A DNA stretch of 64,000 nt from Alphaproteobacteria bacterium (GTDB taxonomy: Bacteria > Pseudomonadota > Alphaproteobacteria > Micavibrionales > Micavibrionaceae): contig JBOEGQ010000007.1 of NCBI GenBank assembly GCA_050633505.1, positions 13,921 through 77,920 of the forward strand, given 5' to 3'. The number at the start of each line of letters is the position of its first letter. Within the stretch, counting starts at the first letter, position 1. The notes under the pieces were generated by a model. That model did not search any database. It saw nothing but the letters and a program-made list of their open reading frames with translations, and was not told the origin of the DNA. Shown one piece after another: positions 1 to 64,000 of the stretch. The translations under genes and the position numbers were made by a program.

Positions 1-2
1 AG

Positions 3-161
3 GCGCAACTATCTGCCGCATTAAGTGTCGATCATAAAATCGATCTAGCCCCTGATTTAATCTCAAGAATTGAAAGCGGTGAACGCGCCGTAAGAGATAA
101 AGAGCTCGCCGCCCTTTGTAAAATCTTAGACGTCAGCGCCGATCAGATGTTTGGGTGGTAG
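3..161 (+). CDS. 3' end of an XRE-family helix-turn-helix regulator (gene begins upstream of the window)
   Basis: Frame 3 reads AQLSAALSVDHKIDLAPDLISRIESGERAVRDKELAALCKILDVSADQMFGW then TAG at 159-161. The ISRIE-GER...EL..L...L.V pattern is the usual C-terminal half of a Cro/C1-type HTH. It is absent from the ORF track because the window edge truncates it. Confidence 0.5.
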   Translation, partial: AQLSAALSVDHKIDLAPDLISRIESGERAVRDKELAALCKILDVSADQMFGW

Positions 162-858
162 CATATATTCGCACACATTTCAGACAGAGTAATATAATAA
201 CCTGCCCCAACAGAAGAATAAACGTTACAATAGAGATGATAAAACTAAGTGACCATATTACCAGAACCAGATTAGTAAAAGTGATCAACACGGAACATAA
301 GAATACAACCATTTGCAAGACAAATGGATTTCTAATACCCTGCTCTTTCAAGAAGTACTTTTTTCGGAAATCAAAACATTTTTTGACCAAAACGAAACCG
401 CATAAAACAAAAAACATGACATCCAAGATGCGCCACGCAATATCTATGACTGTTTCATATATAGCCTTTTTCCCCCAGTAAGTTTTTGCCTCATTTAACG
501 TACTGTAAGCGGTATAAGTAGCCCTCCTATAAGCGGGAACCCACCTATCCTGGCGCAAGGAACTATAACATTCAACAATATGATGCTGCCTTACTTGATA
601 AACACCACTACGGCCCTGATCCGTGTGACCTATATGGTCGTACAACACTTTTAAGGAAGCAGGGCTGGCTTGTTCGATACGATAACTCACATCGCATGCA
701 CGATGCAAATCGACATCAATAAAGACCAAAATCCCAACGGAGCACTCATCAACAGAACACTCACCAATAATGTACCGATGGGAATCCGCGCATGATAATG
801 CATATGCATTCGAAGCGCTAAAGAACAAACAAAAGAAGATCAGAAGAAATCGCAACAT
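133..858 (-). CDS. hypothetical membrane protein (signal peptide, Cys-containing periplasmic domain, C-terminal TM helices)
   Basis: 241-aa ORF. N-terminus MLRFLLIFFCLFFSASNAYA is a typical Sec signal. The C-terminal third is strongly hydrophobic, with about 3 TM segments. I recognise no family. Confidence 0.5.
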   Translation of the reverse strand: MLRFLLIFFCLFFSASNAYALSCADSHRYIIGECSVDECSVGILVFIDVDLHRACDVSYRIEQASPASLKVLYDHIGHTDQGRSGVYQVRQHHIVECYSSLRQDRWVPAYRRATYTAYSTLNEAKTYWGKKAIYETVIDIAWRILDVMFFVLCGFVLVKKCFDFRKKYFLKEQGIRNPFVLQMVVFLCSVLITFTNLVLVIWSLSFIISIVTFILLLGQVIILLCLKCVRIYATTQTSDRR

Positions 859-911
859 GTATCTAATATAACCTAAACCATTTTGAACTTCACTGGTTTA
901 ATCAATTACAT

Positions 912-937
912 CAAAAAAAGCAGGGCATATGCCCTGC
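912..937 (-). terminator. Rho-independent terminator ending the thiC operon
   Basis: On the minus strand, GCAGGGC-ATAT-GCCCTGC (920-937) is followed by a run of seven U (913-919), just downstream of the 965..1204 ORF. Confidence 0.65.
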
Positions 938-964
938 TCCACCGTTTATATATAGGGAAAGAGG

Positions 965-1203
965 CTATGCCGCTTCTGCAAGTTTTACACTGCATTCACG
1001 CCAGCGGCGCATATTACCGCTTGCCTTTAGTGCATTTGCACCAATCAATGCGTAGACACGTTCCGCCACGATTTGAGCCGATTTTTCTGCTTCATCATAG
1101 GCGGGATCATCAAATACTTTTGAGATTAGAACGGCAATTTTTTGCCATTCCTTGCTCATCATTGATAGGATAATCGTATCGAGTGTTTCGTTACTAATCC
1201 CCA

Positions 1204-1204
<1 letters not shown>
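965..1204 (-). CDS. small conserved hypothetical protein, translationally coupled to thiC (tentatively DUF3658-like)
   Basis: 79-aa ORF. Its ATG shares one base with the thiC stop (TAATG). The W.K.A..I..V......D......R...LI..G.L pattern recalls the DUF3658 C-terminal domain, from memory only. Confidence 0.5.
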
Positions 1205-3409
<2,205 letters not shown>

Positions 3410-3414
3410 ATTTA

Positions 3415-3497
3415 TCCTTTCCCTTCGCTGATCCTAATCAACAGGTTATGAGGGTCTGTTCTCAGCACGCCTCACGACATGCACCCCTAAGGTTCAT
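3415..3497 (-). promoter_or_regulatory. TPP (THI-box) riboswitch
   Basis: The minus strand reads CUUAGGGGUGC..GCUGAGA..ACCCUCAUAACCUGUUGAUUAGGAUCAGCGAAGGGAAAGGAUAAAUAUG. All core blocks are present (GGGGUGC, CUGAGA, ACCC, AACCUG, GGAU, CAGCGAAGGGAA). The 3' arm overlaps the GGGAAAGGA ribosome-binding region of the downstream ORF. Confidence 0.9.
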
Positions 3498-3595
3498 TTA
3501 TAGTCGGCAGCTTTGCCGTTATAAAACCAATTGTCAAGTGAATAGAGACAGATTATAACTCCATCTCAGATATTATAAAGAATTGGATAGAATCT

Positions 3596-4273
3596 ATGAA
3601 AGCACGTTTAATCCGTTGGGCATTTTTATTGGTAATCGGCTTGGGTATCGGCTTGGGTATCAGCTCTACAATCGGCTATTTCCAAGCACAAAAAGAGATG
3701 GAAGGTAACGTTATTACCCTATCCCCCCCGGGTGATCGCACAGGACAATCACCTATGTCACGTGATACCGAAGCACAACACACAAAAACGTCAAGCAATG
3801 TTGGCGGTGCCTTCGCCCTAATCAATCAAGATGGCGAAGACGTAACACAAGAAACATATGCCAACACATATAAGATCATCTTCTTCGGATTCACTTTCTG
3901 TCCTGCAGTTTGCCCGACAGAGCTTCAAAAACTAGCTGTTATTATGGATGAACTTGGCTCTGACGCAAATCAGATCACACCTATCTTCATCTCGGTTGAT
4001 CCCGAACGAGATACACCGGAAGTGATGAAAGAATATGTTGCACAATTCCACCCGAAATTGGTTGGCCTGACCGGATCGCAAGAACAAATTGATGTTGTAA
4101 AAGACTTGCACAAGGTCTATGCCAGCAAAGTTGAGAATGACATGATGGATGGCTATATGGTTGATCATTCCGCCTTTTTATACTTCATGGATAAAGAGAA
4201 TAAGATGATCACAATGTATCCTTCCAAAGATACTGCCCAAGATATCGCAAAAGACCTGAAAACACGTTTTTAG
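3596..4273 (+). CDS. SCO1/SenC family copper chaperone (thioredoxin fold)
   Basis: N-terminal TM anchor, a CPAVCP (CxxxC) copper motif within FGFTFCPAVCPTEL, and a downstream His in DHSAFLYFMD. Confidence 0.9.
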   Translation: MKARLIRWAFLLVIGLGIGLGISSTIGYFQAQKEMEGNVITLSPPGDRTGQSPMSRDTEAQHTKTSSNVGGAFALINQDGEDVTQETYANTYKIIFFGFTFCPAVCPTELQKLAVIMDELGSDANQITPIFISVDPERDTPEVMKEYVAQFHPKLVGLTGSQEQIDVVKDLHKVYASKVENDMMDGYMVDHSAFLYFMDKENKMITMYPSKDTAQDIAKDLKTRF

Positions 4274-4375
4274 GTTCTGTTGTTGCTCTGCAATATAGAT
4301 AATCTTTGAAAAAGCTGGGAATCCTGCACAAATTTTGCCACCATAGCGCGGAGGTAAAGTGTGAAGGAGATCCCC

Positions 4376-5635
4376 ATGTATCATAAAAAGTTTCTTACGT
4401 TGTTATCTGGCGCCGCGTTGGTGGCTCTTACCCCGCAGGCTTATGCCGCCGGTTTTTATATTCAGGAGCAATCCGTTTCGGGGCTCGGTAATGCCTATGC
4501 CGGACAAGTTGCAAAGTCCAGAGATTCCAGTGTCGTCTATTATAATCCCGCGGGTATGGCACGCCTGAAACAAAATAGCGCAAATGTCGGCGTGCATATT
4601 ATTGCACCATCTGCAAACATTACGGATACAGGCACGACGAATGCTTTTGGTGCTGTTGGCGGTGGAAGTGGCAATCCATATGACCCAACCCCCGTTCCGA
4701 ATTTCAATATGTCTTATGAAGCGGTGGAAGACACCCTATGGCTCGGTTTAGCTGTTAGCGCACCATTCGGCCTTGCAAATGACTACGGTAATGAATGGTT
4801 CGGGCGCTTTGACTCAACGGCAACAGAACTTACCACCTATGACATACAGCCCAGCATTGCATACAAAATCAATGAAAAACTCTCTATCGGGGGAGGCGTA
4901 AATCTACAACATGCCTCCGCAAAGCTGGAAAGTGTTATTAACCAAGGTGCGGGAGACTTAAACAGCATATTAGACGGTAAAGACAATATCAGTTTCGGCT
5001 ATAACTTCGGAATGATGTACGAACCTATGCCGGGCACTGTACTTGGTGCACATTATCGATCAAGTATCCACCATTCATTAAAAGGTGACGTCACAAGCAG
5101 AAACGCCACCACCGGAGCAATCGTCCCCGGGGTAACGTATGATGCGACCGTGCAACTTAACCTTCCTGAGATTGTACAGCTTGGTATTGATCAAAAAATC
5201 AATGACAAGCTATCCGTTCAGGCCGGCGCAACATGGTTTGGATGGAATTCATTTAATGAGATCCGTGTCGTAGACAGTAGTGGCGCCCGAGCAGATAATG
5301 TCACAACCCAGAACTATCAAACGACATGGGCCTTCTCCGTTGGCGGCGAATATGAGTTGAATGAAGATTGGACATTACGTGCAGGCTATCAATATGATGA
5401 AACTCCCACCACGGATGAATTCCGCACCACCCGTACACCAGATGGTGACCGCCATTGGTTTGCAACCGGGGCAACTTACAACATAAATGATGATTTATCT
5501 CTCGATATGGCCGCCGTGTATATCAGTGTATCAGAAGAGAATATCAACCTGACACGTAACAGCTTGAACACAGTAAGTGCACAGTCAGAACAAGATATCG
5601 GCATCATCTCTGTTGGGCTGAATTACAAGTTTTAA
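4376..5635 (+). CDS. FadL/OmpP1/TodX family outer-membrane long-chain fatty acid/hydrophobic compound channel
   Basis: Signal peptide ending AYA, then AGFYIQEQSVSGLGNAYAG, the classic FadL-family N-terminus, and a C-terminal aromatic residue (KF). The start is set at the ATG preceded by AAGGAG, inside the GTG-initiated track ORF. Confidence 0.85.
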   Translation: MYHKKFLTLLSGAALVALTPQAYAAGFYIQEQSVSGLGNAYAGQVAKSRDSSVVYYNPAGMARLKQNSANVGVHIIAPSANITDTGTTNAFGAVGGGSGNPYDPTPVPNFNMSYEAVEDTLWLGLAVSAPFGLANDYGNEWFGRFDSTATELTTYDIQPSIAYKINEKLSIGGGVNLQHASAKLESVINQGAGDLNSILDGKDNISFGYNFGMMYEPMPGTVLGAHYRSSIHHSLKGDVTSRNATTGAIVPGVTYDATVQLNLPEIVQLGIDQKINDKLSVQAGATWFGWNSFNEIRVVDSSGARADNVTTQNYQTTWAFSVGGEYELNEDWTLRAGYQYDETPTTDEFRTTRTPDGDRHWFATGATYNINDDLSLDMAAVYISVSEENINLTRNSLNTVSAQSEQDIGIISVGLNYKF

Positions 5636-5659
5636 AAGAAATACAGAGAACACCAATAA

Positions 5660-5687
5660 AGCCCTGACATCAAATCGGGGCTTTTTT
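5660..5687 (+). terminator. weak Rho-independent terminator after the FadL-like gene
   Basis: AGCCC-13 nt loop-GGGCT followed by TTTTT. The stem is short and the loop large. Confidence 0.35.
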
Positions 5688-5988
5688 AATCTTCGAAAAG
5701 AGAGCTTAGCTTCAACGCATAGCCCATTGATCCCTTGACCTTAAGTTTCCCGGTCATAAATGCCATGGTAGGGTCTTGCGTTCCATTAACAATCGACTGA
5801 AGCAGGTCCATGGAACACACAAATGTTGTATCCGCCTCTTCATCCGCGTTATGCACAACAGTTGGCATTTGCGTACCATCAATGAATAACAGGCCATCAT
5901 CACCAAAATCTAATTTGATCTTAGCCCCTAGCTGCGGCGCGTAGGCCAGCTTCTCTTCAAGCATTTTTTTAATAGAATCAACAGTCAT
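5686..5988 (-). CDS. SCP2 sterol-carrier-like domain protein
   Basis: Translation from MTVDSIKKMLEEKL ends ...AFMTGKLKVKGSMGYALKLSSLF, the SCP2 C-terminal signature. The start is trimmed to the ATG at 5988. Confidence 0.8.
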   Translation of the reverse strand: MTVDSIKKMLEEKLAYAPQLGAKIKLDFGDDGLLFIDGTQMPTVVHNADEEADTTFVCSMDLLQSIVNGTQDPTMAFMTGKLKVKGSMGYALKLSSLFED

Positions 5989-6149
5989 GAAAAATAATAT
6001 ACACAATTTTTCCCCAGAAATAAGTACAAAAAAACAGAAAAAATCTTTTTGCATTCTTGAAAAACTGCAACTATATGAATGTAAGAACGAATCACTTCTA
6101 TTGAGTACACTCGGACTCATTGCTTTTCTGATAAATTAAGGTTTTTAAA

Positions 6150-7667
6150 ATGGCACAAACATTAGTTTCACGATCTATCGCTATTGCTTGTCTCGCGACA
6201 ACAAGCCTTATCTCGCAAGCTGCATATTCTGCTGATCCCGATGTTTATTTCTACCCCAAGAAAACTTGGACGGTTGAACTAATCGACAACAAGACCAATG
6301 CACAGGAACCAGTTTGCGCCATTAGCAACCAACTCAATAATGGATATATTGTTCAAATTGCAGGAACACAAAACGGTTTTACAAACATTAATATCGACTT
6401 TCGTCAGGATATTTTTCAGAAAAACCGTAAATATGAAGTTCAATACACCCTTCCCGGACAAGATACACAGCTAATCCCGACAAAAGCATTCGGAGAAAGC
6501 CTTTTAGTCGCGGATTTACGCAAGAAAGCTTCTTTTTCCGATCAAATCCCTTCTGCCAGTGTCCTTGACTTACGCATGGGTGGTAATGCGTTTCGTATGT
6601 ATTTAACCGGCCTAAGTGCAGCAATGAAAAACTACGAAAACTGTACGGCAGTCACGCAAGACACACCGGATCTCATGGCAAAAACCGCACCACCAAAAGA
6701 ATCGATCCCAATGCAGCCACAAGAGGTAAGCAGTGATGTCGCCCCCATGCCGCCAATGCCTGAAGCGCTGGCCAAAAATGGTGCAAATGAGAATAACACA
6801 CAGACAGCAAACGATCTTGCAGACCACAAGAAACGCCCAAGCAGAGCCGGAAAGCAGCGCTATACCGACATGATGGCAGAAAGATTAAAAGAAGAAAGCA
6901 AGAAATACCAGCCGGAAACACAGAGCGAACAAAAAACTGCAGAAATTGAAATTATTGAACCGGAAGCATCTGTGTCCTCCATAACACCGTCAGCCCCAAA
7001 ACCGAAACAAGTTGCAAAACAGAGCGCAACACCGACAGAAAAAGCAGAAAAGGTATCCTCTGTAACGCGGGAAACGATCAAATCCCCTAAGGCCGTATAC
7101 ACAATTGAAAAATCGAAAAAGCCACTCGTTGCTGATCTGACCAAGATTAGCAAACAAAAAGAAACGCAAACTGTTGCCTCCTTAGATACAGATAAGATGG
7201 CGCAGAACCTCTCTTCAATAGAACCGGCCAGTGGTCAGCCAAACGAAAACCTGATCCACATGCGTGGGAAAATCTCAGAGTTAGAGAAAAAAGTCTCTGT
7301 CCTGATGGATGAAAACCAAATGCTTGATGAAGAGCTGAAAACTGCGCTAAAGGATGCGAAATCCGAAAAAATGTCGGTATCATCGGACAACTGGAATTTG
7401 GAACGTGCAACAATGCGCTTTAACGAAGCAGAGCGTCAGATCATGCGATTAGGTCGCCAATTACAGACACAACGTGCGCAATGCGACACCGAAAAACAAG
7501 ATCTGGAAACCATGCTTTTTGATCCGAAGCTGACAAATGAGCAACAAATGGCAAAGCTCGCCTCTTTGGAATCCGAACTTGACCAGACAAAATCAGAATC
7601 ATACCGACAACAGCGCCTATATGAAGAACGCATCAAGATTTTAGAAGAACAACTCAATGCGATGTAA
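6150..7667 (+). CDS. secreted hypothetical protein (globular N-domain, Pro/Lys/Glu-rich linker, C-terminal coiled coil)
   Basis: 505 aa. Signal peptide ends AAYSA. The C-terminal roughly 150 aa show heptad-like E/K/L/Q-rich sequence. I recognise no family. Confidence 0.6.
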   Translation: MAQTLVSRSIAIACLATTSLISQAAYSADPDVYFYPKKTWTVELIDNKTNAQEPVCAISNQLNNGYIVQIAGTQNGFTNINIDFRQDIFQKNRKYEVQYTLPGQDTQLIPTKAFGESLLVADLRKKASFSDQIPSASVLDLRMGGNAFRMYLTGLSAAMKNYENCTAVTQDTPDLMAKTAPPKESIPMQPQEVSSDVAPMPPMPEALAKNGANENNTQTANDLADHKKRPSRAGKQRYTDMMAERLKEESKKYQPETQSEQKTAEIEIIEPEASVSSITPSAPKPKQVAKQSATPTEKAEKVSSVTRETIKSPKAVYTIEKSKKPLVADLTKISKQKETQTVASLDTDKMAQNLSSIEPASGQPNENLIHMRGKISELEKKVSVLMDENQMLDEELKTALKDAKSEKMSVSSDNWNLERATMRFNEAERQIMRLGRQLQTQRAQCDTEKQDLETMLFDPKLTNEQQMAKLASLESELDQTKSESYRQQRLYEERIKILEEQLNAM

Positions 7668-7692
7668 AGGCGTCATAACGGTAAAAAGTTTC

Positions 7693-7795
7693 ACTGCGTA
7701 TCTCGGGTAAATTTAACTGCGTTCTACTGTGTACATATAAATATAAAAACTAGTTTTCCTAGATTCTTGAGTACACTATCTACTTTTACTGCGTA
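7693..7795 (+). repeat. three copies of ACTGCGT(A/T) in a convergent intergenic region
   Basis: tttcACTGCGTA (7693-7700), tttaACTGCGTT (7716-7723) and ttttACTGCGTA (7788-7795). Confidence 0.4.
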
Positions 7796-7799
7796 AATT

Positions 7800-7825
7800 A
7801 AGGCTGGTTTTCCAGCCTTTTTTTT
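7800..7825 (+). terminator. Rho-independent terminator
   Basis: AGGCTGG-TTTT-CCAGCCT followed by a run of eight T. Confidence 0.75.
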
Positions 7826-7850
7826 ATGCACTTGAATTCCCCAACCTTCC

Positions 7851-8552
7851 CTAGGAGATAATCAGGCACCCCCGCATAATCGTTTGATCTTTCAATTCAG
7901 GATGTACAAGGCCAATGGCCTGTAATGCACTCAAGTCAGGCTCGCACAAACGAACCTCTCTTTTATCCAATTCATTCAAACTATTCGAATAACCCATAAA
8001 ACATTTCCCAGACGGCTTATGCCCATTAAATTTTGCAATATTCTTGGCAATAAGGCGAAATACTCGGTCTGTGGTCTGCCCATCGTCTTGCCCACGCAAG
8101 CGCGATAACGAAACCACATTAATGCCAGTATCAAAATTCATAAGCGCAAAGACAAAACGATAACCGTCATCATATATATCCGGCTCTATCATATAGAAGA
8201 CATAACCATCAGCCGACAAAGTATTTTGCGCGCGATGCTGCCGCAGATCCTCTAATAGAATAGAGGCGTTATACTGCCTGCGGAAATACTGGTAAGCAGG
8301 ACGCAAGTTCATCCCATGCGCCTCATGTACAACTATTTCGACTGTAAAAACCGCCTCAAGCATACATTTTAGCTCATCCAGATACCCAACATCAACGTCA
8401 GCATGCGTTACCAAGTGCACCTTAGGCCATGATTGCGCAGGTGTTTTTGCATATACTGAAACACCGTGTACACACGAGATAAAAACCAAAAAAACTACGA
8501 TTAGAATATCCCGCACCATAAAGCCCTTCGCCGAATTAGAATGCAGCCTCAT
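7851..8552 (-). CDS. secreted hypothetical protein, archaemetzincin-like with a degenerate zinc motif (tentative)
   Basis: 233 aa with an N-terminal hydrophobic signal. The segment RFVFALMNFDTGINVVSLSRL...CFMGYSNSLNELDKREVRLCEPD parallels the archaemetzincin FVFG..S..RL...C.M..SNS..E.D....C..C layout. The HExxHxxGxxH position reads AKNIAKFNGHK. Confidence 0.45.
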   Translation of the reverse strand: MRLHSNSAKGFMVRDILIVVFLVFISCVHGVSVYAKTPAQSWPKVHLVTHADVDVGYLDELKCMLEAVFTVEIVVHEAHGMNLRPAYQYFRRQYNASILLEDLRQHRAQNTLSADGYVFYMIEPDIYDDGYRFVFALMNFDTGINVVSLSRLRGQDDGQTTDRVFRLIAKNIAKFNGHKPSGKCFMGYSNSLNELDKREVRLCEPDLSALQAIGLVHPELKDQTIMRGCLIIS

Positions 8553-10326
8553 CCATCTGCATCAACGTATCACCGCCCGCCATAACCATTTTGAAACGGG
8601 CATCCGCCTCTGGTAACATGCGTGACATAAAGAATTGCGCCGTCTGTATTTTAGACTGATAAAATTCGGAATCACCATCACCTTGTTCCAGTTTTTGCTG
8701 CGCAACGATAACCATTTTACACCACATATATGCCATTGCCACCAATGCAAAATGCCGTAAGTAGTCAACACTTGCTGCGCCTGCTTCATCCGGGTTCTTT
8801 AACCCCTTTTGTGCAACCATCGCCGTGGCCTGCTGCAACTTCATAAATGATTTGGCAAGCGGGAATATAAATTCCTGCAAATTAGGGTTACCTTGATTTT
8901 CTTCAATAAATTCTTGCACAGGGTGGAAGAATCTACGCAGCAAACGACCAAAGCCTTGCGGCATTTTTCGCCCGACAAGATCGAGTGCCTGAATGCCATT
9001 TGTCCCCTCATAAATTTGTGCAATACGCGCATCGCGGACATATTGCTCAACCCCCCATTCATGGATATAGCCATGCCCGCCATAAACCTGAACCATTAAA
9101 TTAGCAACCTCTGATCCCATATCTGTTTGATATGCCTTTACAATCGGGGTGAGAAGCGCAACAAAATCATCGGCTCTTTGGCGCTCTTTCTCATCCTCAT
9201 GCTTATTTGCGATATCAAGCTGCATCCCGACCCAATAAGACAATGCACGCGCGCCTTCTGTAAACGCCTTCCCAACCAATAACATCCGCCGCACATCCGG
9301 ATGCACAATAATCGGGTCTGCGGGTTTATCGGGGGCCTTCACCCCTGTTAAACTACGCATTTGCAGGCGATCCTTTGCATATGCAACCCCATTTTGATAG
9401 GCAACTTCGGCAATACCAAGCCCCTGCATGGCAACACCAAGGCGCGCGTCATTCATCATCGCAAACATCGCACGAAGCCCTTTATGCTTATCCCCGACAA
9501 GCCAGCCCTTCGCACCGTCAAAGTTCATAACGCATGTCGAATTTGCCTTAATCCCCATCTTGTGTTCCAACGATCCACACGATACCGCATTACGGTCTCC
9601 GACATTTCCATCTGCATCCGGTATAAATTTAGGCACAATGAATAAAGATATTCCCTTCACCCCATCAGGGGCATCTGGCAACTTCGCCAGAACGAGGTGC
9701 ACAATATTTTCTGTCAGATCATGTTCACCGGCAGAAATAAATATCTTTGTCCCTGTAATGTCATATGCCCCATTATTATCGGGAATAGCCTTTGTTTTAA
9801 TCAATCCCAGATCAGTACCACAATGCGGCTCAGTCAGGCACATTGTACCCGACCACGTTCCCTCCACGATTTTAGGCAAATACAGGTCTTTTAACGCATC
9901 TGTCCCGAACTTATGCAAAGCTTCATACGCGCCATGTGATAGCCCCGGATACATACCAAGCGACATATTGGCAGAACTAATCATCTCCTTGAGCACAGTA
10001 TTCAGCGCACTGGGCATTCCCATCCCGCCATAGTCAGGATCCGCAGCAAAACCACACCACCCATTTTCTGCAAAAATTGTATAGGCCTCTTTAAAACCAT
10101 CCGGCGTTGTAACCACATCGCCATTAAGACTACAGCCCTGCTCATCTCCACTTTGATTGACAGGAAACAGAACCTCTTCACAGATCTTCCCACCTTCTTC
10201 TAACACCTGATCATATAGCTCAGACGAGAAATCCTCATACCCCTTTAGATTTGATAGGCTATCCACCTCCAATACATCGTTCAGAATAAAGCGAATATCT
10301 TTTAATGGCGGGGTATAGACAGGCAT
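8536..10326 (-). CDS. long (about 600 aa) acyl-CoA dehydrogenase
   Basis: 596 aa with ACAD N-terminal, middle and C-terminal domain resemblance (e.g. MCLTEPHCGTDLG, QVYGGHGYIHEWGVEQYVRDARI..IYEGTNGIQ) plus the extra C-terminal helical domain typical of long ACADs. Confidence 0.93.
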   Translation of the reverse strand: MPVYTPPLKDIRFILNDVLEVDSLSNLKGYEDFSSELYDQVLEEGGKICEEVLFPVNQSGDEQGCSLNGDVVTTPDGFKEAYTIFAENGWCGFAADPDYGGMGMPSALNTVLKEMISSANMSLGMYPGLSHGAYEALHKFGTDALKDLYLPKIVEGTWSGTMCLTEPHCGTDLGLIKTKAIPDNNGAYDITGTKIFISAGEHDLTENIVHLVLAKLPDAPDGVKGISLFIVPKFIPDADGNVGDRNAVSCGSLEHKMGIKANSTCVMNFDGAKGWLVGDKHKGLRAMFAMMNDARLGVAMQGLGIAEVAYQNGVAYAKDRLQMRSLTGVKAPDKPADPIIVHPDVRRMLLVGKAFTEGARALSYWVGMQLDIANKHEDEKERQRADDFVALLTPIVKAYQTDMGSEVANLMVQVYGGHGYIHEWGVEQYVRDARIAQIYEGTNGIQALDLVGRKMPQGFGRLLRRFFHPVQEFIEENQGNPNLQEFIFPLAKSFMKLQQATAMVAQKGLKNPDEAGAASVDYLRHFALVAMAYMWCKMVIVAQQKLEQGDGDSEFYQSKIQTAQFFMSRMLPEADARFKMVMAGGDTLMQMDEAAF

Positions 10327-10401
10327 AGTTTCTCCTCTTTAAACACTTGACTAATTATAGCAGAAAAAAGTAAAGACAGGATAAAATTTCAAGCACAGAA
10401 T

Positions 10402-11100
10402 CTATGTTCTACGTGACGCATTTACGCCTGCAACAAATCCACATGTCGTCAAATATAAAACCAGACCATTCAAAATATGCCACATGAAATGTGTACCCAT
10501 CTCGATACTTTCACATACCGCCATATCAATCGAACGGAACGTTAAAGACACCGTAAACACCAATGCCGCGATAAGCAGTACAGGCCTCTTAGCCTGCATC
10601 TGTTTGTAATGCCATACCCCAAACCCCATGATATAAAGAATGGAAGGCGCATAAGATAATGACCCGTTCAAAATGTGTGTCGGTACATTTTCAAATATAA
10701 CAGTAAGCACAACAAACACCCCAAACAAACCAGCCACCTTCATATAAGAGTAACGCATGACATAAAGGCTATACAGGATAATAAAGGCAATCTGGTATAG
10801 TAAAATCGGTATAACATCAGACAACATTGTCAATTTTGTTGCGAATGTATGGAAGAGTGTACTCCCCACGCCAATACAGAATAAAAGAAAAACAAGAAGG
10901 CCGCTTTTCCAGTCCAACTCCCCCTGACGATGCGCATATAAACCCGCACAAAACGCAGCAATAATGAATGAAATATTCGTCACCGCATTTAACGGCTCCG
11001 CCCATAATCCCGGCTCTAACCTCTCGCAATATATATCAATGTAATCGTTTATGTCTTGCTCCACCAAAAATATAAAAGACCTGCGCTCAAAAACCAGCAT
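10402..11100 (-). CDS. ceramidase-family (PF05875-like) integral membrane protein
   Basis: YCERLEPGLWAEPLNAVTNISFIIAA followed by about 7 TM segments with conserved His residues, as in alkaline-ceramidase-like proteins. The start is uncertain: the ATG ORF overlaps the upstream gene by 51 nt, and TTG/GTG at 11067/11064 are alternatives. Confidence 0.65.
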   Translation of the reverse strand: MLVFERRSFIFLVEQDINDYIDIYCERLEPGLWAEPLNAVTNISFIIAAFCAGLYAHRQGELDWKSGLLVFLLFCIGVGSTLFHTFATKLTMLSDVIPILLYQIAFIILYSLYVMRYSYMKVAGLFGVFVVLTVIFENVPTHILNGSLSYAPSILYIMGFGVWHYKQMQAKRPVLLIAALVFTVSLTFRSIDMAVCESIEMGTHFMWHILNGLVLYLTTCGFVAGVNASRRT

Positions 11101-11381
11101 AACATACCGATTGAGACCGTATATTCAAAACGCATACGTTCTGATGCAAAGTAGATAATTGCAACATATGCCAAATACGGAATCACCGAATAGATCCCGA
11201 ATAAGGCGACCTCCTTCACCTGCTCTACGCCCCCTTCCTTATAAGACAAGATATGCGTAAAAAGTGCAAAAGTCGGGAATAAAGGCATTAATCCAGCCAA
11301 AATATAGAAATTTGATCGTGCGAACGCAGCAATTAAAACGGCAACGGCTGCCCCTACTATTCCAGATACAATATAATACAT
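11049..11381 (-). CDS. GlpM-like small membrane protein
   Basis: 110 aa from MYYIVSGIVGAAVAVLIAAF, with four hydrophobic helices and a GlpM-family feel. The start is trimmed from the track ORF. Confidence 0.55.
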   Translation of the reverse strand: MYYIVSGIVGAAVAVLIAAFARSNFYILAGLMPLFPTFALFTHILSYKEGGVEQVKEVALFGIYSVIPYLAYVAIIYFASERMRFEYTVSIGMLCWFLSAGLLYFWWSKT

Positions 11382-11400
11382 AGCGCACCCTTTTACATGC

Positions 11401-11859
11401 TTATTCACTTTCCAGATTCTGACCGTAAACCATAACCATCGCACCAATCAGGACTAAAGCACCACCACAAAATGTCATCAGGTTTAGGTGCTTAATCCCA
11501 AATAACAAGAAACCAAATGCCATCGTGAAAAGTGGATAAGACGTTTCCGCAAGCGCAGTATAAAGCGCAGAAACATTCTTAATTGCGTAAATGGATGCAA
11601 TCCACCCTATTGTCGGCGCAATTGAGGCAATCATTACCATTGCAAAAACAGGCCAATTCCCCACGATACCGGAAAAGTCTATCCCCTCTCCCTTCAAAAA
11701 CACAAGAGGCAACACAAAAGCCAAACCTGTTAACATATTCAGCACCATAAAACTCGCAGGATTTATATGAATACCCGCAACCTTTTCAAGCAAAACATAA
11801 CCAAGCCCATACATCATTGATGCCATAAAAGGCAGCAAAAGAAAGAATGTTGTATGCAT
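11401..11859 (-). CDS. single-EamA-domain (DMT superfamily) membrane protein
   Basis: 152 aa with five TM helices and a Gly-rich last helix (CGGALVLIGAMVMVYG), as in EamA repeats. Confidence 0.6.
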   Translation of the reverse strand: MHTTFFLLLPFMASMMYGLGYVLLEKVAGIHINPASFMVLNMLTGLAFVLPLVFLKGEGIDFSGIVGNWPVFAMVMIASIAPTIGWIASIYAIKNVSALYTALAETSYPLFTMAFGFLLFGIKHLNLMTFCGGALVLIGAMVMVYGQNLESE

Positions 11860-11869
11860 CGTAACCCCT

Positions 11870-14305
11870 TTAGTTCCTAAGCGGTTTACCAGTGCTCAAC
11901 ATATGTTCAATTCGATCAAGCGTACCATCATAGCGCAGCAATTTCATAAACTCTGCCAGTTCCAGCTTCAAGAATTCATCTTCAGACAGGCCTTCCGTAT
12001 AATCCTTATCACCACCGGAAAGCACCCGCGCCAAATGATCCGACACAACAACATCATGTGGCGTTGCCTTACCGGATTTTCTTAAGTCAGAGACAGCCAG
12101 ATCAAGAGCCATTTTTGCCCCCGCACCGCCAACATGAATATTTTCACATTTTTCAGGTACGACATATTCATCCACCATATGAAGCGCCCTTTGCTTTGCA
12201 TCATAAAGCAAACGATCACGATTCATGGTAATACCATCTGTCTCACGCAAATAACCAATATCAACGGCCTCATATGCCGATTTTGCCACAGCTGCCAGCC
12301 CAATTGTCTCAAATGCTTTGCGCACCGCACCAACAGGTGTCGTATCGGGAGAGAACCAGATGTTATCTTTACCAATCTTGTTCATGTCTTGTGCAAATTT
12401 TACACGCTCACGCTCTTGGAAACGTAGGATCATCTCCTTACACCCGCCCCAACCGGGGATAATACCGACACCAACCTCAACCAGACCGCAATAGGTCTCC
12501 GCATGCGCCTGAACGGCGTTAGATGCCAAGAGAATCTCACACCCCCCACCAAGCGCCATACCACTGGGAGCGCTAACAACAGGGAAATCTGAAAACTTCA
12601 GATCCATAAACACCTTCTGCCCACGTGCAACGAACCCTTCAACCTGCGGCCACATGGCGAGATTAATCATAAAGACCGCCAAACCCAGATTGGCACCGGC
12701 AGAGAAATGAGATGCTTCATTATAAACCACAAGAGCTTTATACTCATCCGATTTCGAAATCAGCTTGTTTGTATTTTCTAAAAGATTGAAAATATCCTCA
12801 TCAAAAGTATTCATCTTTGATGTTTTTTCAAAACATAAAACACCATCGCCGATATCCCACACATTAGCGGAGCCATTTTTCAGCACAGGCACAGAGGTTC
12901 GCTTTACATCGCGCAGCAATAACACACCATCGGGGCGCATAACATCATGATACTGGCCATCTGTCCCGAAATATTGCCTCTTTCCGTTTTCAATACGATA
13001 GAAGGTCCCCGCGCCGACCTTTTCAAGGATTGCCGGCACCTCTACCCCCGCCTTTTCCAAAGCAGATTTAAACCATGCAGGACCATTGAGAATATTATCC
13101 CCCAGTGCATCAATCATCTCAAACGGGCCAAATTTCCAGTTGTAACCCAGCTTCATCCCTTCATCTATATCGTGAATTGTATCCGCGATTTCCCCGACAA
13201 GCTGCGCAGCATAAGAAAGGGTTTGCTTTAATACTTCCCAGGCATAGTGACCACCCGCATCATCCGTTGTCACAACCGCGCGTAAACCTTTGCGCCCTGC
13301 ATCAACACTCTTCAACTTCGGTTTATTCGCCTTGGCGTACCGGGCTTCTTCAAATTGATCTGCGTTTAAGGATAGAGCCTGCTTTTCCTTCACCCCTTTT
13401 GGTGCATCAGGATTAAGGCGATAAAATCCACCTTTACCTTTACGCCCCGTATATCCCGCCCCAATCATGCCATGGACAAATTGGTAATCGACAAAAACAT
13501 CACGGTAATCATCTTTTTCAGGCAGTGTAGAGAGTAAGCTTTCCGATAATTTTGGCATCAAATCAACACCGACCAAATCAATCAATCCAAAAACACCTGT
13601 CTTTGGAATACCACAAGGCCTGCTCATAACCGCATCGGCCACTTCAATAGGAACACCTTGCTTAATGGCTTCGTTCACACCAGCTGTAAGCCAAAACACA
13701 CCCAAACGGTTCGCAATAAAACCCGGCGTATCGTGACAAACAACAACGCCCTTCCCCAATCGTTCATCACAAAATGCACGCACAACATCAACTGCATCTT
13801 GTCTCGTCTGCTCACCAACAACCAATTCCAAAAGACGCATATAACGCGGAGGATTGAAAAAATGTGTAATCATGAAGTCCTGCTTGAAATCATCAGGCTG
13901 TCCTTCAACTAATTTATGCAACGGTATGGTCGAGGTATTAGAGGAGATTATTGCCCCCTTTTTCATATGAGCACGAAGCGTTTCGTATGTTTTGTGTTTG
14001 ATCGAAAGATCCTCCACAACCACCTCAATGATCCAGTCACATGACCCGAGTTCATCAAGGTCATCTTCAAGATTTCCGCAGGTTACAAGCTTTGCATTGC
14101 ACTTCCTCATAAATGCCGCAGGTTCCGCCTTTAACATCTTTTGAACCGCACCTTCTGCAAATGCATTTCTGTTACCACCAAACTCTTCGGGCTTGGGCGG
14201 CACAATATCTAATAATACAACGGGCAGTCCCGCATTCGCAATTTGCGCCGCGATACCACTACCCATTACACCTGCACCAATTACAGCAACTTTATTTATC
14301 GTCAT
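11870..14305 (-). CDS. fused 3-hydroxyacyl-CoA dehydrogenase / enoyl-CoA hydratase
   Basis: N-terminal Rossmann motif VAVIGAGVMGSGIA (3HCDH) and a C-terminal crotonase-like region (..HFSAGANLG..). The start is set at the ATG (MTINK) after AGAGGG. Confidence 0.93.
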   Translation of the reverse strand: MTINKVAVIGAGVMGSGIAAQIANAGLPVVLLDIVPPKPEEFGGNRNAFAEGAVQKMLKAEPAAFMRKCNAKLVTCGNLEDDLDELGSCDWIIEVVVEDLSIKHKTYETLRAHMKKGAIISSNTSTIPLHKLVEGQPDDFKQDFMITHFFNPPRYMRLLELVVGEQTRQDAVDVVRAFCDERLGKGVVVCHDTPGFIANRLGVFWLTAGVNEAIKQGVPIEVADAVMSRPCGIPKTGVFGLIDLVGVDLMPKLSESLLSTLPEKDDYRDVFVDYQFVHGMIGAGYTGRKGKGGFYRLNPDAPKGVKEKQALSLNADQFEEARYAKANKPKLKSVDAGRKGLRAVVTTDDAGGHYAWEVLKQTLSYAAQLVGEIADTIHDIDEGMKLGYNWKFGPFEMIDALGDNILNGPAWFKSALEKAGVEVPAILEKVGAGTFYRIENGKRQYFGTDGQYHDVMRPDGVLLLRDVKRTSVPVLKNGSANVWDIGDGVLCFEKTSKMNTFDEDIFNLLENTNKLISKSDEYKALVVYNEASHFSAGANLGLAVFMINLAMWPQVEGFVARGQKVFMDLKFSDFPVVSAPSGMALGGGCEILLASNAVQAHAETYCGLVEVGVGIIPGWGGCKEMILRFQERERVKFAQDMNKIGKDNIWFSPDTTPVGAVRKAFETIGLAAVAKSAYEAVDIGYLRETDGITMNRDRLLYDAKQRALHMVDEYVVPEKCENIHVGGAGAKMALDLAVSDLRKSGKATPHDVVVSDHLARVLSGGDKDYTEGLSEDEFLKLELAEFMKLLRYDGTLDRIEHMLSTGKPLRN

Positions 14306-14358
14306 TCCCAATACCCTCTTTGTAAAAACATTTCGTATTCAAACGCACAACATTCAAA

Positions 14359-14748
14359 TCACCAAACCTGAAAGTCATATGGTATTTCTTCCGCCTTCAG
14401 AACGTCTTGAACTTGAAAAATCATCTTATCCTGCCCCTTAAAAGCAGCATGCATAATGTCCGAAATCACACCATTCGTCAGATCAGATGTTGCAAAATCA
14501 AGTGACTTTTGTGCACATACCGCCGTTAAGAAATCTGCGATGTGTTCACGTTTTATAATCACATAATGTTCAAGGTCATCATCGTGCCAAGTCTTCTTAA
14601 GAATTTCACCCATCTCAAAATCCGTAATAACAAGTGCGTCAGGCTTAATCTCAAACCCGACCCAATACGTCATGAGGTCGCTCTCTTTCTTATAGAGCCA
14701 CGTTGTACGCTCAACACATTCAGATCCGCCTTGTCCGACAGTCCCCAT
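14359..14748 (-). CDS. hypothetical protein embedded between thiolase and dehydrogenase genes
   Basis: 129-aa ORF whose ATG lies 3 nt after the thiolase stop. I recognise no family. The alternative start MTYWVGF would give 103 aa. Confidence 0.5.
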   Translation of the reverse strand: MGTVGQGGSECVERTTWLYKKESDLMTYWVGFEIKPDALVITDFEMGEILKKTWHDDDLEHYVIIKREHIADFLTAVCAQKSLDFATSDLTNGVISDIMHAAFKGQDKMIFQVQDVLKAEEIPYDFQVW

Positions 14749-14751
14749 ATT

Positions 14752-15879
14752 CTAAATCGCCTCCAGAATTGTCGCCACACCCTGACCGCCACCAATACAC
14801 ATTGTGGCCAAGGCATATTTTTTGCCTTCACGTTTTAGAAGACTTGCCGCCTTCCCCGTAATACGCGCGCCGGACGTTCCCAAAGGATGACCCAAAGCAA
14901 TCGCACCGCCATCAAGATTAACTTTATTGATATCCGCACCCAACTCCTTCACAACAGATAGGCCTTGCGCGGCGAATGCTTCGTTCAGCTCTATAATATC
15001 AATATCATCAAGTTTAAGCCCTGCGCGCTCTAACGCTTTATGGGTTGCCGGAACCGGGCCAATTCCCATTATCTCTGCAGCGCATCCTGCGACAGCCACC
15101 GATTTTATACGCGCAATCTTTTCAAGGCCGTTCTTATCAGCATATTCCTCAGAAGCCACAAGAACCGCCGCACTACCATCTGTTAACGGAGAGGAGGTCG
15201 CCGCAGTGACTGTTCCATCGCTCAAAAATGCTGGCTTTAATGTTGCAAGTTTCTCAACCGAGCTATCAGGGCGAATTGTGCCATCTGACGTGACCTCACC
15301 AATCGGTACGATTTCATCATCAAACTTCCCACCTTGCGCGGCTGCTGCTGCCTTTTTGTGAGAATTTACGGCAAACTCTTCTTGCGAAGAGCGATCAATA
15401 TCATATTTTTTTGCCAGATTCTCAGCCGTCTCCCCCATCCCTATATAGGCCTGCGGGTATTTATCAAAAATAGCCGGATTAGGCATCGGGTTAAATCCGC
15501 CCATAGGAATCCGGCTCATGCTTTCAACACCTGCAGCAATAAACACCTCACCGGCATCCATTTGGATCATGCCTGCGGCTGTATGAATTGTACTCATTGA
15601 AGAGCCACAGAAACGATTTAACGTGGCACCCGCTACACTTGCAGGTAAACCGGCATGCCCCGCGACAAGCTTGGCAATGTTAAAGCCCTGCTCCGCCTCA
15701 GGGAAAGCACACCCCATCAAAAGATCCTCAATATCCTCAGCGTTCACGCCGCTACTTTCGACCAAAGCCTTCACAACCGTAGCCGCCATATCATCAGGAC
15801 GAACCTTCGCCAGAAGACCTTTGCCAGCAAAGTGCATTGGTGAACGTTTAAAGCCGCATATAACCACTGATTTTTGCAT
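14752..15879 (-). CDS. fadA: acetyl-CoA C-acyltransferase (thiolase)
   Basis: Active-site Cys context NRFCGSSM, C-terminal CIGGGQG and GHPLGTSGAR motifs. Confidence 0.95.
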   Translation of the reverse strand: MQKSVVICGFKRSPMHFAGKGLLAKVRPDDMAATVVKALVESSGVNAEDIEDLLMGCAFPEAEQGFNIAKLVAGHAGLPASVAGATLNRFCGSSMSTIHTAAGMIQMDAGEVFIAAGVESMSRIPMGGFNPMPNPAIFDKYPQAYIGMGETAENLAKKYDIDRSSQEEFAVNSHKKAAAAAQGGKFDDEIVPIGEVTSDGTIRPDSSVEKLATLKPAFLSDGTVTAATSSPLTDGSAAVLVASEEYADKNGLEKIARIKSVAVAGCAAEIMGIGPVPATHKALERAGLKLDDIDIIELNEAFAAQGLSVVKELGADINKVNLDGGAIALGHPLGTSGARITGKAASLLKREGKKYALATMCIGGGQGVATILEAI

Positions 15880-16067
15880 AATATTCCCCTTTATTTATGA
15901 CCGGATATGAACCCCTAAGATCCATCGTACAATGAATGTTAATTCAGGTCTATATCCTTCCAGTAAGGGAATATTATAGAAGACAATTCTTATCATCTTC
16001 TTTACGATTGACAGAAAGAGAAAAATAATGCAGTTGAAAGGAAATAATAACAACCGGATGGAGTATA

Positions 16068-16475
16068 ATGGTGAGTACAGCATCGAGCCCTATGGGACTT
16101 AAAAGAATTTGTACAGGATGTGGCGCACGTTTTTTCGACATGAACAAACGCCCGATTGTATGCCCGACTTGTAATACAGAATTTACAGGCGAAATCAAAA
16201 TGAAGAGCAGGCGCGGACGCGCTACTGCGGAGGCCCCTCCGAAAAAAGAGGTGAAAGCCGTAGAAACAGTCGAAAGTGACGATGATGTTACCGAAGAAGA
16301 TACAGGGGTAGAAGTCGTAAGTTTGGACGATGCAGAAGCCGTTGAAAAGGGCGATTCAGAAGCTCCGGCTTTAGAAGAAGATGAAAATCTTGAGAATATT
16401 CCTGACTTCGACGATGAACTCGAAGAAGAACTGGATGTTGAAGATGATGTCCTTCTTGATGAAGAAGACACCTAA
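16068..16475 (+). CDS. FYDLN_acid (TIGR02300) family zinc-ribbon protein with acidic tail
   Basis: GLKRICTGCGARFFDMNKRPIVCPTCNTEF followed by a long Asp/Glu-rich tail. Confidence 0.8.
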   Translation: MVSTASSPMGLKRICTGCGARFFDMNKRPIVCPTCNTEFTGEIKMKSRRGRATAEAPPKKEVKAVETVESDDDVTEEDTGVEVVSLDDAEAVEKGDSEAPALEEDENLENIPDFDDELEEELDVEDDVLLDEEDT

Positions 16476-16504
16476 TCCACATAAAAATTTTAATAAGAGG
16501 GGCT

Positions 16505-17464
16505 ATGCCATATAGCCCCTTTTTATATTCTGCTAAACGCCGGAAAGGCATAATTTTGCACACCATCCGTTTTCACGTACAAAAAAGCTTACCTGACGAC
16601 ACTGCCTTTTCCTTGGCAGAATCCCTTATTGATGTAGCCATTTCCAGTTCAGCCCTAAGAGAAGACCGCAAACACAACAAACCATGGATATTGGAATGGC
16701 TTGTTGAAGACCATATTGAAAAAGAGCATGTAATCTCGCGCATATCTGTTCACATGGCCGCACATAACATCACGGATATTGACGTAACGGCAGAACAAAT
16801 CGAAATAGAAGAAACCCCGGACGAGAATTGGTTGGAAAAAACCTACCAAGAATTCAAACCCTTTTCCATTGGCCCGTTCTTCATACACGGATCGCATTAT
16901 GAAGGTGACGTGCCAGAGGGGCAAATCCCCCTGAAGGTTGACGCAGCCACCGCATTCGGATCAGGAGAGCACGAAACGACGAAGGGCTGTATGCAGGCAA
17001 TGCTTGACCTCAAAGGTAAAGGTGCATGCCCGTGGAATATTCTGGATATGGGAACTGGTTCAGGCATCCTTGCCCTTGCCGCATGGAAACTCTGGAACAG
17101 CCCAATTCTTGCCGTTGATAATGACCCTGAAAGCGTTCACGTCGCCGCACGCCATGCCCAAATGAATGATGTAAATTTAAGTGCATCTGCCATGACATGC
17201 GATTGTGGTGATGGCTTTAACACCCCCAGCGTTAACAAACAAAAACCTTATGAATTGATCCTTGCCAATATTCTCGCCGGCCCGGTAATTGAGATGGCAC
17301 CCAGCCTTGTGAAGGTTCTGGATGATAACGGTTATTGCATCCTCTCAGGCATGCTGGTCGAACAAGCTGACCTCGTGGCAAGCGCATATGAAGGGGAAGG
17401 TCTGACCCTTAAAAAGCGTTACGATATTGGCGAGTGGTCCACGTTAATCATGCAAAAGCCATAA
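16505..17464 (+). CDS. prmA: ribosomal protein L11 methyltransferase
   Basis: FGSGEHETTKGC and the SAM-binding motif ILDMGTGSGILA, with overall PrmA layout. The true start may lie downstream of 16505. Confidence 0.85.
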   Translation: MPYSPFLYSAKRRKGIILHTIRFHVQKSLPDDTAFSLAESLIDVAISSSALREDRKHNKPWILEWLVEDHIEKEHVISRISVHMAAHNITDIDVTAEQIEIEETPDENWLEKTYQEFKPFSIGPFFIHGSHYEGDVPEGQIPLKVDAATAFGSGEHETTKGCMQAMLDLKGKGACPWNILDMGTGSGILALAAWKLWNSPILAVDNDPESVHVAARHAQMNDVNLSASAMTCDCGDGFNTPSVNKQKPYELILANILAGPVIEMAPSLVKVLDDNGYCILSGMLVEQADLVASAYEGEGLTLKKRYDIGEWSTLIMQKP

Positions 17465-17478
17465 GCGTCCCCACCTAA

Positions 17479-18021
17479 TCAAGCCCATTTTTTATTTGCA
17501 CCTGTATCAAGCGGCAAAAGAGACTTTTGAAGCTCTCGCAAGAAGGCTTCTTGCTTTTCAGATCGTTGCTCTTCACACTGCAAAATTTCAAGAATAAGCT
17601 CATATGCAGACTCTCTTTGCTCTGCATTAAACTGATTGGCACTTGGTGCCAAAAACTTTTTCAAATTTTCAATAATTTTATCTTCATCATTTTGCATTAA
17701 AAAACTACAGGAAGATAACAACTCAGTCGCACGGGAATCTGACAAAGAAAACTCTGACACAAACAAGTTTTGCATCCGCACCTTTTGCTCTCGCGAAATA
17801 TCGCCTGATGCTCTCGCCATAGTGTACATCAAAAGGGCAGTAGCCTCCATTGGATTGGATATTTTGTATATTGGATCAGCCGCATATTTTTTATTCCAAT
17901 TACGACGACGCTTCCACGCAAACGGATTAAGCCAACCAAAATCAATACCAGATCGGCTCAGCTTATTCAGATAAAAAAGGATCGTAACAACCGCCCCTAA
18001 AATCGCCAACAATACGTGCAT
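17479..18021 (-). CDS. membrane-anchored TerB-like (DjlA N-terminal-like) domain protein
   Basis: 180 aa with an N-terminal TM helix, then a helical domain with the TerB-like pattern (A..L...A.ASGDIS..Q...M...F). Confidence 0.55.
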   Translation of the reverse strand: MHVLLAILGAVVTILFYLNKLSRSGIDFGWLNPFAWKRRRNWNKKYAADPIYKISNPMEATALLMYTMARASGDISREQKVRMQNLFVSEFSLSDSRATELLSSCSFLMQNDEDKIIENLKKFLAPSANQFNAEQRESAYELILEILQCEEQRSEKQEAFLRELQKSLLPLDTGANKKWA

Positions 18022-18094
18022 TACACTACCCTTTCACTTAAGAGCGAACGTAACATACGATGTGATGCCACACAACCAAAGAATGCGACAACCC

Positions 18095-18838
18095 TTAACC
18101 CACAATCTGCACCAGCTCATCATTGCTCAATGCACGCCATTTGCCCTTTTCCAGATCACCAAGAAGAAGGTTTCCCGTTTGAAAACGGTGTAGTGTCACA
18201 ACTTCATTCCCAAGCTTATCAAACATACGGCGGATTTGACGATTACGTCCTTCGTGTAAAATCATGACGCCTTCGCGCGCACCTTCCGACGTCCATTGTG
18301 CGGGTTTTAGTGGTTTTTCCTCACATGGCAAAGTGAATTCACCTGATGCAAATAAATCACCCTCATCCCCCTTTAAATCATCACGTAACGTTACACGGTA
18401 ATGTTTGGAGGCGTGGCTTTTCGGATGTGTAATACGGTGAAGCAGATCTCCATCATCGGTCAGGAGCAACTGCCCCGTACTATATTTATCCAAACGCCCA
18501 ACCATAGAGAGCGGAATCTTGCGCCGTGCGAATTGCTCAGGCAGCAAATCATAGACAATTTCCGCAGGATCTTTGTGCGAACACGTATAACCCGCAGGCT
18601 TATTCAACATAATTGTAAAAGGAGTAAGCGGGTCTAGTGCTTTGCCGTCCAAGGTTACACGCCCCTGCCTCACCCAATCCAGATCAACATTTAAGGATGG
18701 GTTGGTTACTCGCTCTCCATCGATATCAATCCATTCATTTTTAACGGCCATCGCCATTTCTTTACGACCGCCATACCCCAAATTGGATAGCAAACGATCA
18801 AGACGCATTGATTTCGGAAGTGCTTTTTCTTTTCCCAT
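18095..18838 (-). CDS. S4-domain pseudouridine synthase (RsuA/RluB family)
   Basis: S4 RNA-binding N-terminus MRLDRLLSNLGYGGRKE, the catalytic motif GRLDKYSTGQLLLTDDG, and HGRNRQIRRMF. Confidence 0.9.
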   Translation of the reverse strand: MGKEKALPKSMRLDRLLSNLGYGGRKEMAMAVKNEWIDIDGERVTNPSLNVDLDWVRQGRVTLDGKALDPLTPFTIMLNKPAGYTCSHKDPAEIVYDLLPEQFARRKIPLSMVGRLDKYSTGQLLLTDDGDLLHRITHPKSHASKHYRVTLRDDLKGDEGDLFASGEFTLPCEEKPLKPAQWTSEGAREGVMILHEGRNRQIRRMFDKLGNEVVTLHRFQTGNLLLGDLEKGKWRALSNDELVQIVG

Positions 18839-18960
18839 ATATCTCTTATCTTTCCTAAATAAGGCTAACCCATTGATGAGGTTTTTCAGTTTATCCTACA
18901 ATCCAATGGCAAAGTACAGTATAAAGCAACTTTACGTCATTAATCATTAGGGTATATATC

Positions 18961-19548
18961 ATGCGCGGCCTTCACTTTCTTTTCTCTGTATTTATGCTTT
19001 TCGGATTTTCTTATCCGGCAATAGCAGCCGATGAAATCACCGATTTTCTTCAGGAGAAAATCGAAGGCGTAGCCCTAAGCATGACCGTACAAGAAGCAAA
19101 AACAGAGCTTAAAAAGCGTGGGTATACACCTGTCGGGGAAATTGAAAATCATGAGTATATAAACGGAGCTCAGCATACATATCGGTTCCAAAAGGATGGG
19201 AAATATAAGGTCGCCATAACAACTGCTCGCACGTACAAGGATGCATCAGCTCCCTTAACACGCAACCTCTCAGATATATCGTATAAAGAAGATATCCCTA
19301 AAATCGTTGACATATATAATCCCCAAACACATTATGTTTGCCCAAAGGTTATTGCGCAATATAAGAGGTTCTGCCCTCAAGCAGGTGAGCAATCCTGTCA
19401 GTTTGATTCAAACGTACGAATATATAGCCATAACTACCATATCCGACACCATCCTGATGATAAATTTATGCTTGAGGCCAATGCGCAGGTCAATCAGCGA
19501 TGCGGTATTATGCTGATGCGTAAATCTCCTTATCGCCCTCAACTATAG
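18961..19548 (+). CDS. secreted hypothetical protein
   Basis: 195 aa with a signal peptide ending AIAA. I recognise no family. Confidence 0.5.
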   Translation: MRGLHFLFSVFMLFGFSYPAIAADEITDFLQEKIEGVALSMTVQEAKTELKKRGYTPVGEIENHEYINGAQHTYRFQKDGKYKVAITTARTYKDASAPLTRNLSDISYKEDIPKIVDIYNPQTHYVCPKVIAQYKRFCPQAGEQSCQFDSNVRIYSHNYHIRHHPDDKFMLEANAQVNQRCGIMLMRKSPYRPQL

Positions 19549-19679
19549 TATGAAAAACACAAATACAAAATTCGGCTCCCCTCCTTTATTAACTTGCGAA
19601 GAATTTCTTTTCCCATGAATTTTTTATCGTTCTTGCGAGATCGCTGGACTCTGTTCCGGCCTTGCGTCACTTTACCTCT

Positions 19680-22484
19680 ATGAGCGATACAAACACAGAT
19701 GAATTATTCCTGATCGACGGATCAGGCTTTATTTTCCGCGCCTATTTTGCGATGGCATATTCACGGCAAAGCGGTATGACCAACCCCGAAGGCGTCGAAG
19801 TCGGTGCGGTATATGGCTATACCAACATGATTATGAAGATGATCCGTGATTATCACGCCCCCTATATGGCGGTGATTTTTGATACAGCGCGCAAGAATTT
19901 TCGCAACGATATTTATGCAGAGTATAAAGCCAATCGCGATGAAACACCGGAAGATCTCATTCCACAATTTCCCCTTATCCGTGAGGCAACACGCGCGTTT
20001 GACATTCCCGCGCTAGAAATGGATGGGTATGAAGCCGATGATTTGATTGCGGCCTATGCCAAAAAGGCCAAAGAAGCTGGTAAGAAAGTTGTTATTGTCT
20101 CATCCGATAAGGATTTGATGCAGTTGGTTGGAGATGGCGTACGCATGCTTGACCCGATGAAAAGCAAATGGATCGAAGAAGAACAAGTTATCGAGAAATT
20201 TGGTGTCCCGCCAAACCGTGTTGTGGATGTGCAATCCCTCGCGGGTGATAGTGTCGATAATGTACCAGGTGTACCCGGTATAGGTATTAAGACCGCCGCG
20301 CAGCTTATCAATGAATATGGCTCACTTGATGAACTTTTGGCACGTGCAGAAGAAATTAAACAACCTAAACGCCGCGAGAAGCTGGTCAATCACGCGGAAG
20401 ATGCGCGCATATCGCGTCAACTTGTGCAGTTGGATGAGGATGCGCCTTTACCTACCCCGCTAGAGGAACTGAAAACGCATGACCCTGATAAACCTGAGCT
20501 CATGGCCTTTTTACAAAAACAGGCCTTTAACTCAATCATAAAACGCTTGGGTGGTGAGGTGGTCAGTGCGCCAAAGCCAACAATCGAAACAGATAAGAAT
20601 GCAGCCATTGAAGAAGAAATATTTCCGGCCGCAGCAGAAAATCAATACACGCTTATCAATGATGAAAAAACGCTGCAAGAGTGGTTAAGCACTGCCGAGC
20701 AAGAAGGCATGCTTGCCATCGATACGGAAACGACCAGCCTAACCCCCGCAAAGGCCGATTTGGTGGGTATATCAATTGCGTCACAAATTGGTAAGGCGGC
20801 CTATATCCCGCTTGGCCATGTGCAAGAGACAGACCTGTTCGGGATGGCAAATGATGACCAAACACCGCAAATGGATAAAGCAAAAGCCATTGCCCTACTC
20901 AAACCGGTCTTAGAAGATCCGTCGGTGTTAAAGGTCGGTCATAACATGAAATATGATTGGCAAATTCTGGCAAAAGAAGGTGTTCATATTACGCCATGCG
21001 ATGACACGATGCTTATCTCTTATGTATTGGATGGGGCGAAACATCGCCACTCTATGGATAGTTTGTCAGAGCTTTACTGCGATCATAGCCCGATCAAATA
21101 TGAAGAGGTTGCCGGCAAAGGCAAAACGCAAGTGACTTTTGATAAGGTCGCAATTCAAGATGCACTCACCTACGCCGCAGAAGACGCAGAAATTACACTG
21201 CGCCTGCACAAAATTCTAAAACCACGTTTGGCGCGTGAAAAAATGGTCAGTGTTTACGAAACGATTGAACGTCCGCTCATTCCTATCATTGCACAAATGG
21301 AATTAGACGGCGTCAAAGTTGACCCGAAGAAACTCCACGAAATGAGTGAGGACTTTGGCCAGCAGCTAACCACATTAGAACAAGAAATTTACGATCTGGC
21401 AGAGCGTGAGTTCAATATCGCATCCCCTAAACAGGTGGGTGAAGTGCTATTTGATGAAATGGGTTTGCAAGGCGGTAAAAAAACAAAGACAGGAACATAC
21501 TCAACGTCTGTAGATGTGTTAGAAAAGTTAGCCTTAGAGGGGCACGAAATTGTTCAAAAAATATTGGATTACCGTGGTCTTGCCAAGTTAAAATCAACCT
21601 ATACAGATGCATTGCAGGGAGAAATAAACCCAAAAACAGGGCGTGTTCATACCTCATACAACATGGTCGGAACAAGCACAGGACGCTTATCATCCTCCAA
21701 CCCTAACTTGCAGAACATCCCTATACGTACTGAGGAAGGACGCAAAATCCGTGAGGCCTTTATTGCGGACGATGGAAACATCATTGTATCTGTTGACTAT
21801 TCGCAAGTAGAATTACGCCTTGCCGCAGAAATGGCAGATGTAGAAGCACTCAAAAAAGCATTCCAAGATGGCGTGGATATTCATAGCCTCACCGCATCAC
21901 GCGTCTTTGATGTCCCCTTAGAAGATGTCAGTCCCGAAATCCGCAGACAGGCAAAGGCTGTTAATTTTGGTATTATCTATGGTATTTCAGGCTTTGGCTT
22001 GGCAAAGCAGCTTGGCTGTCCGGTTGGTCAGGCCAGTGATTTTATAAAACGTTATCTCGCGCGTTTTCACGAAATTGAAAGCTATATGGAGACCACAAAA
22101 GAAGAGGCAAAGCGCGATGGCTATGTTTCCACTCTGTATGGGCGCAAATGTTTTATTCCCGGAATTCAGGACAAAAACCAGATGCGTGTACGCGGCGCAG
22201 AGCGTCAAGCGATCAATGCGCCACTTCAAGGAACAGCCGCAGACATCATGAAAATTGCAATGGCACGTATGCCCGACATTCTAATATCAAACAATTTATC
22301 CGCAAAAATGCTTTTACAGGTTCATGATGAGCTTATTTTTGAAGTTCCGGCCTCTGAATTAGACAAAACAATAGAAATCATAAAAGATTCTATGGAAAAC
22401 TCATTTAAGATCAATGGGATATCCATATCCGTGCCACTTGATGCCGAAGGTGGCTCAGGGAAAAATTGGGCTGAAGCTCATTAA
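19680..22484 (+). CDS. polA: DNA polymerase I
   Basis: 5'-nuclease, 3'-5' exonuclease (LAIDTETTSL) and polymerase domains, with motif A DYSQVELR and motif C QVHDELIFE. The start is set at the ATG (MSDTN). Confidence 0.97.
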   Translation: MSDTNTDELFLIDGSGFIFRAYFAMAYSRQSGMTNPEGVEVGAVYGYTNMIMKMIRDYHAPYMAVIFDTARKNFRNDIYAEYKANRDETPEDLIPQFPLIREATRAFDIPALEMDGYEADDLIAAYAKKAKEAGKKVVIVSSDKDLMQLVGDGVRMLDPMKSKWIEEEQVIEKFGVPPNRVVDVQSLAGDSVDNVPGVPGIGIKTAAQLINEYGSLDELLARAEEIKQPKRREKLVNHAEDARISRQLVQLDEDAPLPTPLEELKTHDPDKPELMAFLQKQAFNSIIKRLGGEVVSAPKPTIETDKNAAIEEEIFPAAAENQYTLINDEKTLQEWLSTAEQEGMLAIDTETTSLTPAKADLVGISIASQIGKAAYIPLGHVQETDLFGMANDDQTPQMDKAKAIALLKPVLEDPSVLKVGHNMKYDWQILAKEGVHITPCDDTMLISYVLDGAKHRHSMDSLSELYCDHSPIKYEEVAGKGKTQVTFDKVAIQDALTYAAEDAEITLRLHKILKPRLAREKMVSVYETIERPLIPIIAQMELDGVKVDPKKLHEMSEDFGQQLTTLEQEIYDLAEREFNIASPKQVGEVLFDEMGLQGGKKTKTGTYSTSVDVLEKLALEGHEIVQKILDYRGLAKLKSTYTDALQGEINPKTGRVHTSYNMVGTSTGRLSSSNPNLQNIPIRTEEGRKIREAFIADDGNIIVSVDYSQVELRLAAEMADVEALKKAFQDGVDIHSLTASRVFDVPLEDVSPEIRRQAKAVNFGIIYGISGFGLAKQLGCPVGQASDFIKRYLARFHEIESYMETTKEEAKRDGYVSTLYGRKCFIPGIQDKNQMRVRGAERQAINAPLQGTAADIMKIAMARMPDILISNNLSAKMLLQVHDELIFEVPASELDKTIEIIKDSMENSFKINGISISVPLDAEGGSGKNWAEAH

Positions 22485-22541
22485 ATCACCTCCTAAATAC
22501 ATAAAAAATGCACTTTAATGCAGAAAATACGTATTTTTATG

Positions 22542-22573
22542 TTGACATAACTTTCCATATTGCGGTATATAAT
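22542..22573 (+). promoter_or_regulatory. sigma70-like promoter candidate for the downstream hairpin RNA
   Basis: TTGACA (22542-22547) and TATATAAT (22566-22573). The spacer is 18 nt to TATATA or 20 nt to TATAAT. Confidence 0.45.
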
Positions 22574-22579
22574 TGTCAT

Positions 22580-22760
22580 ACCGTAACGGATTGTTTATCC
22601 CCACACACTTAAACAATCATAGCGGATAAAAAAATATTTGAGATCTGAATATCTCCCCACACACATATTCAGATCTCAAATAAGAATAAATACAGTTCCC
22701 CACACACGGAAAGTTGAGGCCGTTCTTAGTTTACTAAGGGCGGTCTCGCTGTATGTGCGC
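22580..22760 (+). ncRNA. candidate multi-hairpin sRNA with three TCCCCACACAC motifs (strand uncertain)
   Basis: Hairpin 1 has a 9-bp stem (22589-22597/22610-22618) and loop UCCCCACACACU. Hairpin 2 has a 16-18-bp stem (22637-22652/22665-22680) and loop CUCCCCACACAC. A third motif copy at 22697-22707 is followed by a hairpin of about 14 bp (22716-22747). The motif is identical in all three copies while the stems are unrelated. Confidence 0.5.
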
Positions 22761-22786
22761 ATCTGTTATTCATTAAAATAAAGAGA

Positions 22787-23698
22787 TTATTTTTCAAATT
22801 TTCCGGCGGCAATAATATAATTATTTTTGCTATCCTGCACTAAAATGGCGAAGCCCTTCGACGTTTCATTCATCTTCGGATAAAAGGACATAACTTTGAT
22901 TTGCCCACTCCATTTCCCTAAAAAACCGGCCTTGGACACAACGTTATAATAGGTCAGATCTTTCCCTATATTTGCACCATCGGCAATCCTATGCTGTATT
23001 GGGGGCTCATACACCAAAAGCCAAATTGTATACTCCCCTGCCGATGCATAGGGTAAAATCACAGAAAACATCCCCTCTTCTTGCTTACGAATACTCACTG
23101 GTAAGAAAGGCTTTTGCATTGCCTTGTTCAATGCCAAGGACACTTCCTCTTCATGATAACCTACCGCATCATAACGCCCGTTCATAACCATTTGCGGCGT
23201 GTATTTAGGCCCAATATTCAATGAGTGTTCATAGGCAATTTGACGTGTAGAACAAATTGGTAATGATAAGGACCCTTCACGCACATCAAAATAATCAACA
23301 TGACATGACAAGGCGATAATATTCTCACGCGCGATAAAGTCCTTCATAACTTCATCTGCCTTAGGACAAAATGTACAGGCCTGCGTCGAGAATAGCTCCA
23401 GAACAATACCACTTGCGGCATTCTTCATATCAGGAAGTAAGGGCAATACTTCTCTTACTTGAGATTTAGAGGGAACCACACTGTCTTGTGGCGGTTTGAT
23501 AATATCACGTTTTTTTTGCTGTACCTCTGGTGCAGCAGGCACAGGTAAGGCCTCTATCGCCACCCCCTCCACCGGCACAGCAGGCGGCAAGTCAATCTCA
23601 GCCACAGCAGAGAAAGACACAAAAAGACCACAGGCCACCATTAAAAAAAACGTACGAAATTCTTTCATAACATACACAGATATAATATAGCGCATCAC
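22787..23698 (-). CDS. DUF1223 family thioredoxin-like secreted protein
   Basis: ELFSTQACTFCPKAD matches the DUF1223 ELF(T/S)SQGCSSCPPAD core. It has an N-terminal signal/TM and a Pro-rich spacer. The start may be MKEFRTF at 23668. Confidence 0.75.
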   Translation of the reverse strand: MMRYIISVYVMKEFRTFFLMVACGLFVSFSAVAEIDLPPAVPVEGVAIEALPVPAAPEVQQKKRDIIKPPQDSVVPSKSQVREVLPLLPDMKNAASGIVLELFSTQACTFCPKADEVMKDFIARENIIALSCHVDYFDVREGSLSLPICSTRQIAYEHSLNIGPKYTPQMVMNGRYDAVGYHEEEVSLALNKAMQKPFLPVSIRKQEEGMFSVILPYASAGEYTIWLLVYEPPIQHRIADGANIGKDLTYYNVVSKAGFLGKWSGQIKVMSFYPKMNETSKGFAILVQDSKNNYIIAAGKFEK

Positions 23699-23853
23699 AC
23701 ATGAAAACAGATCTTTAATTTTCTCTTGCTTTTACCAGTAGATAATGTGTATAAACTGTGCTGATCTGTATTGATTTACAGATTCTGTGACCTGGCCAAA
23801 ATCGACTGCCTCGGATCACATATGTTGGAACCCTTTAATTTAAGGAGATAAAA

Positions 23854-24102
23854 ATGTCGAAGATGAAAACGCACTCCAGTGCAAAAAAGCGGTTCAAAGT
23901 GACCGCAAAGGGCCGAGTAAAGTCTAAAGCAGCCTTTACAAGCCACATGATGATGAACAAGCCAAAATCTATGAAACGCAAAGCACGTGGCCTTGATGTT
24001 ATATGTGAAGCGGATGAGCGCATTGTTCTTCGTAACTTTCTACCTTACAGCCGTAAGCGCAAATCAAAGCCTTACGCAAAGAAAACTGAAGGGGAGAAAT
24101 AG
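23854..24102 (+). CDS. rpmI: 50S ribosomal protein L35 (with a C-terminal basic extension)
   Basis: MSKMKTHSSAKKRFKVTAKGRVK matches the L35 N-terminus and AAGGAG lies upstream. It is 82 aa against roughly 65 aa usually. Confidence 0.9.
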   Translation: MSKMKTHSSAKKRFKVTAKGRVKSKAAFTSHMMMNKPKSMKRKARGLDVICEADERIVLRNFLPYSRKRKSKPYAKKTEGEK

Positions 24103-24105
24103 ACC

Positions 24106-24480
24106 ATGGCACGTGTAAAAGGTGGCGCAAGAGCGCATGCAAGACACAAAAAAGTTATTAAACAGGCAAAAGGGTATTACGGCCGCCGTAAAAACTGTTT
24201 CCGCACCGCGGTTCAAGCAGTTGAAAAAGCCGGTCAATATGCTTACCGTGACCGCCGCGTAAAGAAACGTGAATTCCGCCGTCTGTGGATCCAGCGTATC
24301 AACGCAGCCGCGCGTATCCACGGCCTGACATATTCTACATTTATGAATGGTGTAAAGCTAAGTGGTATTGAACTTGACCGTAAGGTTTTGTCTGACATCG
24401 CTATCCGTGAGCCTGAGCAATTCGCAGCAATCGTCAAGACAGCTGCCTCCGCTTTAGACAAAGCGAAAAAAGCAGCTTAA
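24106..24480 (+). CDS. rplT: 50S ribosomal protein L20
   Basis: [30 protein letters not shown] matches the L20 N-terminus, 3 nt after rpmI. Confidence 0.97.
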
Positions 24481-24513
24481 TTGCTTTTGCGCAAATTATA
24501 AGATTTTAAGAGC

Positions 24514-24541
24514 AGCCACCTGATTATGGGTGGCTTCTTTT
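24514..24541 (+). terminator. Rho-independent terminator after rplT
   Basis: AGCCACC-loop-GGTGGCT followed by TCTTTTC. Confidence 0.7.
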
Positions 24542-24641
24542 CGTTGACACAGAACATAGCCTTTAGAGGAAAGCCAAGATACCCCTGTCCTCATATTCTG
24601 GTTATGCTATAAAACATAGGAATGTATGAGAAGGACTATAC

Positions 24642-25319
24642 GTGGATCGCAAACTCGCCATTTTTGACTGGAACGGCACATTAATTGCCGATACGCGCCA
24701 AGCATGGATTGCCTCTAATGAATGTCTTAAATTCTATGGCGTAGAGCCCATCAGCTTTCAACATCAACTAGAAACATTCGACTTCCCGATTATCCACTAT
24801 TTTAAGCGTAACGGCGTATGTGTGGACAGGTTATTAGAAACAAAATCTGAATCGAATGAAATTTTTCAAAGCAATTATGATCGGCTGGCCGCAAATGCAC
24901 GCACAAGACGCGGCACGAGACAGCTTTTAGACTGGCTTACAGATAATGGCGTAACATGCATGATCTTAAGCAATTATCTCGTTCCCAAAATCGAACACCA
25001 TTTAGAACGTCTGGGCATTCGTCAGTACTTCTCATACATCTCGGCAAATAATTGCGACGGCACAAGTATCCTTAATTCCACCAGTAAACTGGAAAGGCTG
25101 TCAGATTTCATGATTAAGCGTAGCTACCACGCCGGCGATGCTTTCATTATCGGAGATAGCAAGGAAGAACCCGACATTGGTCGTCACATGAACATTACCT
25201 CTATCGGCATTACCGGCGGGTGTATTAGCGCCCCACGCCTACGTGCAGCAAAACCAGATCATGTCATCACCGCCCTCCCCCAAGCCATTGATATTTTACG
25301 GGAGAAGTGGAGTTTATAG
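24642..25319 (+). CDS. HAD-superfamily hydrolase with variant motif I (DWNGT)
   Basis: LAIFDWNGTLIAD (motif I), ILSN (motif II) and IIGDSKEEPD (motif IV-like). GTG start. Confidence 0.8.
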   Translation: MDRKLAIFDWNGTLIADTRQAWIASNECLKFYGVEPISFQHQLETFDFPIIHYFKRNGVCVDRLLETKSESNEIFQSNYDRLAANARTRRGTRQLLDWLTDNGVTCMILSNYLVPKIEHHLERLGIRQYFSYISANNCDGTSILNSTSKLERLSDFMIKRSYHAGDAFIIGDSKEEPDIGRHMNITSIGITGGCISAPRLRAAKPDHVITALPQAIDILREKWSL

Positions 25320-25321
25320 GA

Positions 25322-26068
25322 CTATTGACCAGTCTCGATACGGGTTTCCCACCCATCATAATCACCGCCAAGCTCTGCCGCCTTACGATTGATCGAAACT
25401 GTATATGGAGAAACATCCCATAGATGTGCAGCCCCCGTATGAGAGAATTGCACCATATAGCCCTCGCCCTTCTCAACTGCCCCTTGATACGTAATCGTGT
25501 AGCCCTCTTCTTTCGCCCAATCGGCAAAACCAACCGATGCATTTTGTACCGTGAAATATGCCCAATGCATAATCTCCCGTTTGGTTTCCGGATTATCACC
25601 GTGCTCAGCCAGCGCATCTAATACCTGCATATCTTTAATAACCCGCCAATCATCTTGCGTGGGGTATAGCTCATTCCAATAAAACTGTTTTTCTATATCT
25701 TCTTGATACGTATACTCAATTTTATATCCCGCTTTCTGTTCAGCATCCGCGATAACTGGTTTTAGCTGCTCTTCAGTTATATCCAGATAATAATAGAAGT
25801 ATCGATGACCACGCACCGTGACACGCCCGATATAAACACCATTTAGCTTGGCAATGTTATCTTCTAATAACTCATCCAGCGCCGTAATTTTCGGGAACTC
25901 TTCATTGGTTGGCATACCATTTTCGTCGGCCTCCTGAAAGGCCACACCCACACGAAAGATATAGTGCCGCGGATCAGCCTCTGCAACCTCTGCATAACCA
26001 TTATTAAAGACTATCCATGCCTGATCTTCACCCATTGTCACCGGAAACATGTGCCATGCATCAATCAT
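25322..26068 (-). CDS. DUF695 / RraB-like (regulator of ribonuclease activity B) two-domain protein
   Basis: The N-terminal half resembles DUF695 (family TIGR01619). The C-terminal half (DWRVIKDMQVLDALAEHGDNPETKREIMHWAYF) resembles RraB. Confidence 0.65.
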   Translation of the reverse strand: MIDAWHMFPVTMGEDQAWIVFNNGYAEVAEADPRHYIFRVGVAFQEADENGMPTNEEFPKITALDELLEDNIAKLNGVYIGRVTVRGHRYFYYYLDITEEQLKPVIADAEQKAGYKIEYTYQEDIEKQFYWNELYPTQDDWRVIKDMQVLDALAEHGDNPETKREIMHWAYFTVQNASVGFADWAKEEGYTITYQGAVEKGEGYMVQFSHTGAAHLWDVSPYTVSINRKAAELGGDYDGWETRIETGQ

Positions 26069-26174
26069 TCAAATCCTCCTTTTTCCCTACGAGAGCAAAC
26101 TATCACAGCTTTGCCTGCAAATCCTCTGTATTTGTGCTTTATTTTTCAGGCCATCTCGTGTTAAATCATCCACC

Positions 26175-27281
26175 ATGATGACTGATATACAAAATTTAAA
26201 AACTGAGCTTTCTCAGGAAATAGAAGCAACAAGCGATCTTAAAACTCTAGATGATGTGCGTGTCACCGTCCTTGGAAAAAAAGGGCGTATCACTGCACTT
26301 ATGAAAACCTTGGGTAAAATGGATCCGGAAGAGCGTAAAACAAAGGGACAAGCCTTAAATGTGCTAAAGGATGAAATTGCTGAGTTAATCAAAACACAAG
26401 AAAGTGCTTTGAAAAAGCAAGAGATGGATGCACGCCTTGCAACAGAAACCATCGACATTACACTAGATTCACGCCAGCGTAGTACCGGGCACATCCACCC
26501 TATTTCCCAAACAATTGAAGAGCTCACGACCATTTTTGCGGATATGGGATTTTCTGTTGCAGAAGGCCCGGATATTGAAGACGATTATTATAACTTCACC
26601 GCCCTAAACTTCCCGCCGGGACATCCCGCACGCGAGATGCAAGATACATTCTTCTTACCCGATGATCAGGAAGAACAAGGCGAGCATATAAAGAAGCTAT
26701 TACGCACCCACACATCCAGCGTACAAATCCGTCACATGCAGAATAATCAACCACCGCATAAAATCATTTGCTTTGGTCGCACATACAGATCTGATTATGA
26801 TATGACACACACGCCAATGTTCCACCAAATGGAAGGGCTTATGATCGATAAAGCCACCCATATGGGGCACTTGAAGGGCTGTTTACAGGACTTTGTTCGC
26901 GCCTTCTTTGAAATCGATGACTTACGCGTTCAGTTCCGCCCAAGCTTTTTCCCCTTTGTTGAACCGGGCGCAGAGATGGACATTGCATGTTCCCGTAAAG
27001 ATGGTGGACTAAAAATTGGTGCGAATAAAGACGGCTCAGTAGAGAGTTGGATGGAAATTCTAGGATGCGGTATGGTACACCCGAATGTCCTCAAGAATTG
27101 CGGCCTTGATCCGCAAGAATATCAGGGGTTTGCCTTCGGTATGGGGATTGAGCGTATGGCCATGTTAAAATACGGTATTCCTGATTTACGAACATTCTAT
27201 GAGAGTGACGTGCGCTGGCTTGAACATTACGGATTTGACCCACTTGAACGTCCAAACAGTGCCACAGGTGTGAAGACATAG
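26175..27281 (+). CDS. pheS: phenylalanine--tRNA ligase alpha subunit
   Basis: Class II aaRS motifs (HPAREMQDTFF, FRPSFFPFVEPGAEMD, GFAFGMGIERMAML). The start is trimmed to the MMTDIQ ATG at 26175, because the track ORF start overlaps the convergent upstream gene. Confidence 0.96.
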   Translation: MMTDIQNLKTELSQEIEATSDLKTLDDVRVTVLGKKGRITALMKTLGKMDPEERKTKGQALNVLKDEIAELIKTQESALKKQEMDARLATETIDITLDSRQRSTGHIHPISQTIEELTTIFADMGFSVAEGPDIEDDYYNFTALNFPPGHPAREMQDTFFLPDDQEEQGEHIKKLLRTHTSSVQIRHMQNNQPPHKIICFGRTYRSDYDMTHTPMFHQMEGLMIDKATHMGHLKGCLQDFVRAFFEIDDLRVQFRPSFFPFVEPGAEMDIACSRKDGGLKIGANKDGSVESWMEILGCGMVHPNVLKNCGLDPQEYQGFAFGMGIERMAMLKYGIPDLRTFYESDVRWLEHYGFDPLERPNSATGVKT

Positions 27282-27293
27282 GAATCTTGTACA

Positions 27294-27818
27294 ATGTATC
27301 GGTGGACAGTATGTGACCCCTTAAAAGAGCACATCATAGAAAAGGGAGATATTGACAGATCGGACATCATGGAAACATTCCAAACATTTCCATGGGAAGA
27401 CATGCTCAAAAAGGCAGACAACGCACAAAAAAATGAGATATATTACAATCCCTCACTAGAATTTGAAAATACACGCAACAAAAGCGGCATTGTTATCAGC
27501 GCAATTGAAATGGGTGAGAACCTCAGTAGCAATGATTCTATTTTTTATGTATTTCATAAAAAACCACACCAACCTGATGACCTGTCTTATGACCTTGTAG
27601 ATCAATCTTTTGATAATGCACGTGAAATATTACAGGATTTTGTGAATGAAAAATATGACATTCTGGAAAGAAGGTTTAGTGATGAAAGACACACTGCAAA
27701 ACATCGAAAATCAGGTACGCCTGATAATTACGTGACATTGTTTGGGTCTGAGCATGGCCCCATCATACTGATTGTTATCTTTTTAATCCTATTTTTTCTC
27801 TTTGGCCTTATATCATGA
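27294..27818 (+). CDS. hypothetical protein with a C-terminal TM anchor
   Basis: 174 aa with a single C-terminal hydrophobic helix (GPIILIVIFLILFFLFGLI). Its stop overlaps the next start in ATGA. I recognise no family. Confidence 0.5.
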   Translation: MYRWTVCDPLKEHIIEKGDIDRSDIMETFQTFPWEDMLKKADNAQKNEIYYNPSLEFENTRNKSGIVISAIEMGENLSSNDSIFYVFHKKPHQPDDLSYDLVDQSFDNAREILQDFVNEKYDILERRFSDERHTAKHRKSGTPDNYVTLFGSEHGPIILIVIFLILFFLFGLIS

Positions 27819-28264
27819 ACCGTTTAATTATCAGACCATTAAAAGAGGACGACTATGAAAAGTGGCTACCTCTTTGGGATGGCAATAATTTAGGCCAACG
27901 TGACGATGCCGTCACCGCCAGCACTTGGGCACGGCTCTGCAATCCTGATAATCACATGGTGAATGGGCTATGTGCAGAAATGGGTGATGATTTCTGTGGT
28001 ATCACACATTACATCCTGCACAACACCACCGGACAATTAAATCCGGTTTGCTATATGCAAGATGTATATGTCGATCCACCGCACAGAAGACGTGGTATAG
28101 GCCGCCGTCTTGTAAACAGGATCACGGAAATCGGCAAGGAAGAAGAATGGGCGCGACTATACTGGCTTACACAAGAAGGTAATCTTGAAGCAAAAGCCAT
28201 GTACGAGAATTTTGGTATAAAACTGGATTTTACGTTTTACGTCCTGCCCATCACGCAGAGCTAG
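27815..28264 (+). CDS. GNAT family N-acetyltransferase
   Basis: 149 aa with the acetyl-CoA-binding motif VDPPHRRRGIGRRLV and the C-terminal A..MYENFGI. Confidence 0.85.
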   Translation: MNRLIIRPLKEDDYEKWLPLWDGNNLGQRDDAVTASTWARLCNPDNHMVNGLCAEMGDDFCGITHYILHNTTGQLNPVCYMQDVYVDPPHRRRGIGRRLVNRITEIGKEEEWARLYWLTQEGNLEAKAMYENFGIKLDFTFYVLPITQS

Positions 28265-29151
28265 GCAACGCCTAGTCCCTTTAGCCCAACTGTCGGACTT
28301 TGATTGTCCAGAACCTGCGCTTCTTCAGAGGCATCACTGCTCAGATCATCACCACCGGCAAAGTTCCATCCAGCAGCAGCCAATTCATTTGCCTCCGGAT
28401 CATCACCTTCTTGACCTTCGGCAAGCAATGTTTCGCTTTCATTTTCAGGCTGACGCCCTTCAGGCATCTCCACCTCAGGATCTTCACTGCGCCCACCTGC
28501 AGGAGAAGGGTCACCTTGTTCCGGGCCATCTTGCTCAGGCTCGTTCTGCGCAACATCTTGCCCTTCTTTGACTTCCTCTGTAATGCGCGACATCATGCCC
28601 ATAATACCTGAAGGACCATCCATCCCCTTTTCACCAGAAAACAGCATCTGTATGATCGCGATCAGAATCTGTATTCCACTATTATCTGTAATCCCTTGCT
28701 TAAGCTGCTCTTCCGCAGTTTGCCTACTCAAGGCGTCTTTACTACGTGTTTCTGCATCTTCATTTTGTGCAGCCGCCCCTTGCGCAGCCGCAACTGCTGC
28801 AGCGCCAGGATTCACAACACCCTGACTTACCGAAGCATCTGCATTTTGCACAGAATCAATAAGCATTTGATTGATTTCTTTAAACCCTTGCTCTCTGAGC
28901 TGCCCATCTTCAACAACAGTAACCCACGCATCACTTTCCGGCGCGTCTGTAATTTGATCTCCCGTCATAACATCTTGGAATTGTGCCACACTTCCATCCG
29001 GTGACGTTACACGTGCATCACCACTTGCAGCATTAATTTCAACTGTTTTACCATCAATGTTTCCTAGCTCCTGAGCTATACGCTCCATAAACTCCTGACG
29101 CGCTGCTTCCATTTCCGCAGTATTGTTGGCACCTTCTGGCTGGCTCATCAT
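28261..29151 (-). CDS. acidic, low-complexity hypothetical protein
   Basis: 296 aa, with AAGGGGA upstream of the ATGATG start. It is very Asp/Glu/Gln/Ala-rich and has one short hydrophobic stretch (IQILIAIIQMLF). Its stop shares the palindrome CTAG with the GNAT stop. Confidence 0.5.
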   Translation of the reverse strand: MMSQPEGANNTAEMEAARQEFMERIAQELGNIDGKTVEINAASGDARVTSPDGSVAQFQDVMTGDQITDAPESDAWVTVVEDGQLREQGFKEINQMLIDSVQNADASVSQGVVNPGAAAVAAAQGAAAQNEDAETRSKDALSRQTAEEQLKQGITDNSGIQILIAIIQMLFSGEKGMDGPSGIMGMMSRITEEVKEGQDVAQNEPEQDGPEQGDPSPAGGRSEDPEVEMPEGRQPENESETLLAEGQEGDDPEANELAAAGWNFAGGDDLSSDASEEAQVLDNQSPTVGLKGLGVA

Positions 29152-29353
29152 TTTCCCCTTAAAAATACGACTAGAAATCTAGTTTTTTATAAATTTACCA
29201 TATAGATGAAGACTAGCATATACAGCATCCATAATGCAAATATTGAATGCAGCCACAAAGGAAAGAAAAGCCTTGGAAAACTATGCGTTTTGGGGTTAGA
29301 TAGCCAAGCAAAAATCTAACAGTATGCAAATAAAGAAAAGATAAGACGATACA

Positions 29354-31744
29354 ATGAAGTTTACGATTAACTGGCTCAAAAAACACCTTGAAACTGACGC
29401 AAGTGATACAGAAATTTGCGAGATATTGACAAATATCGGATTGGAACTGGAAGAATTCGAAGATATTGCCGCAAAATTTGCACCTTTTAAGGTCGCATAT
29501 GTTGAAAGCGCCGAAAAACACCCGGATGCTGATAAATTACAGGTCTGCAACGTCAAAACAGAAGACGGAACTGTTCAGGTTGTTTGTGGGGCGCCAAATG
29601 CGCGCGCCGGAATGAAGGCCATTTTTGCACCATCAGGCACATATGTCCCCGGACTTGATGTTACATTGAAGAAAAGCAAAATCCGAGGCATTGAATCAAA
29701 TGGTATGCTGGTCTCTGAAAAGGAGATGTGCCTGTCTGATGAACATGCAGGAATTATAGAGGTTGATGATAAATATGAGGTTGGAACACAAATGGCCGAT
29801 ATTTACGGCCTGAATGAAAAGCTAATCGAAATTGGCCTGACGCCAAACCGCGCAGATTGCGCCGGTGTTTACGGTATCGCACGCGACCTTGCCGCCGCAG
29901 GTTTGGGAACATTGACAGAAACAAATACAACACCTGTTGAAGGCAATTTCGCCTCACCTGTAAATGTACATATCGAAGATGACGGATGCCGTGTTTTTTA
30001 TGGTCGCACGATCAAAAACATTAAAAACGGCCCATCACCACAATGGCTTCAGGATATGTTAACCCATGTTGGACTGCGCCCGATATCTGCGCTTGTTGAT
30101 ATCACAAACTTGATGACAATGGATTATGCACGCCCACTACACGTCTATGATGCTGACAAGCTCAATGGAGATATCGTTGTTCGAGCCACAAAAGAAGGGG
30201 AAGAGATTAATGCCCTTAATGACAAGTCATACAAAACGGTTAAAGGCGCAATTGGCATCACAGATGAAAATGGCCTCATCGGATTGGGTGGCATTGTCGG
30301 TGGAACGTCAACCGCTTGCGATGAGAACACAATAAATGTCTTTGTTGAAAGTGCCTATTTCGACCCCATGCGCACCGCACGTGCCGGACGGGATATGAAT
30401 GTCTCCAGTGATGCACGTTATCGTTTTGACCGTGGCGTTGACCCGGAATTCACACGCACCGGCCTTGAAATCGCAACACGCCTCATTCAAGAACTTTGTG
30501 GAGGTGAAGAAACCCAAATCAGTAATGTCGTCAAAGCCGGTTCTGAACCCGAATGGAAACGTAATATCGCATTCGATCCGGAATTCACGGAAAAACTGTG
30601 TGGTGTCAAAGTTACACATGATGAGCAAATCAATATCCTGCAAAATTTAGGTTTCATCGTCGATGGTAACCAAGTTACGCCGCCATCATGGCGCGGTGAT
30701 GTAGAAGGCGCAGCTGATCTGGTTGAAGAAATTGTTCGCATTCACGGGTTTGATAAGATTGAGCCAATCTCCGTACGTGGCGACAGCGACGTTATACACC
30801 CCGCCGAGACGCTTAAGCTAAACCGAACACGTAAAGCACGCGCGGCCATGACATCCATCGGCCTTGATGAATGTGTAACATGGTCTTTCATGTCTCAAGA
30901 TCTGGCCAAACATTTCGGGTCTAACGATAATGCGGCGCTAACCCTTTCCAATCCGATCAGTACAGAGCTGGCGCAAATGCGTCCGTCAATCTTGCCTAAC
31001 CTTATCGAAGCGGCAAGCCGAAACGCAGATAAAGGATATGCTAATGCTGCACTCTGTGAAGTCGGGCCGGTTTTCCAATCTCAAAAAGCAAACGGCCAAG
31101 ATTACAGTGCCGCAGGTATTCGTACAGGTGATAAATTCACACGTAACTGGCACAAAGACACAGCGCCACGCGCCGTTGATTTTTATGACGTAAAGGCCGA
31201 CGCTCTGGCCGTATTAGAGGCATGTGGCGCGCCTGCAGCCAACGCACAAATATCCCGAGATGCGCCATCCCATTACCACCCGGGGCGATCTGGAGTGCTT
31301 CGATTGGGTAAAAACATCATTGCACAATTCGGAGAAATACATCCCGCAATTTTAGAAGAAATGGGCATTAAAGTCCCTGTAGCCGGATTTGAGATTTTCT
31401 TAGAAAACATCCCGACACCGCGCAAAAAGGGAACAACAAAACCCCTATTAAAACTTGCAACACTTCAACCCGTCTCTAAAGACTTTGCCTTTATTGTTAA
31501 AGATGATGTAAGCGGCGACAACATCATACGCGCCGCAAAGTCGGCAGATAAGAAGCTCATCACGGATGCGCAGATTTTCGATGTGTATGATGGCAAGGGC
31601 ATTGAAGACGGACATAAATCTCTGGCACTGAACATCACGATCCAACCCATTGATGCAACCTTGACCGATGAACAGATCGAAGAGATCATGAACAATGTCA
31701 TTGATGCGGTATCAGGCAAGTGTGGTGGTGTTTTACGCGGATAG
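29354..31744 (+). CDS. pheT: phenylalanine--tRNA ligase beta subunit
   Basis: 796 aa. MKFTINWLKKHL is the canonical PheT N-terminus, with tRNA-binding, B3/B4, B5 and FDX-ACB domain order. Confidence 0.97.
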   Translation: MKFTINWLKKHLETDASDTEICEILTNIGLELEEFEDIAAKFAPFKVAYVESAEKHPDADKLQVCNVKTEDGTVQVVCGAPNARAGMKAIFAPSGTYVPGLDVTLKKSKIRGIESNGMLVSEKEMCLSDEHAGIIEVDDKYEVGTQMADIYGLNEKLIEIGLTPNRADCAGVYGIARDLAAAGLGTLTETNTTPVEGNFASPVNVHIEDDGCRVFYGRTIKNIKNGPSPQWLQDMLTHVGLRPISALVDITNLMTMDYARPLHVYDADKLNGDIVVRATKEGEEINALNDKSYKTVKGAIGITDENGLIGLGGIVGGTSTACDENTINVFVESAYFDPMRTARAGRDMNVSSDARYRFDRGVDPEFTRTGLEIATRLIQELCGGEETQISNVVKAGSEPEWKRNIAFDPEFTEKLCGVKVTHDEQINILQNLGFIVDGNQVTPPSWRGDVEGAADLVEEIVRIHGFDKIEPISVRGDSDVIHPAETLKLNRTRKARAAMTSIGLDECVTWSFMSQDLAKHFGSNDNAALTLSNPISTELAQMRPSILPNLIEAASRNADKGYANAALCEVGPVFQSQKANGQDYSAAGIRTGDKFTRNWHKDTAPRAVDFYDVKADALAVLEACGAPAANAQISRDAPSHYHPGRSGVLRLGKNIIAQFGEIHPAILEEMGIKVPVAGFEIFLENIPTPRKKGTTKPLLKLATLQPVSKDFAFIVKDDVSGDNIIRAAKSADKKLITDAQIFDVYDGKGIEDGHKSLALNITIQPIDATLTDEQIEEIMNNVIDAVSGKCGGVLRG

Positions 31745-31781
31745 CCACAGTAAATGCCGACAATAGAAAAAGAAGAGTAAA

Positions 31782-32075
31782 ATGCCCAACTATACTTTTA
31801 AGCTTATAGAATCAAGCGACGATGAAACATCTAGATTCAGAAATCAGTTTGTAAACATGGCCAGACAACTGGATTCTGGACATGGTATAGATATGGAGAA
31901 TAATCTGCACGATATTAATATCCCGCATATTGAGAATATTCCCGAATTTATTACACAACATTTTGGTTCTTCTATTACCCCATTGGATGAAGAACCCTTT
32001 ATAAATCCTGATGGAGGCCGCCAATCCGTCATGATCACAGTGCAACCTACGTCGAATTCTGAATGTGGTCTTTAA
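31782..32075 (+). CDS. hypothetical protein
   Basis: 97-aa ORF filling the gap between pheT and the convergent fadD. I recognise no family. Confidence 0.35.
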   Translation: MPNYTFKLIESSDDETSRFRNQFVNMARQLDSGHGIDMENNLHDINIPHIENIPEFITQHFGSSITPLDEEPFINPDGGRQSVMITVQPTSNSECGL

Positions 32076-32082
32076 TCTTTAA

Positions 32083-33771
32083 TTACCCCTGCTCCTCCGC
32101 CAGAACATCCTTACGACTTAACTTACCGATCATGGTTTTTGGTAAAGGTTCATTGCGGAATTCGATGCGCTTGGGAATTTCCATCGGCGATATTTTATCC
32201 TTCAAGAACGCTTTCAAATCTTCAGTTGTCAGCTCCCGCCCGTCTTTTAATTTAATCCACGCCTTAACGATCTCACCACGATTCTCATCAGGAAGTCCGG
32301 CAACAATACATTCTTCAACATTTGGATGCTTATAGATGGCCTCTTCAACATTACGCGGATAAACATTATATCCGTTCGTGATAATCATATCTTTCAATCG
32401 ATCAACGATATAGACATACCCTCTCTCATCCATAATGGCGATATCCCCGGTATGTAGGCGCACCCCCCCATCATCTGTCGGACGCAAAACCTCGGCGGTT
32501 GCCTCTGGATTATTCCAATACCCCATCATGACCTGAGGCCCACGGATACAAAGCTCACCACGTTCACCAATCAATTTTGGCGTTGTTTTATCTTCTTTAT
32601 CAATGATTTCGATAATCGTTTGTGGAAGAGGTAATCCAATAGAACCTGCTTTATTCTCACCCTCCACAGGATTTGCACATGCAACGGGGGAACTCTCGCT
32701 CAATCCATACCCCTCAATCACAACACACCCGGTTTCTTTTTCAAATTTCTTCTTTACCTGTACCGGCAGAGGTGCACCGCCTGATAAGCAGGCCTTTAAT
32801 GACGATACATCATATTTTTTCCGCAAAGGAGAGTTATTAATCGCACTGTAAATCGCAGGAACAGCAGGAAACAAACTTGGCTTTTGCTTATGAATAATTT
32901 TAAGCGCACCTTCCAACTCGAAACGTGGCATTGCAATAATTTCAAATGCATTTACAACACTGAAATTCATAACAGCTGTCATCGCGAAAACATGAAAGAA
33001 CGGCAAAACACCAAGCATTTTATGCTGCCCTTCTTCCAGTTGATGGAACCATATTTTGGCTTGTGTTGCATTGGCATAGACATTTTGATGGCTTAACATC
33101 GCGCCTTTCGGCACGCCTGTCGTCCCGCCCGTATACTGTAAGACGGCCAAATCATGGATCGGGTCAATTTCCACAGGATCAAATGCGCCATCATTTTGGA
33201 TGACATCAGAGAACATAATCAAACGTCGATGCGGCTTTATCTTGACCAGCTCTTTACCCTTAAACAACGGAAATAAGATATTCTTTGGAAATGGCAAAAC
33301 ATCCGTAAAAGAGCATACTATGATATGCTCCAATCGGGTTGAGTGAAGCATTTTATCCATCTTCCCGTACAGCATCTCCAGATCCAGGGTAACCACCATA
33401 TTCAGTGTGCTATCTTCAATAAGGTGTACCAGTTCCTCTTCTGCATATAACGGATTAAGATTTACAACCACCGCACCAGTCATAAGAACGGCATAGTAGG
33501 ACACAATATAATATGGACAATTCGGCAGAAACAGACCTATTTTATCACCCTTCTTAACACCACGCTCCTGCAAACCTTTTGCCATTTTACATGCCAAATC
33601 ATACAATTCCTGCCATGTATATTTTTTTCCCAGAAAATCAAAAGCATTCTTTTGCGGGTATTTTTGTGCAGTATCCTGCAACATCGAGAATACTGGCTTT
33701 TGCTCTATTTCCGCATACCAGCTAATCTCGGACGGATAATCAGACAACCACAAATATGTTTCTTTATTCAC
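32083..33771 (-). CDS. fadD: long-chain-fatty-acid--CoA ligase
   Basis: AMP-binding motif YTGGTTGVPKGAMLSH, plus GYGLSE and the C-terminal GKLSRKD. The likely start is GTG at 33771 (GAAGG 8 nt upstream); the track ORF extends to 33852. Confidence 0.92.
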   Translation of the reverse strand: MNKETYLWLSDYPSEISWYAEIEQKPVFSMLQDTAQKYPQKNAFDFLGKKYTWQELYDLACKMAKGLQERGVKKGDKIGLFLPNCPYYIVSYYAVLMTGAVVVNLNPLYAEEELVHLIEDSTLNMVVTLDLEMLYGKMDKMLHSTRLEHIIVCSFTDVLPFPKNILFPLFKGKELVKIKPHRRLIMFSDVIQNDGAFDPVEIDPIHDLAVLQYTGGTTGVPKGAMLSHQNVYANATQAKIWFHQLEEGQHKMLGVLPFFHVFAMTAVMNFSVVNAFEIIAMPRFELEGALKIIHKQKPSLFPAVPAIYSAINNSPLRKKYDVSSLKACLSGGAPLPVQVKKKFEKETGCVVIEGYGLSESSPVACANPVEGENKAGSIGLPLPQTIIEIIDKEDKTTPKLIGERGELCIRGPQVMMGYWNNPEATAEVLRPTDDGGVRLHTGDIAIMDERGYVYIVDRLKDMIITNGYNVYPRNVEEAIYKHPNVEECIVAGLPDENRGEIVKAWIKLKDGRELTTEDLKAFLKDKISPMEIPKRIEFRNEPLPKTMIGKLSRKDVLAEEQG

Positions 33772-34017
33772 GAAATTCACCTTCTTGTGCACATATATTA
33801 GCTTATCACAACATCTTACAACAGATAGAGAAAAACATATGCTGCACAGCAAAAACTAGATAAGAGGATAAACTGCACAACATCGTATCGCATGTCAGTC
33901 ACAAAAATATGCTGGATTTCAGAAAAAAAATCGGGCATTATGTCTATGTTGATTTTATTCAACACCCTCTCGAGTATTCCTTACTTCTGCATACACTACA
34001 CATTCTAAAGGCGTTCC

Positions 34018-34527
34018 ATGTTGCACTCTAGCGTTCAAAACCCTCCCGAAGAGAAAATATCTACGGTAAAAATGCACTTAAAATGGTTTAATGGTACCAA
34101 GGGGTTTGGGTTTCTAGTCCCCGAAGAAGGCAATTACGATGCCTTCTTGCATATTACAACACTCCAACAGGCAGGTCTGCACTCCATCGGCGAAGGAGCA
34201 ATACTGATGTGCAAGGTCTTTGAAGGCGACAAAGGCAGGCAAGTCCGTGAAGTTCTTGAGGTTCTGGACAAAGGCGCGATGAGCACAATCCCAGAAGTAG
34301 ATGAAGAAACCGGCACAATCACGATGGGTGGATTAGTTAAATGGTATAAGCCGGAAAAAGGATTTGGGTTTATTATCCCTGATGACGGTATGAAGGATGT
34401 TTTTATTCATAAAACGTTACTTGATAAGCTTGAACTTGATCAATTAGAAGCAGGTCAACGCGTACGTGTTACACTTAAAATTGTTGATAAAGGGCGTGAA
34501 GCCGTCGATATTCAAGTGATCGAATAG
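34018..34527 (+). CDS. tandem cold-shock-domain protein (two CSDs)
   Basis: Two CSD cores: LKWFNGTKGFGFLVPEEG and VKWYKPEKGFGFIIPDDG. The start could instead be the internal MHLKWFN. Confidence 0.9.
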   Translation: MLHSSVQNPPEEKISTVKMHLKWFNGTKGFGFLVPEEGNYDAFLHITTLQQAGLHSIGEGAILMCKVFEGDKGRQVREVLEVLDKGAMSTIPEVDEETGTITMGGLVKWYKPEKGFGFIIPDDGMKDVFIHKTLLDKLELDQLEAGQRVRVTLKIVDKGREAVDIQVIE

Positions 34528-34654
34528 ACTATAAGCGATTGAAATATAACAAAAATCCTATCCCATCCCCGATACACAAAATATTCATAAAATTTTAAAC
34601 AAAGCCATGCTATTCTATCAAATAGTGTATAAGTGGACTGGGACAGTGTGACAA

Positions 34655-35938
34655 ATGTTTAGTTGTGTAAAATCTATTAGCCGAGACATATATAAGAACG
34701 AAGATGGCTTAACCTTGATGGAAGTATCTCTTGGTTTACTCGTGGTTAGTATACTCGCACTCCCCCTATTACAGGCTTATAACGTCGAAATTCGTCAACG
34801 AACAATTTCAAACACACAAGGGGCCCTCGCCCAAATCGAAGATTCCATGAACCATTACTTCCTAAGTGGTAATGGTGAATACCCTTGCCCGGCAAGTGTT
34901 AGCCTTGGTGAGGATGATCCCGGATTTGGAGAAGAAGGTGACTGTACCTTGGCAAATATCAGGCTGTGTACAGATCCATTATGGTCAAGCACAGAAGGCA
35001 TTTGCAAAACAGAAGACGCACCAACCGCGGTCATTATCGGCTCAGTTCCTTTTGCCGAATTGAAAATGCAACAAGAACAAACACTGGATTACTGGGGCAA
35101 CAAAATCCTTTATGCTGTTAGCTTCCCACAAACAAATCAGGCAGTATATACAATCGGTGGCGGGACAATCACGGTAAATACTGTTGATGACCCCGTTGAT
35201 GTGGCAAATGGCAGTGCAGACGGGATACCTGATGCGCTTACCAACCCCTATGATATTTTTATGTTTTCAACTGGCGCAACCGGATTGGGCGGATATTCAA
35301 GAAATGGAGAAAGTTTAGGTGATTGCGCAGACCCGGCAGACAGCTATGACCATGAAAATTGCGACTTTGATAATGTTTTCTTTTATGACGTAAATCCGGG
35401 TAATAAAAGTGCCGCCGCATTTGCAGAGCAAGTCGGCCCACAGTTCTACGATGATATGACACGTGGACAACAATCTGTTCCGGAATCAACATGGTTTCAA
35501 CACCCTGATAATGCGGCATATACAGACGAAGATTTTGCAATGACCTTTGCCACACGTATTGGCATAGGCACACATAGACCGGGTGAGGACACAACACCAG
35601 ACGAAATGCTGCATGTTGCCGGAAATATCCGTGTAGAAACAGGCACTGGAGGTAACGGTCGCCTAAAAACAGATTCCATCTGCGATGAAGATGAAGATTG
35701 TTTTGATCCGTCTTATATAACCGAAGAAGTAGATGAGATGCAATGCGATCCTGATGATGACCTATACGGAGAACAAGTCATTAGAACCATAGGCGATAAT
35801 CAAGTTCGTTGCAATGTCACCGATGGCGCAAGTGGTGGTTCAGAATTACAAATTGACACATCTGTGGTAAATGGAAGCTGTAATTTAGGAGAAAGAGCCG
35901 TGGGCTTTAATCCGAGTGGAGGAATACTATGTCTATAA
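34655..35938 (+). CDS. giant type IV pilin-like protein, paralogue 1 (prepilin-type N-terminus)
   Basis: 427 aa. Leader MFSCVKSISRDIYKNEDG is followed by LTLMEVSLGLLVVSILALPLL (G/xTLxE plus a hydrophobic helix). It shares YPCPA, VPF..L, DYWG..ILYAV, FMFSTG and ENCD blocks with the next two ORFs. Confidence 0.8.
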   Translation: MFSCVKSISRDIYKNEDGLTLMEVSLGLLVVSILALPLLQAYNVEIRQRTISNTQGALAQIEDSMNHYFLSGNGEYPCPASVSLGEDDPGFGEEGDCTLANIRLCTDPLWSSTEGICKTEDAPTAVIIGSVPFAELKMQQEQTLDYWGNKILYAVSFPQTNQAVYTIGGGTITVNTVDDPVDVANGSADGIPDALTNPYDIFMFSTGATGLGGYSRNGESLGDCADPADSYDHENCDFDNVFFYDVNPGNKSAAAFAEQVGPQFYDDMTRGQQSVPESTWFQHPDNAAYTDEDFAMTFATRIGIGTHRPGEDTTPDEMLHVAGNIRVETGTGGNGRLKTDSICDEDEDCFDPSYITEEVDEMQCDPDDDLYGEQVIRTIGDNQVRCNVTDGASGGSELQIDTSVVNGSCNLGERAVGFNPSGGILCL

Positions 35939-38376
35939 CAGTTAAAAACAACCAGTCCGGTTTTACATTGGTTGAAGCTGCCCTTGCACTTGCAATTGTC
36001 GGGATTTTAGCCGCAGCCGTGATATCCCTTTATCATCAATATCGTGTTGAAAAAGACTGGGATAACACAGAAGTCCATATTGAACTTGCCCTCAATGAAA
36101 TCGGTAACTTCCGTTCTGTATTTGGTCGCTACCCCTGCCCGGCTCCCCGTACGGCAGTTCCCGGGGATCTTGATTACGGTCTGGAAGATTGTACAGTTGG
36201 CGCTTCTGGTGCGTGCGCAAATGGAATTTGTACATATAACAGCATCATTGGTGGCGAAACCATCACACTTGGGACTCTCCCCTTTAAGACCCTAAACTTA
36301 CAGGAATCAGAGGCACAAGATGGATATCTTGGTCGACTAACATATGCCGTGACCAGCAGCCTGACATCAAATACAACATTCGATATGACCGGAGGCGGCA
36401 TCGGGATTGTTGGCAAAGACGGCACATCCATTATTACACCAGAAAATCGCGGTCATTTTATTGTCATTTCCCACGGCCCAAATCATGTCGGTGCATATAC
36501 AAAATCTGGCATAGAAGCCAGACCATGTGCAGACGGCTCACCAACAGAACAAGAAAATTGTGATGGTAATGCAACATTCGTATCCGGTGATACCGAAACA
36601 ACCCATGATGACCGCGTTGCGTTCTTTAGTTCGGTTCGTGCAACAGAATGGCAAACAACAGAAGACGACCGTACAGATATACACCTCAAAAGCTTTACCA
36701 ACAGCGTAGCCGTTGGCGCAAATGTTACAGATGACCTTGACGGTGCAGACGAAATAACAGTGCGCAATATCGCTGGTATTCCAGACTCAGGAACTGTAAA
36801 ATCAAACAACGATTTTCAGGTTGATACCCTTTGTGAAGAAGATGCAAACAGTGATGTCGACTGCTTCCAACCAAGATTGCTTTCTGGAAGCTTAGCGATT
36901 ATTCCGTCAGGTGATCCTGTATATAGCAGCATCGACGGCTCCGATGACTTATACGAAGAAGGCGGCGATGGCGGCCTGAGTTGCTTAACCTCTGGGGGTA
37001 ATGCACAATTCATGGTCGGGATCGGCAATAAAACCAAACGATGTGTCAATGAGATATTCCTGTCATGTCCTAATGGCGGATTTATCAACTCAATCAGCGC
37101 AGACGGCGATGTTGTCTGTGATAACCCGCCTGAGCCAGAATGTCCGGATGAAGATGTTGTGACCTATTGTGGTACAAATGAACGCCTTGAGAATTCAGAT
37201 GGATCCGGCTCCACCCCTAGCGGTGCTTATTTCTCCGTTTACTCAGGTACATGTAACATGGCACCAGTATATAATGGGGCATATTTTGAGACTGCTGTCG
37301 CTGGCTTAGATGAAGACGGTATTAGAGCACTGGTCGACACGATAAATGCTGAAGGTACAACCGCAGAAGCCTGTGGCCCAACACAGGGACACTCACTTGT
37401 GCGCGATTCATACCAATGTGAATCAGGGATTTGGGATCACCATCGCACACACGAGATTCGCTGGCGTAGTACATTTAGCGGTTTGAGCGTAAATGCCAGT
37501 GGTAGCTGGAACGCAGAAAGCTCTGACTGTTCCTGTACAGAAAGATACGATGTTGTTGAAGACGACTGCCCGAACGGTCAGGCCGGAACACAATATATTA
37601 TCCGCAAATATCGTTGCCCGTATACGAGTAGCAATTGGACAACAGTTCACAACGACTATCAAAGCTGTGGATGTGACCCAAGTCCTATTCCAAATGAGAT
37701 AAGCTGTAACAATTATTACGATGAGGTTAATGATACAACCGGAACATCCGGTCTAGAAGGTACAGTCTACCGAACATATGACGTGACATGTGTTGATGAT
37801 GTTGCCGTCACAAATGCAACCCCGACCACTGTTGATACCGACGAATGTGCCTGTAGCACCGAGCCGGATGATATAAGCCGCGTTCAGTGCGATACAGGCT
37901 TGACGAATAGCTGGACATGGTCAGGTGGTACAGAAACAGGTGTCGCAGAACTGGACGTCTACGAATGGGTCTGCCCACCTACAACGCCTGGTGAATTACC
38001 TGATCCAGGGGATCACGAGGAAACACCATCACAAAGCTATACGCATGCTTGCACCTGTGATCACGACTTAGATGAGGAAGTCAAAGTCGATTGCCCCTCT
38101 GATCAGGATGGTCAACTAATCTATCTAAAAGAGTGGGATTGCGGCCTCGACGACTGGGAAGATGAAAGTGAATGGGAGCTAATCGGCGGAGCATGCAATA
38201 GTTGTTCCTGGCAGGCATCATCCGGCGGATCAACTTTAGAGAAATACGCCTATGGTGAACCAGTTGGTGGAAAATGTGACTGTGGAACACCGCCTGTTGA
38301 ATACTGCCATGACTATCATAGTGAAGACTTCTATGAAGTATGGACAAGTTGTCAGTGCGCAGTCCAAATTGATTAA
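35929..38376 (+). CDS. giant type IV pilin-like protein, paralogue 2, with a Cys-rich repeat C-terminus
   Basis: 815 aa. GGAGGA precedes the ATG, which overlaps the previous ORF by 10 nt. Leader MSITVKNNQSG is followed by FTLVEAALALAIVGIL. I count 40 Cys by hand. Confidence 0.85.
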   Translation: MSITVKNNQSGFTLVEAALALAIVGILAAAVISLYHQYRVEKDWDNTEVHIELALNEIGNFRSVFGRYPCPAPRTAVPGDLDYGLEDCTVGASGACANGICTYNSIIGGETITLGTLPFKTLNLQESEAQDGYLGRLTYAVTSSLTSNTTFDMTGGGIGIVGKDGTSIITPENRGHFIVISHGPNHVGAYTKSGIEARPCADGSPTEQENCDGNATFVSGDTETTHDDRVAFFSSVRATEWQTTEDDRTDIHLKSFTNSVAVGANVTDDLDGADEITVRNIAGIPDSGTVKSNNDFQVDTLCEEDANSDVDCFQPRLLSGSLAIIPSGDPVYSSIDGSDDLYEEGGDGGLSCLTSGGNAQFMVGIGNKTKRCVNEIFLSCPNGGFINSISADGDVVCDNPPEPECPDEDVVTYCGTNERLENSDGSGSTPSGAYFSVYSGTCNMAPVYNGAYFETAVAGLDEDGIRALVDTINAEGTTAEACGPTQGHSLVRDSYQCESGIWDHHRTHEIRWRSTFSGLSVNASGSWNAESSDCSCTERYDVVEDDCPNGQAGTQYIIRKYRCPYTSSNWTTVHNDYQSCGCDPSPIPNEISCNNYYDEVNDTTGTSGLEGTVYRTYDVTCVDDVAVTNATPTTVDTDECACSTEPDDISRVQCDTGLTNSWTWSGGTETGVAELDVYEWVCPPTTPGELPDPGDHEETPSQSYTHACTCDHDLDEEVKVDCPSDQDGQLIYLKEWDCGLDDWEDESEWELIGGACNSCSWQASSGGSTLEKYAYGEPVGGKCDCGTPPVEYCHDYHSEDFYEVWTSCQCAVQID

Positions 38377-38391
38377 GAGGGTTATAAGCCA

Positions 38392-39696
38392 ATGCAATTC
38401 TTTAGAACACGATCACAAAACGGAGAGAAAGGTTTCACCCTACTTGAACTTGCACTTGTGATGTTTATTTCCGCAGGTACTATTTTAATGTTCACACGGT
38501 TTATCAAGCTTTATACAACTAACGCCCAATATGAAACCACCGTTGATAATCTACGCCTTGCTCAAGATGCGTTAGATGAGTATTACGGATTGGAAGGAGT
38601 CTACCCCTGCCCGGCAGACCCGACCCTGGGCCCGGGTGACGAAGATTATGGCGTAGCACAATGTCGCGCAACGCCGGATGACACAGCAGGGGCAAATAAT
38701 TGCGATGACACTCCGGACGGCTTGATCTGTACCAACCAATTCAGCCGAGACGGCGATGGCGATGGCGATAACGACATTGTTATGCAAGGCGTTCTACCAT
38801 TCAGAACGTTAGGAGACCGCGTTGTGGACACGCCATTTACAGAGGCATACAAAAAAGATGGCTACGGCGCTCTATTATCTTATGCTGTGACTGAACATAT
38901 GACCAACAGGAACGAAAGCAGCATCACCGATCCGGCCAACCCGCATACGGGTGCAATTCGGATTATTGATGAGAACCGGGTCAATTTAACCGATCCAGAG
39001 GATTCTGCACATATGGTGGTGTTCTCTCATGGTGATAATAGTCGAGGTGGCTATACACCAACCGGAGATCAAATTGATAACTGTATGGTTACACTGATAG
39101 AAGGTGATCCACCGGAAGATGCCGCGCCCGGCCCGTTTACCGCAGGTATGGAAGTCGAAACCGAAAACTGTGATAGCAACGATGCGATTTTTGCAAAGGG
39201 CATTAGATCCCTTGCTGATGGAGACACGTATAATGATGATCTTCTATTTTACAATGTTGCTGGTTTTGTTCCAATCTGGAGACGCGCATTGAATAGCCCG
39301 GATGGAGAATCCTATATATTCAACACAAATACCGGCCATGTCGGCGTCGGAACAGATACCCCCGGAGAAAGATTACACGTCATCGGTGATATGAGTGCAG
39401 AACAGAGCGCAATTGCTGACAATTACTGTGATGGCAATACAGGTGATTGCCTTGACCCGGACTTTATAGCAAGCTCTGGGCACCAATGTGGCCCAGGAGA
39501 AGTTGCATACGGCATTCAGGAGAATCGACTAGCCTGCCGTCCTGTGGAGTGGGTGCCACCAAATAAAAGCTGCCCTGCTACAGGTGGCGGTGAACAAAGA
39601 TATATTAAAGCCATTTCCAACTTAGGTAATTTAAGATGCTGTACCTATGATGAAGCAGATTGTTGCACCTTTGATGGCGGGACATGCACGCCGTAA
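38392..39696 (+). CDS. giant type IV pilin-like protein, paralogue 3
   Basis: 434 aa. Leader MQFFRTRSQNGEKG is followed by FTLLELALVMFISAG. It has the same conserved blocks, a DGDGDGDND run, and 16 Cys by hand count. Confidence 0.85.
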   Translation: MQFFRTRSQNGEKGFTLLELALVMFISAGTILMFTRFIKLYTTNAQYETTVDNLRLAQDALDEYYGLEGVYPCPADPTLGPGDEDYGVAQCRATPDDTAGANNCDDTPDGLICTNQFSRDGDGDGDNDIVMQGVLPFRTLGDRVVDTPFTEAYKKDGYGALLSYAVTEHMTNRNESSITDPANPHTGAIRIIDENRVNLTDPEDSAHMVVFSHGDNSRGGYTPTGDQIDNCMVTLIEGDPPEDAAPGPFTAGMEVETENCDSNDAIFAKGIRSLADGDTYNDDLLFYNVAGFVPIWRRALNSPDGESYIFNTNTGHVGVGTDTPGERLHVIGDMSAEQSAIADNYCDGNTGDCLDPDFIASSGHQCGPGEVAYGIQENRLACRPVEWVPPNKSCPATGGGEQRYIKAISNLGNLRCCTYDEADCCTFDGGTCTP

Positions 39697-39720
39697 ACAG
39701 AGAACGACAGATATAAACAC

Positions 39721-39750
39721 AAAAAGCGCGCTTGGATTTGCGCGCTTTTC
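39721..39750. terminator. bidirectional Rho-independent terminator between the pilin-like operon and gcrA
   Basis: AAAAGCGCGC-8 nt-GCGCGCTTTT, a perfect 10-bp stem with A/T runs on both sides, between convergent genes. Confidence 0.8.
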
Positions 39751-39770
39751 CCTTATTTTAGCAAAGCCTA

Positions 39771-40319
39771 TTAACCGGCGACTGCCTTTCTCTTCTCATC
39801 CGCATTAGAAACAGCCTGAGACGCAGCAACTTTATCCGAACTAAAGATACGGTTACGTGTTGCCGCTTGATACGCCATTTTTGCATGTTCTTCACAATAT
39901 GGAAGACCCGGCATTGTTTTACATCCGCAAAAGCCAAACCCTTCCTCTTTCGGGTCACCTGACGGCCAACGGCACATTCTGGGCTGTAAGTCCATGAGAC
40001 TATATAAATCACCTGCACGTATCGGCTTTTCTTCAACAATAGAAGAAGGTGCAGATTTACGCGCCACAGCTTGCTGCACGGAAGATGTCTGTGCCTTTGC
40101 TTTCTCAGTTTGAACCTTACGTTCAACACTCTTATTAGAGTTTGCAGGTTTCTTATTTTGTTGTATTGGAGAAACACGGTTAGACAGTTTCAAACGGTGC
40201 GCCTTCCCAATAACAGCATTACGTGTCACACCACCTAGCTGCTTTGCGATTTCGGCTGCTGTATGCCCTTCTCCCCAGAGTTTTTTCAAAATAGATACGC
40301 GTTCTTCAGTCCAACTCAT
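39771..40319 (-). CDS. gcrA: GcrA cell-cycle regulator
   Basis: MSWTEERVSILKKLWGEGHTAAEIAKQLGGVTRNAVIGKAHRLKL is the canonical GcrA N-terminus, with the C-terminal MCRWP.GDP......FCG motif. The start is trimmed to the ATG at 40319. Confidence 0.93.
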   Translation of the reverse strand: MSWTEERVSILKKLWGEGHTAAEIAKQLGGVTRNAVIGKAHRLKLSNRVSPIQQNKKPANSNKSVERKVQTEKAKAQTSSVQQAVARKSAPSSIVEEKPIRAGDLYSLMDLQPRMCRWPSGDPKEEGFGFCGCKTMPGLPYCEEHAKMAYQAATRNRIFSSDKVAASQAVSNADEKRKAVAG

Positions 40320-40522
40320 TATACATATTCCTCCAAATTTTGACAAAGAAAGGGCACTGGCAAAAGACCTAAAGGTCTGTTGTCAAACGTTTTTTCTTAC
40401 TTTTAAGTTGATGGAGGTAATCTATCAGGAACTTTATTTTTTCGCTATTGAAGAAAAATAAAAAAAGACTTTATCCACATCATGACATTTTTCTAATTTT
40501 CGAAACATGCCCCTATTGACGC

Positions 40523-41443
40523 TTAAGAACGTGGCAGATCAAGACCGAACATTTCATAGTTTTCAACGCGCTCCGCCCAGTTTTCCTGCACGCGCACAAA
40601 GATTTTTAAATGCACACGCCTTTCTAACATTTCTTCCAGCTCTTCACGGGCTTCTTGCCCTATGCGTTTTATTTTTACTCCGCCCTTGCCCAGAACAATA
40701 CCTTTTTGGCTCTCTTTTTGTACATAAACGACCTGAGATATTTTGATGCTTCCATTATCAAAATTCTCCCAATTCTCTGTCTCAATAAAAATAGAATACG
40801 GTATTTCCTGATGCAGTTGATCGAACACTTTTTCCCGTGTAATTTCCGCAGCCACCAAACGCATTGGCATATCACTAACTTGGTCTTCTGGATACATCCA
40901 AATACCCTTTGGAAGATACGCAGAGATATACTCCGCCAGATCATTCACCCCTTTACCCTCCAGCGCACTAATCATAAAGGTCGCCTTGTACGGGAAATTA
41001 TCATTCATATCCTGTGCAACTTTTAATAACGCCGGCTTTGCCAGATGATCGATCTTATTCAGAACCAAAATAATGTTATCCTGTTGTCCCAGCGCCTTTG
41101 TAATCATCTGGTTGGACTCTACAGGATTTTTCGCCGCAGCATCAACAATATGAAAAACGTAATCAGCCTCTTCCAAACTTGATAACGCCGCCGTTACCAT
41201 TGCCTTTTCCAATGTCTTTTTAGGCTTAAAAATACCTGGGGTATCAATCAAGATCATTTGCGTCTGTTTATGTAAGGCAATACCCAAAACGCGTGTGCGT
41301 GTTGTTTGTATTTTGCGAGACACAATGGAGACCTTCGAACCGACCATCTCATTAATCAACGTTGATTTCCCGGCATTAGGCAAACCTATAACACTCACAA
41401 ACCCGCAACGTCTCTCATCCGGGTCGACATCATGATCCGTCAT
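40523..41443 (-). CDS. era: GTPase Era
   Basis: G1 GLPNAGKST, G3 DTPG, G4 NKID, and a C-terminal KH domain. Confidence 0.96.
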   Translation of the reverse strand: MTDHDVDPDERRCGFVSVIGLPNAGKSTLINEMVGSKVSIVSRKIQTTRTRVLGIALHKQTQMILIDTPGIFKPKKTLEKAMVTAALSSLEEADYVFHIVDAAAKNPVESNQMITKALGQQDNIILVLNKIDHLAKPALLKVAQDMNDNFPYKATFMISALEGKGVNDLAEYISAYLPKGIWMYPEDQVSDMPMRLVAAEITREKVFDQLHQEIPYSIFIETENWENFDNGSIKISQVVYVQKESQKGIVLGKGGVKIKRIGQEAREELEEMLERRVHLKIFVRVQENWAERVENYEMFGLDLPRS

Positions 41444-42107
41444 GATCTACACCTTCCATAAACTGATGTGCGGCTTCTTTTTCAGCTTCTGCGCGTGAAC
41501 GTCCAGTCGCACGTATTGGATCATGGCCTTTTACTGTTAACTCTATCTCAAAGACAGGGGCATGATCCGGCCCTGTTTGCGAAATCACTTCATATGCAGG
41601 TAAAGATAAACCCTGCCCCTGCGCCCATTCCTGTATTGCTGTCTTAGGATGCTGGGGCGGCTTTTTCATTGTAAAGAGGACATCCTGCCAATTGGTCTCG
41701 ATTAATACACGGCATGGTTCAAAACCACCATCAAGATAAATTGCCCCGATGACAGCCTCAAAAACATCGGCAAGAATATGTTCATTTTCTGCCCCGCCTG
41801 CGGCTGCTTCAGATTCAGAAAACACAATAAAATCACCAAGGTTGATTTGACCGGATAATTCCGCCAAAGTTTGCCCCTGTACAAGAGATGCTAGCCTTTT
41901 GGCCATATCACCTTCTTTTTCATCGGGAAACTTATTAAAAAGCAAAGAGGCAATCACCAACCCAAGAACACGATCACCCAGAAATTCCAAACGTTCATAG
42001 TTCTTATCTTTTCCGGTACTGGAATGTGTAAGTGCCGTTTCAAGAAGTTCAATATCCTTAAATTGGTACCCTATTTTATCTTGTAATTTTTCGAGAGGTT
42101 CCGCCAT
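41430..42107 (-). CDS. rnc: ribonuclease III
   Basis: The ERLEFLGDRVL signature and a C-terminal dsRBD. It overlaps era by 14 nt. Confidence 0.96.
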   Translation of the reverse strand: MAEPLEKLQDKIGYQFKDIELLETALTHSSTGKDKNYERLEFLGDRVLGLVIASLLFNKFPDEKEGDMAKRLASLVQGQTLAELSGQINLGDFIVFSESEAAAGGAENEHILADVFEAVIGAIYLDGGFEPCRVLIETNWQDVLFTMKKPPQHPKTAIQEWAQGQGLSLPAYEVISQTGPDHAPVFEIELTVKGHDPIRATGRSRAEAEKEAAHQFMEGVDHDGS

Positions 42108-42136
42108 TTTCGGATAAGCCTTTTCTCTATTGCCAA

Positions 42137-42979
42137 TTATTTATCGGCGCCCTTACCATCTGTCACACGAACAGGGTCAATATCCATAAATAACCTGCCA
42201 AAACGTATTGCCCAAGGCCATTTCCAAAATTCAAATAAATAGGCAGACCCATTTGAAGAAAAGAACAAAAAGTCTGCACGCCCGACAATGTTTTCAAACG
42301 GCACAGGCCCTACAACACTAGCCACTCTGCTATCTTGTGAGTTATCACGATTATCACCCATCACAAAATAATGCATCTCCGGCACTGTAAATAAATCGGT
42401 GTGATCCAGATCGTCATAATCATTTTCTTCGTATATTCTATGCACCGCGCCACCAGGCAGAACTTCTATGTACTCTTTAAAGGTCTGCAGTTGCCCACTA
42501 TCTTTTGCAATTTCAACTTCACGGACAAATTCACGCGGTACGATCTTATCGTTAATATATAAACGACCACGTGAAACCTTAATACGGTCGCCGGGCAACC
42601 CGATAATGCGCTTAATATAATTAACACCAGTTTCAGTAGGTAGCGCAAACACGATAACATCACCGCGCTGTGGCTCCTTCGCCCAAATGCGTTGTTCAAT
42701 CGGTGCAATACCAAACGGGAAAGAATAACGGCTATACCCGTAGGCAGGCTTATTCACAAATAAATAGTCCCCTACCAGCAATGTCGGTTTCATAGAACTG
42801 GATGGAATATTAAACGGTTCAAATAAGATAGAACGGATAAGAAGAGCAACAAATACAGCCACCAGAGCCGTTTTTACAAACTCGCTCAATTCCCCTTTAT
42901 CAACCAAAGCCGGCTGATGTTCATCACCGTTGTCCGCCGCGCCCTGCTCTGCTTTTTTGATATTTTCCGACATAGTCAA
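42137..42979 (-). CDS. lepB: signal peptidase I
   Basis: Catalytic Ser box PSSSMKPTL, the Lys box YIKRIIGLPGD, and GDNRDNSQDSR. Confidence 0.95.
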   Translation of the reverse strand: MTMSENIKKAEQGAADNGDEHQPALVDKGELSEFVKTALVAVFVALLIRSILFEPFNIPSSSMKPTLLVGDYLFVNKPAYGYSRYSFPFGIAPIEQRIWAKEPQRGDVIVFALPTETGVNYIKRIIGLPGDRIKVSRGRLYINDKIVPREFVREVEIAKDSGQLQTFKEYIEVLPGGAVHRIYEENDYDDLDHTDLFTVPEMHYFVMGDNRDNSQDSRVASVVGPVPFENIVGRADFLFFSSNGSAYLFEFWKWPWAIRFGRLFMDIDPVRVTDGKGADK

Positions 42980-43052
42980 AGGATGTACAGGAAAAACCAG
43001 AAGAAAGCCAGTGAAGAATAAGCCCTGCCTCAGGTTTTCCTGTTTTTTGTTT

Positions 43053-43469
43053 TTACGTTTTTCGGGGCAGAGCCTCTATAACAACAAAAGCCTGCGCGTA
43101 TGGTGGATCATCGCTTAAAGATAAGTGAACAACACTTTGCATTTCCGGTGGTGTTATCGCCTGAAGCCGTGCAAGAGCACCATCTTGTAACTCTAAAAAC
43201 GGACGACCATCTTCATTCTCAATAACCCCGATATCTTTCATATGCACACCATAAGAAAACCCGGTTCCAAGCGCCTTCGCACATGCCTCTTTTGCGGCAA
43301 AACGTTTTGCAAGAACACTCACAGCGCCATCTTTCGTACCACCACGCCGCGCGGCTTTCTTACGCTCATGCTCTGTAAAGCAACGTGTTTCAAAACGCAC
43401 ACCATGACGATCCCACACTTGTGCGATGCGCCTAATATCCACCAAATCATTTCCAATACCAATAATCAT
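43053..43469 (-). CDS. acpS: holo-[acyl-carrier-protein] synthase
   Basis: MIIGIGNDLVDIRRI N-terminus and FAAKEACAKALG. The start is trimmed from the track ORF. Confidence 0.92.
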   Translation of the reverse strand: MIIGIGNDLVDIRRIAQVWDRHGVRFETRCFTEHERKKAARRGGTKDGAVSVLAKRFAAKEACAKALGTGFSYGVHMKDIGVIENEDGRPFLELQDGALARLQAITPPEMQSVVHLSLSDDPPYAQAFVVIEALPRKT

Positions 43470-43473
43470 GATG

Positions 43474-44028
43474 TTACGTTTCTTGAGTAAAAGTCTGCGT
43501 TCTTGCCCTTGCCTTTTTTGCACCTTCAACCAAATAGAAATATACAAAATAGCTAAGTGGCATCGACAGCGCCGCCAGAACATACCCCCCCATCATCCAC
43601 GGTAGGAATAGCGTCAATGGCTGCGTCATTAAGATATCCCACAACGCCTCAAGCTCCAAACCATCGGGGAAATCGGCCGCACCCTCAATGCCAAATATAG
43701 AAAAAAGAAATTTACCGAAACTGAATCCGGCCCACCAGAAAAACGGAAATGTCCATGGATTTCCGACAAACGTTCCGATCACGGCAGAAAAAATATTACC
43801 ACGGAATAAAAGCGCCAGAATTCCGGCTTGAATAAAATGCGTTCCCAATAAAGGTGTAAAGGAAACCCCAAATCCAATTGAAAGCCCCAGAGCAACCTTA
43901 TGCGATGAATCCGCAACTCTAAGCAATCTATGTTTAATATAGACAATGGACCTTTTCCACCCCATTGAAGGCCAGAAAAACTGCTTCCCCGTTTCCCAAG
44001 GAGTTAAAGGTTTACGCCTCTTAAACAT
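43474..44028 (-). CDS. DUF2062 domain membrane protein
   Basis: HKVALGLSIGFGVSFTPLLGTH and GNPWTFPFFWW are typical DUF2062 blocks. Confidence 0.8.
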   Translation of the reverse strand: MFKRRKPLTPWETGKQFFWPSMGWKRSIVYIKHRLLRVADSSHKVALGLSIGFGVSFTPLLGTHFIQAGILALLFRGNIFSAVIGTFVGNPWTFPFFWWAGFSFGKFLFSIFGIEGAADFPDGLELEALWDILMTQPLTLFLPWMMGGYVLAALSMPLSYFVYFYLVEGAKKARARTQTFTQET

Positions 44029-44170
44029 CTTTGATACACTGACCCTGCCTTTTAATTCACCACGGACACCCTATAGAGGAAGATGAAAAGTGCAAAGAAA
44101 AAGTTGATTTTTTTTGCTGCCCTCTTCATACAAATAGTATTAGTTACGCAAAGCAGAAAGATCAAACATT

Positions 44171-44713
44171 ATGGATTTACTTGAACATATCGATGTCGTC
44201 CCCAATTTCCCCAAACAAGGCATTAATTTTTACGATGTTCAATCCCTTCTCAAGAAACCCGACATATGGGGAGAGATTACAGAAACCTTATGTCATCAGG
44301 TAAAGCAGGCAAATGCCGATATTATTCTGGGCATTGAGTCCAGAGGGTTCTTAACAGGCCTGCCGGTTGCACAAGCCCTTGGCCTACCCTTTGGTATGGT
44401 GCGTAAGAAAGGCAAACTACCGGGTAACGTTATTGGGCAAACATATGATCTGGAATACGGAACAGATACGGTTGAAATTCAAGAAAGCCTGATACGCCCC
44501 GGACAGCGCATCGCCATCATGGATGACCTTCTGGCAACCGGCGGCACAATGAAAGCAACCGGTGATTTGGTGAGAAAAGCAGGTGGCGTAATCGTATTAT
44601 CCAGCTGTATTGTTGAGCTACCAGAATTAAGCGGACGTGAGAAACTGGATTTCCCATTTGAAACACTTTTAGAAGCGCCACTTGATCCGTTTGCACAGGC
44701 AAAAACGGCCTGA
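44171..44713 (+). CDS. apt: adenine phosphoribosyltransferase
   Basis: PRPP-binding motif IAIMDDLLATGGT, 180 aa, with overall APRT layout. Confidence 0.95.
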   Translation: MDLLEHIDVVPNFPKQGINFYDVQSLLKKPDIWGEITETLCHQVKQANADIILGIESRGFLTGLPVAQALGLPFGMVRKKGKLPGNVIGQTYDLEYGTDTVEIQESLIRPGQRIAIMDDLLATGGTMKATGDLVRKAGGVIVLSSCIVELPELSGREKLDFPFETLLEAPLDPFAQAKTA

Positions 44714-44716
44714 TTT

Positions 44717-46876
44717 TTATCTTCCGCGGGCACGATCGACGGACACAATACAAGGCGTCGCCCGCAGGGCGGCGATAATGTTGTTCAAGTGCTTTGTATC
44801 TGTAACGAAAATATCTAACAGCATCTCCCAAAAATCGAGAGAACGACTGGTAATTTTCAAGTTTGTAATATTCCCGCCATTACGGCCAATCACAGTTGAC
44901 ACTGTCCCCAAAGACCCTGCTTCATTGGAAATCGTCAACTCCAAACGCCCGACTTGAGATTCCGGTGCCTCACCGGTATCGCCCCATGCAACATCCAGCC
45001 ACCTTTCAGGCGTATCTGCAAATGTTTCAAGCGTATCACAATCAATCGTATGAATTGTAACCCCCTTCCCCGTCGTCACAATCCCGACAATACGATCCCC
45101 CGGAAGCGGATGACAACACCGTGCAAAATGCATTGCCATACCCGGAATAAGCCCCTTAATCGGCATCGGACGATCAGAGTCACTGCCACGTGGCACCATA
45201 ACGGCTTGATCCATATGTTCAGACGGGCGCTTTGCAATTTCCGCCTGATGACTGGGGAATATCGCCTTGAATACATCGCGCGCAACCAGAACACCTGACC
45301 CGATTTTCGCATAAATATCTTCATTATCTTCCGCGCGGAATTGCTCAACAATTCCGGTAATCGCCTTTTCGGTAAACTCATATCCTTCTTGCTTAAAAAC
45401 CTTTTGGATCATCGCCTTACCAAGTGTTACAAACTCATCGCGCTGCTGATTACGGATAAATTTACGAATGTGTGAGCGGGCCTTTCCGGTCACAACAAAA
45501 CGTTCCCATGTCGGTGATGGCTTTTGCGTCTTCGCCGTAATTACATCAACCTGATCCCCATTTACCAATCGCGAATTTAGGGGAGCAATCCGCCCGTTAA
45601 TTTTGGCGCCCACACATTTATCACCAATATCAGAATGAATGGCATATGCGAAATCAATCGGTGTTGCACCGCTCGGCAGCTCAATAAGATCTCCTTTAGG
45701 GGTAAAAACAAAGACTTGATCCTGAAACAGCTCCAGCTTTGTGCTTTCCCAAAAATCTTCAGGTTTTTGTTCTTGTTCAAGAATATCCAACAGCTCTCGT
45801 AACCAACGATATTTGGTCACATCCCTTTCTGTTGGTTGATTTCCGCCCTTATATGCCCAATGTGCGGCCACCCCAAGTTCTGCCTCGCTATGCATTTCAT
45901 TGGTACGGATTTGCACCTCAATTCTTTGTCGCCTTGGCCCCATAATTGTCGTATGGATCGAACGATATCCATTCGGCTTTGGCGTAGAAATATAATCTTT
46001 GAAACGTCCTGGAACACTTGGGTATTTACCATGGATAATACCGAGAGAAACATAACAGTTTTCCGGATTATCAACCATAATTCTAAAGGCCATAATGTCT
46101 GATAACTGTTCAAATGCAACATTTTTGCGCTGCATCTTTTTCCAAATTGAATACCGTGTTTTTTCGCGGCCTGTAATATCTGCCTTAATGTCGGATTGTT
46201 CCAACAGCTTCCCAAGCTCATCAATAATCGACTCCACCAGATCACTGCCTTCTGCACGCAGATAGGACAAGCGATTGGTTATGCTTTCACGCGCCTCATT
46301 ATTGATTTGCTCAAAACAAAGATCTTCAAGCTCCTCTTTAATGCGGTGCACCCCGATACGTTCTGCTAGCGGGGCGTATATTTCCAGCGTCTCTAAAGAA
46401 ATACGGCGGCGTTTTTCAGGTTTTTTAATCCCACCCATTGTCCGCATATTATGCAAACGATCGGAAAGCTTAACCAAAAGAACGCGGATATCCTCAGACA
46501 TCGCAAGAAGCAGCTTGCGAAAGTTCTCGGCTTGCTTTCCTTCTGTTGTCTGGCTTTCAATCCGTGTTAGCTTACTAACACCGTTCACCAAATCTGCTAC
46601 GGTTTTGCTAAATTCGCGTTCAAGATCTTCTAAAGTCGCGTCGGTATCCTCAACTGTGTCATGCAAAATCGCAGTCACAATCGTGATCACATCCATATTC
46701 ATGCCCGCAAGAATCTGCGCGACCTCAACCGGATGGGTATAATATGGCTCTCCTGAAGAACGAAATTGCCCCTCATGCATAGTCTTGGCATATTCATATG
46801 CCTTAATAACAATATCTTTATCGAACTCAGGATCATATGATCCTATTGTTTCCAGAAGTGTCTCAAGCTGATCCAT
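44717..46876 (-). CDS. spoT: bifunctional (p)ppGpp synthetase/hydrolase (RelA/SpoT homologue)
   Basis: HD hydrolase domain (HPVEVA...LHDTVEDT), then synthetase, TGS and C-terminal ACT regions. 719 aa. Confidence 0.96.
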   Translation of the reverse strand: MDQLETLLETIGSYDPEFDKDIVIKAYEYAKTMHEGQFRSSGEPYYTHPVEVAQILAGMNMDVITIVTAILHDTVEDTDATLEDLEREFSKTVADLVNGVSKLTRIESQTTEGKQAENFRKLLLAMSEDIRVLLVKLSDRLHNMRTMGGIKKPEKRRRISLETLEIYAPLAERIGVHRIKEELEDLCFEQINNEARESITNRLSYLRAEGSDLVESIIDELGKLLEQSDIKADITGREKTRYSIWKKMQRKNVAFEQLSDIMAFRIMVDNPENCYVSLGIIHGKYPSVPGRFKDYISTPKPNGYRSIHTTIMGPRRQRIEVQIRTNEMHSEAELGVAAHWAYKGGNQPTERDVTKYRWLRELLDILEQEQKPEDFWESTKLELFQDQVFVFTPKGDLIELPSGATPIDFAYAIHSDIGDKCVGAKINGRIAPLNSRLVNGDQVDVITAKTQKPSPTWERFVVTGKARSHIRKFIRNQQRDEFVTLGKAMIQKVFKQEGYEFTEKAITGIVEQFRAEDNEDIYAKIGSGVLVARDVFKAIFPSHQAEIAKRPSEHMDQAVMVPRGSDSDRPMPIKGLIPGMAMHFARCCHPLPGDRIVGIVTTGKGVTIHTIDCDTLETFADTPERWLDVAWGDTGEAPESQVGRLELTISNEAGSLGTVSTVIGRNGGNITNLKITSRSLDFWEMLLDIFVTDTKHLNNIIAALRATPCIVSVDRARGR

Positions 46877-46992
46877 TGATGTGCGTTTACCCGATTAGTC
46901 CCATTATTTCATCATGCGTTCTTTTTTAAACGCTATCATGAATACGACAAACATTACAGTGACAAGGCTTTATTTTTCTTTAAAATGAATAA

Positions 46993-47025
46993 ACAAAAAA
47001 TAAAGCCGAGATATTAATCCCGGCT
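46993..47025 (-). terminator. Rho-independent terminator between rpoZ and spoT
   Basis: The minus strand reads AGCCGGGA-UUAAUA-UCUCGGCU followed by UUAUUUUUU. Confidence 0.55.
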
Positions 47026-47061
47026 CTTATAAAAATAAATAGTTAGTGCGAACGTCGTTGC

Positions 47062-47481
47062 CTATACTCCGGCGATATCACCGAGAGATGGCTCACCATC
47101 ATCACCCTCAGTTTGTGCCTCAGCATCAGACGGTGCAGACGCACCAATTTCTTCGTCCGCATACATACCGGATGGCGCAGGTGTGCCCTCAGACATATCG
47201 CCCCACTCTTTTTCACCATCCATAAGATCGATTTCCTCTTCTTCGGAATCCTGAGGTAAAAATCTCTGATAGCCTGTAACCATCTCTTCTTTAAGATCTT
47301 CAACGTTTACAGTTTCGCCTGCGATTTCCCGCAAAGAAATAACCGTCTTCTTATCATTGTCTTTTTCAACCGTTAGCGCAGCACCGGTTCCAATTTTACG
47401 TGCGCGTTGCGCCGCAACCATAACCAGTTCAAAACGGTTAGGAAGCTTATCAATACAATCCTCAACAGTAACGCGTGCCAT
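47062..47481 (-). CDS. rpoZ: DNA-directed RNA polymerase subunit omega
   Basis: [28 protein letters not shown] is the canonical omega N-terminus, followed by an acidic tail. Confidence 0.93.
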
Positions 47482-47754
47482 AGTTCATGCCTTCTTTTCT
47501 ATTCTGGTCAGTCAATATCCGGTGCTGTTATAGAATGTCCGTTTATGAAATGCAAGCAGATAAAAATTTCGCCATAAGAAGTCACAAGGGCAGATCTGTA
47601 AAAACTTGCATTTAGAGATTGACCTTAATTCCCTACTCAATTATATAACGCAAACCTAATATAAAAGAGGACATTCTACATTAAAGGGTAGAAGTTCTTC
47701 ACATGCTTTGGTATGTATATTAGCAAAACAAATAATAAGAACGGGTAGAGTAAC

Positions 47755-48369
47755 ATGTCACTAAATAATGTTGAAATGATCCAGAATACGCCATTTTACA
47801 GTGAAGAAAAAATGGCAATGTTCATTGATGGATCAAACCTATACTCTGCTGCACGCGCCCTTGATTTTGACATTGACTACAGGCTGTTGCTTGAGTGCAT
47901 GGCATCATACAGCCAACTAACTCGCGCGTTTTACTATACCGCTCTCATTGAAGATCAAGAATACTCACCTTTGCGCCCGCTTGTCGATTGGTTGGATTAT
48001 AACGGCTACACCATGGTGACAAAGCCAACCAAAGAATTCACGGATTCACAAGGCCGTAAAAAAATCAAAGGCAACATGGATATTGAGCTCGCCATTGATA
48101 TGATGGAAATGGCAGATAAGGTTGATCATATGGTTCTGTTTTCCGGAGATGGTGATTTCCGCCGCCTTGTCGAGACAGTGCAACGTAAAGGCACGCGCGT
48201 AACCGTTGTCAGCACATTACAATCTGCACCACCCATGGTTTCTGACGATTTAAGACGTCAAGCCGATCACTTCTTAGACCTTAAGTCACTTGCCCCACAT
48301 ATCCAGCGTCAAAATACGACAATTGATAAGGATTATGATGACGCGCCCCAATTTGACGAAGCCATTTAA
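47755..48369 (+). CDS. NYN-domain (LabA/DUF88-like) protein
   Basis: MAMFIDGSNLY...KGNMDIELAIDMM.....D..VLFSGDGDF is the NYN/LabA nuclease-fold pattern. Confidence 0.85.
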   Translation: MSLNNVEMIQNTPFYSEEKMAMFIDGSNLYSAARALDFDIDYRLLLECMASYSQLTRAFYYTALIEDQEYSPLRPLVDWLDYNGYTMVTKPTKEFTDSQGRKKIKGNMDIELAIDMMEMADKVDHMVLFSGDGDFRRLVETVQRKGTRVTVVSTLQSAPPMVSDDLRRQADHFLDLKSLAPHIQRQNTTIDKDYDDAPQFDEAI

Positions 48370-48398
48370 ACAACGACCTTGACGTTACGATCATTATA

Positions 48399-49046
48399 AT
48401 GGTCAATAGAGCCATGTTTGAATTACTGCCTGATAAAGAATGCGGCCTATGCCCGCGGTTGAAGAGCTTCATTGACGACAATCGCGAAAAATTCCCTGAT
48501 AAATACAATGCCCCTGTCCCGTCATTCGGGCCACAAAATGCTGCACTCCTTGTTGTTGGACTTGCTCCGGGATTAAAAGGGGCAAACTTTTCAGGCCGCC
48601 CTTTTACAGGTGATTATGCCGGCGATCTCCTCTATGCCACATTACTGAAATTCGGGTATGCAACAGGGGAATATAAAGCGCATAAGGACGATGGATTAGA
48701 ACTCGTCAATGCGCGCATTACCAACGCCGTGAAATGCGTTCCACCACAAAATAAGGTAACAGGAGATGAAATTAACACCTGCCTGCAATTTCTGAAAACT
48801 GAAATGGCAACAATGCCAAATTTGAAGGTCATATTGAGCCTTGGCCTTGTCTCTCATAATGCCGTATTAAAGGCCACAGGGCATAAACAATCTGCCTTTA
48901 AATTTGCACATAATGCCTGCCATGATTTAGGAAATAACCTAATATTGATTGATAGCTATCACTGCTCTCGCTACAACACGAACACAGGCCGCCTGACAAC
49001 TGAAATGTTTGAAGATGTGTTCAAAAATATCACAGAAAAACTATAG
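48399..49046 (+). CDS. uracil-DNA glycosylase superfamily protein (family 5-like motif)
   Basis: The motif VVGLAPGLKGANFSGRPFTGD resembles the UDGb GLAPA.HGANRTGR.FTGD motif, and the C-terminus has HCS.YN. Confidence 0.8.
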   Translation: MVNRAMFELLPDKECGLCPRLKSFIDDNREKFPDKYNAPVPSFGPQNAALLVVGLAPGLKGANFSGRPFTGDYAGDLLYATLLKFGYATGEYKAHKDDGLELVNARITNAVKCVPPQNKVTGDEINTCLQFLKTEMATMPNLKVILSLGLVSHNAVLKATGHKQSAFKFAHNACHDLGNNLILIDSYHCSRYNTNTGRLTTEMFEDVFKNITEKL

Positions 49047-49090
49047 ATATAAGAGAATGAAGCGCACAAAACGCCCCACCCTTACGATAC

Positions 49091-50674
49091 CTATACCGCA
49101 ACATCACCAGTTTGCGGGTTAAATGTATCACGCTTTGCAAGTAACTTATTAAGTGCATGAACATAAGCACGTGCACTCGCGACCAGCGTATCCGCATCCG
49201 CGCCTGATCCGTTAATGGTTTTACCATTTTCTTCCAAACGTACAGTAACCTCTGCCTGTGCATCTGTTCCACCTGTCACCGCATGCACTTGATATAGCTG
49301 CAGCGAAGCCTCAGGGTGTGGCTTAATTTCGCGGATCGCCTTGAAAATTGCATCGACAGGGCCATTCCCCTCTACCTTTGCACATTTTTCTTCGCCATCA
49401 AGACTTAAGCAAAGCTCCGCAGTTTGCGGGCCTGATGTCCCCGCCTGCACCTGTAATGATACGAATTGGATACTGTCATTCTCACTGACAATTTCGTCTT
49501 CCACCAAGGCAATCAAGTCATCTTCATAGACCTCTTTCTTTCGGTCTGCCAAATTCTTAAAACGCGCAAACGCATCATTCAACGCATTATCGCCCAGCTC
49601 AAAACCAAGCTCTTTCAATTTCTCACGAAATGCGTGGCGACCGGAATGCTTGCTCATAACCAGTTTACTTTCGGTTAAACCGACACTTTCAGGCGTCATA
49701 ATTTCATATGTGTTTGCGTTCTTCAGCATGCCATCTTGGTGAATACCGCTGGCATGTGCAAAGGCATTTGCACCGACAATCGCCTTGTTTGGCTGTACAG
49801 AAAACCCTGTAATCCCGGATAAAGTACGCGATGCCTTCGTAATATTCGTCGTTACAATATTGTTTGTATATGGCATCAAATCCGCACGCGTGCGCAATGC
49901 CATGATAACCTCTTCAAGCGCCGCATTACCCGCGCGCTCTCCAATTCCGTTAACCGTACATTCAATTTGTCGTGCGCCTGCCGCAACACCCGCCAAAGAA
50001 TTTGCCACGGCCACACCAAGATCATTGTGACAATGTGTCGAGATAATCGCCTGATCAATATTTGGCACACGCTCTATCATCATGGCAATCTTTGCTGCGA
50101 ACTCCTCAGGCAGCGCATAACCAACAGTATCAGGGAAATTAATGGTTCGCGCGCCCGCATCAATAGCCGCCTCAACGCACTGACATAAAAAATCATCTTC
50201 TGTACGAGAGCCGTCTTCCGCGCTCCACTCCACATCATCGGTGAAATTACGCGCAAATGTCACACTTTCCTTCACCGCCTCAAGCACCGCCTCAGGCGTC
50301 ATTTGAAGCTTATACTTCATATGTAATGGTGATGTTGAGATAAAGGTGTGAATACGTTTAGAATCCGCGGGCTTAATCGCCTCACCTGATGCCTCGATAT
50401 CCCCCTTTTTCGCGCGTGACAAACCACAAACCGTTGCATTTTTAACCAGTTTTGCAATCTCATTGACCGCCTCAAAATCACCGGGAGAGGCAACAGGAAA
50501 GCCCGCCTCAATCACATCAACACCAAGTTCATCCAGAATAGAAGCCATCTTTAGCTTTTGCTCCAAATTCATGGCGCAGCCCGGGGATTGTTCACCATCT
50601 CTAAGAGTCGTATCAAAAATGATAACGCGGTTTGGATCGTTCTTTACAATGTCATAGGCTCTACTCATGGCCAA
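49091..50674 (-). CDS. leuA: 2-isopropylmalate synthase
   Basis: FDTTLRDGEQSPG, HCHNDLG, and a C-terminal LeuA dimerisation/regulatory domain. Confidence 0.96.
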   Translation of the reverse strand: MAMSRAYDIVKNDPNRVIIFDTTLRDGEQSPGCAMNLEQKLKMASILDELGVDVIEAGFPVASPGDFEAVNEIAKLVKNATVCGLSRAKKGDIEASGEAIKPADSKRIHTFISTSPLHMKYKLQMTPEAVLEAVKESVTFARNFTDDVEWSAEDGSRTEDDFLCQCVEAAIDAGARTINFPDTVGYALPEEFAAKIAMMIERVPNIDQAIISTHCHNDLGVAVANSLAGVAAGARQIECTVNGIGERAGNAALEEVIMALRTRADLMPYTNNIVTTNITKASRTLSGITGFSVQPNKAIVGANAFAHASGIHQDGMLKNANTYEIMTPESVGLTESKLVMSKHSGRHAFREKLKELGFELGDNALNDAFARFKNLADRKKEVYEDDLIALVEDEIVSENDSIQFVSLQVQAGTSGPQTAELCLSLDGEEKCAKVEGNGPVDAIFKAIREIKPHPEASLQLYQVHAVTGGTDAQAEVTVRLEENGKTINGSGADADTLVASARAYVHALNKLLAKRDTFNPQTGDVAV

Positions 50675-50758
50675 ATTTCCTTATTTATTCGCTCAAGCGC
50701 ATCGCTTTTCTAACGCGCTTTGTGTTCTTTTTCAATATTTTGGATTATTAAATCAAAT

Positions 50759-50805
50759 CCCCTGTAGCGCAGGCATATAAAAATGCCTCATACACCGCTC
50801 AGGGG
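50759..50805 (-). terminator. long hairpin, probable terminator of the trm112 operon (or a leuA leader structure)
   Basis: The minus strand reads CCCCUGAGCG..AGGCAU-UUUUAU-AUGCCU..CGCUACAGGGG followed by AUUUGAUUUAAUAAU. Confidence 0.45.
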
Positions 50806-50875
50806 CGTATAAGGAGGAGATTAAGAAGCAGCAATGTATTATGCGTTGTCTTCATAAGGTTACTCTTAGCGCGTT

Positions 50876-51118
50876 TTACGCATCAACGTCAAGTGTTGAA
50901 GGCGGCGGCGGGTCAAGCTTACCATCTGCGCTATACAAAGGATCATGCGTCTCACTTTGCTTGCGCTCTGAGAATTCCCGTTCTTCACGCGAAGGATTAT
51001 CAGATCCCGGCTTACCTTCCGCATCCTTCGTATCGGATACTTCCGGTGTTAACGGCGTCTTCTTGTTTACCGCAGGCACCCAAGCCGTTTCACCAATACC
51101 AACATTCTTGACACTCAT
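50876..51118 (-). CDS. small hypothetical protein coupled to trm112
   Basis: 80-aa ORF whose ATG directly abuts the Trm112 stop (TAGATG). It is hydrophilic and I recognise no family. Confidence 0.45.
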   Translation of the reverse strand: MSVKNVGIGETAWVPAVNKKTPLTPEVSDTKDAEGKPGSDNPSREEREFSERKQSETHDPLYSADGKLDPPPPSTLDVDA

Positions 51119-51307
51119 CTAATCAAGCTCCCGCGCTTCGTCAACCAGCATAACCGGAATACCATCACGGATCGGATAAGCGCGTCCGGCTTGCTCGGAA
51201 ATAAGTTCCTGCGCCTTCCGATCATACGTCAACGGCCCCTTAGTTACAGGGCAAACAAGAATTTCCAATAGCTTTGGATCGACTTCAACACTCACATCCG
51301 GCTCCAT
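51119..51307 (-). CDS. Trm112/UPF0434 family protein
   Basis: [17 protein letters not shown]....[25 protein letters not shown] is the canonical Trm112-like sequence. Confidence 0.88.
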
Positions 51308-51384
51308 TCATTTTGACGGCACAATTTCACAAGCTGTATCATGTTAACAACATAATAGCCAGAAGCGGTTCGAATTTTCAAATA

Positions 51385-51537
51385 TTACAGGCTTTTCATT
51401 TTAACAGCTTTTAAAGGAACAAGTTCCTCACAAATCATGTCAATTTCCAAGGCCGCCATACGTTCTCTCATCCTGTCATTAGAGACAGGAAGATCGATCA
51501 GCCAAAGGTCTTTTTTAGTTTCTTCACGAACAGACAT
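51385..51537 (-). CDS. small ORF (50 aa), possibly DUF1192-like
   Basis: It lies below the track threshold. My translation is MSVREETKKDLWLIDLPVSNDRMRERMAALEIDMICEELVPLKAVKMKSL. The DL..S...M.ERMAALE pattern loosely recalls DUF1192. This call is weak. Confidence 0.25.
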   Translation of the reverse strand: MSVREETKKDLWLIDLPVSNDRMRERMAALEIDMICEELVPLKAVKMKSL

Positions 51538-51705
51538 AAAATACCCCACATACTTTAGTTCATGTTTATATCGGGCACCCTATACCAATTAACATAATAT
51601 TTCAAGAAAATTATATCTTTATCGTTAAGAGCCATAAACAAAGTACATCTTTTAGTATAAGATTACGCCTCATACACAACTGAAGGCGAAAAAGAAAAAT
51701 AAGGA

Positions 51706-52218
51706 TCATGCACCAAGCATCGGTAAAATTTGACAGAGGTGCAGCACAATCGGAAACATGCCTAAAGTTCTTATTAAAACCTGAAACAGGCAATATGCTG
51801 CGCAGCATATTATGAGTGCACAATAAGAAAAACCACCAATCAAATCATGATGAATGCGACAGCAGCCAAGAGTATTACACAAGTCATAGGAAATGCTGCA
51901 CCATATAAACCACGATAAAACAGGATATGAATATTGCGCATGAGCGGTTGCCCCATTCCGGTAAATGAATGTGGGAACAGAACAGGGCAACCATAAAAAT
52001 GCATACGGATATTCCCACACGATCCGATATGTTGGCCGATATACCGGCTTCATCACCTTTGACAGGATAGGCAATGAAAAAGCCACCAAGATTACTCTTG
52101 GCAGCCGGGAGTTAGTAACTGTGATACAAAGAAAACAGCGCGATGCTTTTAGCTTACGCCTGAACATAACACCGCCTCCCGGCCATAAGACCGAGAAACG
52201 GCATCCATGATGCGTCAA
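51706..52218 (-). CDS. doubtful ORF / possible Cys-Trp-rich small membrane protein
   Basis: 170-aa ORF in an AT-rich stretch. It has hydrophobic segments but odd composition (many Cys, Trp, Tyr) and no obvious RBS. It may be non-coding. Confidence 0.2.
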   Translation of the reverse strand: MTHHGCRFSVLWPGGGVMFRRKLKASRCFLCITVTNSRLPRVILVAFSLPILSKVMKPVYRPTYRIVWEYPYAFLWLPCSVPTFIYRNGATAHAQYSYPVLSWFIWCSISYDLCNTLGCCRIHHDLIGGFSYCALIICCAAYCLFQVLIRTLGMFPIVLHLCQILPMLGA

Positions 52219-52442
52219 AATTCATTACATGAAAAGAGAACACATCAATGACGGTTGATGCCAACCGCTTTGTATCTGAGGTTACTAAGCCCCGAACACA
52301 CGTTATTACGTGTGTCTGAAATGAATGTGCCGTAAACACCCATGCATTGCAAGAGGTTTTTTCATTTTTTATGATTGCACGTTGATTGCGGTCTTAAGTT
52401 AGGGCTTTATGCGGAGGGAGATACAAACATCACACTTTGCAT

Positions 52443-53240
52443 CTATTCATTACTAACCGTAAGGAATCTCTTACACTCTTCTTCAGGAAAGTAATCCTGC
52501 AACCCCATTGAAGATGCTGTGCCACGGTATTTTTTAAGTTGCCTATCAGAAATTTTTGCGCGATACAAAAAATCTCTCATCATACCGGGTAAATCATAAG
52601 CCCCTGTAGAAGCCCATTGAGTTTTTCTATCATGGTTACGATCCAACTCTTTTTTCTCACATGAGTCCTGCCCTGCCAAATATTGTCTACAGGCCTCCAA
52701 CGTATACTCCATCTTCTTAAGGACTTTATAGAAAGACTTTGCATTCGTTATAGATAGCTTATCTTTTCGTGCATTCAAATACTGACTAATTTCTAACACT
52801 CTTTCCGCGCTCAGGTCTTGCCCTTTATCCCATGCATTCCTCATCTCATACGAAATACCTTGATATCTACTAATACCTAGTCGACAGGAAATTTCATAAA
52901 CCCCCTTTAAAGTTTCTTGATAATTTCCTGCAATTTTAGCCTGCCTTCTATTTGATACTGCCCCATTCAAAGCCCTATCTGGAACAACATCATCTACAGT
53001 GCTTCCGTCTACCTTTGTTCTGTCAAAAACCCCTGAAATTCTAACATTCAAATTCGCTGCATGATTTCGTGCACACTCCGGCCCCAATGGCTTCAATTCC
53101 GTCCCATATTGAGTTCTTTCAAATCCAATATAGGCAGTATCACTACTCAATGGTTGAGGACAATTCGAACACTTTGTGTTTGGGTTCACGTAATCGCGAT
53201 TCAAGAAACCGTCTACTTTAGTTCTTAATTTTTCACCCAC
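52443..53240 (-). CDS. hypothetical protein (orphan)
   Basis: 265 aa, with a GTG start preceded by AAGGAGAG. Cys pairs (CSNCP...GPEC) suggest a small zinc-ribbon-like N-terminus. I recognise no family. Confidence 0.6.
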   Translation of the reverse strand: MGEKLRTKVDGFLNRDYVNPNTKCSNCPQPLSSDTAYIGFERTQYGTELKPLGPECARNHAANLNVRISGVFDRTKVDGSTVDDVVPDRALNGAVSNRRQAKIAGNYQETLKGVYEISCRLGISRYQGISYEMRNAWDKGQDLSAERVLEISQYLNARKDKLSITNAKSFYKVLKKMEYTLEACRQYLAGQDSCEKKELDRNHDRKTQWASTGAYDLPGMMRDFLYRAKISDRQLKKYRGTASSMGLQDYFPEEECKRFLTVSNE

Positions 53241-53296
53241 AGTACCTCTCCTTTTGGTTAAGCACTTTACAGCATTTAAGGCAAGAGATACAAACC

Positions 53297-54568
53297 CTAC
53301 GCCTGATCAAGTGCCTGATTGATATCGGCGATGATGTCATCGATATTTTCAATACCCACAGAGATCCTGATCAAATCTGTGCTAACCCCTGCTTTGCTTA
53401 ACTCTTCTTCATTAAGCTGCCTATGCGTGGTGGAGGCAGGATGACATGCCAATGACTTTGCATCGCCAATATTAACCAGTCGTAAAACCATATTAAGCGC
53501 ATCAATAAATTTCGCGCCGGCTTCAATACCGCCTTTGATGCCAAAGCTCAAAATACCGGATGCTTTGCCGGATGTGGTTTTCTGGCACACATCACGAAAC
53601 GGACTATCAGGCAATGTGGCATAATTCACCCAATTGACTTTTGAATGTTGTTGCAGGAATTCGGCAAGCTGCTCAGCATTACTGCAATGGCGCTCCATCC
53701 GTAAGCCCAGCGTCTCTAAACCTTGCAAAATCAAAAATGCACTATGCGGCGCAAGTGCCGCCCCCATATTACGCAAAGGTACGACCCGACATCTGCCGAT
53801 AAATGCTGCGGCTTCGAATGCCTCGGTATAGACAACACCGTGATAAGACGGGTCGGGCTCATTCATCATGGGGAAGCGCGCTTTATTACCGACCCAATCA
53901 AATTTACCTGAATCCACAATTATGCCGCCTATGCTGGTACCATGACCGCCAATATACTTGGTAAGGGAGTGCACAACAATATGCGCGCCAAGTTCAATCG
54001 GACGGCATAAGAACGGCGTTGCAACCGTATTATCCACGATCAACGGAATGCCATGTTTATTGGCGATCTCGGCCAGCGCGGCAATATCAACAATATTCCC
54101 TGCCGGATTGCCGATGGATTCACAAAATATGGCGCGTGTATTTTCATCAATCGCCTTTTCAAATCCCGCAAAATCATCTGCAGAAACCATCCTTGCCTCA
54201 ATACCCTGCTTAGGGAAGGTATGCGCAAGAAGATTATACGTACCGCCGTAAAGCTGGCTTGTGCTAACGATATTTGTACCGACATCACAAATACATTGAA
54301 GGGCATAGGTAATCGCCGCCATACCCGATGCCACAGCCAAAGCCCCAATTCCGCCTTCCATTGCGGCCACACGTTGTTCTAGGACATCCGTCGTGGGATT
54401 CATGATGCGGGTATAGATGTTACCCGGAACCTTTAAATCAAATAAATCCGCTCCGTGCTGTGTGTTATCAAAGGTAAACGACGTTGTCTGGTAAATCGGC
54501 ACTGCTGCCGCTTTTGTCGTATCTTCAGAGGTATAACCATGATGCAATGCTAAGGATTCGAGCTTCAT
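53297..54568 (-). CDS. metY: O-acetylhomoserine sulfhydrylase (aminocarboxypropyltransferase)
   Basis: Cys/Met-metabolism PLP enzyme with PLP-Lys context HSLTKYIGGHGTSIGG. The N-terminus LHHGYTSEDTTKAAAVPIYQTTSF is typical of MetY. Confidence 0.92.
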   Translation of the reverse strand: MKLESLALHHGYTSEDTTKAAAVPIYQTTSFTFDNTQHGADLFDLKVPGNIYTRIMNPTTDVLEQRVAAMEGGIGALAVASGMAAITYALQCICDVGTNIVSTSQLYGGTYNLLAHTFPKQGIEARMVSADDFAGFEKAIDENTRAIFCESIGNPAGNIVDIAALAEIANKHGIPLIVDNTVATPFLCRPIELGAHIVVHSLTKYIGGHGTSIGGIIVDSGKFDWVGNKARFPMMNEPDPSYHGVVYTEAFEAAAFIGRCRVVPLRNMGAALAPHSAFLILQGLETLGLRMERHCSNAEQLAEFLQQHSKVNWVNYATLPDSPFRDVCQKTTSGKASGILSFGIKGGIEAGAKFIDALNMVLRLVNIGDAKSLACHPASTTHRQLNEEELSKAGVSTDLIRISVGIENIDDIIADINQALDQA

Positions 54569-54723
54569 ATTTGTTTGTCCTTTAGTTCATAAAACTTTTG
54601 AAATATGTATCTGTAATATGTCTTTCTACCACAATAAATACGCAGGAAAAGGATATAATACCCTACATGGCTATATCTCATGGTGCATTGTAATATCCCT
54701 TTATCTTTTTCTCTCCTCTCAAA

Positions 54724-54750
54724 CGAAAAAAGCAGGTGAACCACCTGCTT
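54724..54750 (-). terminator. Rho-independent terminator
   Basis: The minus strand reads AAGCAGGUG-GUU-CACCUGCUU followed by UUUUUC, starting 1-2 nt after the stop of the 54752..55492 ORF. Confidence 0.75.
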
Positions 54751-54751
54751 G

Positions 54752-55492
54752 TTAAAAGTCAGGATCTAACGCTGGTATCAACCTTTGATCATGTTTTGTG
54801 ATGCTATAACGTAAGTTTTGATCTTTGGCCACAACGTCCCATGATGGTGATGTTTTTAGCATGGTTAAAGCTGTTTCAACCTCGGCATCTTTAAACGTGT
54901 TCACAAAAAAGTTTGCTACAGCATCACCATCTGTCCTTATATTCTCCATCAAGTCAGGTAAGAAATTATCTTGTTCCAAATACGTTAGTATTTTTAGCCG
55001 ATCTTCCGCTGCCGCATTTTTCATCATAGATGATAACGACCATATAGAACTACTGGCTCCTGTAATTATTGTAGTCTTTGCTTCTGGATTAGTTGTTATA
55101 AAATCAACGACATCAAAGGCCTCTTTCGGAGAGATATTTCCAGCCACGCTATCAAATGCGTGAACAGCCAATTCACTATGCCATAACTTTCCAGAGTTAA
55201 ACCTTTCTGTTAACCTCTCACGCGCTTCCAGCATGATGGGATCTTGCAAGATTTCTTTAAATTTACCTAATAGGAAACCTGGTTGTTGGCATGCCTTGTA
55301 ATTTTCCATACATTTTTCACTAACATCTGAAGTCGAAAATCCCGATTCCTTACTATGAATTTCCGACTCTACCTTACGCAAATCATCAGTAATACTTTTT
55401 AATCCTTCAACTTTAGCATATATTTCTTCACCGCTATTAGTGTACCAACCGCCATGCCTTACATTCTTCAATAAGCCCTTAATATCGACCAT
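54752..55492 (-). CDS. hypothetical protein (orphan, predicted helical)
   Basis: 246-aa ORF with its own terminator, no signal peptide and no family I recognise. Confidence 0.6.
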   Translation of the reverse strand: MVDIKGLLKNVRHGGWYTNSGEEIYAKVEGLKSITDDLRKVESEIHSKESGFSTSDVSEKCMENYKACQQPGFLLGKFKEILQDPIMLEARERLTERFNSGKLWHSELAVHAFDSVAGNISPKEAFDVVDFITTNPEAKTTIITGASSSIWSLSSMMKNAAAEDRLKILTYLEQDNFLPDLMENIRTDGDAVANFFVNTFKDAEVETALTMLKTSPSWDVVAKDQNLRYSITKHDQRLIPALDPDF

Positions 55493-55920
55493 AACTCACT
55501 CCCTAATTTTTATAAGCTACTGTACCTACTACGCACAACCAATGTTTGCAAGTTTGTAAAACAATTCAGCAGGCGTTCATTATTCAATAACGTATTAAAG
55601 TTTTCACCCACGGCCATTCGCGGACATTCTCTCTTTTACAACAAATGAATGAGGAAAATTATGAAATGGTGGAGCTGAAAAGTGAGTTTTCGAACAGTAT
55701 TTTCAATACCTTAGAGGATTGGGAAGTCATTTTGAAAGGTACTTCTCTAGACGAACCACCAGAGCCTAATTAGGGGGTAATCCCCTACCCCATACCACGT
55801 AAAAGCGGTGTTTTAGGACATCGCTTTTTCTTTGTCTGTTTAAAAATTAATCAATTTGAGCATATGCCCTGTTTCCCAGATGGAACGGGGTGTTTTCGTA
55901 TGCTCTGAAAGCATAAGGAG

Positions 55921-56298
55921 ATGCTTGCCATGAAAAACACCAAAAGGTCGAAACGATCCCCGCTCACCCTGCGTCTGAGTGATGACGAATGGGCGTTATT
56001 GGATCTGTATGCCGGAGGCACACCGCTTAGTGCCTATGTCCGCACAGCCCTGTTTGGTGAAAAAGCGACCAAACGCCGTAAATCCAAACGTCCGGCCAAG
56101 GACTATCAGCCCCTCATTCAGGCCATGGGTACCTTTGCTCGCTCTCAAGCCCCCAACAACCTGAACCAGATTGCCAAGGCCATTCATACGGGTACGCTTA
56201 GTCTCACCCCAGAAATCGAGATCTCCTTGGTTGAAGCCTGTGCCGACATCAGTGAGATACGCCGATTGCTCATAACAACTCTAAGAACGGAGGCATAG
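55921..56298 (+). CDS. MobC-family mobilization (relaxosome accessory) protein
   Basis: LTLRLSDDEWALLDLYA (RHH-like) and the hallmark NLNQIAKAIH motif. AAGGAG lies upstream. Confidence 0.8.
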   Translation: MLAMKNTKRSKRSPLTLRLSDDEWALLDLYAGGTPLSAYVRTALFGEKATKRRKSKRPAKDYQPLIQAMGTFARSQAPNNLNQIAKAIHTGTLSLTPEIEISLVEACADISEIRRLLITTLRTEA

Positions 56299-56514
56299 AT
56301 GGCTTGGGGTTGGTGCGATGCTTTCTACAAATTCGGCTTTCAGGATGGTGAGGGTGAGATACATACCCCACATGTTGCCGCTGTCCTAACGGAGGCAGGA
56401 TACTTTGTGCAATACACCAAATTGGGCGCGCACAATGTTGTGATCTTCATGCTGCGTAAAGGGGGAGAATGCTATCTCCCTACTCGTTCTGCCTATGAAA
56501 ATCCACGTGACTAA
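56299..56514 (+). CDS. hypothetical protein in the position normally held by a relaxase
   Basis: 71-aa ORF whose ATG abuts the MobC stop (TAGATG). It shows no relaxase motifs. Confidence 0.4.
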   Translation: MAWGWCDAFYKFGFQDGEGEIHTPHVAAVLTEAGYFVQYTKLGAHNVVIFMLRKGGECYLPTRSAYENPRD

Positions 56515-56797
56515 CATGCTTTAACTCTTCAGCAAGGATGCGCTCTAAAGACATTTTTTGATCATTTCCATTTTCATCAATATATTCATCTCCTTGAAAA
56601 GCATCTTTTTCAATTAATATCTCTGCTTTTCCAGCTTGAGGATCATAAGATGTTCTGGAACCATCACCACCAGGTATATCGTCAACTATTTTTATGTCGA
56701 CGTTTCCTCCATCGTCATAAATATCTCCAATTAAATCATCAAAATCTGGCGATGAATTTGCTAGATTAAGAAATGCATTTCTAAGTGAGTCGTCCAT
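56480..56797 (-). CDS. acidic hypothetical protein
   Basis: 105 aa from MDDSLRN, with AAGGAG 6 nt upstream, directly downstream of the DUF2927-like gene. Confidence 0.5.
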   Translation of the reverse strand: MDDSLRNAFLNLANSSPDFDDLIGDIYDDGGNVDIKIVDDIPGGDGSRTSYDPQAGKAEILIEKDAFQGDEYIDENGNDQKMSLERILAEELKHVSHVDFHRQNE

Positions 56798-56820
56798 TGA
56801 TATCTCCTTGACAGATCGTA

Positions 56821-57981
56821 CTATTTTTCCAAACAACTTGTGTTTCTAATCAAACTTAATGAAGCCTCATATTTGTCCATCCCCGGATTTATAGAAGGGC
56901 AATACAATATGGAGAGAATCTTCAAGTCAAACTCACTCGGAACTAATAGCGGAGAATCATATAGAGAAAACTTTTCTTCTAATTCCAAAAGCCATTTCTC
57001 ACGCATACTTTCTCGATGAACGCCCCCATCCAAAACAGTCTCTGCCGAAACAACATCGAATTTATTGTTCCAGTTAGATAAAATTCCATTATTATTTTTA
57101 GTAACCTCTGGCACCCCCAACGCACGCGCAAGACACTCTGAAAGAAATGCTTTAGACCAGTTTTCTGGAACGACAGATGGTTTCAAGTAACAGGTGGCAG
57201 CCTGTATTTCGTTGTTTTCATTAGGTATGAAGAAACCTTCTACTTGAGACCTCTGGCGCGGCGTAAACCTAACTGCCGAACTGTAAGCCTGCTCATAGTC
57301 GGTTTCATCAGCATAACTTCCACCCCTTTGGTTCTTAAAAGCATTTAGTATGTGAGATTCCGCATCCAATACTATAAATACATTCGCAGCGCTTCGATCA
57401 GGAAATTGTTCTGATACATAGGATATATTCAGATCAGTAGCCCTAGAGTAAATAGGAATAATACCTTTTAAATGATTGACTAGGTAATCAAATTTTTCCT
57501 CGTCGAAGCTATTACCTAAAACCTTGAATGTTATCTTAACAGGCTCTTCCCATTTATTAATGGTGTTGTGCTTAGGGGTGGAAATTATTTTTTCATTCTT
57601 GCGTTTCAGCAAGAGCATTGCCCTTGTTCCACTATTAACTCCTTCATACCAAAGAAAATCAGAAAAAGAAGCATCTAAAAATATATCAGCCATATGACTT
57701 GGGAGGTATCTCTTACCATCCAGAACTAAAGCTTTTGGCATAGTAAATGGCTTTTCAGGCATGTACGGCAAGGTACTCACGTTTTCATGCATAATCCACT
57801 TTGCACCCTCTTCAATCTGTCGCTTTTCTTCTTCGCTTTGATTTTTTTGATCAGGTGCTTTGGTTTTTTCCTGCCTAAGTACCTCCATCATTTCCGATAA
57901 GTTTATTTCGTTTTTAGCCTCAGCTAACAAAGACAAGCTTAAACAGGCTACAACAACAACTACAAAGATTATTCTCTTCAC
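56821..57981 (-). CDS. secreted DUF2927-like protein (tentative)
   Basis: 386 aa with a signal peptide. The blocks WEEPVKITFKV, C..(K)P......FLSECLARALGVPEV and DLKILSILYCPSINPGMDKYEA resemble DUF2927 blocks (..EE..Q.LGL.ND; LL..LY.P.L.PGM), from memory. Confidence 0.55.
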   Translation of the reverse strand: MKRIIFVVVVVACLSLSLLAEAKNEINLSEMMEVLRQEKTKAPDQKNQSEEEKRQIEEGAKWIMHENVSTLPYMPEKPFTMPKALVLDGKRYLPSHMADIFLDASFSDFLWYEGVNSGTRAMLLLKRKNEKIISTPKHNTINKWEEPVKITFKVLGNSFDEEKFDYLVNHLKGIIPIYSRATDLNISYVSEQFPDRSAANVFIVLDAESHILNAFKNQRGGSYADETDYEQAYSSAVRFTPRQRSQVEGFFIPNENNEIQAATCYLKPSVVPENWSKAFLSECLARALGVPEVTKNNNGILSNWNNKFDVVSAETVLDGGVHRESMREKWLLELEEKFSLYDSPLLVPSEFDLKILSILYCPSINPGMDKYEASLSLIRNTSCLEK

Positions 57982-58188
57982 TTTAATGCCGCTCTTCTTT
58001 CATAATGTGTGATCGCTAACTTAATGATTGATAGTACGCACTTCATTTACCATTCAAAATCCATAGCATGACTCACCCCACCACACAATCTTAAGTACAC
58101 AATTAAATCAGGTTTTTCTTATCTTCTTCCCCCGTAACTTTCATCTAAAAGCTGAGATAACCCATCCACAGCTAATGAATACGGGGAT

Positions 58189-58497
58189 ATGCCAAGGACA
58201 CACACCCAGAAAAACCCGTATTTCAAAAATTCCAGACTCACTATTGAAGAAACTGAACTGCTGGTGTTGATGTATTTTAGGCAAACTAAGAATTTTGACT
58301 ATGGAAGAAAGTTAATACATGGTTCATATTTTGCCGCGTTGAAACGTGGTGAGTACAAAGTTAAAAATGTGGTTGGTGGTGCAGGCGATACCGTACCCAC
58401 GCCTCTGTTATACCCAGAGCAAAAGGAAGCCATGGAGAACGGAATGAGTTTTGTTTCCACTCTGGGATTGGCCTTTAGTCCAATTTGTTCTCAATAG
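58189..58497 (+). CDS. hypothetical protein
   Basis: 102-aa ORF in the island. I recognise no family and the coding evidence is weak. Confidence 0.3.
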   Translation: MPRTHTQKNPYFKNSRLTIEETELLVLMYFRQTKNFDYGRKLIHGSYFAALKRGEYKVKNVVGGAGDTVPTPLLYPEQKEAMENGMSFVSTLGLAFSPICSQ

Positions 58498-58522
58498 GCT
58501 TAAATGTGAATGATTCAATTCT

Positions 58523-58858
58523 CTATGATTGTTCAGGAGCAGAGTCTACCGTTGATTGGTTATCTTCCTGATCCCAGCCATTGTTGCGCCCAATGGCTTC
58601 AACGATATCGGTATAGTAATTTGTCTTGGAGAAAGCCTCGTAGAATCGGCGTTCATCACCGCCATTATTAGGATGATCTAATAACTCGTTCGCCAACTGC
58701 CGCCTTGTTATTCCACGTTCAATGCATTCTGAATCATATTCATCAATGACTTTAGCGTCTGCGCCGTGCAGGGTCACATCGCGGAAAGTTCCTTTCCTTT
58801 GATAGCCTGACGGAGCCTTTCCATCTGGCGTTGACTTATATTGAAATTCTTCCTTCAT
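58523..58858 (-). CDS. hypothetical protein
   Basis: 111 aa from MKEEFQYKST; the track ORF extends to 58948. I recognise no family. Confidence 0.45.
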   Translation of the reverse strand: MKEEFQYKSTPDGKAPSGYQRKGTFRDVTLHGADAKVIDEYDSECIERGITRRQLANELLDHPNNGGDERRFYEAFSKTNYYTDIVEAIGRNNGWDQEDNQSTVDSAPEQS

Positions 58859-59086
58859 CCATGACCTGCCTTTCACGATCATGGATAGCAGGAAAGAGTT
58901 AAGAAATTCAATAAAAAACGAGTGAGAGGAATTTATTCCTTGACTCATTTTTCAGAAAACAATATCCATAAAGAGTAAAGGCCATTCGTGCATCTAACGC
59001 ACGGGCGCTTTACCCCTTCTCTGTTTCCCGCCGAATGGATTGGCGGTTGATTAAATACTTCTACCTTTAACAAAACCAAAACGCCC

Positions 59087-60556
59087 ATGTTTTTCATCGG
59101 GCGCGTTTGGTCATGGAAAGATATTGTTATGACGTTAGATATTGAAGAATACATTCCCTACCTTGAAGGCCTTGCCATGTCGCGTGCAAATAAGGAACAA
59201 ATGATCCGCATCGTGTGGGGATTCATGGAAAGCCATATTGATCAGGCCTTTGGTTTGCATCCAGTTCAACAGGCACAAAATTGTAAAAGAAAAAGCATTC
59301 ACATCCGCTCTGCTATCTCTGAGGCAGGCGGCATTCTGAAAAGCCCCTCCATTGAGTTTGGAGAAGACTCTGACAGTCGGCTGGTGGAGCATTTACTCGC
59401 CTCAGTAGCCGCACACCAGCGGGAGAAGAATGCCGAGCAGGTTAAAAACCGCATGAGGGCGCGTGTTCTAAACGGCTATTGCGTGACTGCACCAGTGATT
59501 GGCTATCGCTATGAGAAGGTTGAGGGGCATGGCAAATTACTGGTGCGGGATGAGCCAGTGGCCTCCATCATTCAGGAGGTGTTGGAAGGGTTTGCGCATG
59601 GGCGCTTTGGTTCTCAGGCGGAGGTGAAACGGTTTTTAGAAGGCCATGCGGCCTATCCGAAAGGCAGCGATGGCGAAGTGCATTGGCAGCGCGTAACAGA
59701 GATGTTCAGGCGCGTGGTTTATGCGGGTCGCCTGTCTATGCCCGACTGGGGCATTCACAATCACCCAGCGCAACATGAAGCGCTGGTGAGTTATGAGACT
59801 TGGCAGAAAATTCAAGGCAGACTGAATAAGCCCAAGAGAGCGCCCATACGCAAAGATATCAATGCCGACTTCCCGTTACGGGGGTTTGTGACGTGTGGCT
59901 GTTGCGGCCATCCGATGACCTCGTGCTGGTCAAAGGGGAGTAAGGCAAGTTACGCCTATTACCTTTGTTTCAAGAAAGGCTGTGAGCACTATAAGAAATC
60001 TATTCCACGGGATAAGTTGGAAGGTGAATTTGCTGCGCTTATCTCCGACTTTACCCCGCCGAGGCAATTATTCGTGATGGCGGTGGAAATGCTGCACAAG
60101 CTATGGGATGACCGTTCGGACAAGCGCAAAGAGGAAGAGGCACATCTTGAGGTGGCTTTAGATAAGACGGAGCGACAGATCGGGCAATTGCTGGATCGGA
60201 TTGTGGACGCGCAGAACGCGAGTGTGGTTACGGCCTATGAAACGCGCATTCAAGCCTTGGAAGATGAGAAGATCGTTTTGCGGGAAAAAATCGAGAAATG
60301 CGGGTGTGCGTTGCCTGACTTTAGCGGGACTTTTCGAACAGCTTTAAAATTCCTCGCAAACCCGCATGAATTATAGTCTTCGGATGATCTTACCGATAAG
60401 CGTAAGGCGTTGAAGATGATGTTTACGGAAGTTTTACCGTATGAGCGAAACGGAGGTTTTCGAACACCCCCAATCGCCCAGCCTATAAGGCTTTTGAGCG
60501 ACTTGCTGGGGGGTAAGGATGTTATGGTGGAGGGGGCAGGATTCGAACCTGCGTAG
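59087..60556 (+). pseudogene. large serine recombinase, degenerate (catalytic N-terminus missing, in-frame TAG at 60374-60376)
   Basis: The recombinase domain and zinc-ribbon are present (APVIGYRYEK..., RGFVTCGCCGHPMTSCWSKG...YYLCFKKGC) along with a coiled coil. No YxRxSxxxQ nucleophile motif precedes them. After the TAG the same frame continues 59 more codons (SSDDLTDKRKALKMMFTEVLPYERNGGFRTP...VMVEGAGFEPA) to a stop at 60554-60556, inside the tRNA. Confidence 0.8.
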
Positions 60557-60610
60557 ACTAACGTCGTCGGAGTTACAATCCGATGCCTTTAACCACTCGA
60601 CCACCCCTCC
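60525..60610 (-). tRNA. tRNA-Tyr (anticodon GTA), CCA encoded
   Basis: The minus strand reads GGAGGGGTGGTCGAGTGGTTAAAGGCATCGGATTGTAACTCCGACGACGTTAGTCTACGCAGGTTCGAATCCTGCCCCCTCCACCA. It has a 7-bp acceptor stem, an anticodon stem TCGGA/TCCGA with loop TTGTAAC, a long variable arm and a GGTTCGAATCC T-loop, and it aligns well with E. coli tRNA-Tyr. Confidence 0.95.
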
Positions 60611-60718
60611 ATCAAAAAAAACAGAATTGTCGAGAAACAGACCAAAAAATCTGTTAGGAGAAGAAAAGGCATTTTGCTTTTAATGTCAAGTGTGCTTTTG
60701 TGACAAAAAGGAAAAATA

Positions 60719-61495
60719 ATGAAATTTAAGAAAAATAATCAAAATAAACCGCGATTATATGGCATGCATGCCGTCCGTGAAGCATGGCTAAACCCTGAAC
60801 GCACGATTTATAGCCTGTATTTAACAGAGCAAGCACATAAATCATTTGAAGAAGTATTTCTGCTTGCCCGTAAAAAAGGCCTACGCCGGAATGATCCGAT
60901 TATTGTGGATAAAGCCAAGCTTGAAAAGATGCTGCCACGCGGAGCAGTCCACCAAGGTATCGCATTGGCGTGCTCTACCCTTGAAGAGAGCGATATACAA
61001 GATTTCATCATTCGCGCAACAACCCAGCCAAAAACTGTGCTGGCTATACTCGATCAAGTTACCGACCCCCACAATGTCGGCGCGATATTGCGTAGCGCCA
61101 GTGCATTCGGCCTTGATGGTGTATTAATGCAGAAAAAGCATGCACCGTCTTTAGATGGCGTTCTGGCAAAGACAGCATGCGGTGCAGTCGACCATATAGA
61201 TGTTGCACCCGTGACAAATTTATCCCGCACAATCAGAGAACTTCAAGGTGAAGGATTCTTCGTTATCGGACTGGATGAACGCGGGCAATACGATATCGGA
61301 AAGATTAAAACGATGAGAGCACATCACGAAAGCACCAAGATTGCCGTTGTCCTTGGATCAGAAGGTGACGGGATAAGGCGTCTGGTAAAAGAAGCCTGTG
61401 ATGATCTGGTTCGCCTACCTACAGAAGGGGCCATCGCAAGCCTGAATGTATCCAATGCGGCTGCCGTCTCATTTTATGCCTTATCAAATGAATAA
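60719..61495 (+). CDS. rlmB: SpoU/TrmH-family 23S rRNA 2'-O-methyltransferase (RlmB-like)
   Basis: N-terminal LYGMHAVREAW (substrate-binding domain), then SpoU motifs DQVTDPHNVGAILRSA, VLGSEGDGI and SLNVSNAAAV. Confidence 0.88.
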   Translation: MKFKKNNQNKPRLYGMHAVREAWLNPERTIYSLYLTEQAHKSFEEVFLLARKKGLRRNDPIIVDKAKLEKMLPRGAVHQGIALACSTLEESDIQDFIIRATTQPKTVLAILDQVTDPHNVGAILRSASAFGLDGVLMQKKHAPSLDGVLAKTACGAVDHIDVAPVTNLSRTIRELQGEGFFVIGLDERGQYDIGKIKTMRAHHESTKIAVVLGSEGDGIRRLVKEACDDLVRLPTEGAIASLNVSNAAAVSFYALSNE

Positions 61496-61838
61496 TATAG
61501 GCGATATGTGCTATAAAAAAACAACTCAAAAAAATAAAATGAAAATGACAGCGATTTTTTTTGACAGGAACATGGAAGGCCTGCTACTATTAGAAAAATA
61601 ACGAGAATAAACCTTACTTAAGGGAAAAAAATTACATTGGGTATTTTGTTGACATCAAGCTGCATATTCGCTATTTACATAGCGTTACGTGTGATGGAAA
61701 CAAAGCGGAAACGCGAAAAAATAAGAATTCAACCCCGAGCGCACAAAAACAAAAATAAGCTCGGAAGGTGACAACGGTTCAACCCGCTGCTGACGATACT
61801 ATCTGGTAGTTCGTCAGCTTATCACCCCAAACTCAAAG

Positions 61839-61871
61839 GCCCCGAAATTCGTTTCCGGGGCTTCTTTTTTT
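61839..61871 (+). terminator. strong Rho-independent terminator in the rlmB-holA intergenic region
   Basis: GCCCCGAAA-TTCG-TTTC(C)GGGGC followed by TTCTTTTTTT. It is preceded by a second long hairpin, GCTGACGA..TCGTCAGC (61789-61818). Confidence 0.85.
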
Positions 61872-61913
61872 GTTCTGTTGACCCCTGAAAAACAGTGCTT
61901 TACGATCCATCTC

Positions 61914-62936
61914 ATGAAAATTCAATTTCGAGAGATAGAATCCTTTGTGAAGTCGCCCAATAAAGTGGCGCGCGCCATTCTGGTGTACGGACCGGATAGT
62001 GGCCTTGTTAGAGAACGATGCGCAACAATCGGGAAAACTGTTGTCGAAGATCTGAATGACCCATTTAACGCAGTTACATTAAGTGTCGATATTCTGACCG
62101 ATGACCCGGCCCGCCTAAATGATGAAGCCGGTGCCATATCGATGATGGGCGGAGACCGCCTGATTCGCATTGAAGGCGCGAGCGACAAGCTCAGCGTGCT
62201 TTTAAAAGAATACCTCGCAAGCCCGAGCGAATCTGCGCTTATCCTTTTACAAGCTGGTGAACTAGGCCCCAGATCCTCATTAAGGAAGCTTTGCGAAACA
62301 GCAAAGAACGCGGCCGCCCTTCCTTGCTATGTTGAAGATGAACGGGATGTGTCCCGCCTTATACGAGAAACATTACAAGCGCAAAACCTACGTGGTGACG
62401 CAGATGCAATCGGCTGGCTTGCCACCAATATTGCCGGAGATCGTGGCCGCGTACGTTCGGAGTTGGATAAGCTGATAACCTATAAGGGCGACGAATCCTC
62501 CCCCATATCCATGAAAGATGTTCAGGCCGCATGTGGTGCAACAGCCGAACAAGGATTTGATGATTTGGTTTACAATGTCGGTGGACGCCGCTCTGCCGCC
62601 GCACTAAAAGCATATCGTACATTAATCGCAGAAGACGTTGCCTTCATCGCCATTTTACGAAGTCTACAAAATCATTTCCGCCGCCTTCATATGGTAAAAT
62701 CCTATATGCATGATGGCATGGATCTTGACGGTGCGATGAAAAAACTGTCCCCCCCCGTGTTTTTTAAACAAGCCCCACTTTTCAAAAGTCAGGCACATAA
62801 TTGGTCGCTCACCGCATTGAATCAGGTCTTGGCCAAACTCACCCAACTGGAAGCACAATGCAAGAGAACCGGCATGCCAGTTGAAACACTCTGCTCTCAA
62901 GCCATTCTAGCAATCAGTAAAAGCCGCGCCGCATAA
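61914..62936 (+). CDS. holA: DNA polymerase III subunit delta
   Basis: 340 aa with the HolA layout (..ILVYGPDSGLVRE.., C-terminal helical domain). The start is set at the ATG (MKIQFREIESF). Confidence 0.88.
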   Translation: MKIQFREIESFVKSPNKVARAILVYGPDSGLVRERCATIGKTVVEDLNDPFNAVTLSVDILTDDPARLNDEAGAISMMGGDRLIRIEGASDKLSVLLKEYLASPSESALILLQAGELGPRSSLRKLCETAKNAAALPCYVEDERDVSRLIRETLQAQNLRGDADAIGWLATNIAGDRGRVRSELDKLITYKGDESSPISMKDVQAACGATAEQGFDDLVYNVGGRRSAAALKAYRTLIAEDVAFIAILRSLQNHFRRLHMVKSYMHDGMDLDGAMKKLSPPVFFKQAPLFKSQAHNWSLTALNQVLAKLTQLEAQCKRTGMPVETLCSQAILAISKSRAA

Positions 62937-63022
62937 TATATATGCTTTAAATTTGACAAATCTTCGATTTGCTTAAATGATATAGGGGTAATGTGAATTT
63001 CAGATCATCTGGAGGAACCAAA

Positions 63023-63490
63023 ATGTCTTTTATAAGAATCCTGTTTATCTGCACTTTTCTGATATATGGATCACTTCCTGCACACGCAGGACGACCAAGC
63101 AATTGCGGCGACATCGATCGAACCGACATAAAAGATCTGTATCAAGAAGCAGAAGACGTACGATATATTTTTGATGTACGCGAAGATATTGAAAACTCAT
63201 GCGCCGTTTTTGAAAAAGCAGAAGGATGGCTTGAAAGACATGAGGATGAACTTCCCGAAGAAGACGTAGATAAACTTCGGACACTTTTAGATCGCGGGTA
63301 TAGCGAACTCCCCGGAATGGAGGATCCCCTAAAAACTCTTGGTGCATGGCAAAGCGTTTCCGCAGACACCCCAACACAAAGAGCACAACGAAAAGACGGG
63401 CTATCCGGTGCCAAGTCAAGATTACGCAAACTGCAGGACAGCTTGGACTTCATCACGGATGATATTACTGCATTCATAAAAGCGCGCTAA
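63023..63490 (+). CDS. secreted hypothetical protein
   Basis: GGAGG lies 7 nt before the ATG at 63023. The signal peptide is MSFIRILFICTFLIYGSLPAHA and the mature part is acidic and helical. Confidence 0.5.
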   Translation: MSFIRILFICTFLIYGSLPAHAGRPSNCGDIDRTDIKDLYQEAEDVRYIFDVREDIENSCAVFEKAEGWLERHEDELPEEDVDKLRTLLDRGYSELPGMEDPLKTLGAWQSVSADTPTQRAQRKDGLSGAKSRLRKLQDSLDFITDDITAFIKAR

Positions 63491-63517
63491 AGATCATAAT
63501 CAGGCTTTAAACGGAAT

Positions 63518-63913
63518 TTATTTGCATCGCTTCAAAAAGTCCTCGACTTCCTTAGGCGGTGTTGTGCTTACACCCTCAATATGTTCTCTCCCCCATGACA
63601 TAAGTTCTAGAATCATCGGCTGCAGGCTTTTCCCTGCATCTGTAAGAGAATACGCATAGCGCGTGGGTTTTTCCTGATAAGCTTGTTTTTCAATAATGCC
63701 AAATTTTTCAAGCTTCTTTAAACGGTCTGTCAGAATATTCGTCGATATACTTTCTGATGCATTAATGAAATCATTAAAACATTTTGATTCAAAAAACAGC
63801 ATGTCTCGAATAATCAGCAACGTCCACTTATCACCGATAATATCAAGGGTCGCCGTAATCGGGCACGCCGAACGACAACAATCATGATCAATTTTTGTAC
63901 ACTTATCAGTCAT
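63518..63913 (-). CDS. HxlR-family winged-helix transcriptional regulator
   Basis: CPITATLDIIGDKWTLLIIRDM and LTDRLKKLEKFGIIEKQ...PTRYAYSLT are canonical HxlR blocks. Confidence 0.9.
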   Translation of the reverse strand: MTDKCTKIDHDCCRSACPITATLDIIGDKWTLLIIRDMLFFESKCFNDFINASESISTNILTDRLKKLEKFGIIEKQAYQEKPTRYAYSLTDAGKSLQPMILELMSWGREHIEGVSTTPPKEVEDFLKRCK

Positions 63914-64000
63914 ATATCACATCATACAATAAAACATTGATTTTTCAATTAAGATCCATGCCCTGCTTATGTTTGCTCACTTTTTAAATCTTTGATTGCC

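Follow-up and report, generated by a model that had tools for sequence, protein, structure and literature searches.

A predicted small RNA with repeated C/A-rich loops downstream of polA in uncultured Alphaproteobacteria

The spacer between polA (DNA polymerase I) and a convergent DUF1223 gene is 302 nt long and contains TCCCCACACAC three times on the plus strand (22598-22608, 22654-22664 and 22697-22707). What does this spacer encode? In the window, that is, the whole stretch of 64,000 nucleotides (64 kb) that was analyzed, no further exact copy of the motif occurs, and tolerance of one mismatch adds a single site at 19320, compared with 0.78 matches per window on average in shuffled sequence. 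A preliminary description of this DNA had reported three exact copies that are unique in the 64 kb, and this count was reproduced at the same coordinates. No convincing small ORF was found within the spacer of the window. We consider it probable that the spacer encodes an independent small RNA (sRNA) of ~180 nt, the loops of which pair with the ribosome-binding sites (RBSs) of target mRNAs and repress translation.

The locus was compared across 13 polA-orthologue loci, including the window, from metagenome-assembled genomes of uncultured Alphaproteobacteria with 69-92% identity in polA. The relatives are labelled as uncultured Micavibrio sp., Alphaproteobacteria bacterium or Rhodospirillales bacterium. 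In 12 of the 13 loci (window counted), the element immediately follows polA in the same orientation, and L250 has no sRNA after polA. DUF1223 adjoins the sRNA in L122, L124 and L245-L249 and does not in L121, L123, L250 and L251.

A sigma-70-type promoter precedes the motif copies on the plus strand (Table 1). The near-consensus promoter that had been noted earlier, with 18 nt to TATATA, is equivalent to one with 17 nt to GTATAT, and it is conserved. TTGAC(A/T/G) is found at the equivalent position in all 11 aligned loci, L251 likewise has TTGACA, and the element-bearing loci share the consensus TTGACA-N17-(C/G)TATAT (TTGACA-N17-CTATAT in L121). This promoter is absent from the list of a simple promoter scan because the scan accepts only T as the sixth base of the second hexamer. 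Three tandem boxes abut the -35 element and are kept in the group A orthologues L121, L245, L122 and L123, and a distal TTTATGCAY box is kept in nearly all loci. The tandem boxes are a candidate transcription factor binding site, and because they abut the -35 element, the sRNA promoter is probably regulated.

Table 1. Positions of the predicted sRNA, its parts and its neighbors in the window
Feature	Position	Strand	Details
polA, upstream flanking gene	19662..22484	+	ORF list; Pfam domains in homologues (PF02739, PF01367, PF01612, PF00476); stop codon ends at 22484
Tandem boxes ATGCA, ATGCA, ACGTA	22508..22533	+	starts at 22508, 22518 and 22529, 10-11 nt apart
Sigma-70-type promoter	22542..22570	+	-35 TTGACA 22542-22547, 17-nt spacer, -10 GTATAT 22565-22570
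Predicted sRNA, ~175-185 nt	22578..22760	+	both ends predicted, each within ~5-10 nt
Hairpin 1	22581..22625	+	inner stem GATTGTTTA (22589-22597) x TAAACAATC (22610-22618), 9 bp; outer stem CCGU/GCGG (22581-22584 x 22622-22625); 12-nt loop 22598-22609 with motif copy 1
A-rich linker AUAAAAAAA	22626..22634	+	single-stranded; U-run 3' of hairpin 2 on the minus strand
Hairpin 2, 18 bp perfect	22635..22682	+	22635-22652 x 22665-22682; 12-nt loop 22653-22664 with motif copy 2
3' module	22690..22754	+	closing helix ATACAG (22690-22695) x CTGTAT (22749-22754), core ACAG/CUGU 22692-22695 x 22749-22752; 20-mer 22694-22713 with motif copy 3; possible mini-hairpin 22696-22699 x 22708-22711; terminal hairpin 3, 22716-22729 x 22734-22747, 14 bp with three G·U pairs
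DUF1223 gene, convergent, downstream flank	22787..23698	-	Pfam PF06764, E 2.5e-36; stop at 22787

Which strand would be transcribed? On the sequence evidence, the predicted RNA is settled as the plus strand, given the conserved plus-strand promoter, the G·U pairs of the terminal hairpin, which would turn into A·C mismatches if the minus strand were the RNA, and the U-tails of relatives. These G·U pairs are conserved (for example, UG at columns 35/55 in 11 of 13 sequences). On the plus strand, L124, L246, L245 and L251 have CGCUUUUUU-type tails downstream of the last hairpin, and rho-independent terminators are present in L008 and L084. The last hairpin of the element in the window is followed by GCUGUAUGUG without a U tract, and the terminator scan gave no match after it. 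The preliminary description had kept the option of a minus-strand transcript whose loops would read GUGUGUGGGGA and display GGA like a CsrA site. Such a transcript could, for example, be the 3'UTR of the DUF1223 mRNA. The minus strand does fold better than shuffled sequences (z = -4.0, compared with -8.2 for the plus strand), and GGA falls in loops only on this strand. However, such a transcript goes against the G·U pairs, the promoter and the U-tails, the element persists in L251 without an adjacent minus-strand gene, and a csrA homologue was not found in the 64 kb, which is weak evidence. We therefore regard the minus-strand reading as very improbable.

We infer the transcription of the plus-strand RNA and both transcript ends. 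The 5' end was set 7-9 nt past the -10 element, at a conserved CAUAA, and the 3' end was placed after the closing helix. The resulting RNA has a minimum free energy (MFE) of -63.7 kcal/mol, with a z-score of -8.2 relative to dinucleotide shuffles. The motifs are located in loops of the MFE folds in the 11 loci that were folded. The perfect 9-bp stem described around copy 1 was recovered, and the 16-bp stem around copy 2, described as extendable to 18 bp, was found as 18 perfect base pairs. Likewise, the hairpin of ~14 bp and the ATACAG/CTGTAT helix that closes the whole are both present as described. Copy 3 adjoins this 14-bp hairpin, as had been observed, but it is not simply single-stranded, since it can form a 4-bp UUCC/GGAA mini-hairpin with the loop CCACACAC. 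In the MFE fold, this third motif resides inside the module closed by ACAG/CUGU, which is predicted to be a multibranch structure.

The conservation pattern separates loops from stems. Hairpin-1 stems differ in sequence across the 12 loci while pairing is kept in all of them, and they are identical only in the near-identical L247 and L248. Hairpin 2 is present in the group A orthologues with stems that are unrelated in sequence, and its motif is sometimes degenerate (UCCACAU in L122, CCACACAC in L245 and CCCCACAU in L123). The group B relatives have neither hairpin 2 nor the A-run. The loop consensus is YCCCCACACAC(A), and a CCUC element occurs in loops only in hairpin 1 of L022 (CCUCCACACAC) and hairpin 1 of L251 (CCCCCUCACACAC). 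The 20-mer AGUUCCCCACACACGGAAAG (also written AGTTCCCCACACACGGAAAG), which contains motif copy 3, is identical in all 12 loci including the flanks AGUU and GGAAAG, and the sequence that surrounds it is not conserved.

Stem covariation was evaluated in two counts. In 19 motif hairpins, which were placed on a loop-trimmed pseudo-alignment, 88.7% of the cells in seven loop-proximal pairs are standard pairs, compared with 42.9% for shuffles, and each of the seven pairs exhibits compensatory change. For the 3' module, covariance model R1 and alignment A5 gave compensatory change in 11 of the 22 pairs, and sliding the partners lowers the pairing from 85.8% to at most 59%. None of 500 shuffles reached the observed values in either count. 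Covariation in the closing helix ACAG/CUGU is modest, with C-G replaced by A-U in four sequences. MAFFT combined with RNAalifold on the full-length RNAs recovered the 3' module in part and nothing else, because the hairpins differ in length. The expectation that stems vary around invariant loops in the spacers downstream of polA is thus borne out by strong covariation.

Could the three motif copies instead be a repeat at the DNA level, such as an element of the REP/MITE type, a CRISPR-like remnant or a set of DNA sites bound by a protein? Many type I-E-like CRISPR repeats have CCCCACACAC at their core and contain CCCCACACAC(G/A), and three direct copies fall within 110 bp. However, the copies are spaced by 56 and 43 nt, which is not CRISPR-like, and their flanks are not repeated. 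Furthermore, the locus is single and syntenic, without other copies within the 64 kb, and the stems differ among relatives and covary with G·U pairs, which is sensible only in RNA. A DNA repeat is hardly credible on these grounds, and the original view of a selected RNA motif rather than a mobile or dispersed repeat is upheld by synteny in 12 of 13 loci, covarying stems and conserved loops.

A simpler role for an RNA structure at this site would be that the hairpins are merely terminators or 3'UTR stabilizers for polA on the plus strand and DUF1223 on the minus strand, with hairpin 2 acting bidirectionally and no trans function. The element lies between convergent genes in the window, a scan of 22300-23000 found no terminator-like site between polA and the sRNA promoter, and AUAUUUUUUUAUCC follows hairpin 2 on the minus strand. 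Nevertheless, terminators need neither invariant loops nor a conserved upstream promoter. The element is also retained where a different gene or a same-strand neighbor comes after it (L121, L123 and L251), and hairpin 2 and the A-run are missing from group B. We consider a purely terminating or stabilizing role improbable. Hairpin 2 may additionally terminate the convergent DUF1223 transcript, a feature that the group B relatives lack.

Does the predicted sRNA belong to a known family? Rfam 15 detected a tRNA as the sole match at the gathering score in the 64 kb window. Between 22400 and 22900, with E values up to 10, the matches were chance ones to miRNA, snoRNA and unrelated sRNA models, far below the gathering scores, and eight relatives gave no matches. 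The candidate sRNA therefore fits no described Rfam family in the window or in these eight relatives. Its closest architectural counterparts are the cuckoo RNAs of Rhizobiales and Rhodobacterales (αr14; CcsR, equal to RSs0680a-d; and NfeR1), which consist of two to four adjacent hairpins whose stems vary by compensatory changes and whose loops each carry one C-rich motif (PMC4615179, PMC3346310). The cuckoo RNAs are defined by CCUCCUCCC in each hairpin loop and form a linear hairpin string without a multiloop (PMC4615179). The predicted sRNA resembles them in its two long hairpins and 3' module, with stems that are unrelated among orthologues yet paired, and in its alphaproteobacterial host, its own promoter and the proposed pairing with RBSs. 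In contrast, its loops display (U)CCCCACACAC rather than CCUCCUCCC, its motif is complementary to GUGUGUGGGG rather than to a plain Shine-Dalgarno sequence, and no Rfam model matches it. Moreover, its last motif is embedded in a predicted closed multibranch 3' module with an invariant stretch of 20 nt, and there is one syntenic copy, downstream of polA, in a different, uncultured clade. The cuckoo-like architecture with a different loop motif that had been suggested therefore holds, with free stems and C/A-rich loops, and the predicted sRNA is most likely an analogue of cuckoo/αr14 and not a member of that family.

The polA-adjacent αr7 RNA was also considered. αr7/SmrC7 (Smr7C) of Sinorhizobium meliloti is ~150 nt long, has three covarying stem-loops and is encoded in an intergenic region bordering polA (PMC2780559, PMC3346310). 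SmrC7 is located in the polA/SMc02851 spacer and is marked '< >' in Table 1 of its report (PMC2780559), which we read as the 5' side of polA with divergent transcription. Both are alphaproteobacterial sRNAs with covarying stem-loops next to polA, whereas the RNA described here lies past the 3' end of polA and shares its strand in 12 of 12 loci, and reports on αr7 mention no CCCCACACAC motif. A search of the window with the published 25-nt SmrC7 probe sequence, allowing up to three mismatches, found nothing. Identity with αr7/SmrC7 was rejected on the other polA side, the divergent orientation, the unrelated sequence and the lack of an Rfam match at E up to 10.

More distant regulators share single features with the predicted sRNA. 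As far as the account in PMC4615179 goes, several loops of the staphylococcal RNAIII and RsaE-type RNAs carry a UCCC motif that pairs with G-rich RBSs. The use of the same C-rich motif in several hairpin loops is common to them and the predicted sRNA, but phylum and sequence are unrelated, and UCCC is short compared with the 10-nt C/A-rich core. In Enterobacteria, the G/U-rich sRNA GcvB pairs with C/A-rich mRNAs near RBSs. The predicted sRNA shares the pairing of G/U-rich with C/A-rich sequences near RBSs, but it is itself the C/A-rich partner, so that the polarity is reversed, and it has neither sequence or structural homology to GcvB nor an Rfam match. Hfq-dependent trans-acting sRNAs as a class have their own promoter, a rho-independent terminator with a U tail, an A/U-rich Hfq site in single-stranded RNA and a seed that complements the RBSs of mRNAs. 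Of these features, the locus has the promoter and an A-rich linker, and relatives have RBS sites that the loops complement, whereas the window has only a poor U tail and L124, L246 and L245 have a good one. The linker AUAAAAAAA may be a candidate Hfq-type (ARN) binding stretch, and A-rich linkers are found in L022, L245, L121 and L123. An hfq gene was not found in the 64 kb window, a scope at which its absence is uninformative.

How would such an RNA act? In the proposed mechanism, the sigma-70-type promoter would drive a plus-strand RNA of ~180 nt that forms two long hairpins followed by a closed 3' module, the last hairpin of which resembles a terminator. In all three of these parts, the C/A-rich (U)CCCCACACAC would be exposed in a loop, and the loops would serve as redundant seeds of a trans-acting base-pairing sRNA. 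The seeds would pair with G/U-rich GUGUGUGGGG(A)-type sequences in target mRNAs, where these sequences overlap the Shine-Dalgarno region, and this pairing would block ribosome binding and thus repress translation, with or without mRNA decay. We infer mRNA pairing in vivo, the direction of regulation, chaperone dependence and the targets in the window's own genome.

Among the putative targets, the best functional lead is an α/β-hydrolase gene that relatives carry two genes further on, in the order polA, sRNA, DUF1223, α/β-hydrolase and rpmI. A GUGUGUGGG(G/A)-like sequence is present at the RBS in five of seven hydrolase orthologues (GUGUGUGGGG in L249, GUGUGUGGGA in L124 and L246, CUGUGUGAGG in L251 and UUCGUGUGUG in L122) and at 2 of 82 other gene starts. 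GTGTG within 30 nt upstream distinguishes hydrolase starts (5/7) from other called starts (2/82) with a Fisher p of 1e-5, or 5e-5 when the close relatives L124 and L246 are merged, although the test overstates independence because of the common ancestry of the hydrolase sites. The hairpin-1 loop of L251 is a variant, CCUCACACA, and complements the hydrolase site of this genome, UGUGUGAGG, exactly over 9 nt, a match that is weaker than a true compensatory pair because GAGG is the canonical Shine-Dalgarno sequence. The L250 hydrolase gene has no site, and its locus also has no sRNA after polA. The L245 orthologue is a counter-example that has no site although the sRNA is present.

The α/β-hydrolase gene is absent from the 64 kb window, and duplex and 7-mer scans of the window gave no convincing target. 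The best sites are intragenic, inside a recombinase-like ORF (59213) and a putative acpS ORF read from its first residues alone (43418), or weak, where the RBS of a 50-aa ORF (51537, minus strand) matches at 9/10 positions. Whole-sRNA duplexfold against the hydrolase leaders did not separate them from shuffled targets because it ignores intramolecular structure, and contiguous complementarity was relied on instead. E. coli 5S rRNA contains GUGUGGGG. 5S rRNA was dropped as a pairing partner; the 5S gene of L008 has only GGUGUGGGA, inside a helix.

Alternatively, the CCCCACACAC loops could bind and titrate an RNA-binding protein rather than pair with mRNAs. CsrB/RsmZ bind CsrA through GGA loops, and CrcZ binds Hfq/Crc through CA-rich motifs; such sponges display one short motif repeatedly, in loops that are exposed or in single-stranded stretches. 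Identical motifs in hairpin loops on free stems are the classic sponge layout, and the invariance of 20 nt around motif 3, including AGUU and GGAAAG, exceeds the needs of a seed and thus also fits a protein-binding site. In addition, near-complementary sites (≤2 mismatches) are not generally enriched upstream of ORFs in the sequence examined (19, compared with a mean of 23 for permuted motifs). However, there is no candidate protein, the transcribed-strand motif is neither GGA nor of the A-rich CrcZ type, and only two or three copies are present, fewer than in typical Csr/Rsm sponges. A sponge also does not predict that, in several lineages, the complement of the motif falls exactly on the RBS of one syntenic gene, which would fit only if the protein also bound the opposite sequence, nor does it predict the L251 loop variant that matches its own mRNA site. 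Protein titration is thus unlikely. A bolder version, in which the loops, above all the 20-mer, are the recognition element of a new RNA-binding regulator and the RNA is its antagonist, or a sponge for a G/U-rich sRNA, appears quite unlikely. With such a regulator, the locus would found a new Csr/Crc-like post-transcriptional system in these putatively CsrA-less Alphaproteobacteria, and in both cases the GUGUGUGGGG sites at RBSs would be secondary.

The predicted RNA constitutes a well-supported family that is new relative to Rfam 15, in hosts that are known almost only from metagenomes. We know of no work on riboregulation in these uncultured Alphaproteobacteria. Under the preferred reading of a base-pairing sRNA, the novelty would reside in the family, and neither the regulator type, which is familiar, nor the mechanism would be new. 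The cuckoo/αr14 plan of one loop motif on freely varying stems has recurred with a different, C/A-rich proposed seed, and the idea that a loop pairs with the RBS of a specific α/β-hydrolase mRNA is testable.

Searches beyond the polA loci were dominated by unrelated sequence. Literature searches returned only primers and unrelated text for the motif string and nothing relevant for Micavibrio sRNA. Viral contigs had no match to the 19-mer and one chance match, without a hairpin, to the L008-type 17-mer. In a metagenome scan with a refined pattern, stems flanked the motifs in only 2 of 121 matches, each of them a tandem repeat; the matches were mostly eukaryote-like (CA)n low-complexity DNA. In the scan of genome contigs with the pattern CCCCACACACN{25,55}CCCCACACAC, type I-E-like CRISPR arrays dominated the matches listed, among which L022, L008, L084, L091 and L092 were useful loci. 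The invariant 20-mer can be used as an annotation marker for the RNA family in related genomes.

The spacer downstream of polA almost certainly encodes a functional, independently transcribed small RNA (sRNA), predicted to span about 22578-22760 of the plus strand. It contains three exact copies of the C/A-rich motif TCCCCACACAC, two of which lie in hairpin loops. Within the 64 kb there is no fourth exact copy; a single one-mismatch copy lies at 19320, and the 8-mer CCCCACAC has one site beyond the three copies (59213, minus strand). For the plus-strand RNA 22576-22760 the predicted folding energy is -63.7 kcal/mol, a z-score of -8.2 relative to dinucleotide shuffles; the G+C content of the window is ~44%. 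Folding also permits a 4-bp UUCC/GGAA mini-hairpin around copy 3.

Positions of the features discussed; coordinates without a locus name refer to the window
Feature	Position	Strand	Description
polA	19662-22484	+	upstream flank
Tandem boxes ATGCA, ATGCA, ACGTA	22508-22533	+	spacing 10-11 nt; abut the sRNA -35
Motif copies 1, 2, 3	22598, 22654, 22697	+	exact TCCCCACACAC
Hairpin 1	22589-22597 / 22610-22618	+	perfect 9-bp stem; 12-nt loop with copy 1
Hairpin 2	22635-22652 / 22665-22682	+	perfect 18-bp stem; 12-nt loop with copy 2
ATACAG	22690-22695	+	before copy 3
Last hairpin	22716-22747	+	14 bp; after copy 3
CTGTAT	22749-22754	+	after the last hairpin
G/U-rich tail	22749-22760; L121 6090-6104; L122 6080-6092		GCUGUAUGUG; GUAUGUGGGGUG; GCUGUGUGUGUUU
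DUF1223 gene	22787-23698	-	downstream flank; Pfam E 2.5e-36
50-aa ORF	51385-51537	-	no Pfam match; upstream of Trm112-like gene 51119-51307
Recombinase-like ORF	59087-60376	+	Recombinase and Zn_ribbon_recom domains
tRNA gene	60528-60610	-	adjoins the recombinase-like ORF
Two-motif RNA	L008 1764-1930; L084 604-760	-	matches model R1
TPR-protein gene start	L124 1640-1670; L246 646-676		just 3' of a terminator hairpin
DotI/IcmL-family gene	L247 7918-8664; L248 7883-8659; L251 8267-8974		adjoins rplT

The polA gene of the window shares 92% identity with that of NCBI MAG GCA_041156545.1 and 69-82% with its counterparts in many MAGs labelled "Alphaproteobacteria bacterium", "Rhodospirillales bacterium" or "uncultured Micavibrio sp.". 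We compared 13 polA loci, namely the window and 12 further loci (L022, L121-L124, L245-L251). The element directly follows the polA stop codon in 12 of the 13, the window counted, while the downstream gene varies (DUF1223, NfeD-like, OmpA-like, an unnamed 142-aa ORF or a same-strand hydrolase). It is absent after polA in L250, where a convergent gene begins 22 nt past polA. The 20-mer AGUUCCCCACACACGGAAAG is identical across all 12 element-bearing loci, and the loop sequences are conserved. The hairpin-1 stems differ in sequence, except in the near-identical L247 and L248 (examples are GAUUGUUUA/UAAACAAUC, GUGCUCUU/AAGGGCAC, GGGUGGCU/AGCCACC and CUUCGGCAG/CUGCCGAAG), and every one of them retains pairing despite the sequence change. 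Two architectures occur. Group A (window, L121, L022, L245, L122, L123) combines hairpin 1, hairpin 2, whose motif is sometimes degenerate, and the 3' module, while group B (L124, L246-L249, L251) has a middle part without the motif between hairpin 1 and the 3' module.

Is this pairing maintained by selection? The 13 sequences of the 3' module were realigned to R1, a covariance model built on its closing helix, 20-mer and terminal hairpin. Compensatory changes were found at 11 of 22 pairs, and 85.8% of cells were paired, versus 77% in shuffles and at most 59% with partners slid; none of 500 shuffles reached the observed value on any of five measures. Because the motif offset within the loops varies, a column-wise alignment of the loop hairpins is impossible; for 19 motif hairpins, the seven pairs nearest the loop were instead aligned around the trimmed loop. 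In this pseudo-alignment, whose loop trimming is our own construction, 88.7% of cells were paired versus 42.9% in shuffles (0/500 equal it), all seven pairs showed compensatory change, and the covariation score was 1.15 versus 0.24. A set of 121 metagenome matches that are unrelated but contain two motif copies served as the negative control, and these almost never show flanking stems. The preliminary description, whose account of the motif copies and stems matches the sequence, had read identical loops on unrelated stems as a selected RNA; the 12/13 loci, the conserved loops and the stem covariation across the polA-downstream spacers bear this reading out. It had left the orientation undecided. 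The RNA is on the plus strand, because the promoter is conserved there, conserved G·U pairs of the terminal hairpin become A·C mismatches when read from the minus strand, minus-strand folding is clearly poorer (z = -4.0) with the terminal hairpin broken up, and several relatives carry U-rich tails behind the last hairpin (CGCUUUUUU in L124 and L246, CGCUGUAUUUU in L245).

The promoter in the related loci follows TTGAC(A/T/G)-N17-(C/G)TATAT-like and in L121 is exactly TTGACA-N17-CTATAT, the alphaproteobacterial sigma-70 consensus as quoted in the αr sRNA literature. The tandem boxes are kept in group A, and the distal TTTATGCAY box in almost all loci. The boxes look like a binding array of some transcription factor, suggesting that the sRNA promoter is regulated, with an activator. 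Both transcript ends are predicted placements. The RNA could also come from polA read-through and processing, since no terminator of its own was found for polA and a terminator scan detected no proper U tract behind the last hairpin in the window. A G/U-rich tail behind the last hairpin pairs with copy 3 in MFE folds of L121-L123; it may mask the RNA's own motif in an alternative fold, or it may already be outside the transcript, past its 3' end.

Compared with Rfam 15, the whole window yielded only tRNA at the gathering score, 22400-22900 at E up to 10 yielded only chance matches far below gathering (miRNA, snoRNA and unrelated sRNA models), and the element of eight related loci gave no match; the RNA belongs to no described family. 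Cuckoo RNAs (αr14/CcsR) have two to four hairpins with variable stems and the conserved loop motif CCUCCUCCC (PMC4615179; PMC3346310). The sRNA shares this architecture, as had been noted from the outset, and would work like a cuckoo RNA, but it is not a member because the defining motif differs. The αr7/SmrC7 RNA of S. meliloti, from the polA/SMc02851 spacer (PMC2780559), also borders polA; however, its '< >' mark in Table 1 of that paper is read as the 5' side of polA, and its sequence is unrelated. The sRNA is a new family that follows a known design, in which variable stems display one identical motif in their loops. In other gene contexts, R1 also matches L008 at E 2e-6, from a MAG labelled Bdellovibrionales, and L084 at E 8e-4, from an Alphaproteobacteria MAG, each with two CCCCACACAC motifs, ...CAAGUUACCCCACACAC..., a clean rho-independent terminator and an adjoining divergent XRE/HTH_3 regulator gene. 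In yet other gene contexts, the Alphaproteobacteria MAG loci L091 and L092 each show a pair of hairpins whose loops contain the motif. Neither has the 3' module or gives an R1 match, and their likeness to the sRNA may reflect either common descent or convergence. Among the matches listed (L001-L120), CCCCACACAC is present in many type I-E-like CRISPR repeats, e.g. ...GTTCCCCACACACGTGGGGAT..., and paired-motif searches at 25-55 nt spacing are therefore dominated by CRISPR arrays.

What might the loops recognize? The motif complement is rare in related loci except at one gene, an α/β-hydrolase (246-262 aa, PF00561/PF12146; orthologues share 26-71% identity) in the conserved order polA, sRNA, DUF1223 (-), hydrolase (+), rpmI, rplT. 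Its starts read UUGUGUGUGGGGAUAGGC-GUG (L249), GUGUGUGGGAUGCUAAA-AUG (L124), CUGUGUGUGGGAUGCUAAA-AUG (L246), CUGUGUGAGGUGAUA-AUG (L251) and UUCGUGUGUGCUU-AUG (L122), and the leaders have diverged outside these complementary sites. GTGTG occurs in the 30 nt preceding 5/7 hydrolase starts versus 2/82 other called starts (p = 1e-5, or 5e-5 with close relatives merged, the hydrolase sites not being fully phylogenetically independent). Both exceptions come from one TPR gene, present in L124 and in L246, which starts right behind GUGUGGAGUGUGGGG-AUG; it is a possible second target in group B genomes, and only UGUGGUAAGGGGA is seen at its orthologue in L247. Hairpin 1 of L251 displays a variant loop, CCCCCUCACACAC, whose CCUCACACA exactly complements that locus's own site UGUGUGAGG, although the GAGG there is also simply a good Shine-Dalgarno sequence. 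L250 has neither the sRNA after polA nor the hydrolase site; L245 has the sRNA, yet the site was not found on its hydrolase orthologue. Relaxed complement matches showed no general enrichment upstream of ORFs. The hydrolase gene is not within the window, where the sole start-codon candidate is the ribosome-binding site GUAUGUGGGGUAUUUUAUG of a 50-aa ORF (9/10 complementary to the motif) and the remaining good sites are intragenic.

We propose that a loop would pair with the ribosome-binding site of an mRNA and repress translation, with the three motif loops as redundant seeds; A-rich linkers between hairpins (22626-22634 in the window) would suit Hfq. Of the mechanisms considered, such base-pairing regulation through C/A-rich seeds in the loops has the best support and is reasonably probable, because the hydrolase sites, the L251 match and the double absence in L250 fit an RBS-occluding sRNA with its seed in the loop. 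The main rival, a protein sponge, is rather unlikely and stays alive because the whole 20-mer is invariant, flanks included, which is more than a seed requires.

Two observations concern the surrounding genes. The recombinase-like ORF lacks the N-terminal resolvase catalytic domain, and its position beside a tRNA gene suggests a remnant of an integrated element; L124 repeats the pairing of a serine-recombinase gene with a tRNA. The DotI/IcmL-family gene (type IVB secretion) next to rplT in several relatives may be a hint that members of this clade live in association with hosts or prey.

What the first reader, a model, noticed from the sequence alone, without database searches (positions are those of the whole stretch)
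34655..39696. Orphan operon of three paralogous giant, Cys/Asp-rich type IV pilin-like proteins with no assembly machinery nearby
Three same-strand ORFs of 427, 815 and 434 aa are packed with a 10-nt overlap and a 15-nt gap. Each starts with a class-III (prepilin) signal: a short charged leader ending in Gly, then (F/L)TL(M/V/L)E and a hydrophobic helix of about 20 aa (..KNEDG|LTLMEVSLGLLVVSIL; ..NNQSG|FTLVEAALALAIVGIL; ..NGEKG|FTLLELALVMFISAG). Glu+5 is present in all three. The leaders are 18, 11 and 14 aa by my count.

The proteins are clearly paralogues. A YPCPA motif sits at +57/+58 from the predicted cleavage site in all three, the length of a pilin alpha-1 helix. Shared blocks follow: G(S/T/V)(V/L)PF..L; DYWGNKILYAV / GYLGRLTYAV / GYGALLSYAV (reminiscent of the DPWG..Y block of GspG-type pseudopilins); F(M/V)(F/I)S(T/H)G....G(G/A)Y(S/T); and ENCD. 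After this shared core of roughly 250 aa they diverge into Cys- and Asp-rich modules.

Hand counts give 12 Cys (mature P1), 40 (P2) and 16 (P3). All are even, as expected for disulfide-bonded extracellular proteins. Normal pilins and pseudopilins are 120-200 aa. The window contains no PilB/C/D/M-Q, GspD-F/O, Tad/Cpa or secretin gene. The neighbours are a cold-shock protein and gcrA/era, and a bidirectional terminator closes the unit.

Alphaproteobacteria typically rely on Flp/Tad pili, whose pilins look different. The three proteins could be tip or minor subunits (adhesins) for a machinery encoded elsewhere, or a distinct class of pilin-anchored, disulfide-knotted surface fibres.
Basis: partly seen in the sequence, partly recalled or inferred. 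Interest (0 to 1): 0.85.

Follow-up and report, generated by a model that had tools for sequence, protein, structure and literature searches.

The report
Giant minor-pilin trio of Micavibrio predators
A three-gene operon found almost only in Micavibrio-type predatory bacteria encodes three related, very large, disulfide-rich pilin-like proteins that most likely form the adhesive tip of a type IV pilus whose assembly machinery lies elsewhere in the genome.

Summary
Three same-strand ORFs (427, 815 and 434 aa; 10-nt overlap, 15-nt gap) are real paralogues. Each has a prepilin signal, Glu5, a ~52-residue N-terminal helix ending in YPCPA, and an even Cys count. The 64-kb window holds no pilus or secretion machinery gene.

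The operon is not an oddity of this genome. The trio is conserved in order and size in about 60 loci, nearly all from Micavibrio-like MAGs. It also occurs in cultured M. aeruginosavorus ARL-13 as GMV_742-744, which a 2011 paper listed only as prepilin-type proteins. That strain encodes PilB, PilC, PilD, PilT and a secretin about 800 kb from the trio.

In one sub-lineage the family genes directly follow the complete T4aP cluster and its pilin gene. In another they abut the Tad cluster.

AlphaFold models are confident, but no solved structure matches them. Each paralogue carries one copy, degenerate in P2, of the capping-loop motif of trimeric fibres (Bdellovibrio MAT adhesins, phage tail fibres).

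Best reading: a heterotrimeric minor-pilin tip complex for prey contact, analogous to but not homologous with the Myxococcus Kil tips. This is a new variant of a known kind, and its function is untested.

The parts
34655..35938 (+). P1, 427 aa pilin-like paralogue. Leader is aa 1-18, followed by G|LTLME. YPCPA lies at aa 76-80. The mature protein has 12 Cys.
   Evidence: ORF. Paralogy. Orthologue of M. aeruginosavorus GMV_742 (27% identity, E 3e-32). P1 orthologues vary at +1 (L/F/M/V/I), and about 10 of 33 have Asp instead of Glu at +5.
35555..35629 (+). P1 fibre-type motif with an insertion: RIGIGTHRPGEDTTPDEMLHVAGNI (aa 301-325).
   Evidence: P1 orthologue consensus is riGig......t..P.....V.G.ir. 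It aligns with the P3 motif.
35929..38376 (+). P2, 815 aa large paralogue. Leader is aa 1-11, followed by G|FTLVE. YPCPA lies at aa 68-72. The protein has 40 Cys.
   Evidence: ORF. N_methyl scores 29.7 bits, above the gathering score. AF2 predicts alpha1 at residues 14-65, mean pLDDT 78.6 and pTM 0.34. Full-length orthologues of 803-892 aa were found. Orthologue of GMV_743 (E 1e-60, 90% coverage).
36679..36777 (+). P2 degenerate counterpart of the fibre motif (aa 251-283, IHLKSFTNSVAVGANVTDDLDGADEITVRNIAG).
   Evidence: It aligns with the P1 and P3 motifs. It lies inside the only long low-confidence stretch of the AF2 model (aa 221-300, pLDDT below 50).
37528..38274 (+). P2 C-terminal tandem Cys modules. 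There are four units of C-x-C-x10/11-C-x15-27-C (aa 534-579, 580-639, 640-707, 708-782) and a shorter fifth unit up to aa 815.
   Evidence: Cys spacing and module self-alignment give z = 4.6 and 5.9 for two pairs. All these Cys are invariant in 47 orthologues. pLDDT is 85-92. Foldseek finds no PDB match.
38392..39696 (+). P3, 434 aa paralogue. Leader is aa 1-14, followed by G|FTLLE. YPCPA lies at aa 71-75. The protein has 16 Cys and an acidic loop FSRDGDGDGDNDIV at aa 116-129.
   Evidence: ORF. AF2 gives pLDDT 89, pTM 0.73 and alpha1 at residues 17-68. 110 homologue clusters were found. Orthologue of GMV_744 (35% identity, E 3e-64). C73 and C91 are lost together in GMV_744, which suggests a C73-C91 disulfide.
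39313..39390 (+). P3 canonical fibre 'capping-loop' motif: YIFNTNTGHVGVGTDTPGERLHVIGD (aa 308-333).
   Evidence: Profile positions 307-345 match Bdellovibrio MAT fibres: Bd2133 7.4e-10 (three repeats), Bd3182 3.5e-4, Bd2439 6e-4 and Bd1334 2.6e-3. The motif fits V-G-G/N-pi-x-x-P-x-x-x-L as defined in PMC10769870. The same roughly 30-aa unit occurs 36-66 times in giant fibre-like proteins.
39721..39750 (.). Hairpin shared by the convergent P3 and gcrA genes. It is terminator-like on both strands.
   Evidence: 10-11 bp stem with 6 G-C pairs, followed by a T-rich tail on both strands.

Best explanation
The operon most likely encodes a matched set of three minor pilins of a type IVa pilus in a Micavibrio-like predatory alphaproteobacterium.

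**Proposed mechanism**
1. Each protein is inserted into the inner membrane by its hydrophobic N-terminus.
2. A PilD-type prepilin peptidase, encoded elsewhere, cleaves it after the conserved Gly.
3. The three proteins join through their alpha1 helices into a 1:1:1 complex.
4. This complex primes pilus assembly and stays at the pilus tip.
5. There the disulfide-locked, strongly acidic heads and the ~500-residue Cys-module extension of P2 are exposed and contact prey.
6. The single fibre-type motif in each subunit may knit the three chains into a short trimeric neck.

**Shown here**
- The pilin-class N-terminus.
- The paralogy.
- Strict co-conservation of the three genes across the clade.
- Presence of T4aP machinery in a cultured relative.
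- Direct adjacency to that machinery in one sub-lineage.

**Inferred**
- Cleavage by the peptidase.
- Heterotrimer formation.
- Tip location.
- A role in prey adhesion.
For: **Pilin-class N-terminus**
- All three proteins have a class III signal and Glu5.
- P2 passes N_methyl and TIGR02532.
- Family profiles match the full alpha1 of solved T4a pilins: Geopilin 1.4e-10, M. xanthus PilA 8e-7, PilE 1.6e-6.
- AF2 predicts helices of 52 residues.

**Co-conservation of the three genes**
- The 61 loci held, excluding the window, show the same 430/830/430-aa order in most cases.
- An NJ tree places every context group inside each of the P1, P2 and P3 clades. The triplication is therefore old and all three copies have been kept.

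**Machinery in the clade**
- M. aeruginosavorus ARL-13 has the trio as GMV_742-744.
- About 800 kb away it has a 247-aa pilin gene, a secretin, two PilT-like ATPases, an 825-nt type IV leader peptidase, PilC and PilB.

**Direct adjacency**
- In L043, L045, L049, L050 and L062/L063 the family genes lie next to this T4aP cluster and its pilin gene(s). In L045, L049 and L062 they follow the pilin gene on the same strand, and PilD carries both A24 domains. In L043 and L050 the pilin genes are convergent with them.

**Expression**
- In ARL-13 the trio is transcribed about 100-fold below the putative major pilin: 0.2-3 against 34.5/196.5. This is typical of minor pilins.

**Precedents**
- Three-subunit minor-pilin tips are documented for GspIJK-type complexes, the S. 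sanguinis PilA/B/C complex and the Myxococcus KilL/M/N tips. The Myxococcus tips are encoded in dispersed three-gene clusters, are disulfide-rich and have one large subunit with no PDB homologue.

**Fibre motif**
- The motif region has the lowest confidence in both monomer models. This fits a fold that needs partner chains.
Against: - No machinery gene lies in the window. The rest of this genome could not be read.
- In eight other species the trio sits next to the Tad/Cpa cluster, in the position where tadE/F/G usually lie. A ninth locus (L027) is also near a Tad cluster.
- P1 and P3 fall below the N_methyl thresholds.
- The heads match no known minor pilin or pseudopilin by HMM or by Foldseek, where the best pilin hits have E above 3.
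- All three subunits keep Glu5, whereas GspK-type tip subunits lack it.
- No PilY1-like gene accompanies the trio.
- Sequence conservation is even along P2. There is no sign of a diversifying adhesin tip.
- The heterotrimer itself was not modelled.
Confidence: 0.5

Rival explanations
1. The trio is a tip complex of the Tad (Flp) pilus rather than of the T4aP. It would be a functional analogue of TadE/F/G and of the Myxococcus KilL/M/N predation tips, processed by the Tad peptidase or promiscuously by PilD.
For: - In L032, L035, L036, L039, L040, L042, L047 and L056 the trio is followed at 65-83 nt by a pil_N-domain gene and a TPR (TadD-like) gene. It converges on tadC, tadB, cpaF, cpaE, cpaD, cpaC and cpaB. 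L027 also lies near a Tad cluster.
- This is the place tadE/F/G occupy in canonical tadZABCDEFG loci (general knowledge).
- Herrou et al. 2025 describe dispersed three-gene, disulfide-rich heterotrimeric Tad tips in a predator.
- Flp is among the most highly expressed attack-phase genes of M. aeruginosavorus.
Against: - There is no Pfam TadE hit even at E <= 1. The N-termini are G|FTLxE N_methyl-type and match T4a pilins best.
- The M. aeruginosavorus tad locus already has its own tadE-like gene and two neighbours (GMV_527-529), all expressed with flp, while the trio lies elsewhere and is barely expressed.
- The Tad-adjacent loci form one related group in the tree, so the adjacency may be a single event.
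Confidence: 0.2
2. The three proteins are pseudopilins of a type II secretion-like piston. They would help export the predator's hydrolases and would never leave the periplasm.
For: - NCBI names them 'type II secretion system protein'.
- Wang et al. report a T2SS lacking annotated GspC, G, H and K, and suggest that pilin-like proteins substitute for them.
- The order pilin then family genes in L045, L049 and L062 recalls gspG-H-I-J-K.
Against: - The name is a generic label for any protein with the N_methyl motif.
- Matches to the NCBIfam GspG/H/I models cover only the N-terminal 20-60 residues, far below their cut-offs.
- The associated cluster has two PilT-type retraction ATPases and an MshEN-type PilB, which are T4aP features.
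- Sizes of 430-815 aa with 12-40 Cys are far from pseudopilins.
Confidence: 0.08
3. The pilin-like N-terminus serves only as an uncleaved or cleaved membrane anchor. The proteins would act as periplasmic or envelope-anchored disulfide-rich proteins, not as filament subunits.
For: - P1 and P3 are below the N_methyl thresholds.
- P1 orthologues vary at +1 and often carry Asp at +5.
- The head has no structural match to pilins.
- In most genomes the operon lies among housekeeping genes.
Against: - The exact spacing of Gly-1, Glu5 and the helix end (YPCPA at +57/58) is kept in hundreds of sequences. That is hard to explain for a mere anchor.
- The alpha1 profile matches assembled pilins along its full length.
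- Gene adjacency to two pilus systems recurs.
Confidence: 0.1
4. The three large pilins are themselves the repeating subunits of a separate thick heteropolymeric fibre.
For: - All three keep Glu5, as polymerising subunits do.
- Heteropolymeric T4P and large major pilins exist (papers listed).
Against: - Transcript levels in M. aeruginosavorus are very low.
- An 815-aa subunit with a 500-aa extension is sterically unlikely along a filament.
- A separate 247-278-aa pilin is present and highly expressed in the same clade.
Confidence: 0.07

Closest known systems
Minor-pilin priming/tip complexes of T4aP and T2SS (FimU/PilV/W/X with PilY1; GspH/I/J/K), e.g. M. xanthus (PMC7541494)
   Same: - Several pilin-like proteins encoded together, often away from the machinery.
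- N_methyl-type class III signal.
- Low expression relative to the major pilin.
- A proposed complex held together by the alpha1 helices at the pilus tip.
   Different: - No HMM or fold match to any of these families beyond alpha1.
- Three mutual paralogues rather than four unrelated folds.
- Subunits are two to five times larger, with 12-40 Cys.
- All three keep Glu5.
- No PilY1 gene in the operon.
Myxococcus xanthus Kil (Tad) 'Tip' complexes KilL/KilM/KilN (Herrou et al. 2025, PMC12075869)
   Same: - Found in a predatory bacterium.
- Dispersed three-gene clusters, with several sets per genome.
- Many predicted disulfides.
- One large subunit whose distal domain has no PDB homologue.
- A heterotrimer is proposed to sit on the pilus end and contact prey.
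   Different: - The Kil tips are TadE/F/G homologues on an Flp pilus and are restricted to Myxococcota.
- The proteins here are N_methyl/T4a-class with no TadE signature.
- They occur in Alphaproteobacteria, are paralogous to one another, and carry the YPCPA and fibre motifs.
- That paper does not mention Micavibrio.
Modular pilins of Streptococcus sanguinis (PilB with a vWA module, PilC with a lectin module; PMC8179133, PMC9934059)
   Same: - A pilin module with an extra functional module grafted at the C-terminus.
- Together with PilA these pilins form a heterotrimeric tip complex that mediates adhesion.
   Different: - The added modules here match no known domain family.
- The host is a diderm predator.
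- All three subunits share one enlarged head of about 250 aa.
Bdellovibrio MAT fibre adhesins and S74-type phage tail fibres (Caulton et al. 2024, PMC10769870)
   Same: - The capping-loop motif V-G-G/N-pi-x-x-P-x-x-x-L (P3 has VGVGTDTPGERL), with significant profile matches to Bd2133, Bd3182, Bd2439 and Bd1334.
- These are predator surface proteins.
- The motif marks intertwined trimers.
   Different: - Only one motif copy per protein, not a multi-turn beta-helix.
- No S74 or IMC domain.
- A pilin N-terminus instead of a Sec signal and the MAT anchor domain.
- Any trimer would be a heterotrimer of paralogues.

Membership tests
Type IV pilin superfamily (class III signal peptide; Pfam PF07963 N_methyl / TIGR02532) | Short charged leader ending in Gly, then a hydrophobic segment with Glu at +5 | tested here: met
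   Leaders of 18, 11 and 14 aa are followed by G|LTLME, G|FTLVE and G|FTLLE. The signal is kept in nearly all homologues. Among P1 orthologues, 10 of 33 have Asp at +5.
Type IV pilin superfamily (class III signal peptide; Pfam PF07963 N_methyl / TIGR02532) | Score above the curated threshold of the N_methyl models | tested here: inconclusive
   P2 passes with 29.7 bits against 21.2 (Pfam) and 18.9 against 16.3 (TIGR02532). P3 (17.9 and 14.4) and P1 (12.8 and 13.0) fall below. The family profiles do hit solved T4a pilins at 1e-10 to 1e-6.
Type IV pilin superfamily (class III signal peptide; Pfam PF07963 N_methyl / TIGR02532) | Extended N-terminal alpha-helix of about 53 residues | tested here: met
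   AF2 predicts helix 17-68 in P3 (pLDDT 96-98) and helix 14-65 in P2.
Type IV pilin superfamily (class III signal peptide; Pfam PF07963 N_methyl / TIGR02532) | Globular head with a beta-sheet packed on the C-terminal half of alpha1 | tested here: inconclusive
   Strands are predicted after alpha1. Foldseek gives only weak pilin hits (EpsG E 3.2, PAK pilin E 4.6). Model coordinates could not be inspected.
Type IV pilin superfamily (class III signal peptide; Pfam PF07963 N_methyl / TIGR02532) | Cleavage and N-methylation by a prepilin peptidase, and assembly by a T4P machine | not testable with these tools
   The evidence is genomic only. PilD, PilB, PilC, PilT and a secretin are present in M. 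aeruginosavorus and lie next to family genes in L045 and L062.
T2SS minor pseudopilins GspH/I/J/K and T4aP FimU/PilV/W/X | Match to the family-specific (equivalog) models over the globular domain | tested here: not met
   NCBIfam hits to gspI, gspH, gspG, ComGD/E/F and PpdA-D-type models cover only the first 20-60 residues. They score 11-18 bits against cut-offs of 44-158.
T2SS minor pseudopilins GspH/I/J/K and T4aP FimU/PilV/W/X | Tip subunit (GspK/PilX type) lacks Glu5 | tested here: not met
   All three window proteins have Glu5. P1 orthologues have Glu or Asp.
Tad minor pilins TadE/TadF/TadG (KilL/M/N) | TadE-like N-terminal domain (Pfam PF07811) | tested here: not met
   There is no TadE hit at E <= 1 for any of the three proteins.
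Tad minor pilins TadE/TadF/TadG (KilL/M/N) | Encoded in or beside a tad locus | tested here: inconclusive
   This holds for 9 of the 61 loci held. It does not hold in the window, in M. aeruginosavorus or in most other loci.
Modular pilins (pilin module plus grafted C-terminal module) | A complete pilin module followed by an independently folding extra module | tested here: met
   In P2, residues 400-815 are beta-rich with pLDDT 85-92. A low-confidence linker separates them from the head, and pTM is 0.34. In the three-way alignment, about 430 of these C-terminal residues have no counterpart in P1 or P3.
MAT / S74-type trimeric beta-helix fibres | Capping-loop motif V-G-G/N-pi-x-x-P-x-x-x-L | tested here: met
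   P3 has VGVGTDTPGERL, with profile hits to four MAT fibres at 7e-10 to 3e-3. P1 has the motif with an insertion and P2 has a degenerate form.
MAT / S74-type trimeric beta-helix fibres | Multi-repeat beta-helix, Sec signal with the conserved ~130-aa N-terminal domain, and often a C-terminal S74/IMC domain | tested here: not met
   Each protein has a single motif copy, a pilin N-terminus and no S74 or Peptidase_G2 hit. Foldseek matches to the fibres are not significant.

The most novel reading that the evidence does not exclude
The three paralogues each contribute one chain to a heterotrimeric, tail-fibre-like beta-helical neck built from the shared capping-loop motif. A retractile type IV pilus of an epibiotic predator would then carry a phage-tail-fibre-style spike of pilin origin, with P2's CxC modules at its end. 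It would serve as a grappling device for seizing prey. It would also be an example of the trimeric-fibre motif working in a heterotrimer and fused to pilins.
Probability: 0.2. Interest if true: 0.8.

Novelty: new variant of a known kind. Interest (0 to 1): 0.55.

Why it matters
How Micavibrio and its many uncultured relatives recognise and hold prey is unknown. This operon is a lineage-wide candidate for that step, and it has an orthologue in the cultured M. aeruginosavorus (GMV_742-744).

If the trio is a pilus tip complex, predators from three unrelated lineages would all use modular, disulfide-rich, trimer-forming surface devices. Those lineages are Myxococcota (Kil tips), Bdellovibrionota (MAT fibres) and Alphaproteobacteria. 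In this case the building blocks would be T4a-class pilins.

The work also defines a sizeable uncharacterised protein family. At least about 140 clusters at 50% identity match over their full length. The AlphaFold models are confident, yet no solved structure matches them.

Tried and rejected
1. **Known domains beyond the N-terminus.** Pfam and NCBIfam gave nothing apart from sub-threshold noise (Cys_rich_VLP, G2F).
2. **Structural analogues.** Foldseek of both AF2 models against the PDB, and of P3 against BFVD, gave no match at E <= 0.001. The weak hits are enriched in Bdellovibrio fibres and phage IMC/tail-fibre proteins, but none is significant on its own.
3. **Machinery in this genome.** Look-ups of the MAG's own contig through P0001 and P0111 failed. 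A search with a PilD from L045 found 1281 homologues, but none of the 120 listed could be tied to the window's contig or to the syntenic 2.41-Mb genome.
4. **Shared synteny with M. aeruginosavorus.** The recurrent upstream neighbour c30 is ferrochelatase, not the dihydroorotate dehydrogenase that flanks GMV_742. Synteny there is not shared.
5. **P2 extension as a fused PilY1-like protein.** BLASTP of P2 against the 725-aa secreted protein of the short cluster (GMV_901) shows no similarity (E 0.047 over 33 residues).
6. **Ancestral location from an NJ tree.** The T4aP-adjacent and Tad-adjacent groups are both deep branches, so the ancestral context stays open.
7. **First genome scan.** The first attempt failed because the alignment was too diverse. 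It worked with closer sequences.
8. **Promoter upstream of P1.** The scan gave only one weak + strand match upstream of P1 (9 of 12, 34484-34512), inside the end of the CSD gene. I saw no sigma-54 or sigma-28 consensus by eye in 34528-34654.

Full report
**1. Observation**

All are on the + strand, with a 10-nt overlap and then a 15-nt gap.

They are true paralogues. BLASTP gives 4e-16, 1e-21 and 9e-28 for the three pairs. The three-way alignment has 58 invariant columns, which include the cleavage-site Gly, Glu5, YPCPA, the PF..L, YAV and S.G....G.Y blocks, and ENCD.

Leader lengths (18, 11, 14 aa), mature Cys counts (12, 40, 16) and the strong acidity (D+E/K+R of 67/17, 134/37 and 68/24) were all reproduced.

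Pfam N_methyl passes its gathering score only for P2. P3 and P1 fall below it, and NCBIfam behaves the same way. Profiles built from orthologues of P3 and of P2 nevertheless match the whole alpha1 helix of solved type IVa pilins. The matches are Geopilin 1.4e-10, M. xanthus PilA 8e-7 and Neisseria PilE 1.6e-6, followed by GspG and TcpA. AlphaFold2 predicts N-terminal helices of 52 residues.

Pfam scans of the larger ORFs (about 48) across the 64-kb window found only housekeeping and metabolic genes. The flanking genes are a CSD protein upstream and GcrA, Era, RNase III and LepB downstream. A hairpin at 39721-39750 reads as a terminator on both strands.

**2. A lineage-wide family**

A search with P3 found 110 clusters at 90% identity. 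All of them contain YPCP, nearly always at a fixed distance from the cleavage Gly. P2 has full-length orthologues of about 800-890 aa in which all the C-terminal Cys are invariant.

A scan of one genome per GTDB species returned 57 loci. Nearly all are titled Micavibrio sp. or uncultured Alphaproteobacteria MAGs. One comes from cultured M. aeruginosavorus HCB189, which carries a shorter, divergent cluster.

An exhaustive profile search of 1.84 billion representatives listed about 140 full-length, single-stretch matches of 370-520 aa at E below 1e-92.

My own gene maps of the 61 loci then held (L001-L061) show P1-P2-P3 in the same order and with the same sizes in most. Occasional duplications occur: P2 is doubled in L018 and L047, and L019 has two tandem trios.

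In a rough NJ tree, each of the P1, P2 and P3 clades contains every context group. The triplication therefore predates the sampled radiation, and all three copies have been retained since. Mature Cys counts are even in 85 of 87 orthologues.

**3. The cultured relative**

M. aeruginosavorus ARL-13 carries the operon at CP002382.1, between a dihydroorotate dehydrogenase gene and pgsA. The three proteins are 391, 692 and 377 aa.

Best BLASTP partners pair P1 with GMV_742, P2 with GMV_743 (E 1e-60 at 90% coverage) and P3 with GMV_744 (35% identity, E 3e-64). GMV_744 is AEP09078.1 / G2KQE2.

[quoted passage not shown] Its expression table gives the trio 0.2-0.5 in attack phase and 1-3 in attachment phase. 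A 247-aa prepilin (GMV_1530) scores 34.5 and 196.5.

The same table lists a T4aP-type cluster next to GMV_1530. It holds a secretin, two PilT-like ATPases, an 825-nt type IV leader peptidase, a GspF-domain protein and a T2/T4 ATPase. A separate Tad cluster has Flp and its own small peptidase.

In that organism the trio is just as 'orphan' as it is here.

**4. Gene neighbourhoods elsewhere**

- **(A) CSD-trio-GcrA-Era.** This is the arrangement in the window and in about 19 of the loci held. No machinery is nearby.
- **(B) Tad-adjacent.** In eight species the trio is followed at 65-83 nt by a pil_N-domain gene and a TPR gene. It converges on tadC, tadB, cpaF, cpaE, cpaD, cpaC and cpaB. L027 is also near a Tad cluster.
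- **(C) T4aP-adjacent.** In L043, L045, L049, L050 and L062/L063 (and probably L041), the family genes lie next to the pilin gene(s) of a T4aP cluster. In L045, L049 and L062 they follow on the same strand; in L043 and L050 the pilin genes are convergent. L062 shows the whole cluster on one strand: PilB with an MshEN domain, PilC, PilD with A24_N_bact plus Peptidase_A24, two PilT-like ATPases, a secretin, an AraC regulator and a 274-aa pilin. Next comes a 401-aa family member (HMM E 4.6e-106).
- **(D) Unique contexts.** There are many of these.

Each context group is one related set in the tree. The adjacencies therefore count as a few events, not many.

**5. Anatomy and structure**

Every subunit has the same five parts:
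1. A leader peptide.
2. An alpha1 helix ending in YPCPA.
3. A shared head of about 230 aa.
4. A neck of about 30-40 aa.
5. A C...C(F/L)xPxxI disulfide loop and a Cys-rich C-terminal domain, of about 80 aa in P1 and P3 and about 500 aa in P2.

The P3 model is confident (pLDDT 89, pTM 0.73). The P2 model has well-predicted domains but an undefined mutual arrangement (pLDDT 78.6, pTM 0.34). Neither model has a significant Foldseek match in the PDB, and P3 has none in BFVD.

P2's extension contains four tandem C-x-C-x10/11-C-x15-27-C modules. Conservation is even along the proteins, with no hypervariable tip.

GMV_744 has lost C73 (the YPCPA Cys) and C91 together. This points to a C73-C91 disulfide that ties the end of alpha1 to the next loop.

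**6. The fibre motif**

Profile positions 307-345 of P3 (IYNTNxGNVGVGTxxPxxxLHVxGD) match Bdellovibrio MAT fibres: Bd2133 at 7.4e-10 in three repeats, Bd3182, Bd2439 and Bd1334.

Caulton et al. define exactly this motif, V-G-G/N-pi-x-x-P-x-x-x-L, as the capping loop of intertwined trimeric beta-helices. It is shared with S74-type phage fibres and MyRF.

The same roughly 30-residue unit recurs 36-66 times in giant proteins of 3.5-7.5 thousand residues. One of them has a weak C-terminal IMC domain.

Each subunit of the trio has a single copy. It is canonical in P3, carries an insertion in P1 and is degenerate in P2. This region is the least confident part of both monomer models.

**7. Interpretation**

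The best-supported reading is a matched set of three minor pilins that form a tip or priming complex on a type IV filament.

*Which filament.* I favour the T4aP (0.5) over the Tad pilus (0.2) for four reasons:
- The N-termini are N_methyl/T4a-class and have no TadE signature.
- The T4aP-adjacent arrangement puts the genes right behind the major pilin gene.
- M. aeruginosavorus already has tadE-like genes in its tad locus.
- The low transcript level relative to the 247-aa pilin suits minor pilins.

*Precedents.* The closest functional precedent is the set of Myxococcus Kil 'Tips'. These are dispersed three-gene clusters of disulfide-rich minor pilins that form heterotrimers. One large subunit has no PDB homologue, and the tips are needed for killing prey. 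Those proteins are TadE/F/G homologues restricted to Myxococcota, and the paper does not mention Micavibrio. The S. sanguinis PilA/B/C modular-pilin tip is a second precedent, and T4aP minor-pilin/PilY1 complexes are a third.

*Other readings.* The remaining options are a T2SS-like pseudopilus, a mere membrane anchor, and a separate heteropolymeric fibre. Each is less likely, for the reasons given under rivals.

**8. What is shown and what is inferred**

Shown:
- The pilin-class N-terminus and the paralogy.
- Clade-wide co-retention of the three genes.
- The orthologue in a cultured predator that has T4aP and Tad machinery.
- Adjacency to each machinery in separate sub-lineages.
- The fibre motif.
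- The absence of any known fold match.

Inferred:
- Processing by PilD.
- 1:1:1 assembly.
- Tip location.
- A role in prey contact.

- Multimer prediction.
- Reading the rest of this genome.
- A phylogenetic profile against the two machineries.

**9. Verdict**

The finding is real and well described. The operon is a conserved, lineage-specific variant of minor or modular type IV pilins, not an orphan curiosity and not a new kind of system. It deserves moderate interest. It is an uncharacterised, structurally novel family in a poorly understood group of predators, it has a testable mechanism, and a cultured host is available.

Noticed in passing
L062 1363-19296; L045 555-9824 (equivalent to M. 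aeruginosavorus GMV_1530-1544): The clade's T4aP-type cluster is unusual. It has PilB with an MshEN domain, PilC, three proteins with no Pfam hit (534, 217 and 204 aa), an ABC_tran ATPase, a 551-aa TPR protein, PilD, two PilT-like ATPases and a secretin. After these come an ABC2_membrane-like 273-aa protein, a 262-aa protein with no Pfam hit, an AraC regulator and a large pilin of about 270 aa. No PilM/N/O/P Pfam hits were seen.
   Followed up: partly
L060 8632-14222; L055 7994-12386; L058 9761-13212: A second, shorter cluster holds 3-4 family members of 300-450 aa that also carry YPCPA. In M. aeruginosavorus these are GMV_904/903/902, which are expressed in attack phase. They are followed by a 725-aa Sec-signal protein with no Pfam hit (GMV_901), in the position where PilY1 would be. 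That protein is not similar to the P2 extension.
   Followed up: partly
proteins P0290, P0297, P0318, P0342, P0346, P0417: Giant proteins of 3,523-7,453 aa contain 36-66 copies of the ~30-aa GNVGIGTxxPxxxLxV motif. P0342 ends in a weak Peptidase_G2 IMC domain. They inflate the count of profile hits at E <= 1e-30 (3,647).
   Followed up: partly
window 55921-60610: This stretch holds a NikA/MobC-like ORF (55921-56298), a DUF2927 protein, and a serine recombinase with a zinc ribbon (59087-60376). The recombinase lies next to the window's only tRNA (tRNA-Tyr, 60525-60610, minus strand). It may be an integrated mobile element.
   Followed up: no
window 38737-38778 (P3 aa 116-129): The acidic loop FSRDGDGDGDNDIV has the orthologue consensus RDxDxxGxxD. 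It resembles Ca2+-binding loops, such as those reported in GspG and PilY1. No test was made.
   Followed up: no
L018 4830-10010; L047 5488-9950; L019 1287-11224: The large subunit P2 is duplicated in tandem in two species. A third species has two complete trios in tandem. This hints at alternative tip sets.
   Followed up: no
window 6150-7667, 28261-29151, 52443-53240, 54752-55492: Four sizeable ORFs (505, 296, 265 and 246 aa) have no Pfam hit.
   Followed up: no
L002 11313-16678 (GCA_020638175.1): In this genome the trio is flanked downstream by a sigma-54-dependent response regulator, two further response regulators, a hybrid histidine kinase and a flagellin gene. This may be a regulatory context, since PilR-like regulators control pilins in other bacteria.
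   Followed up: no
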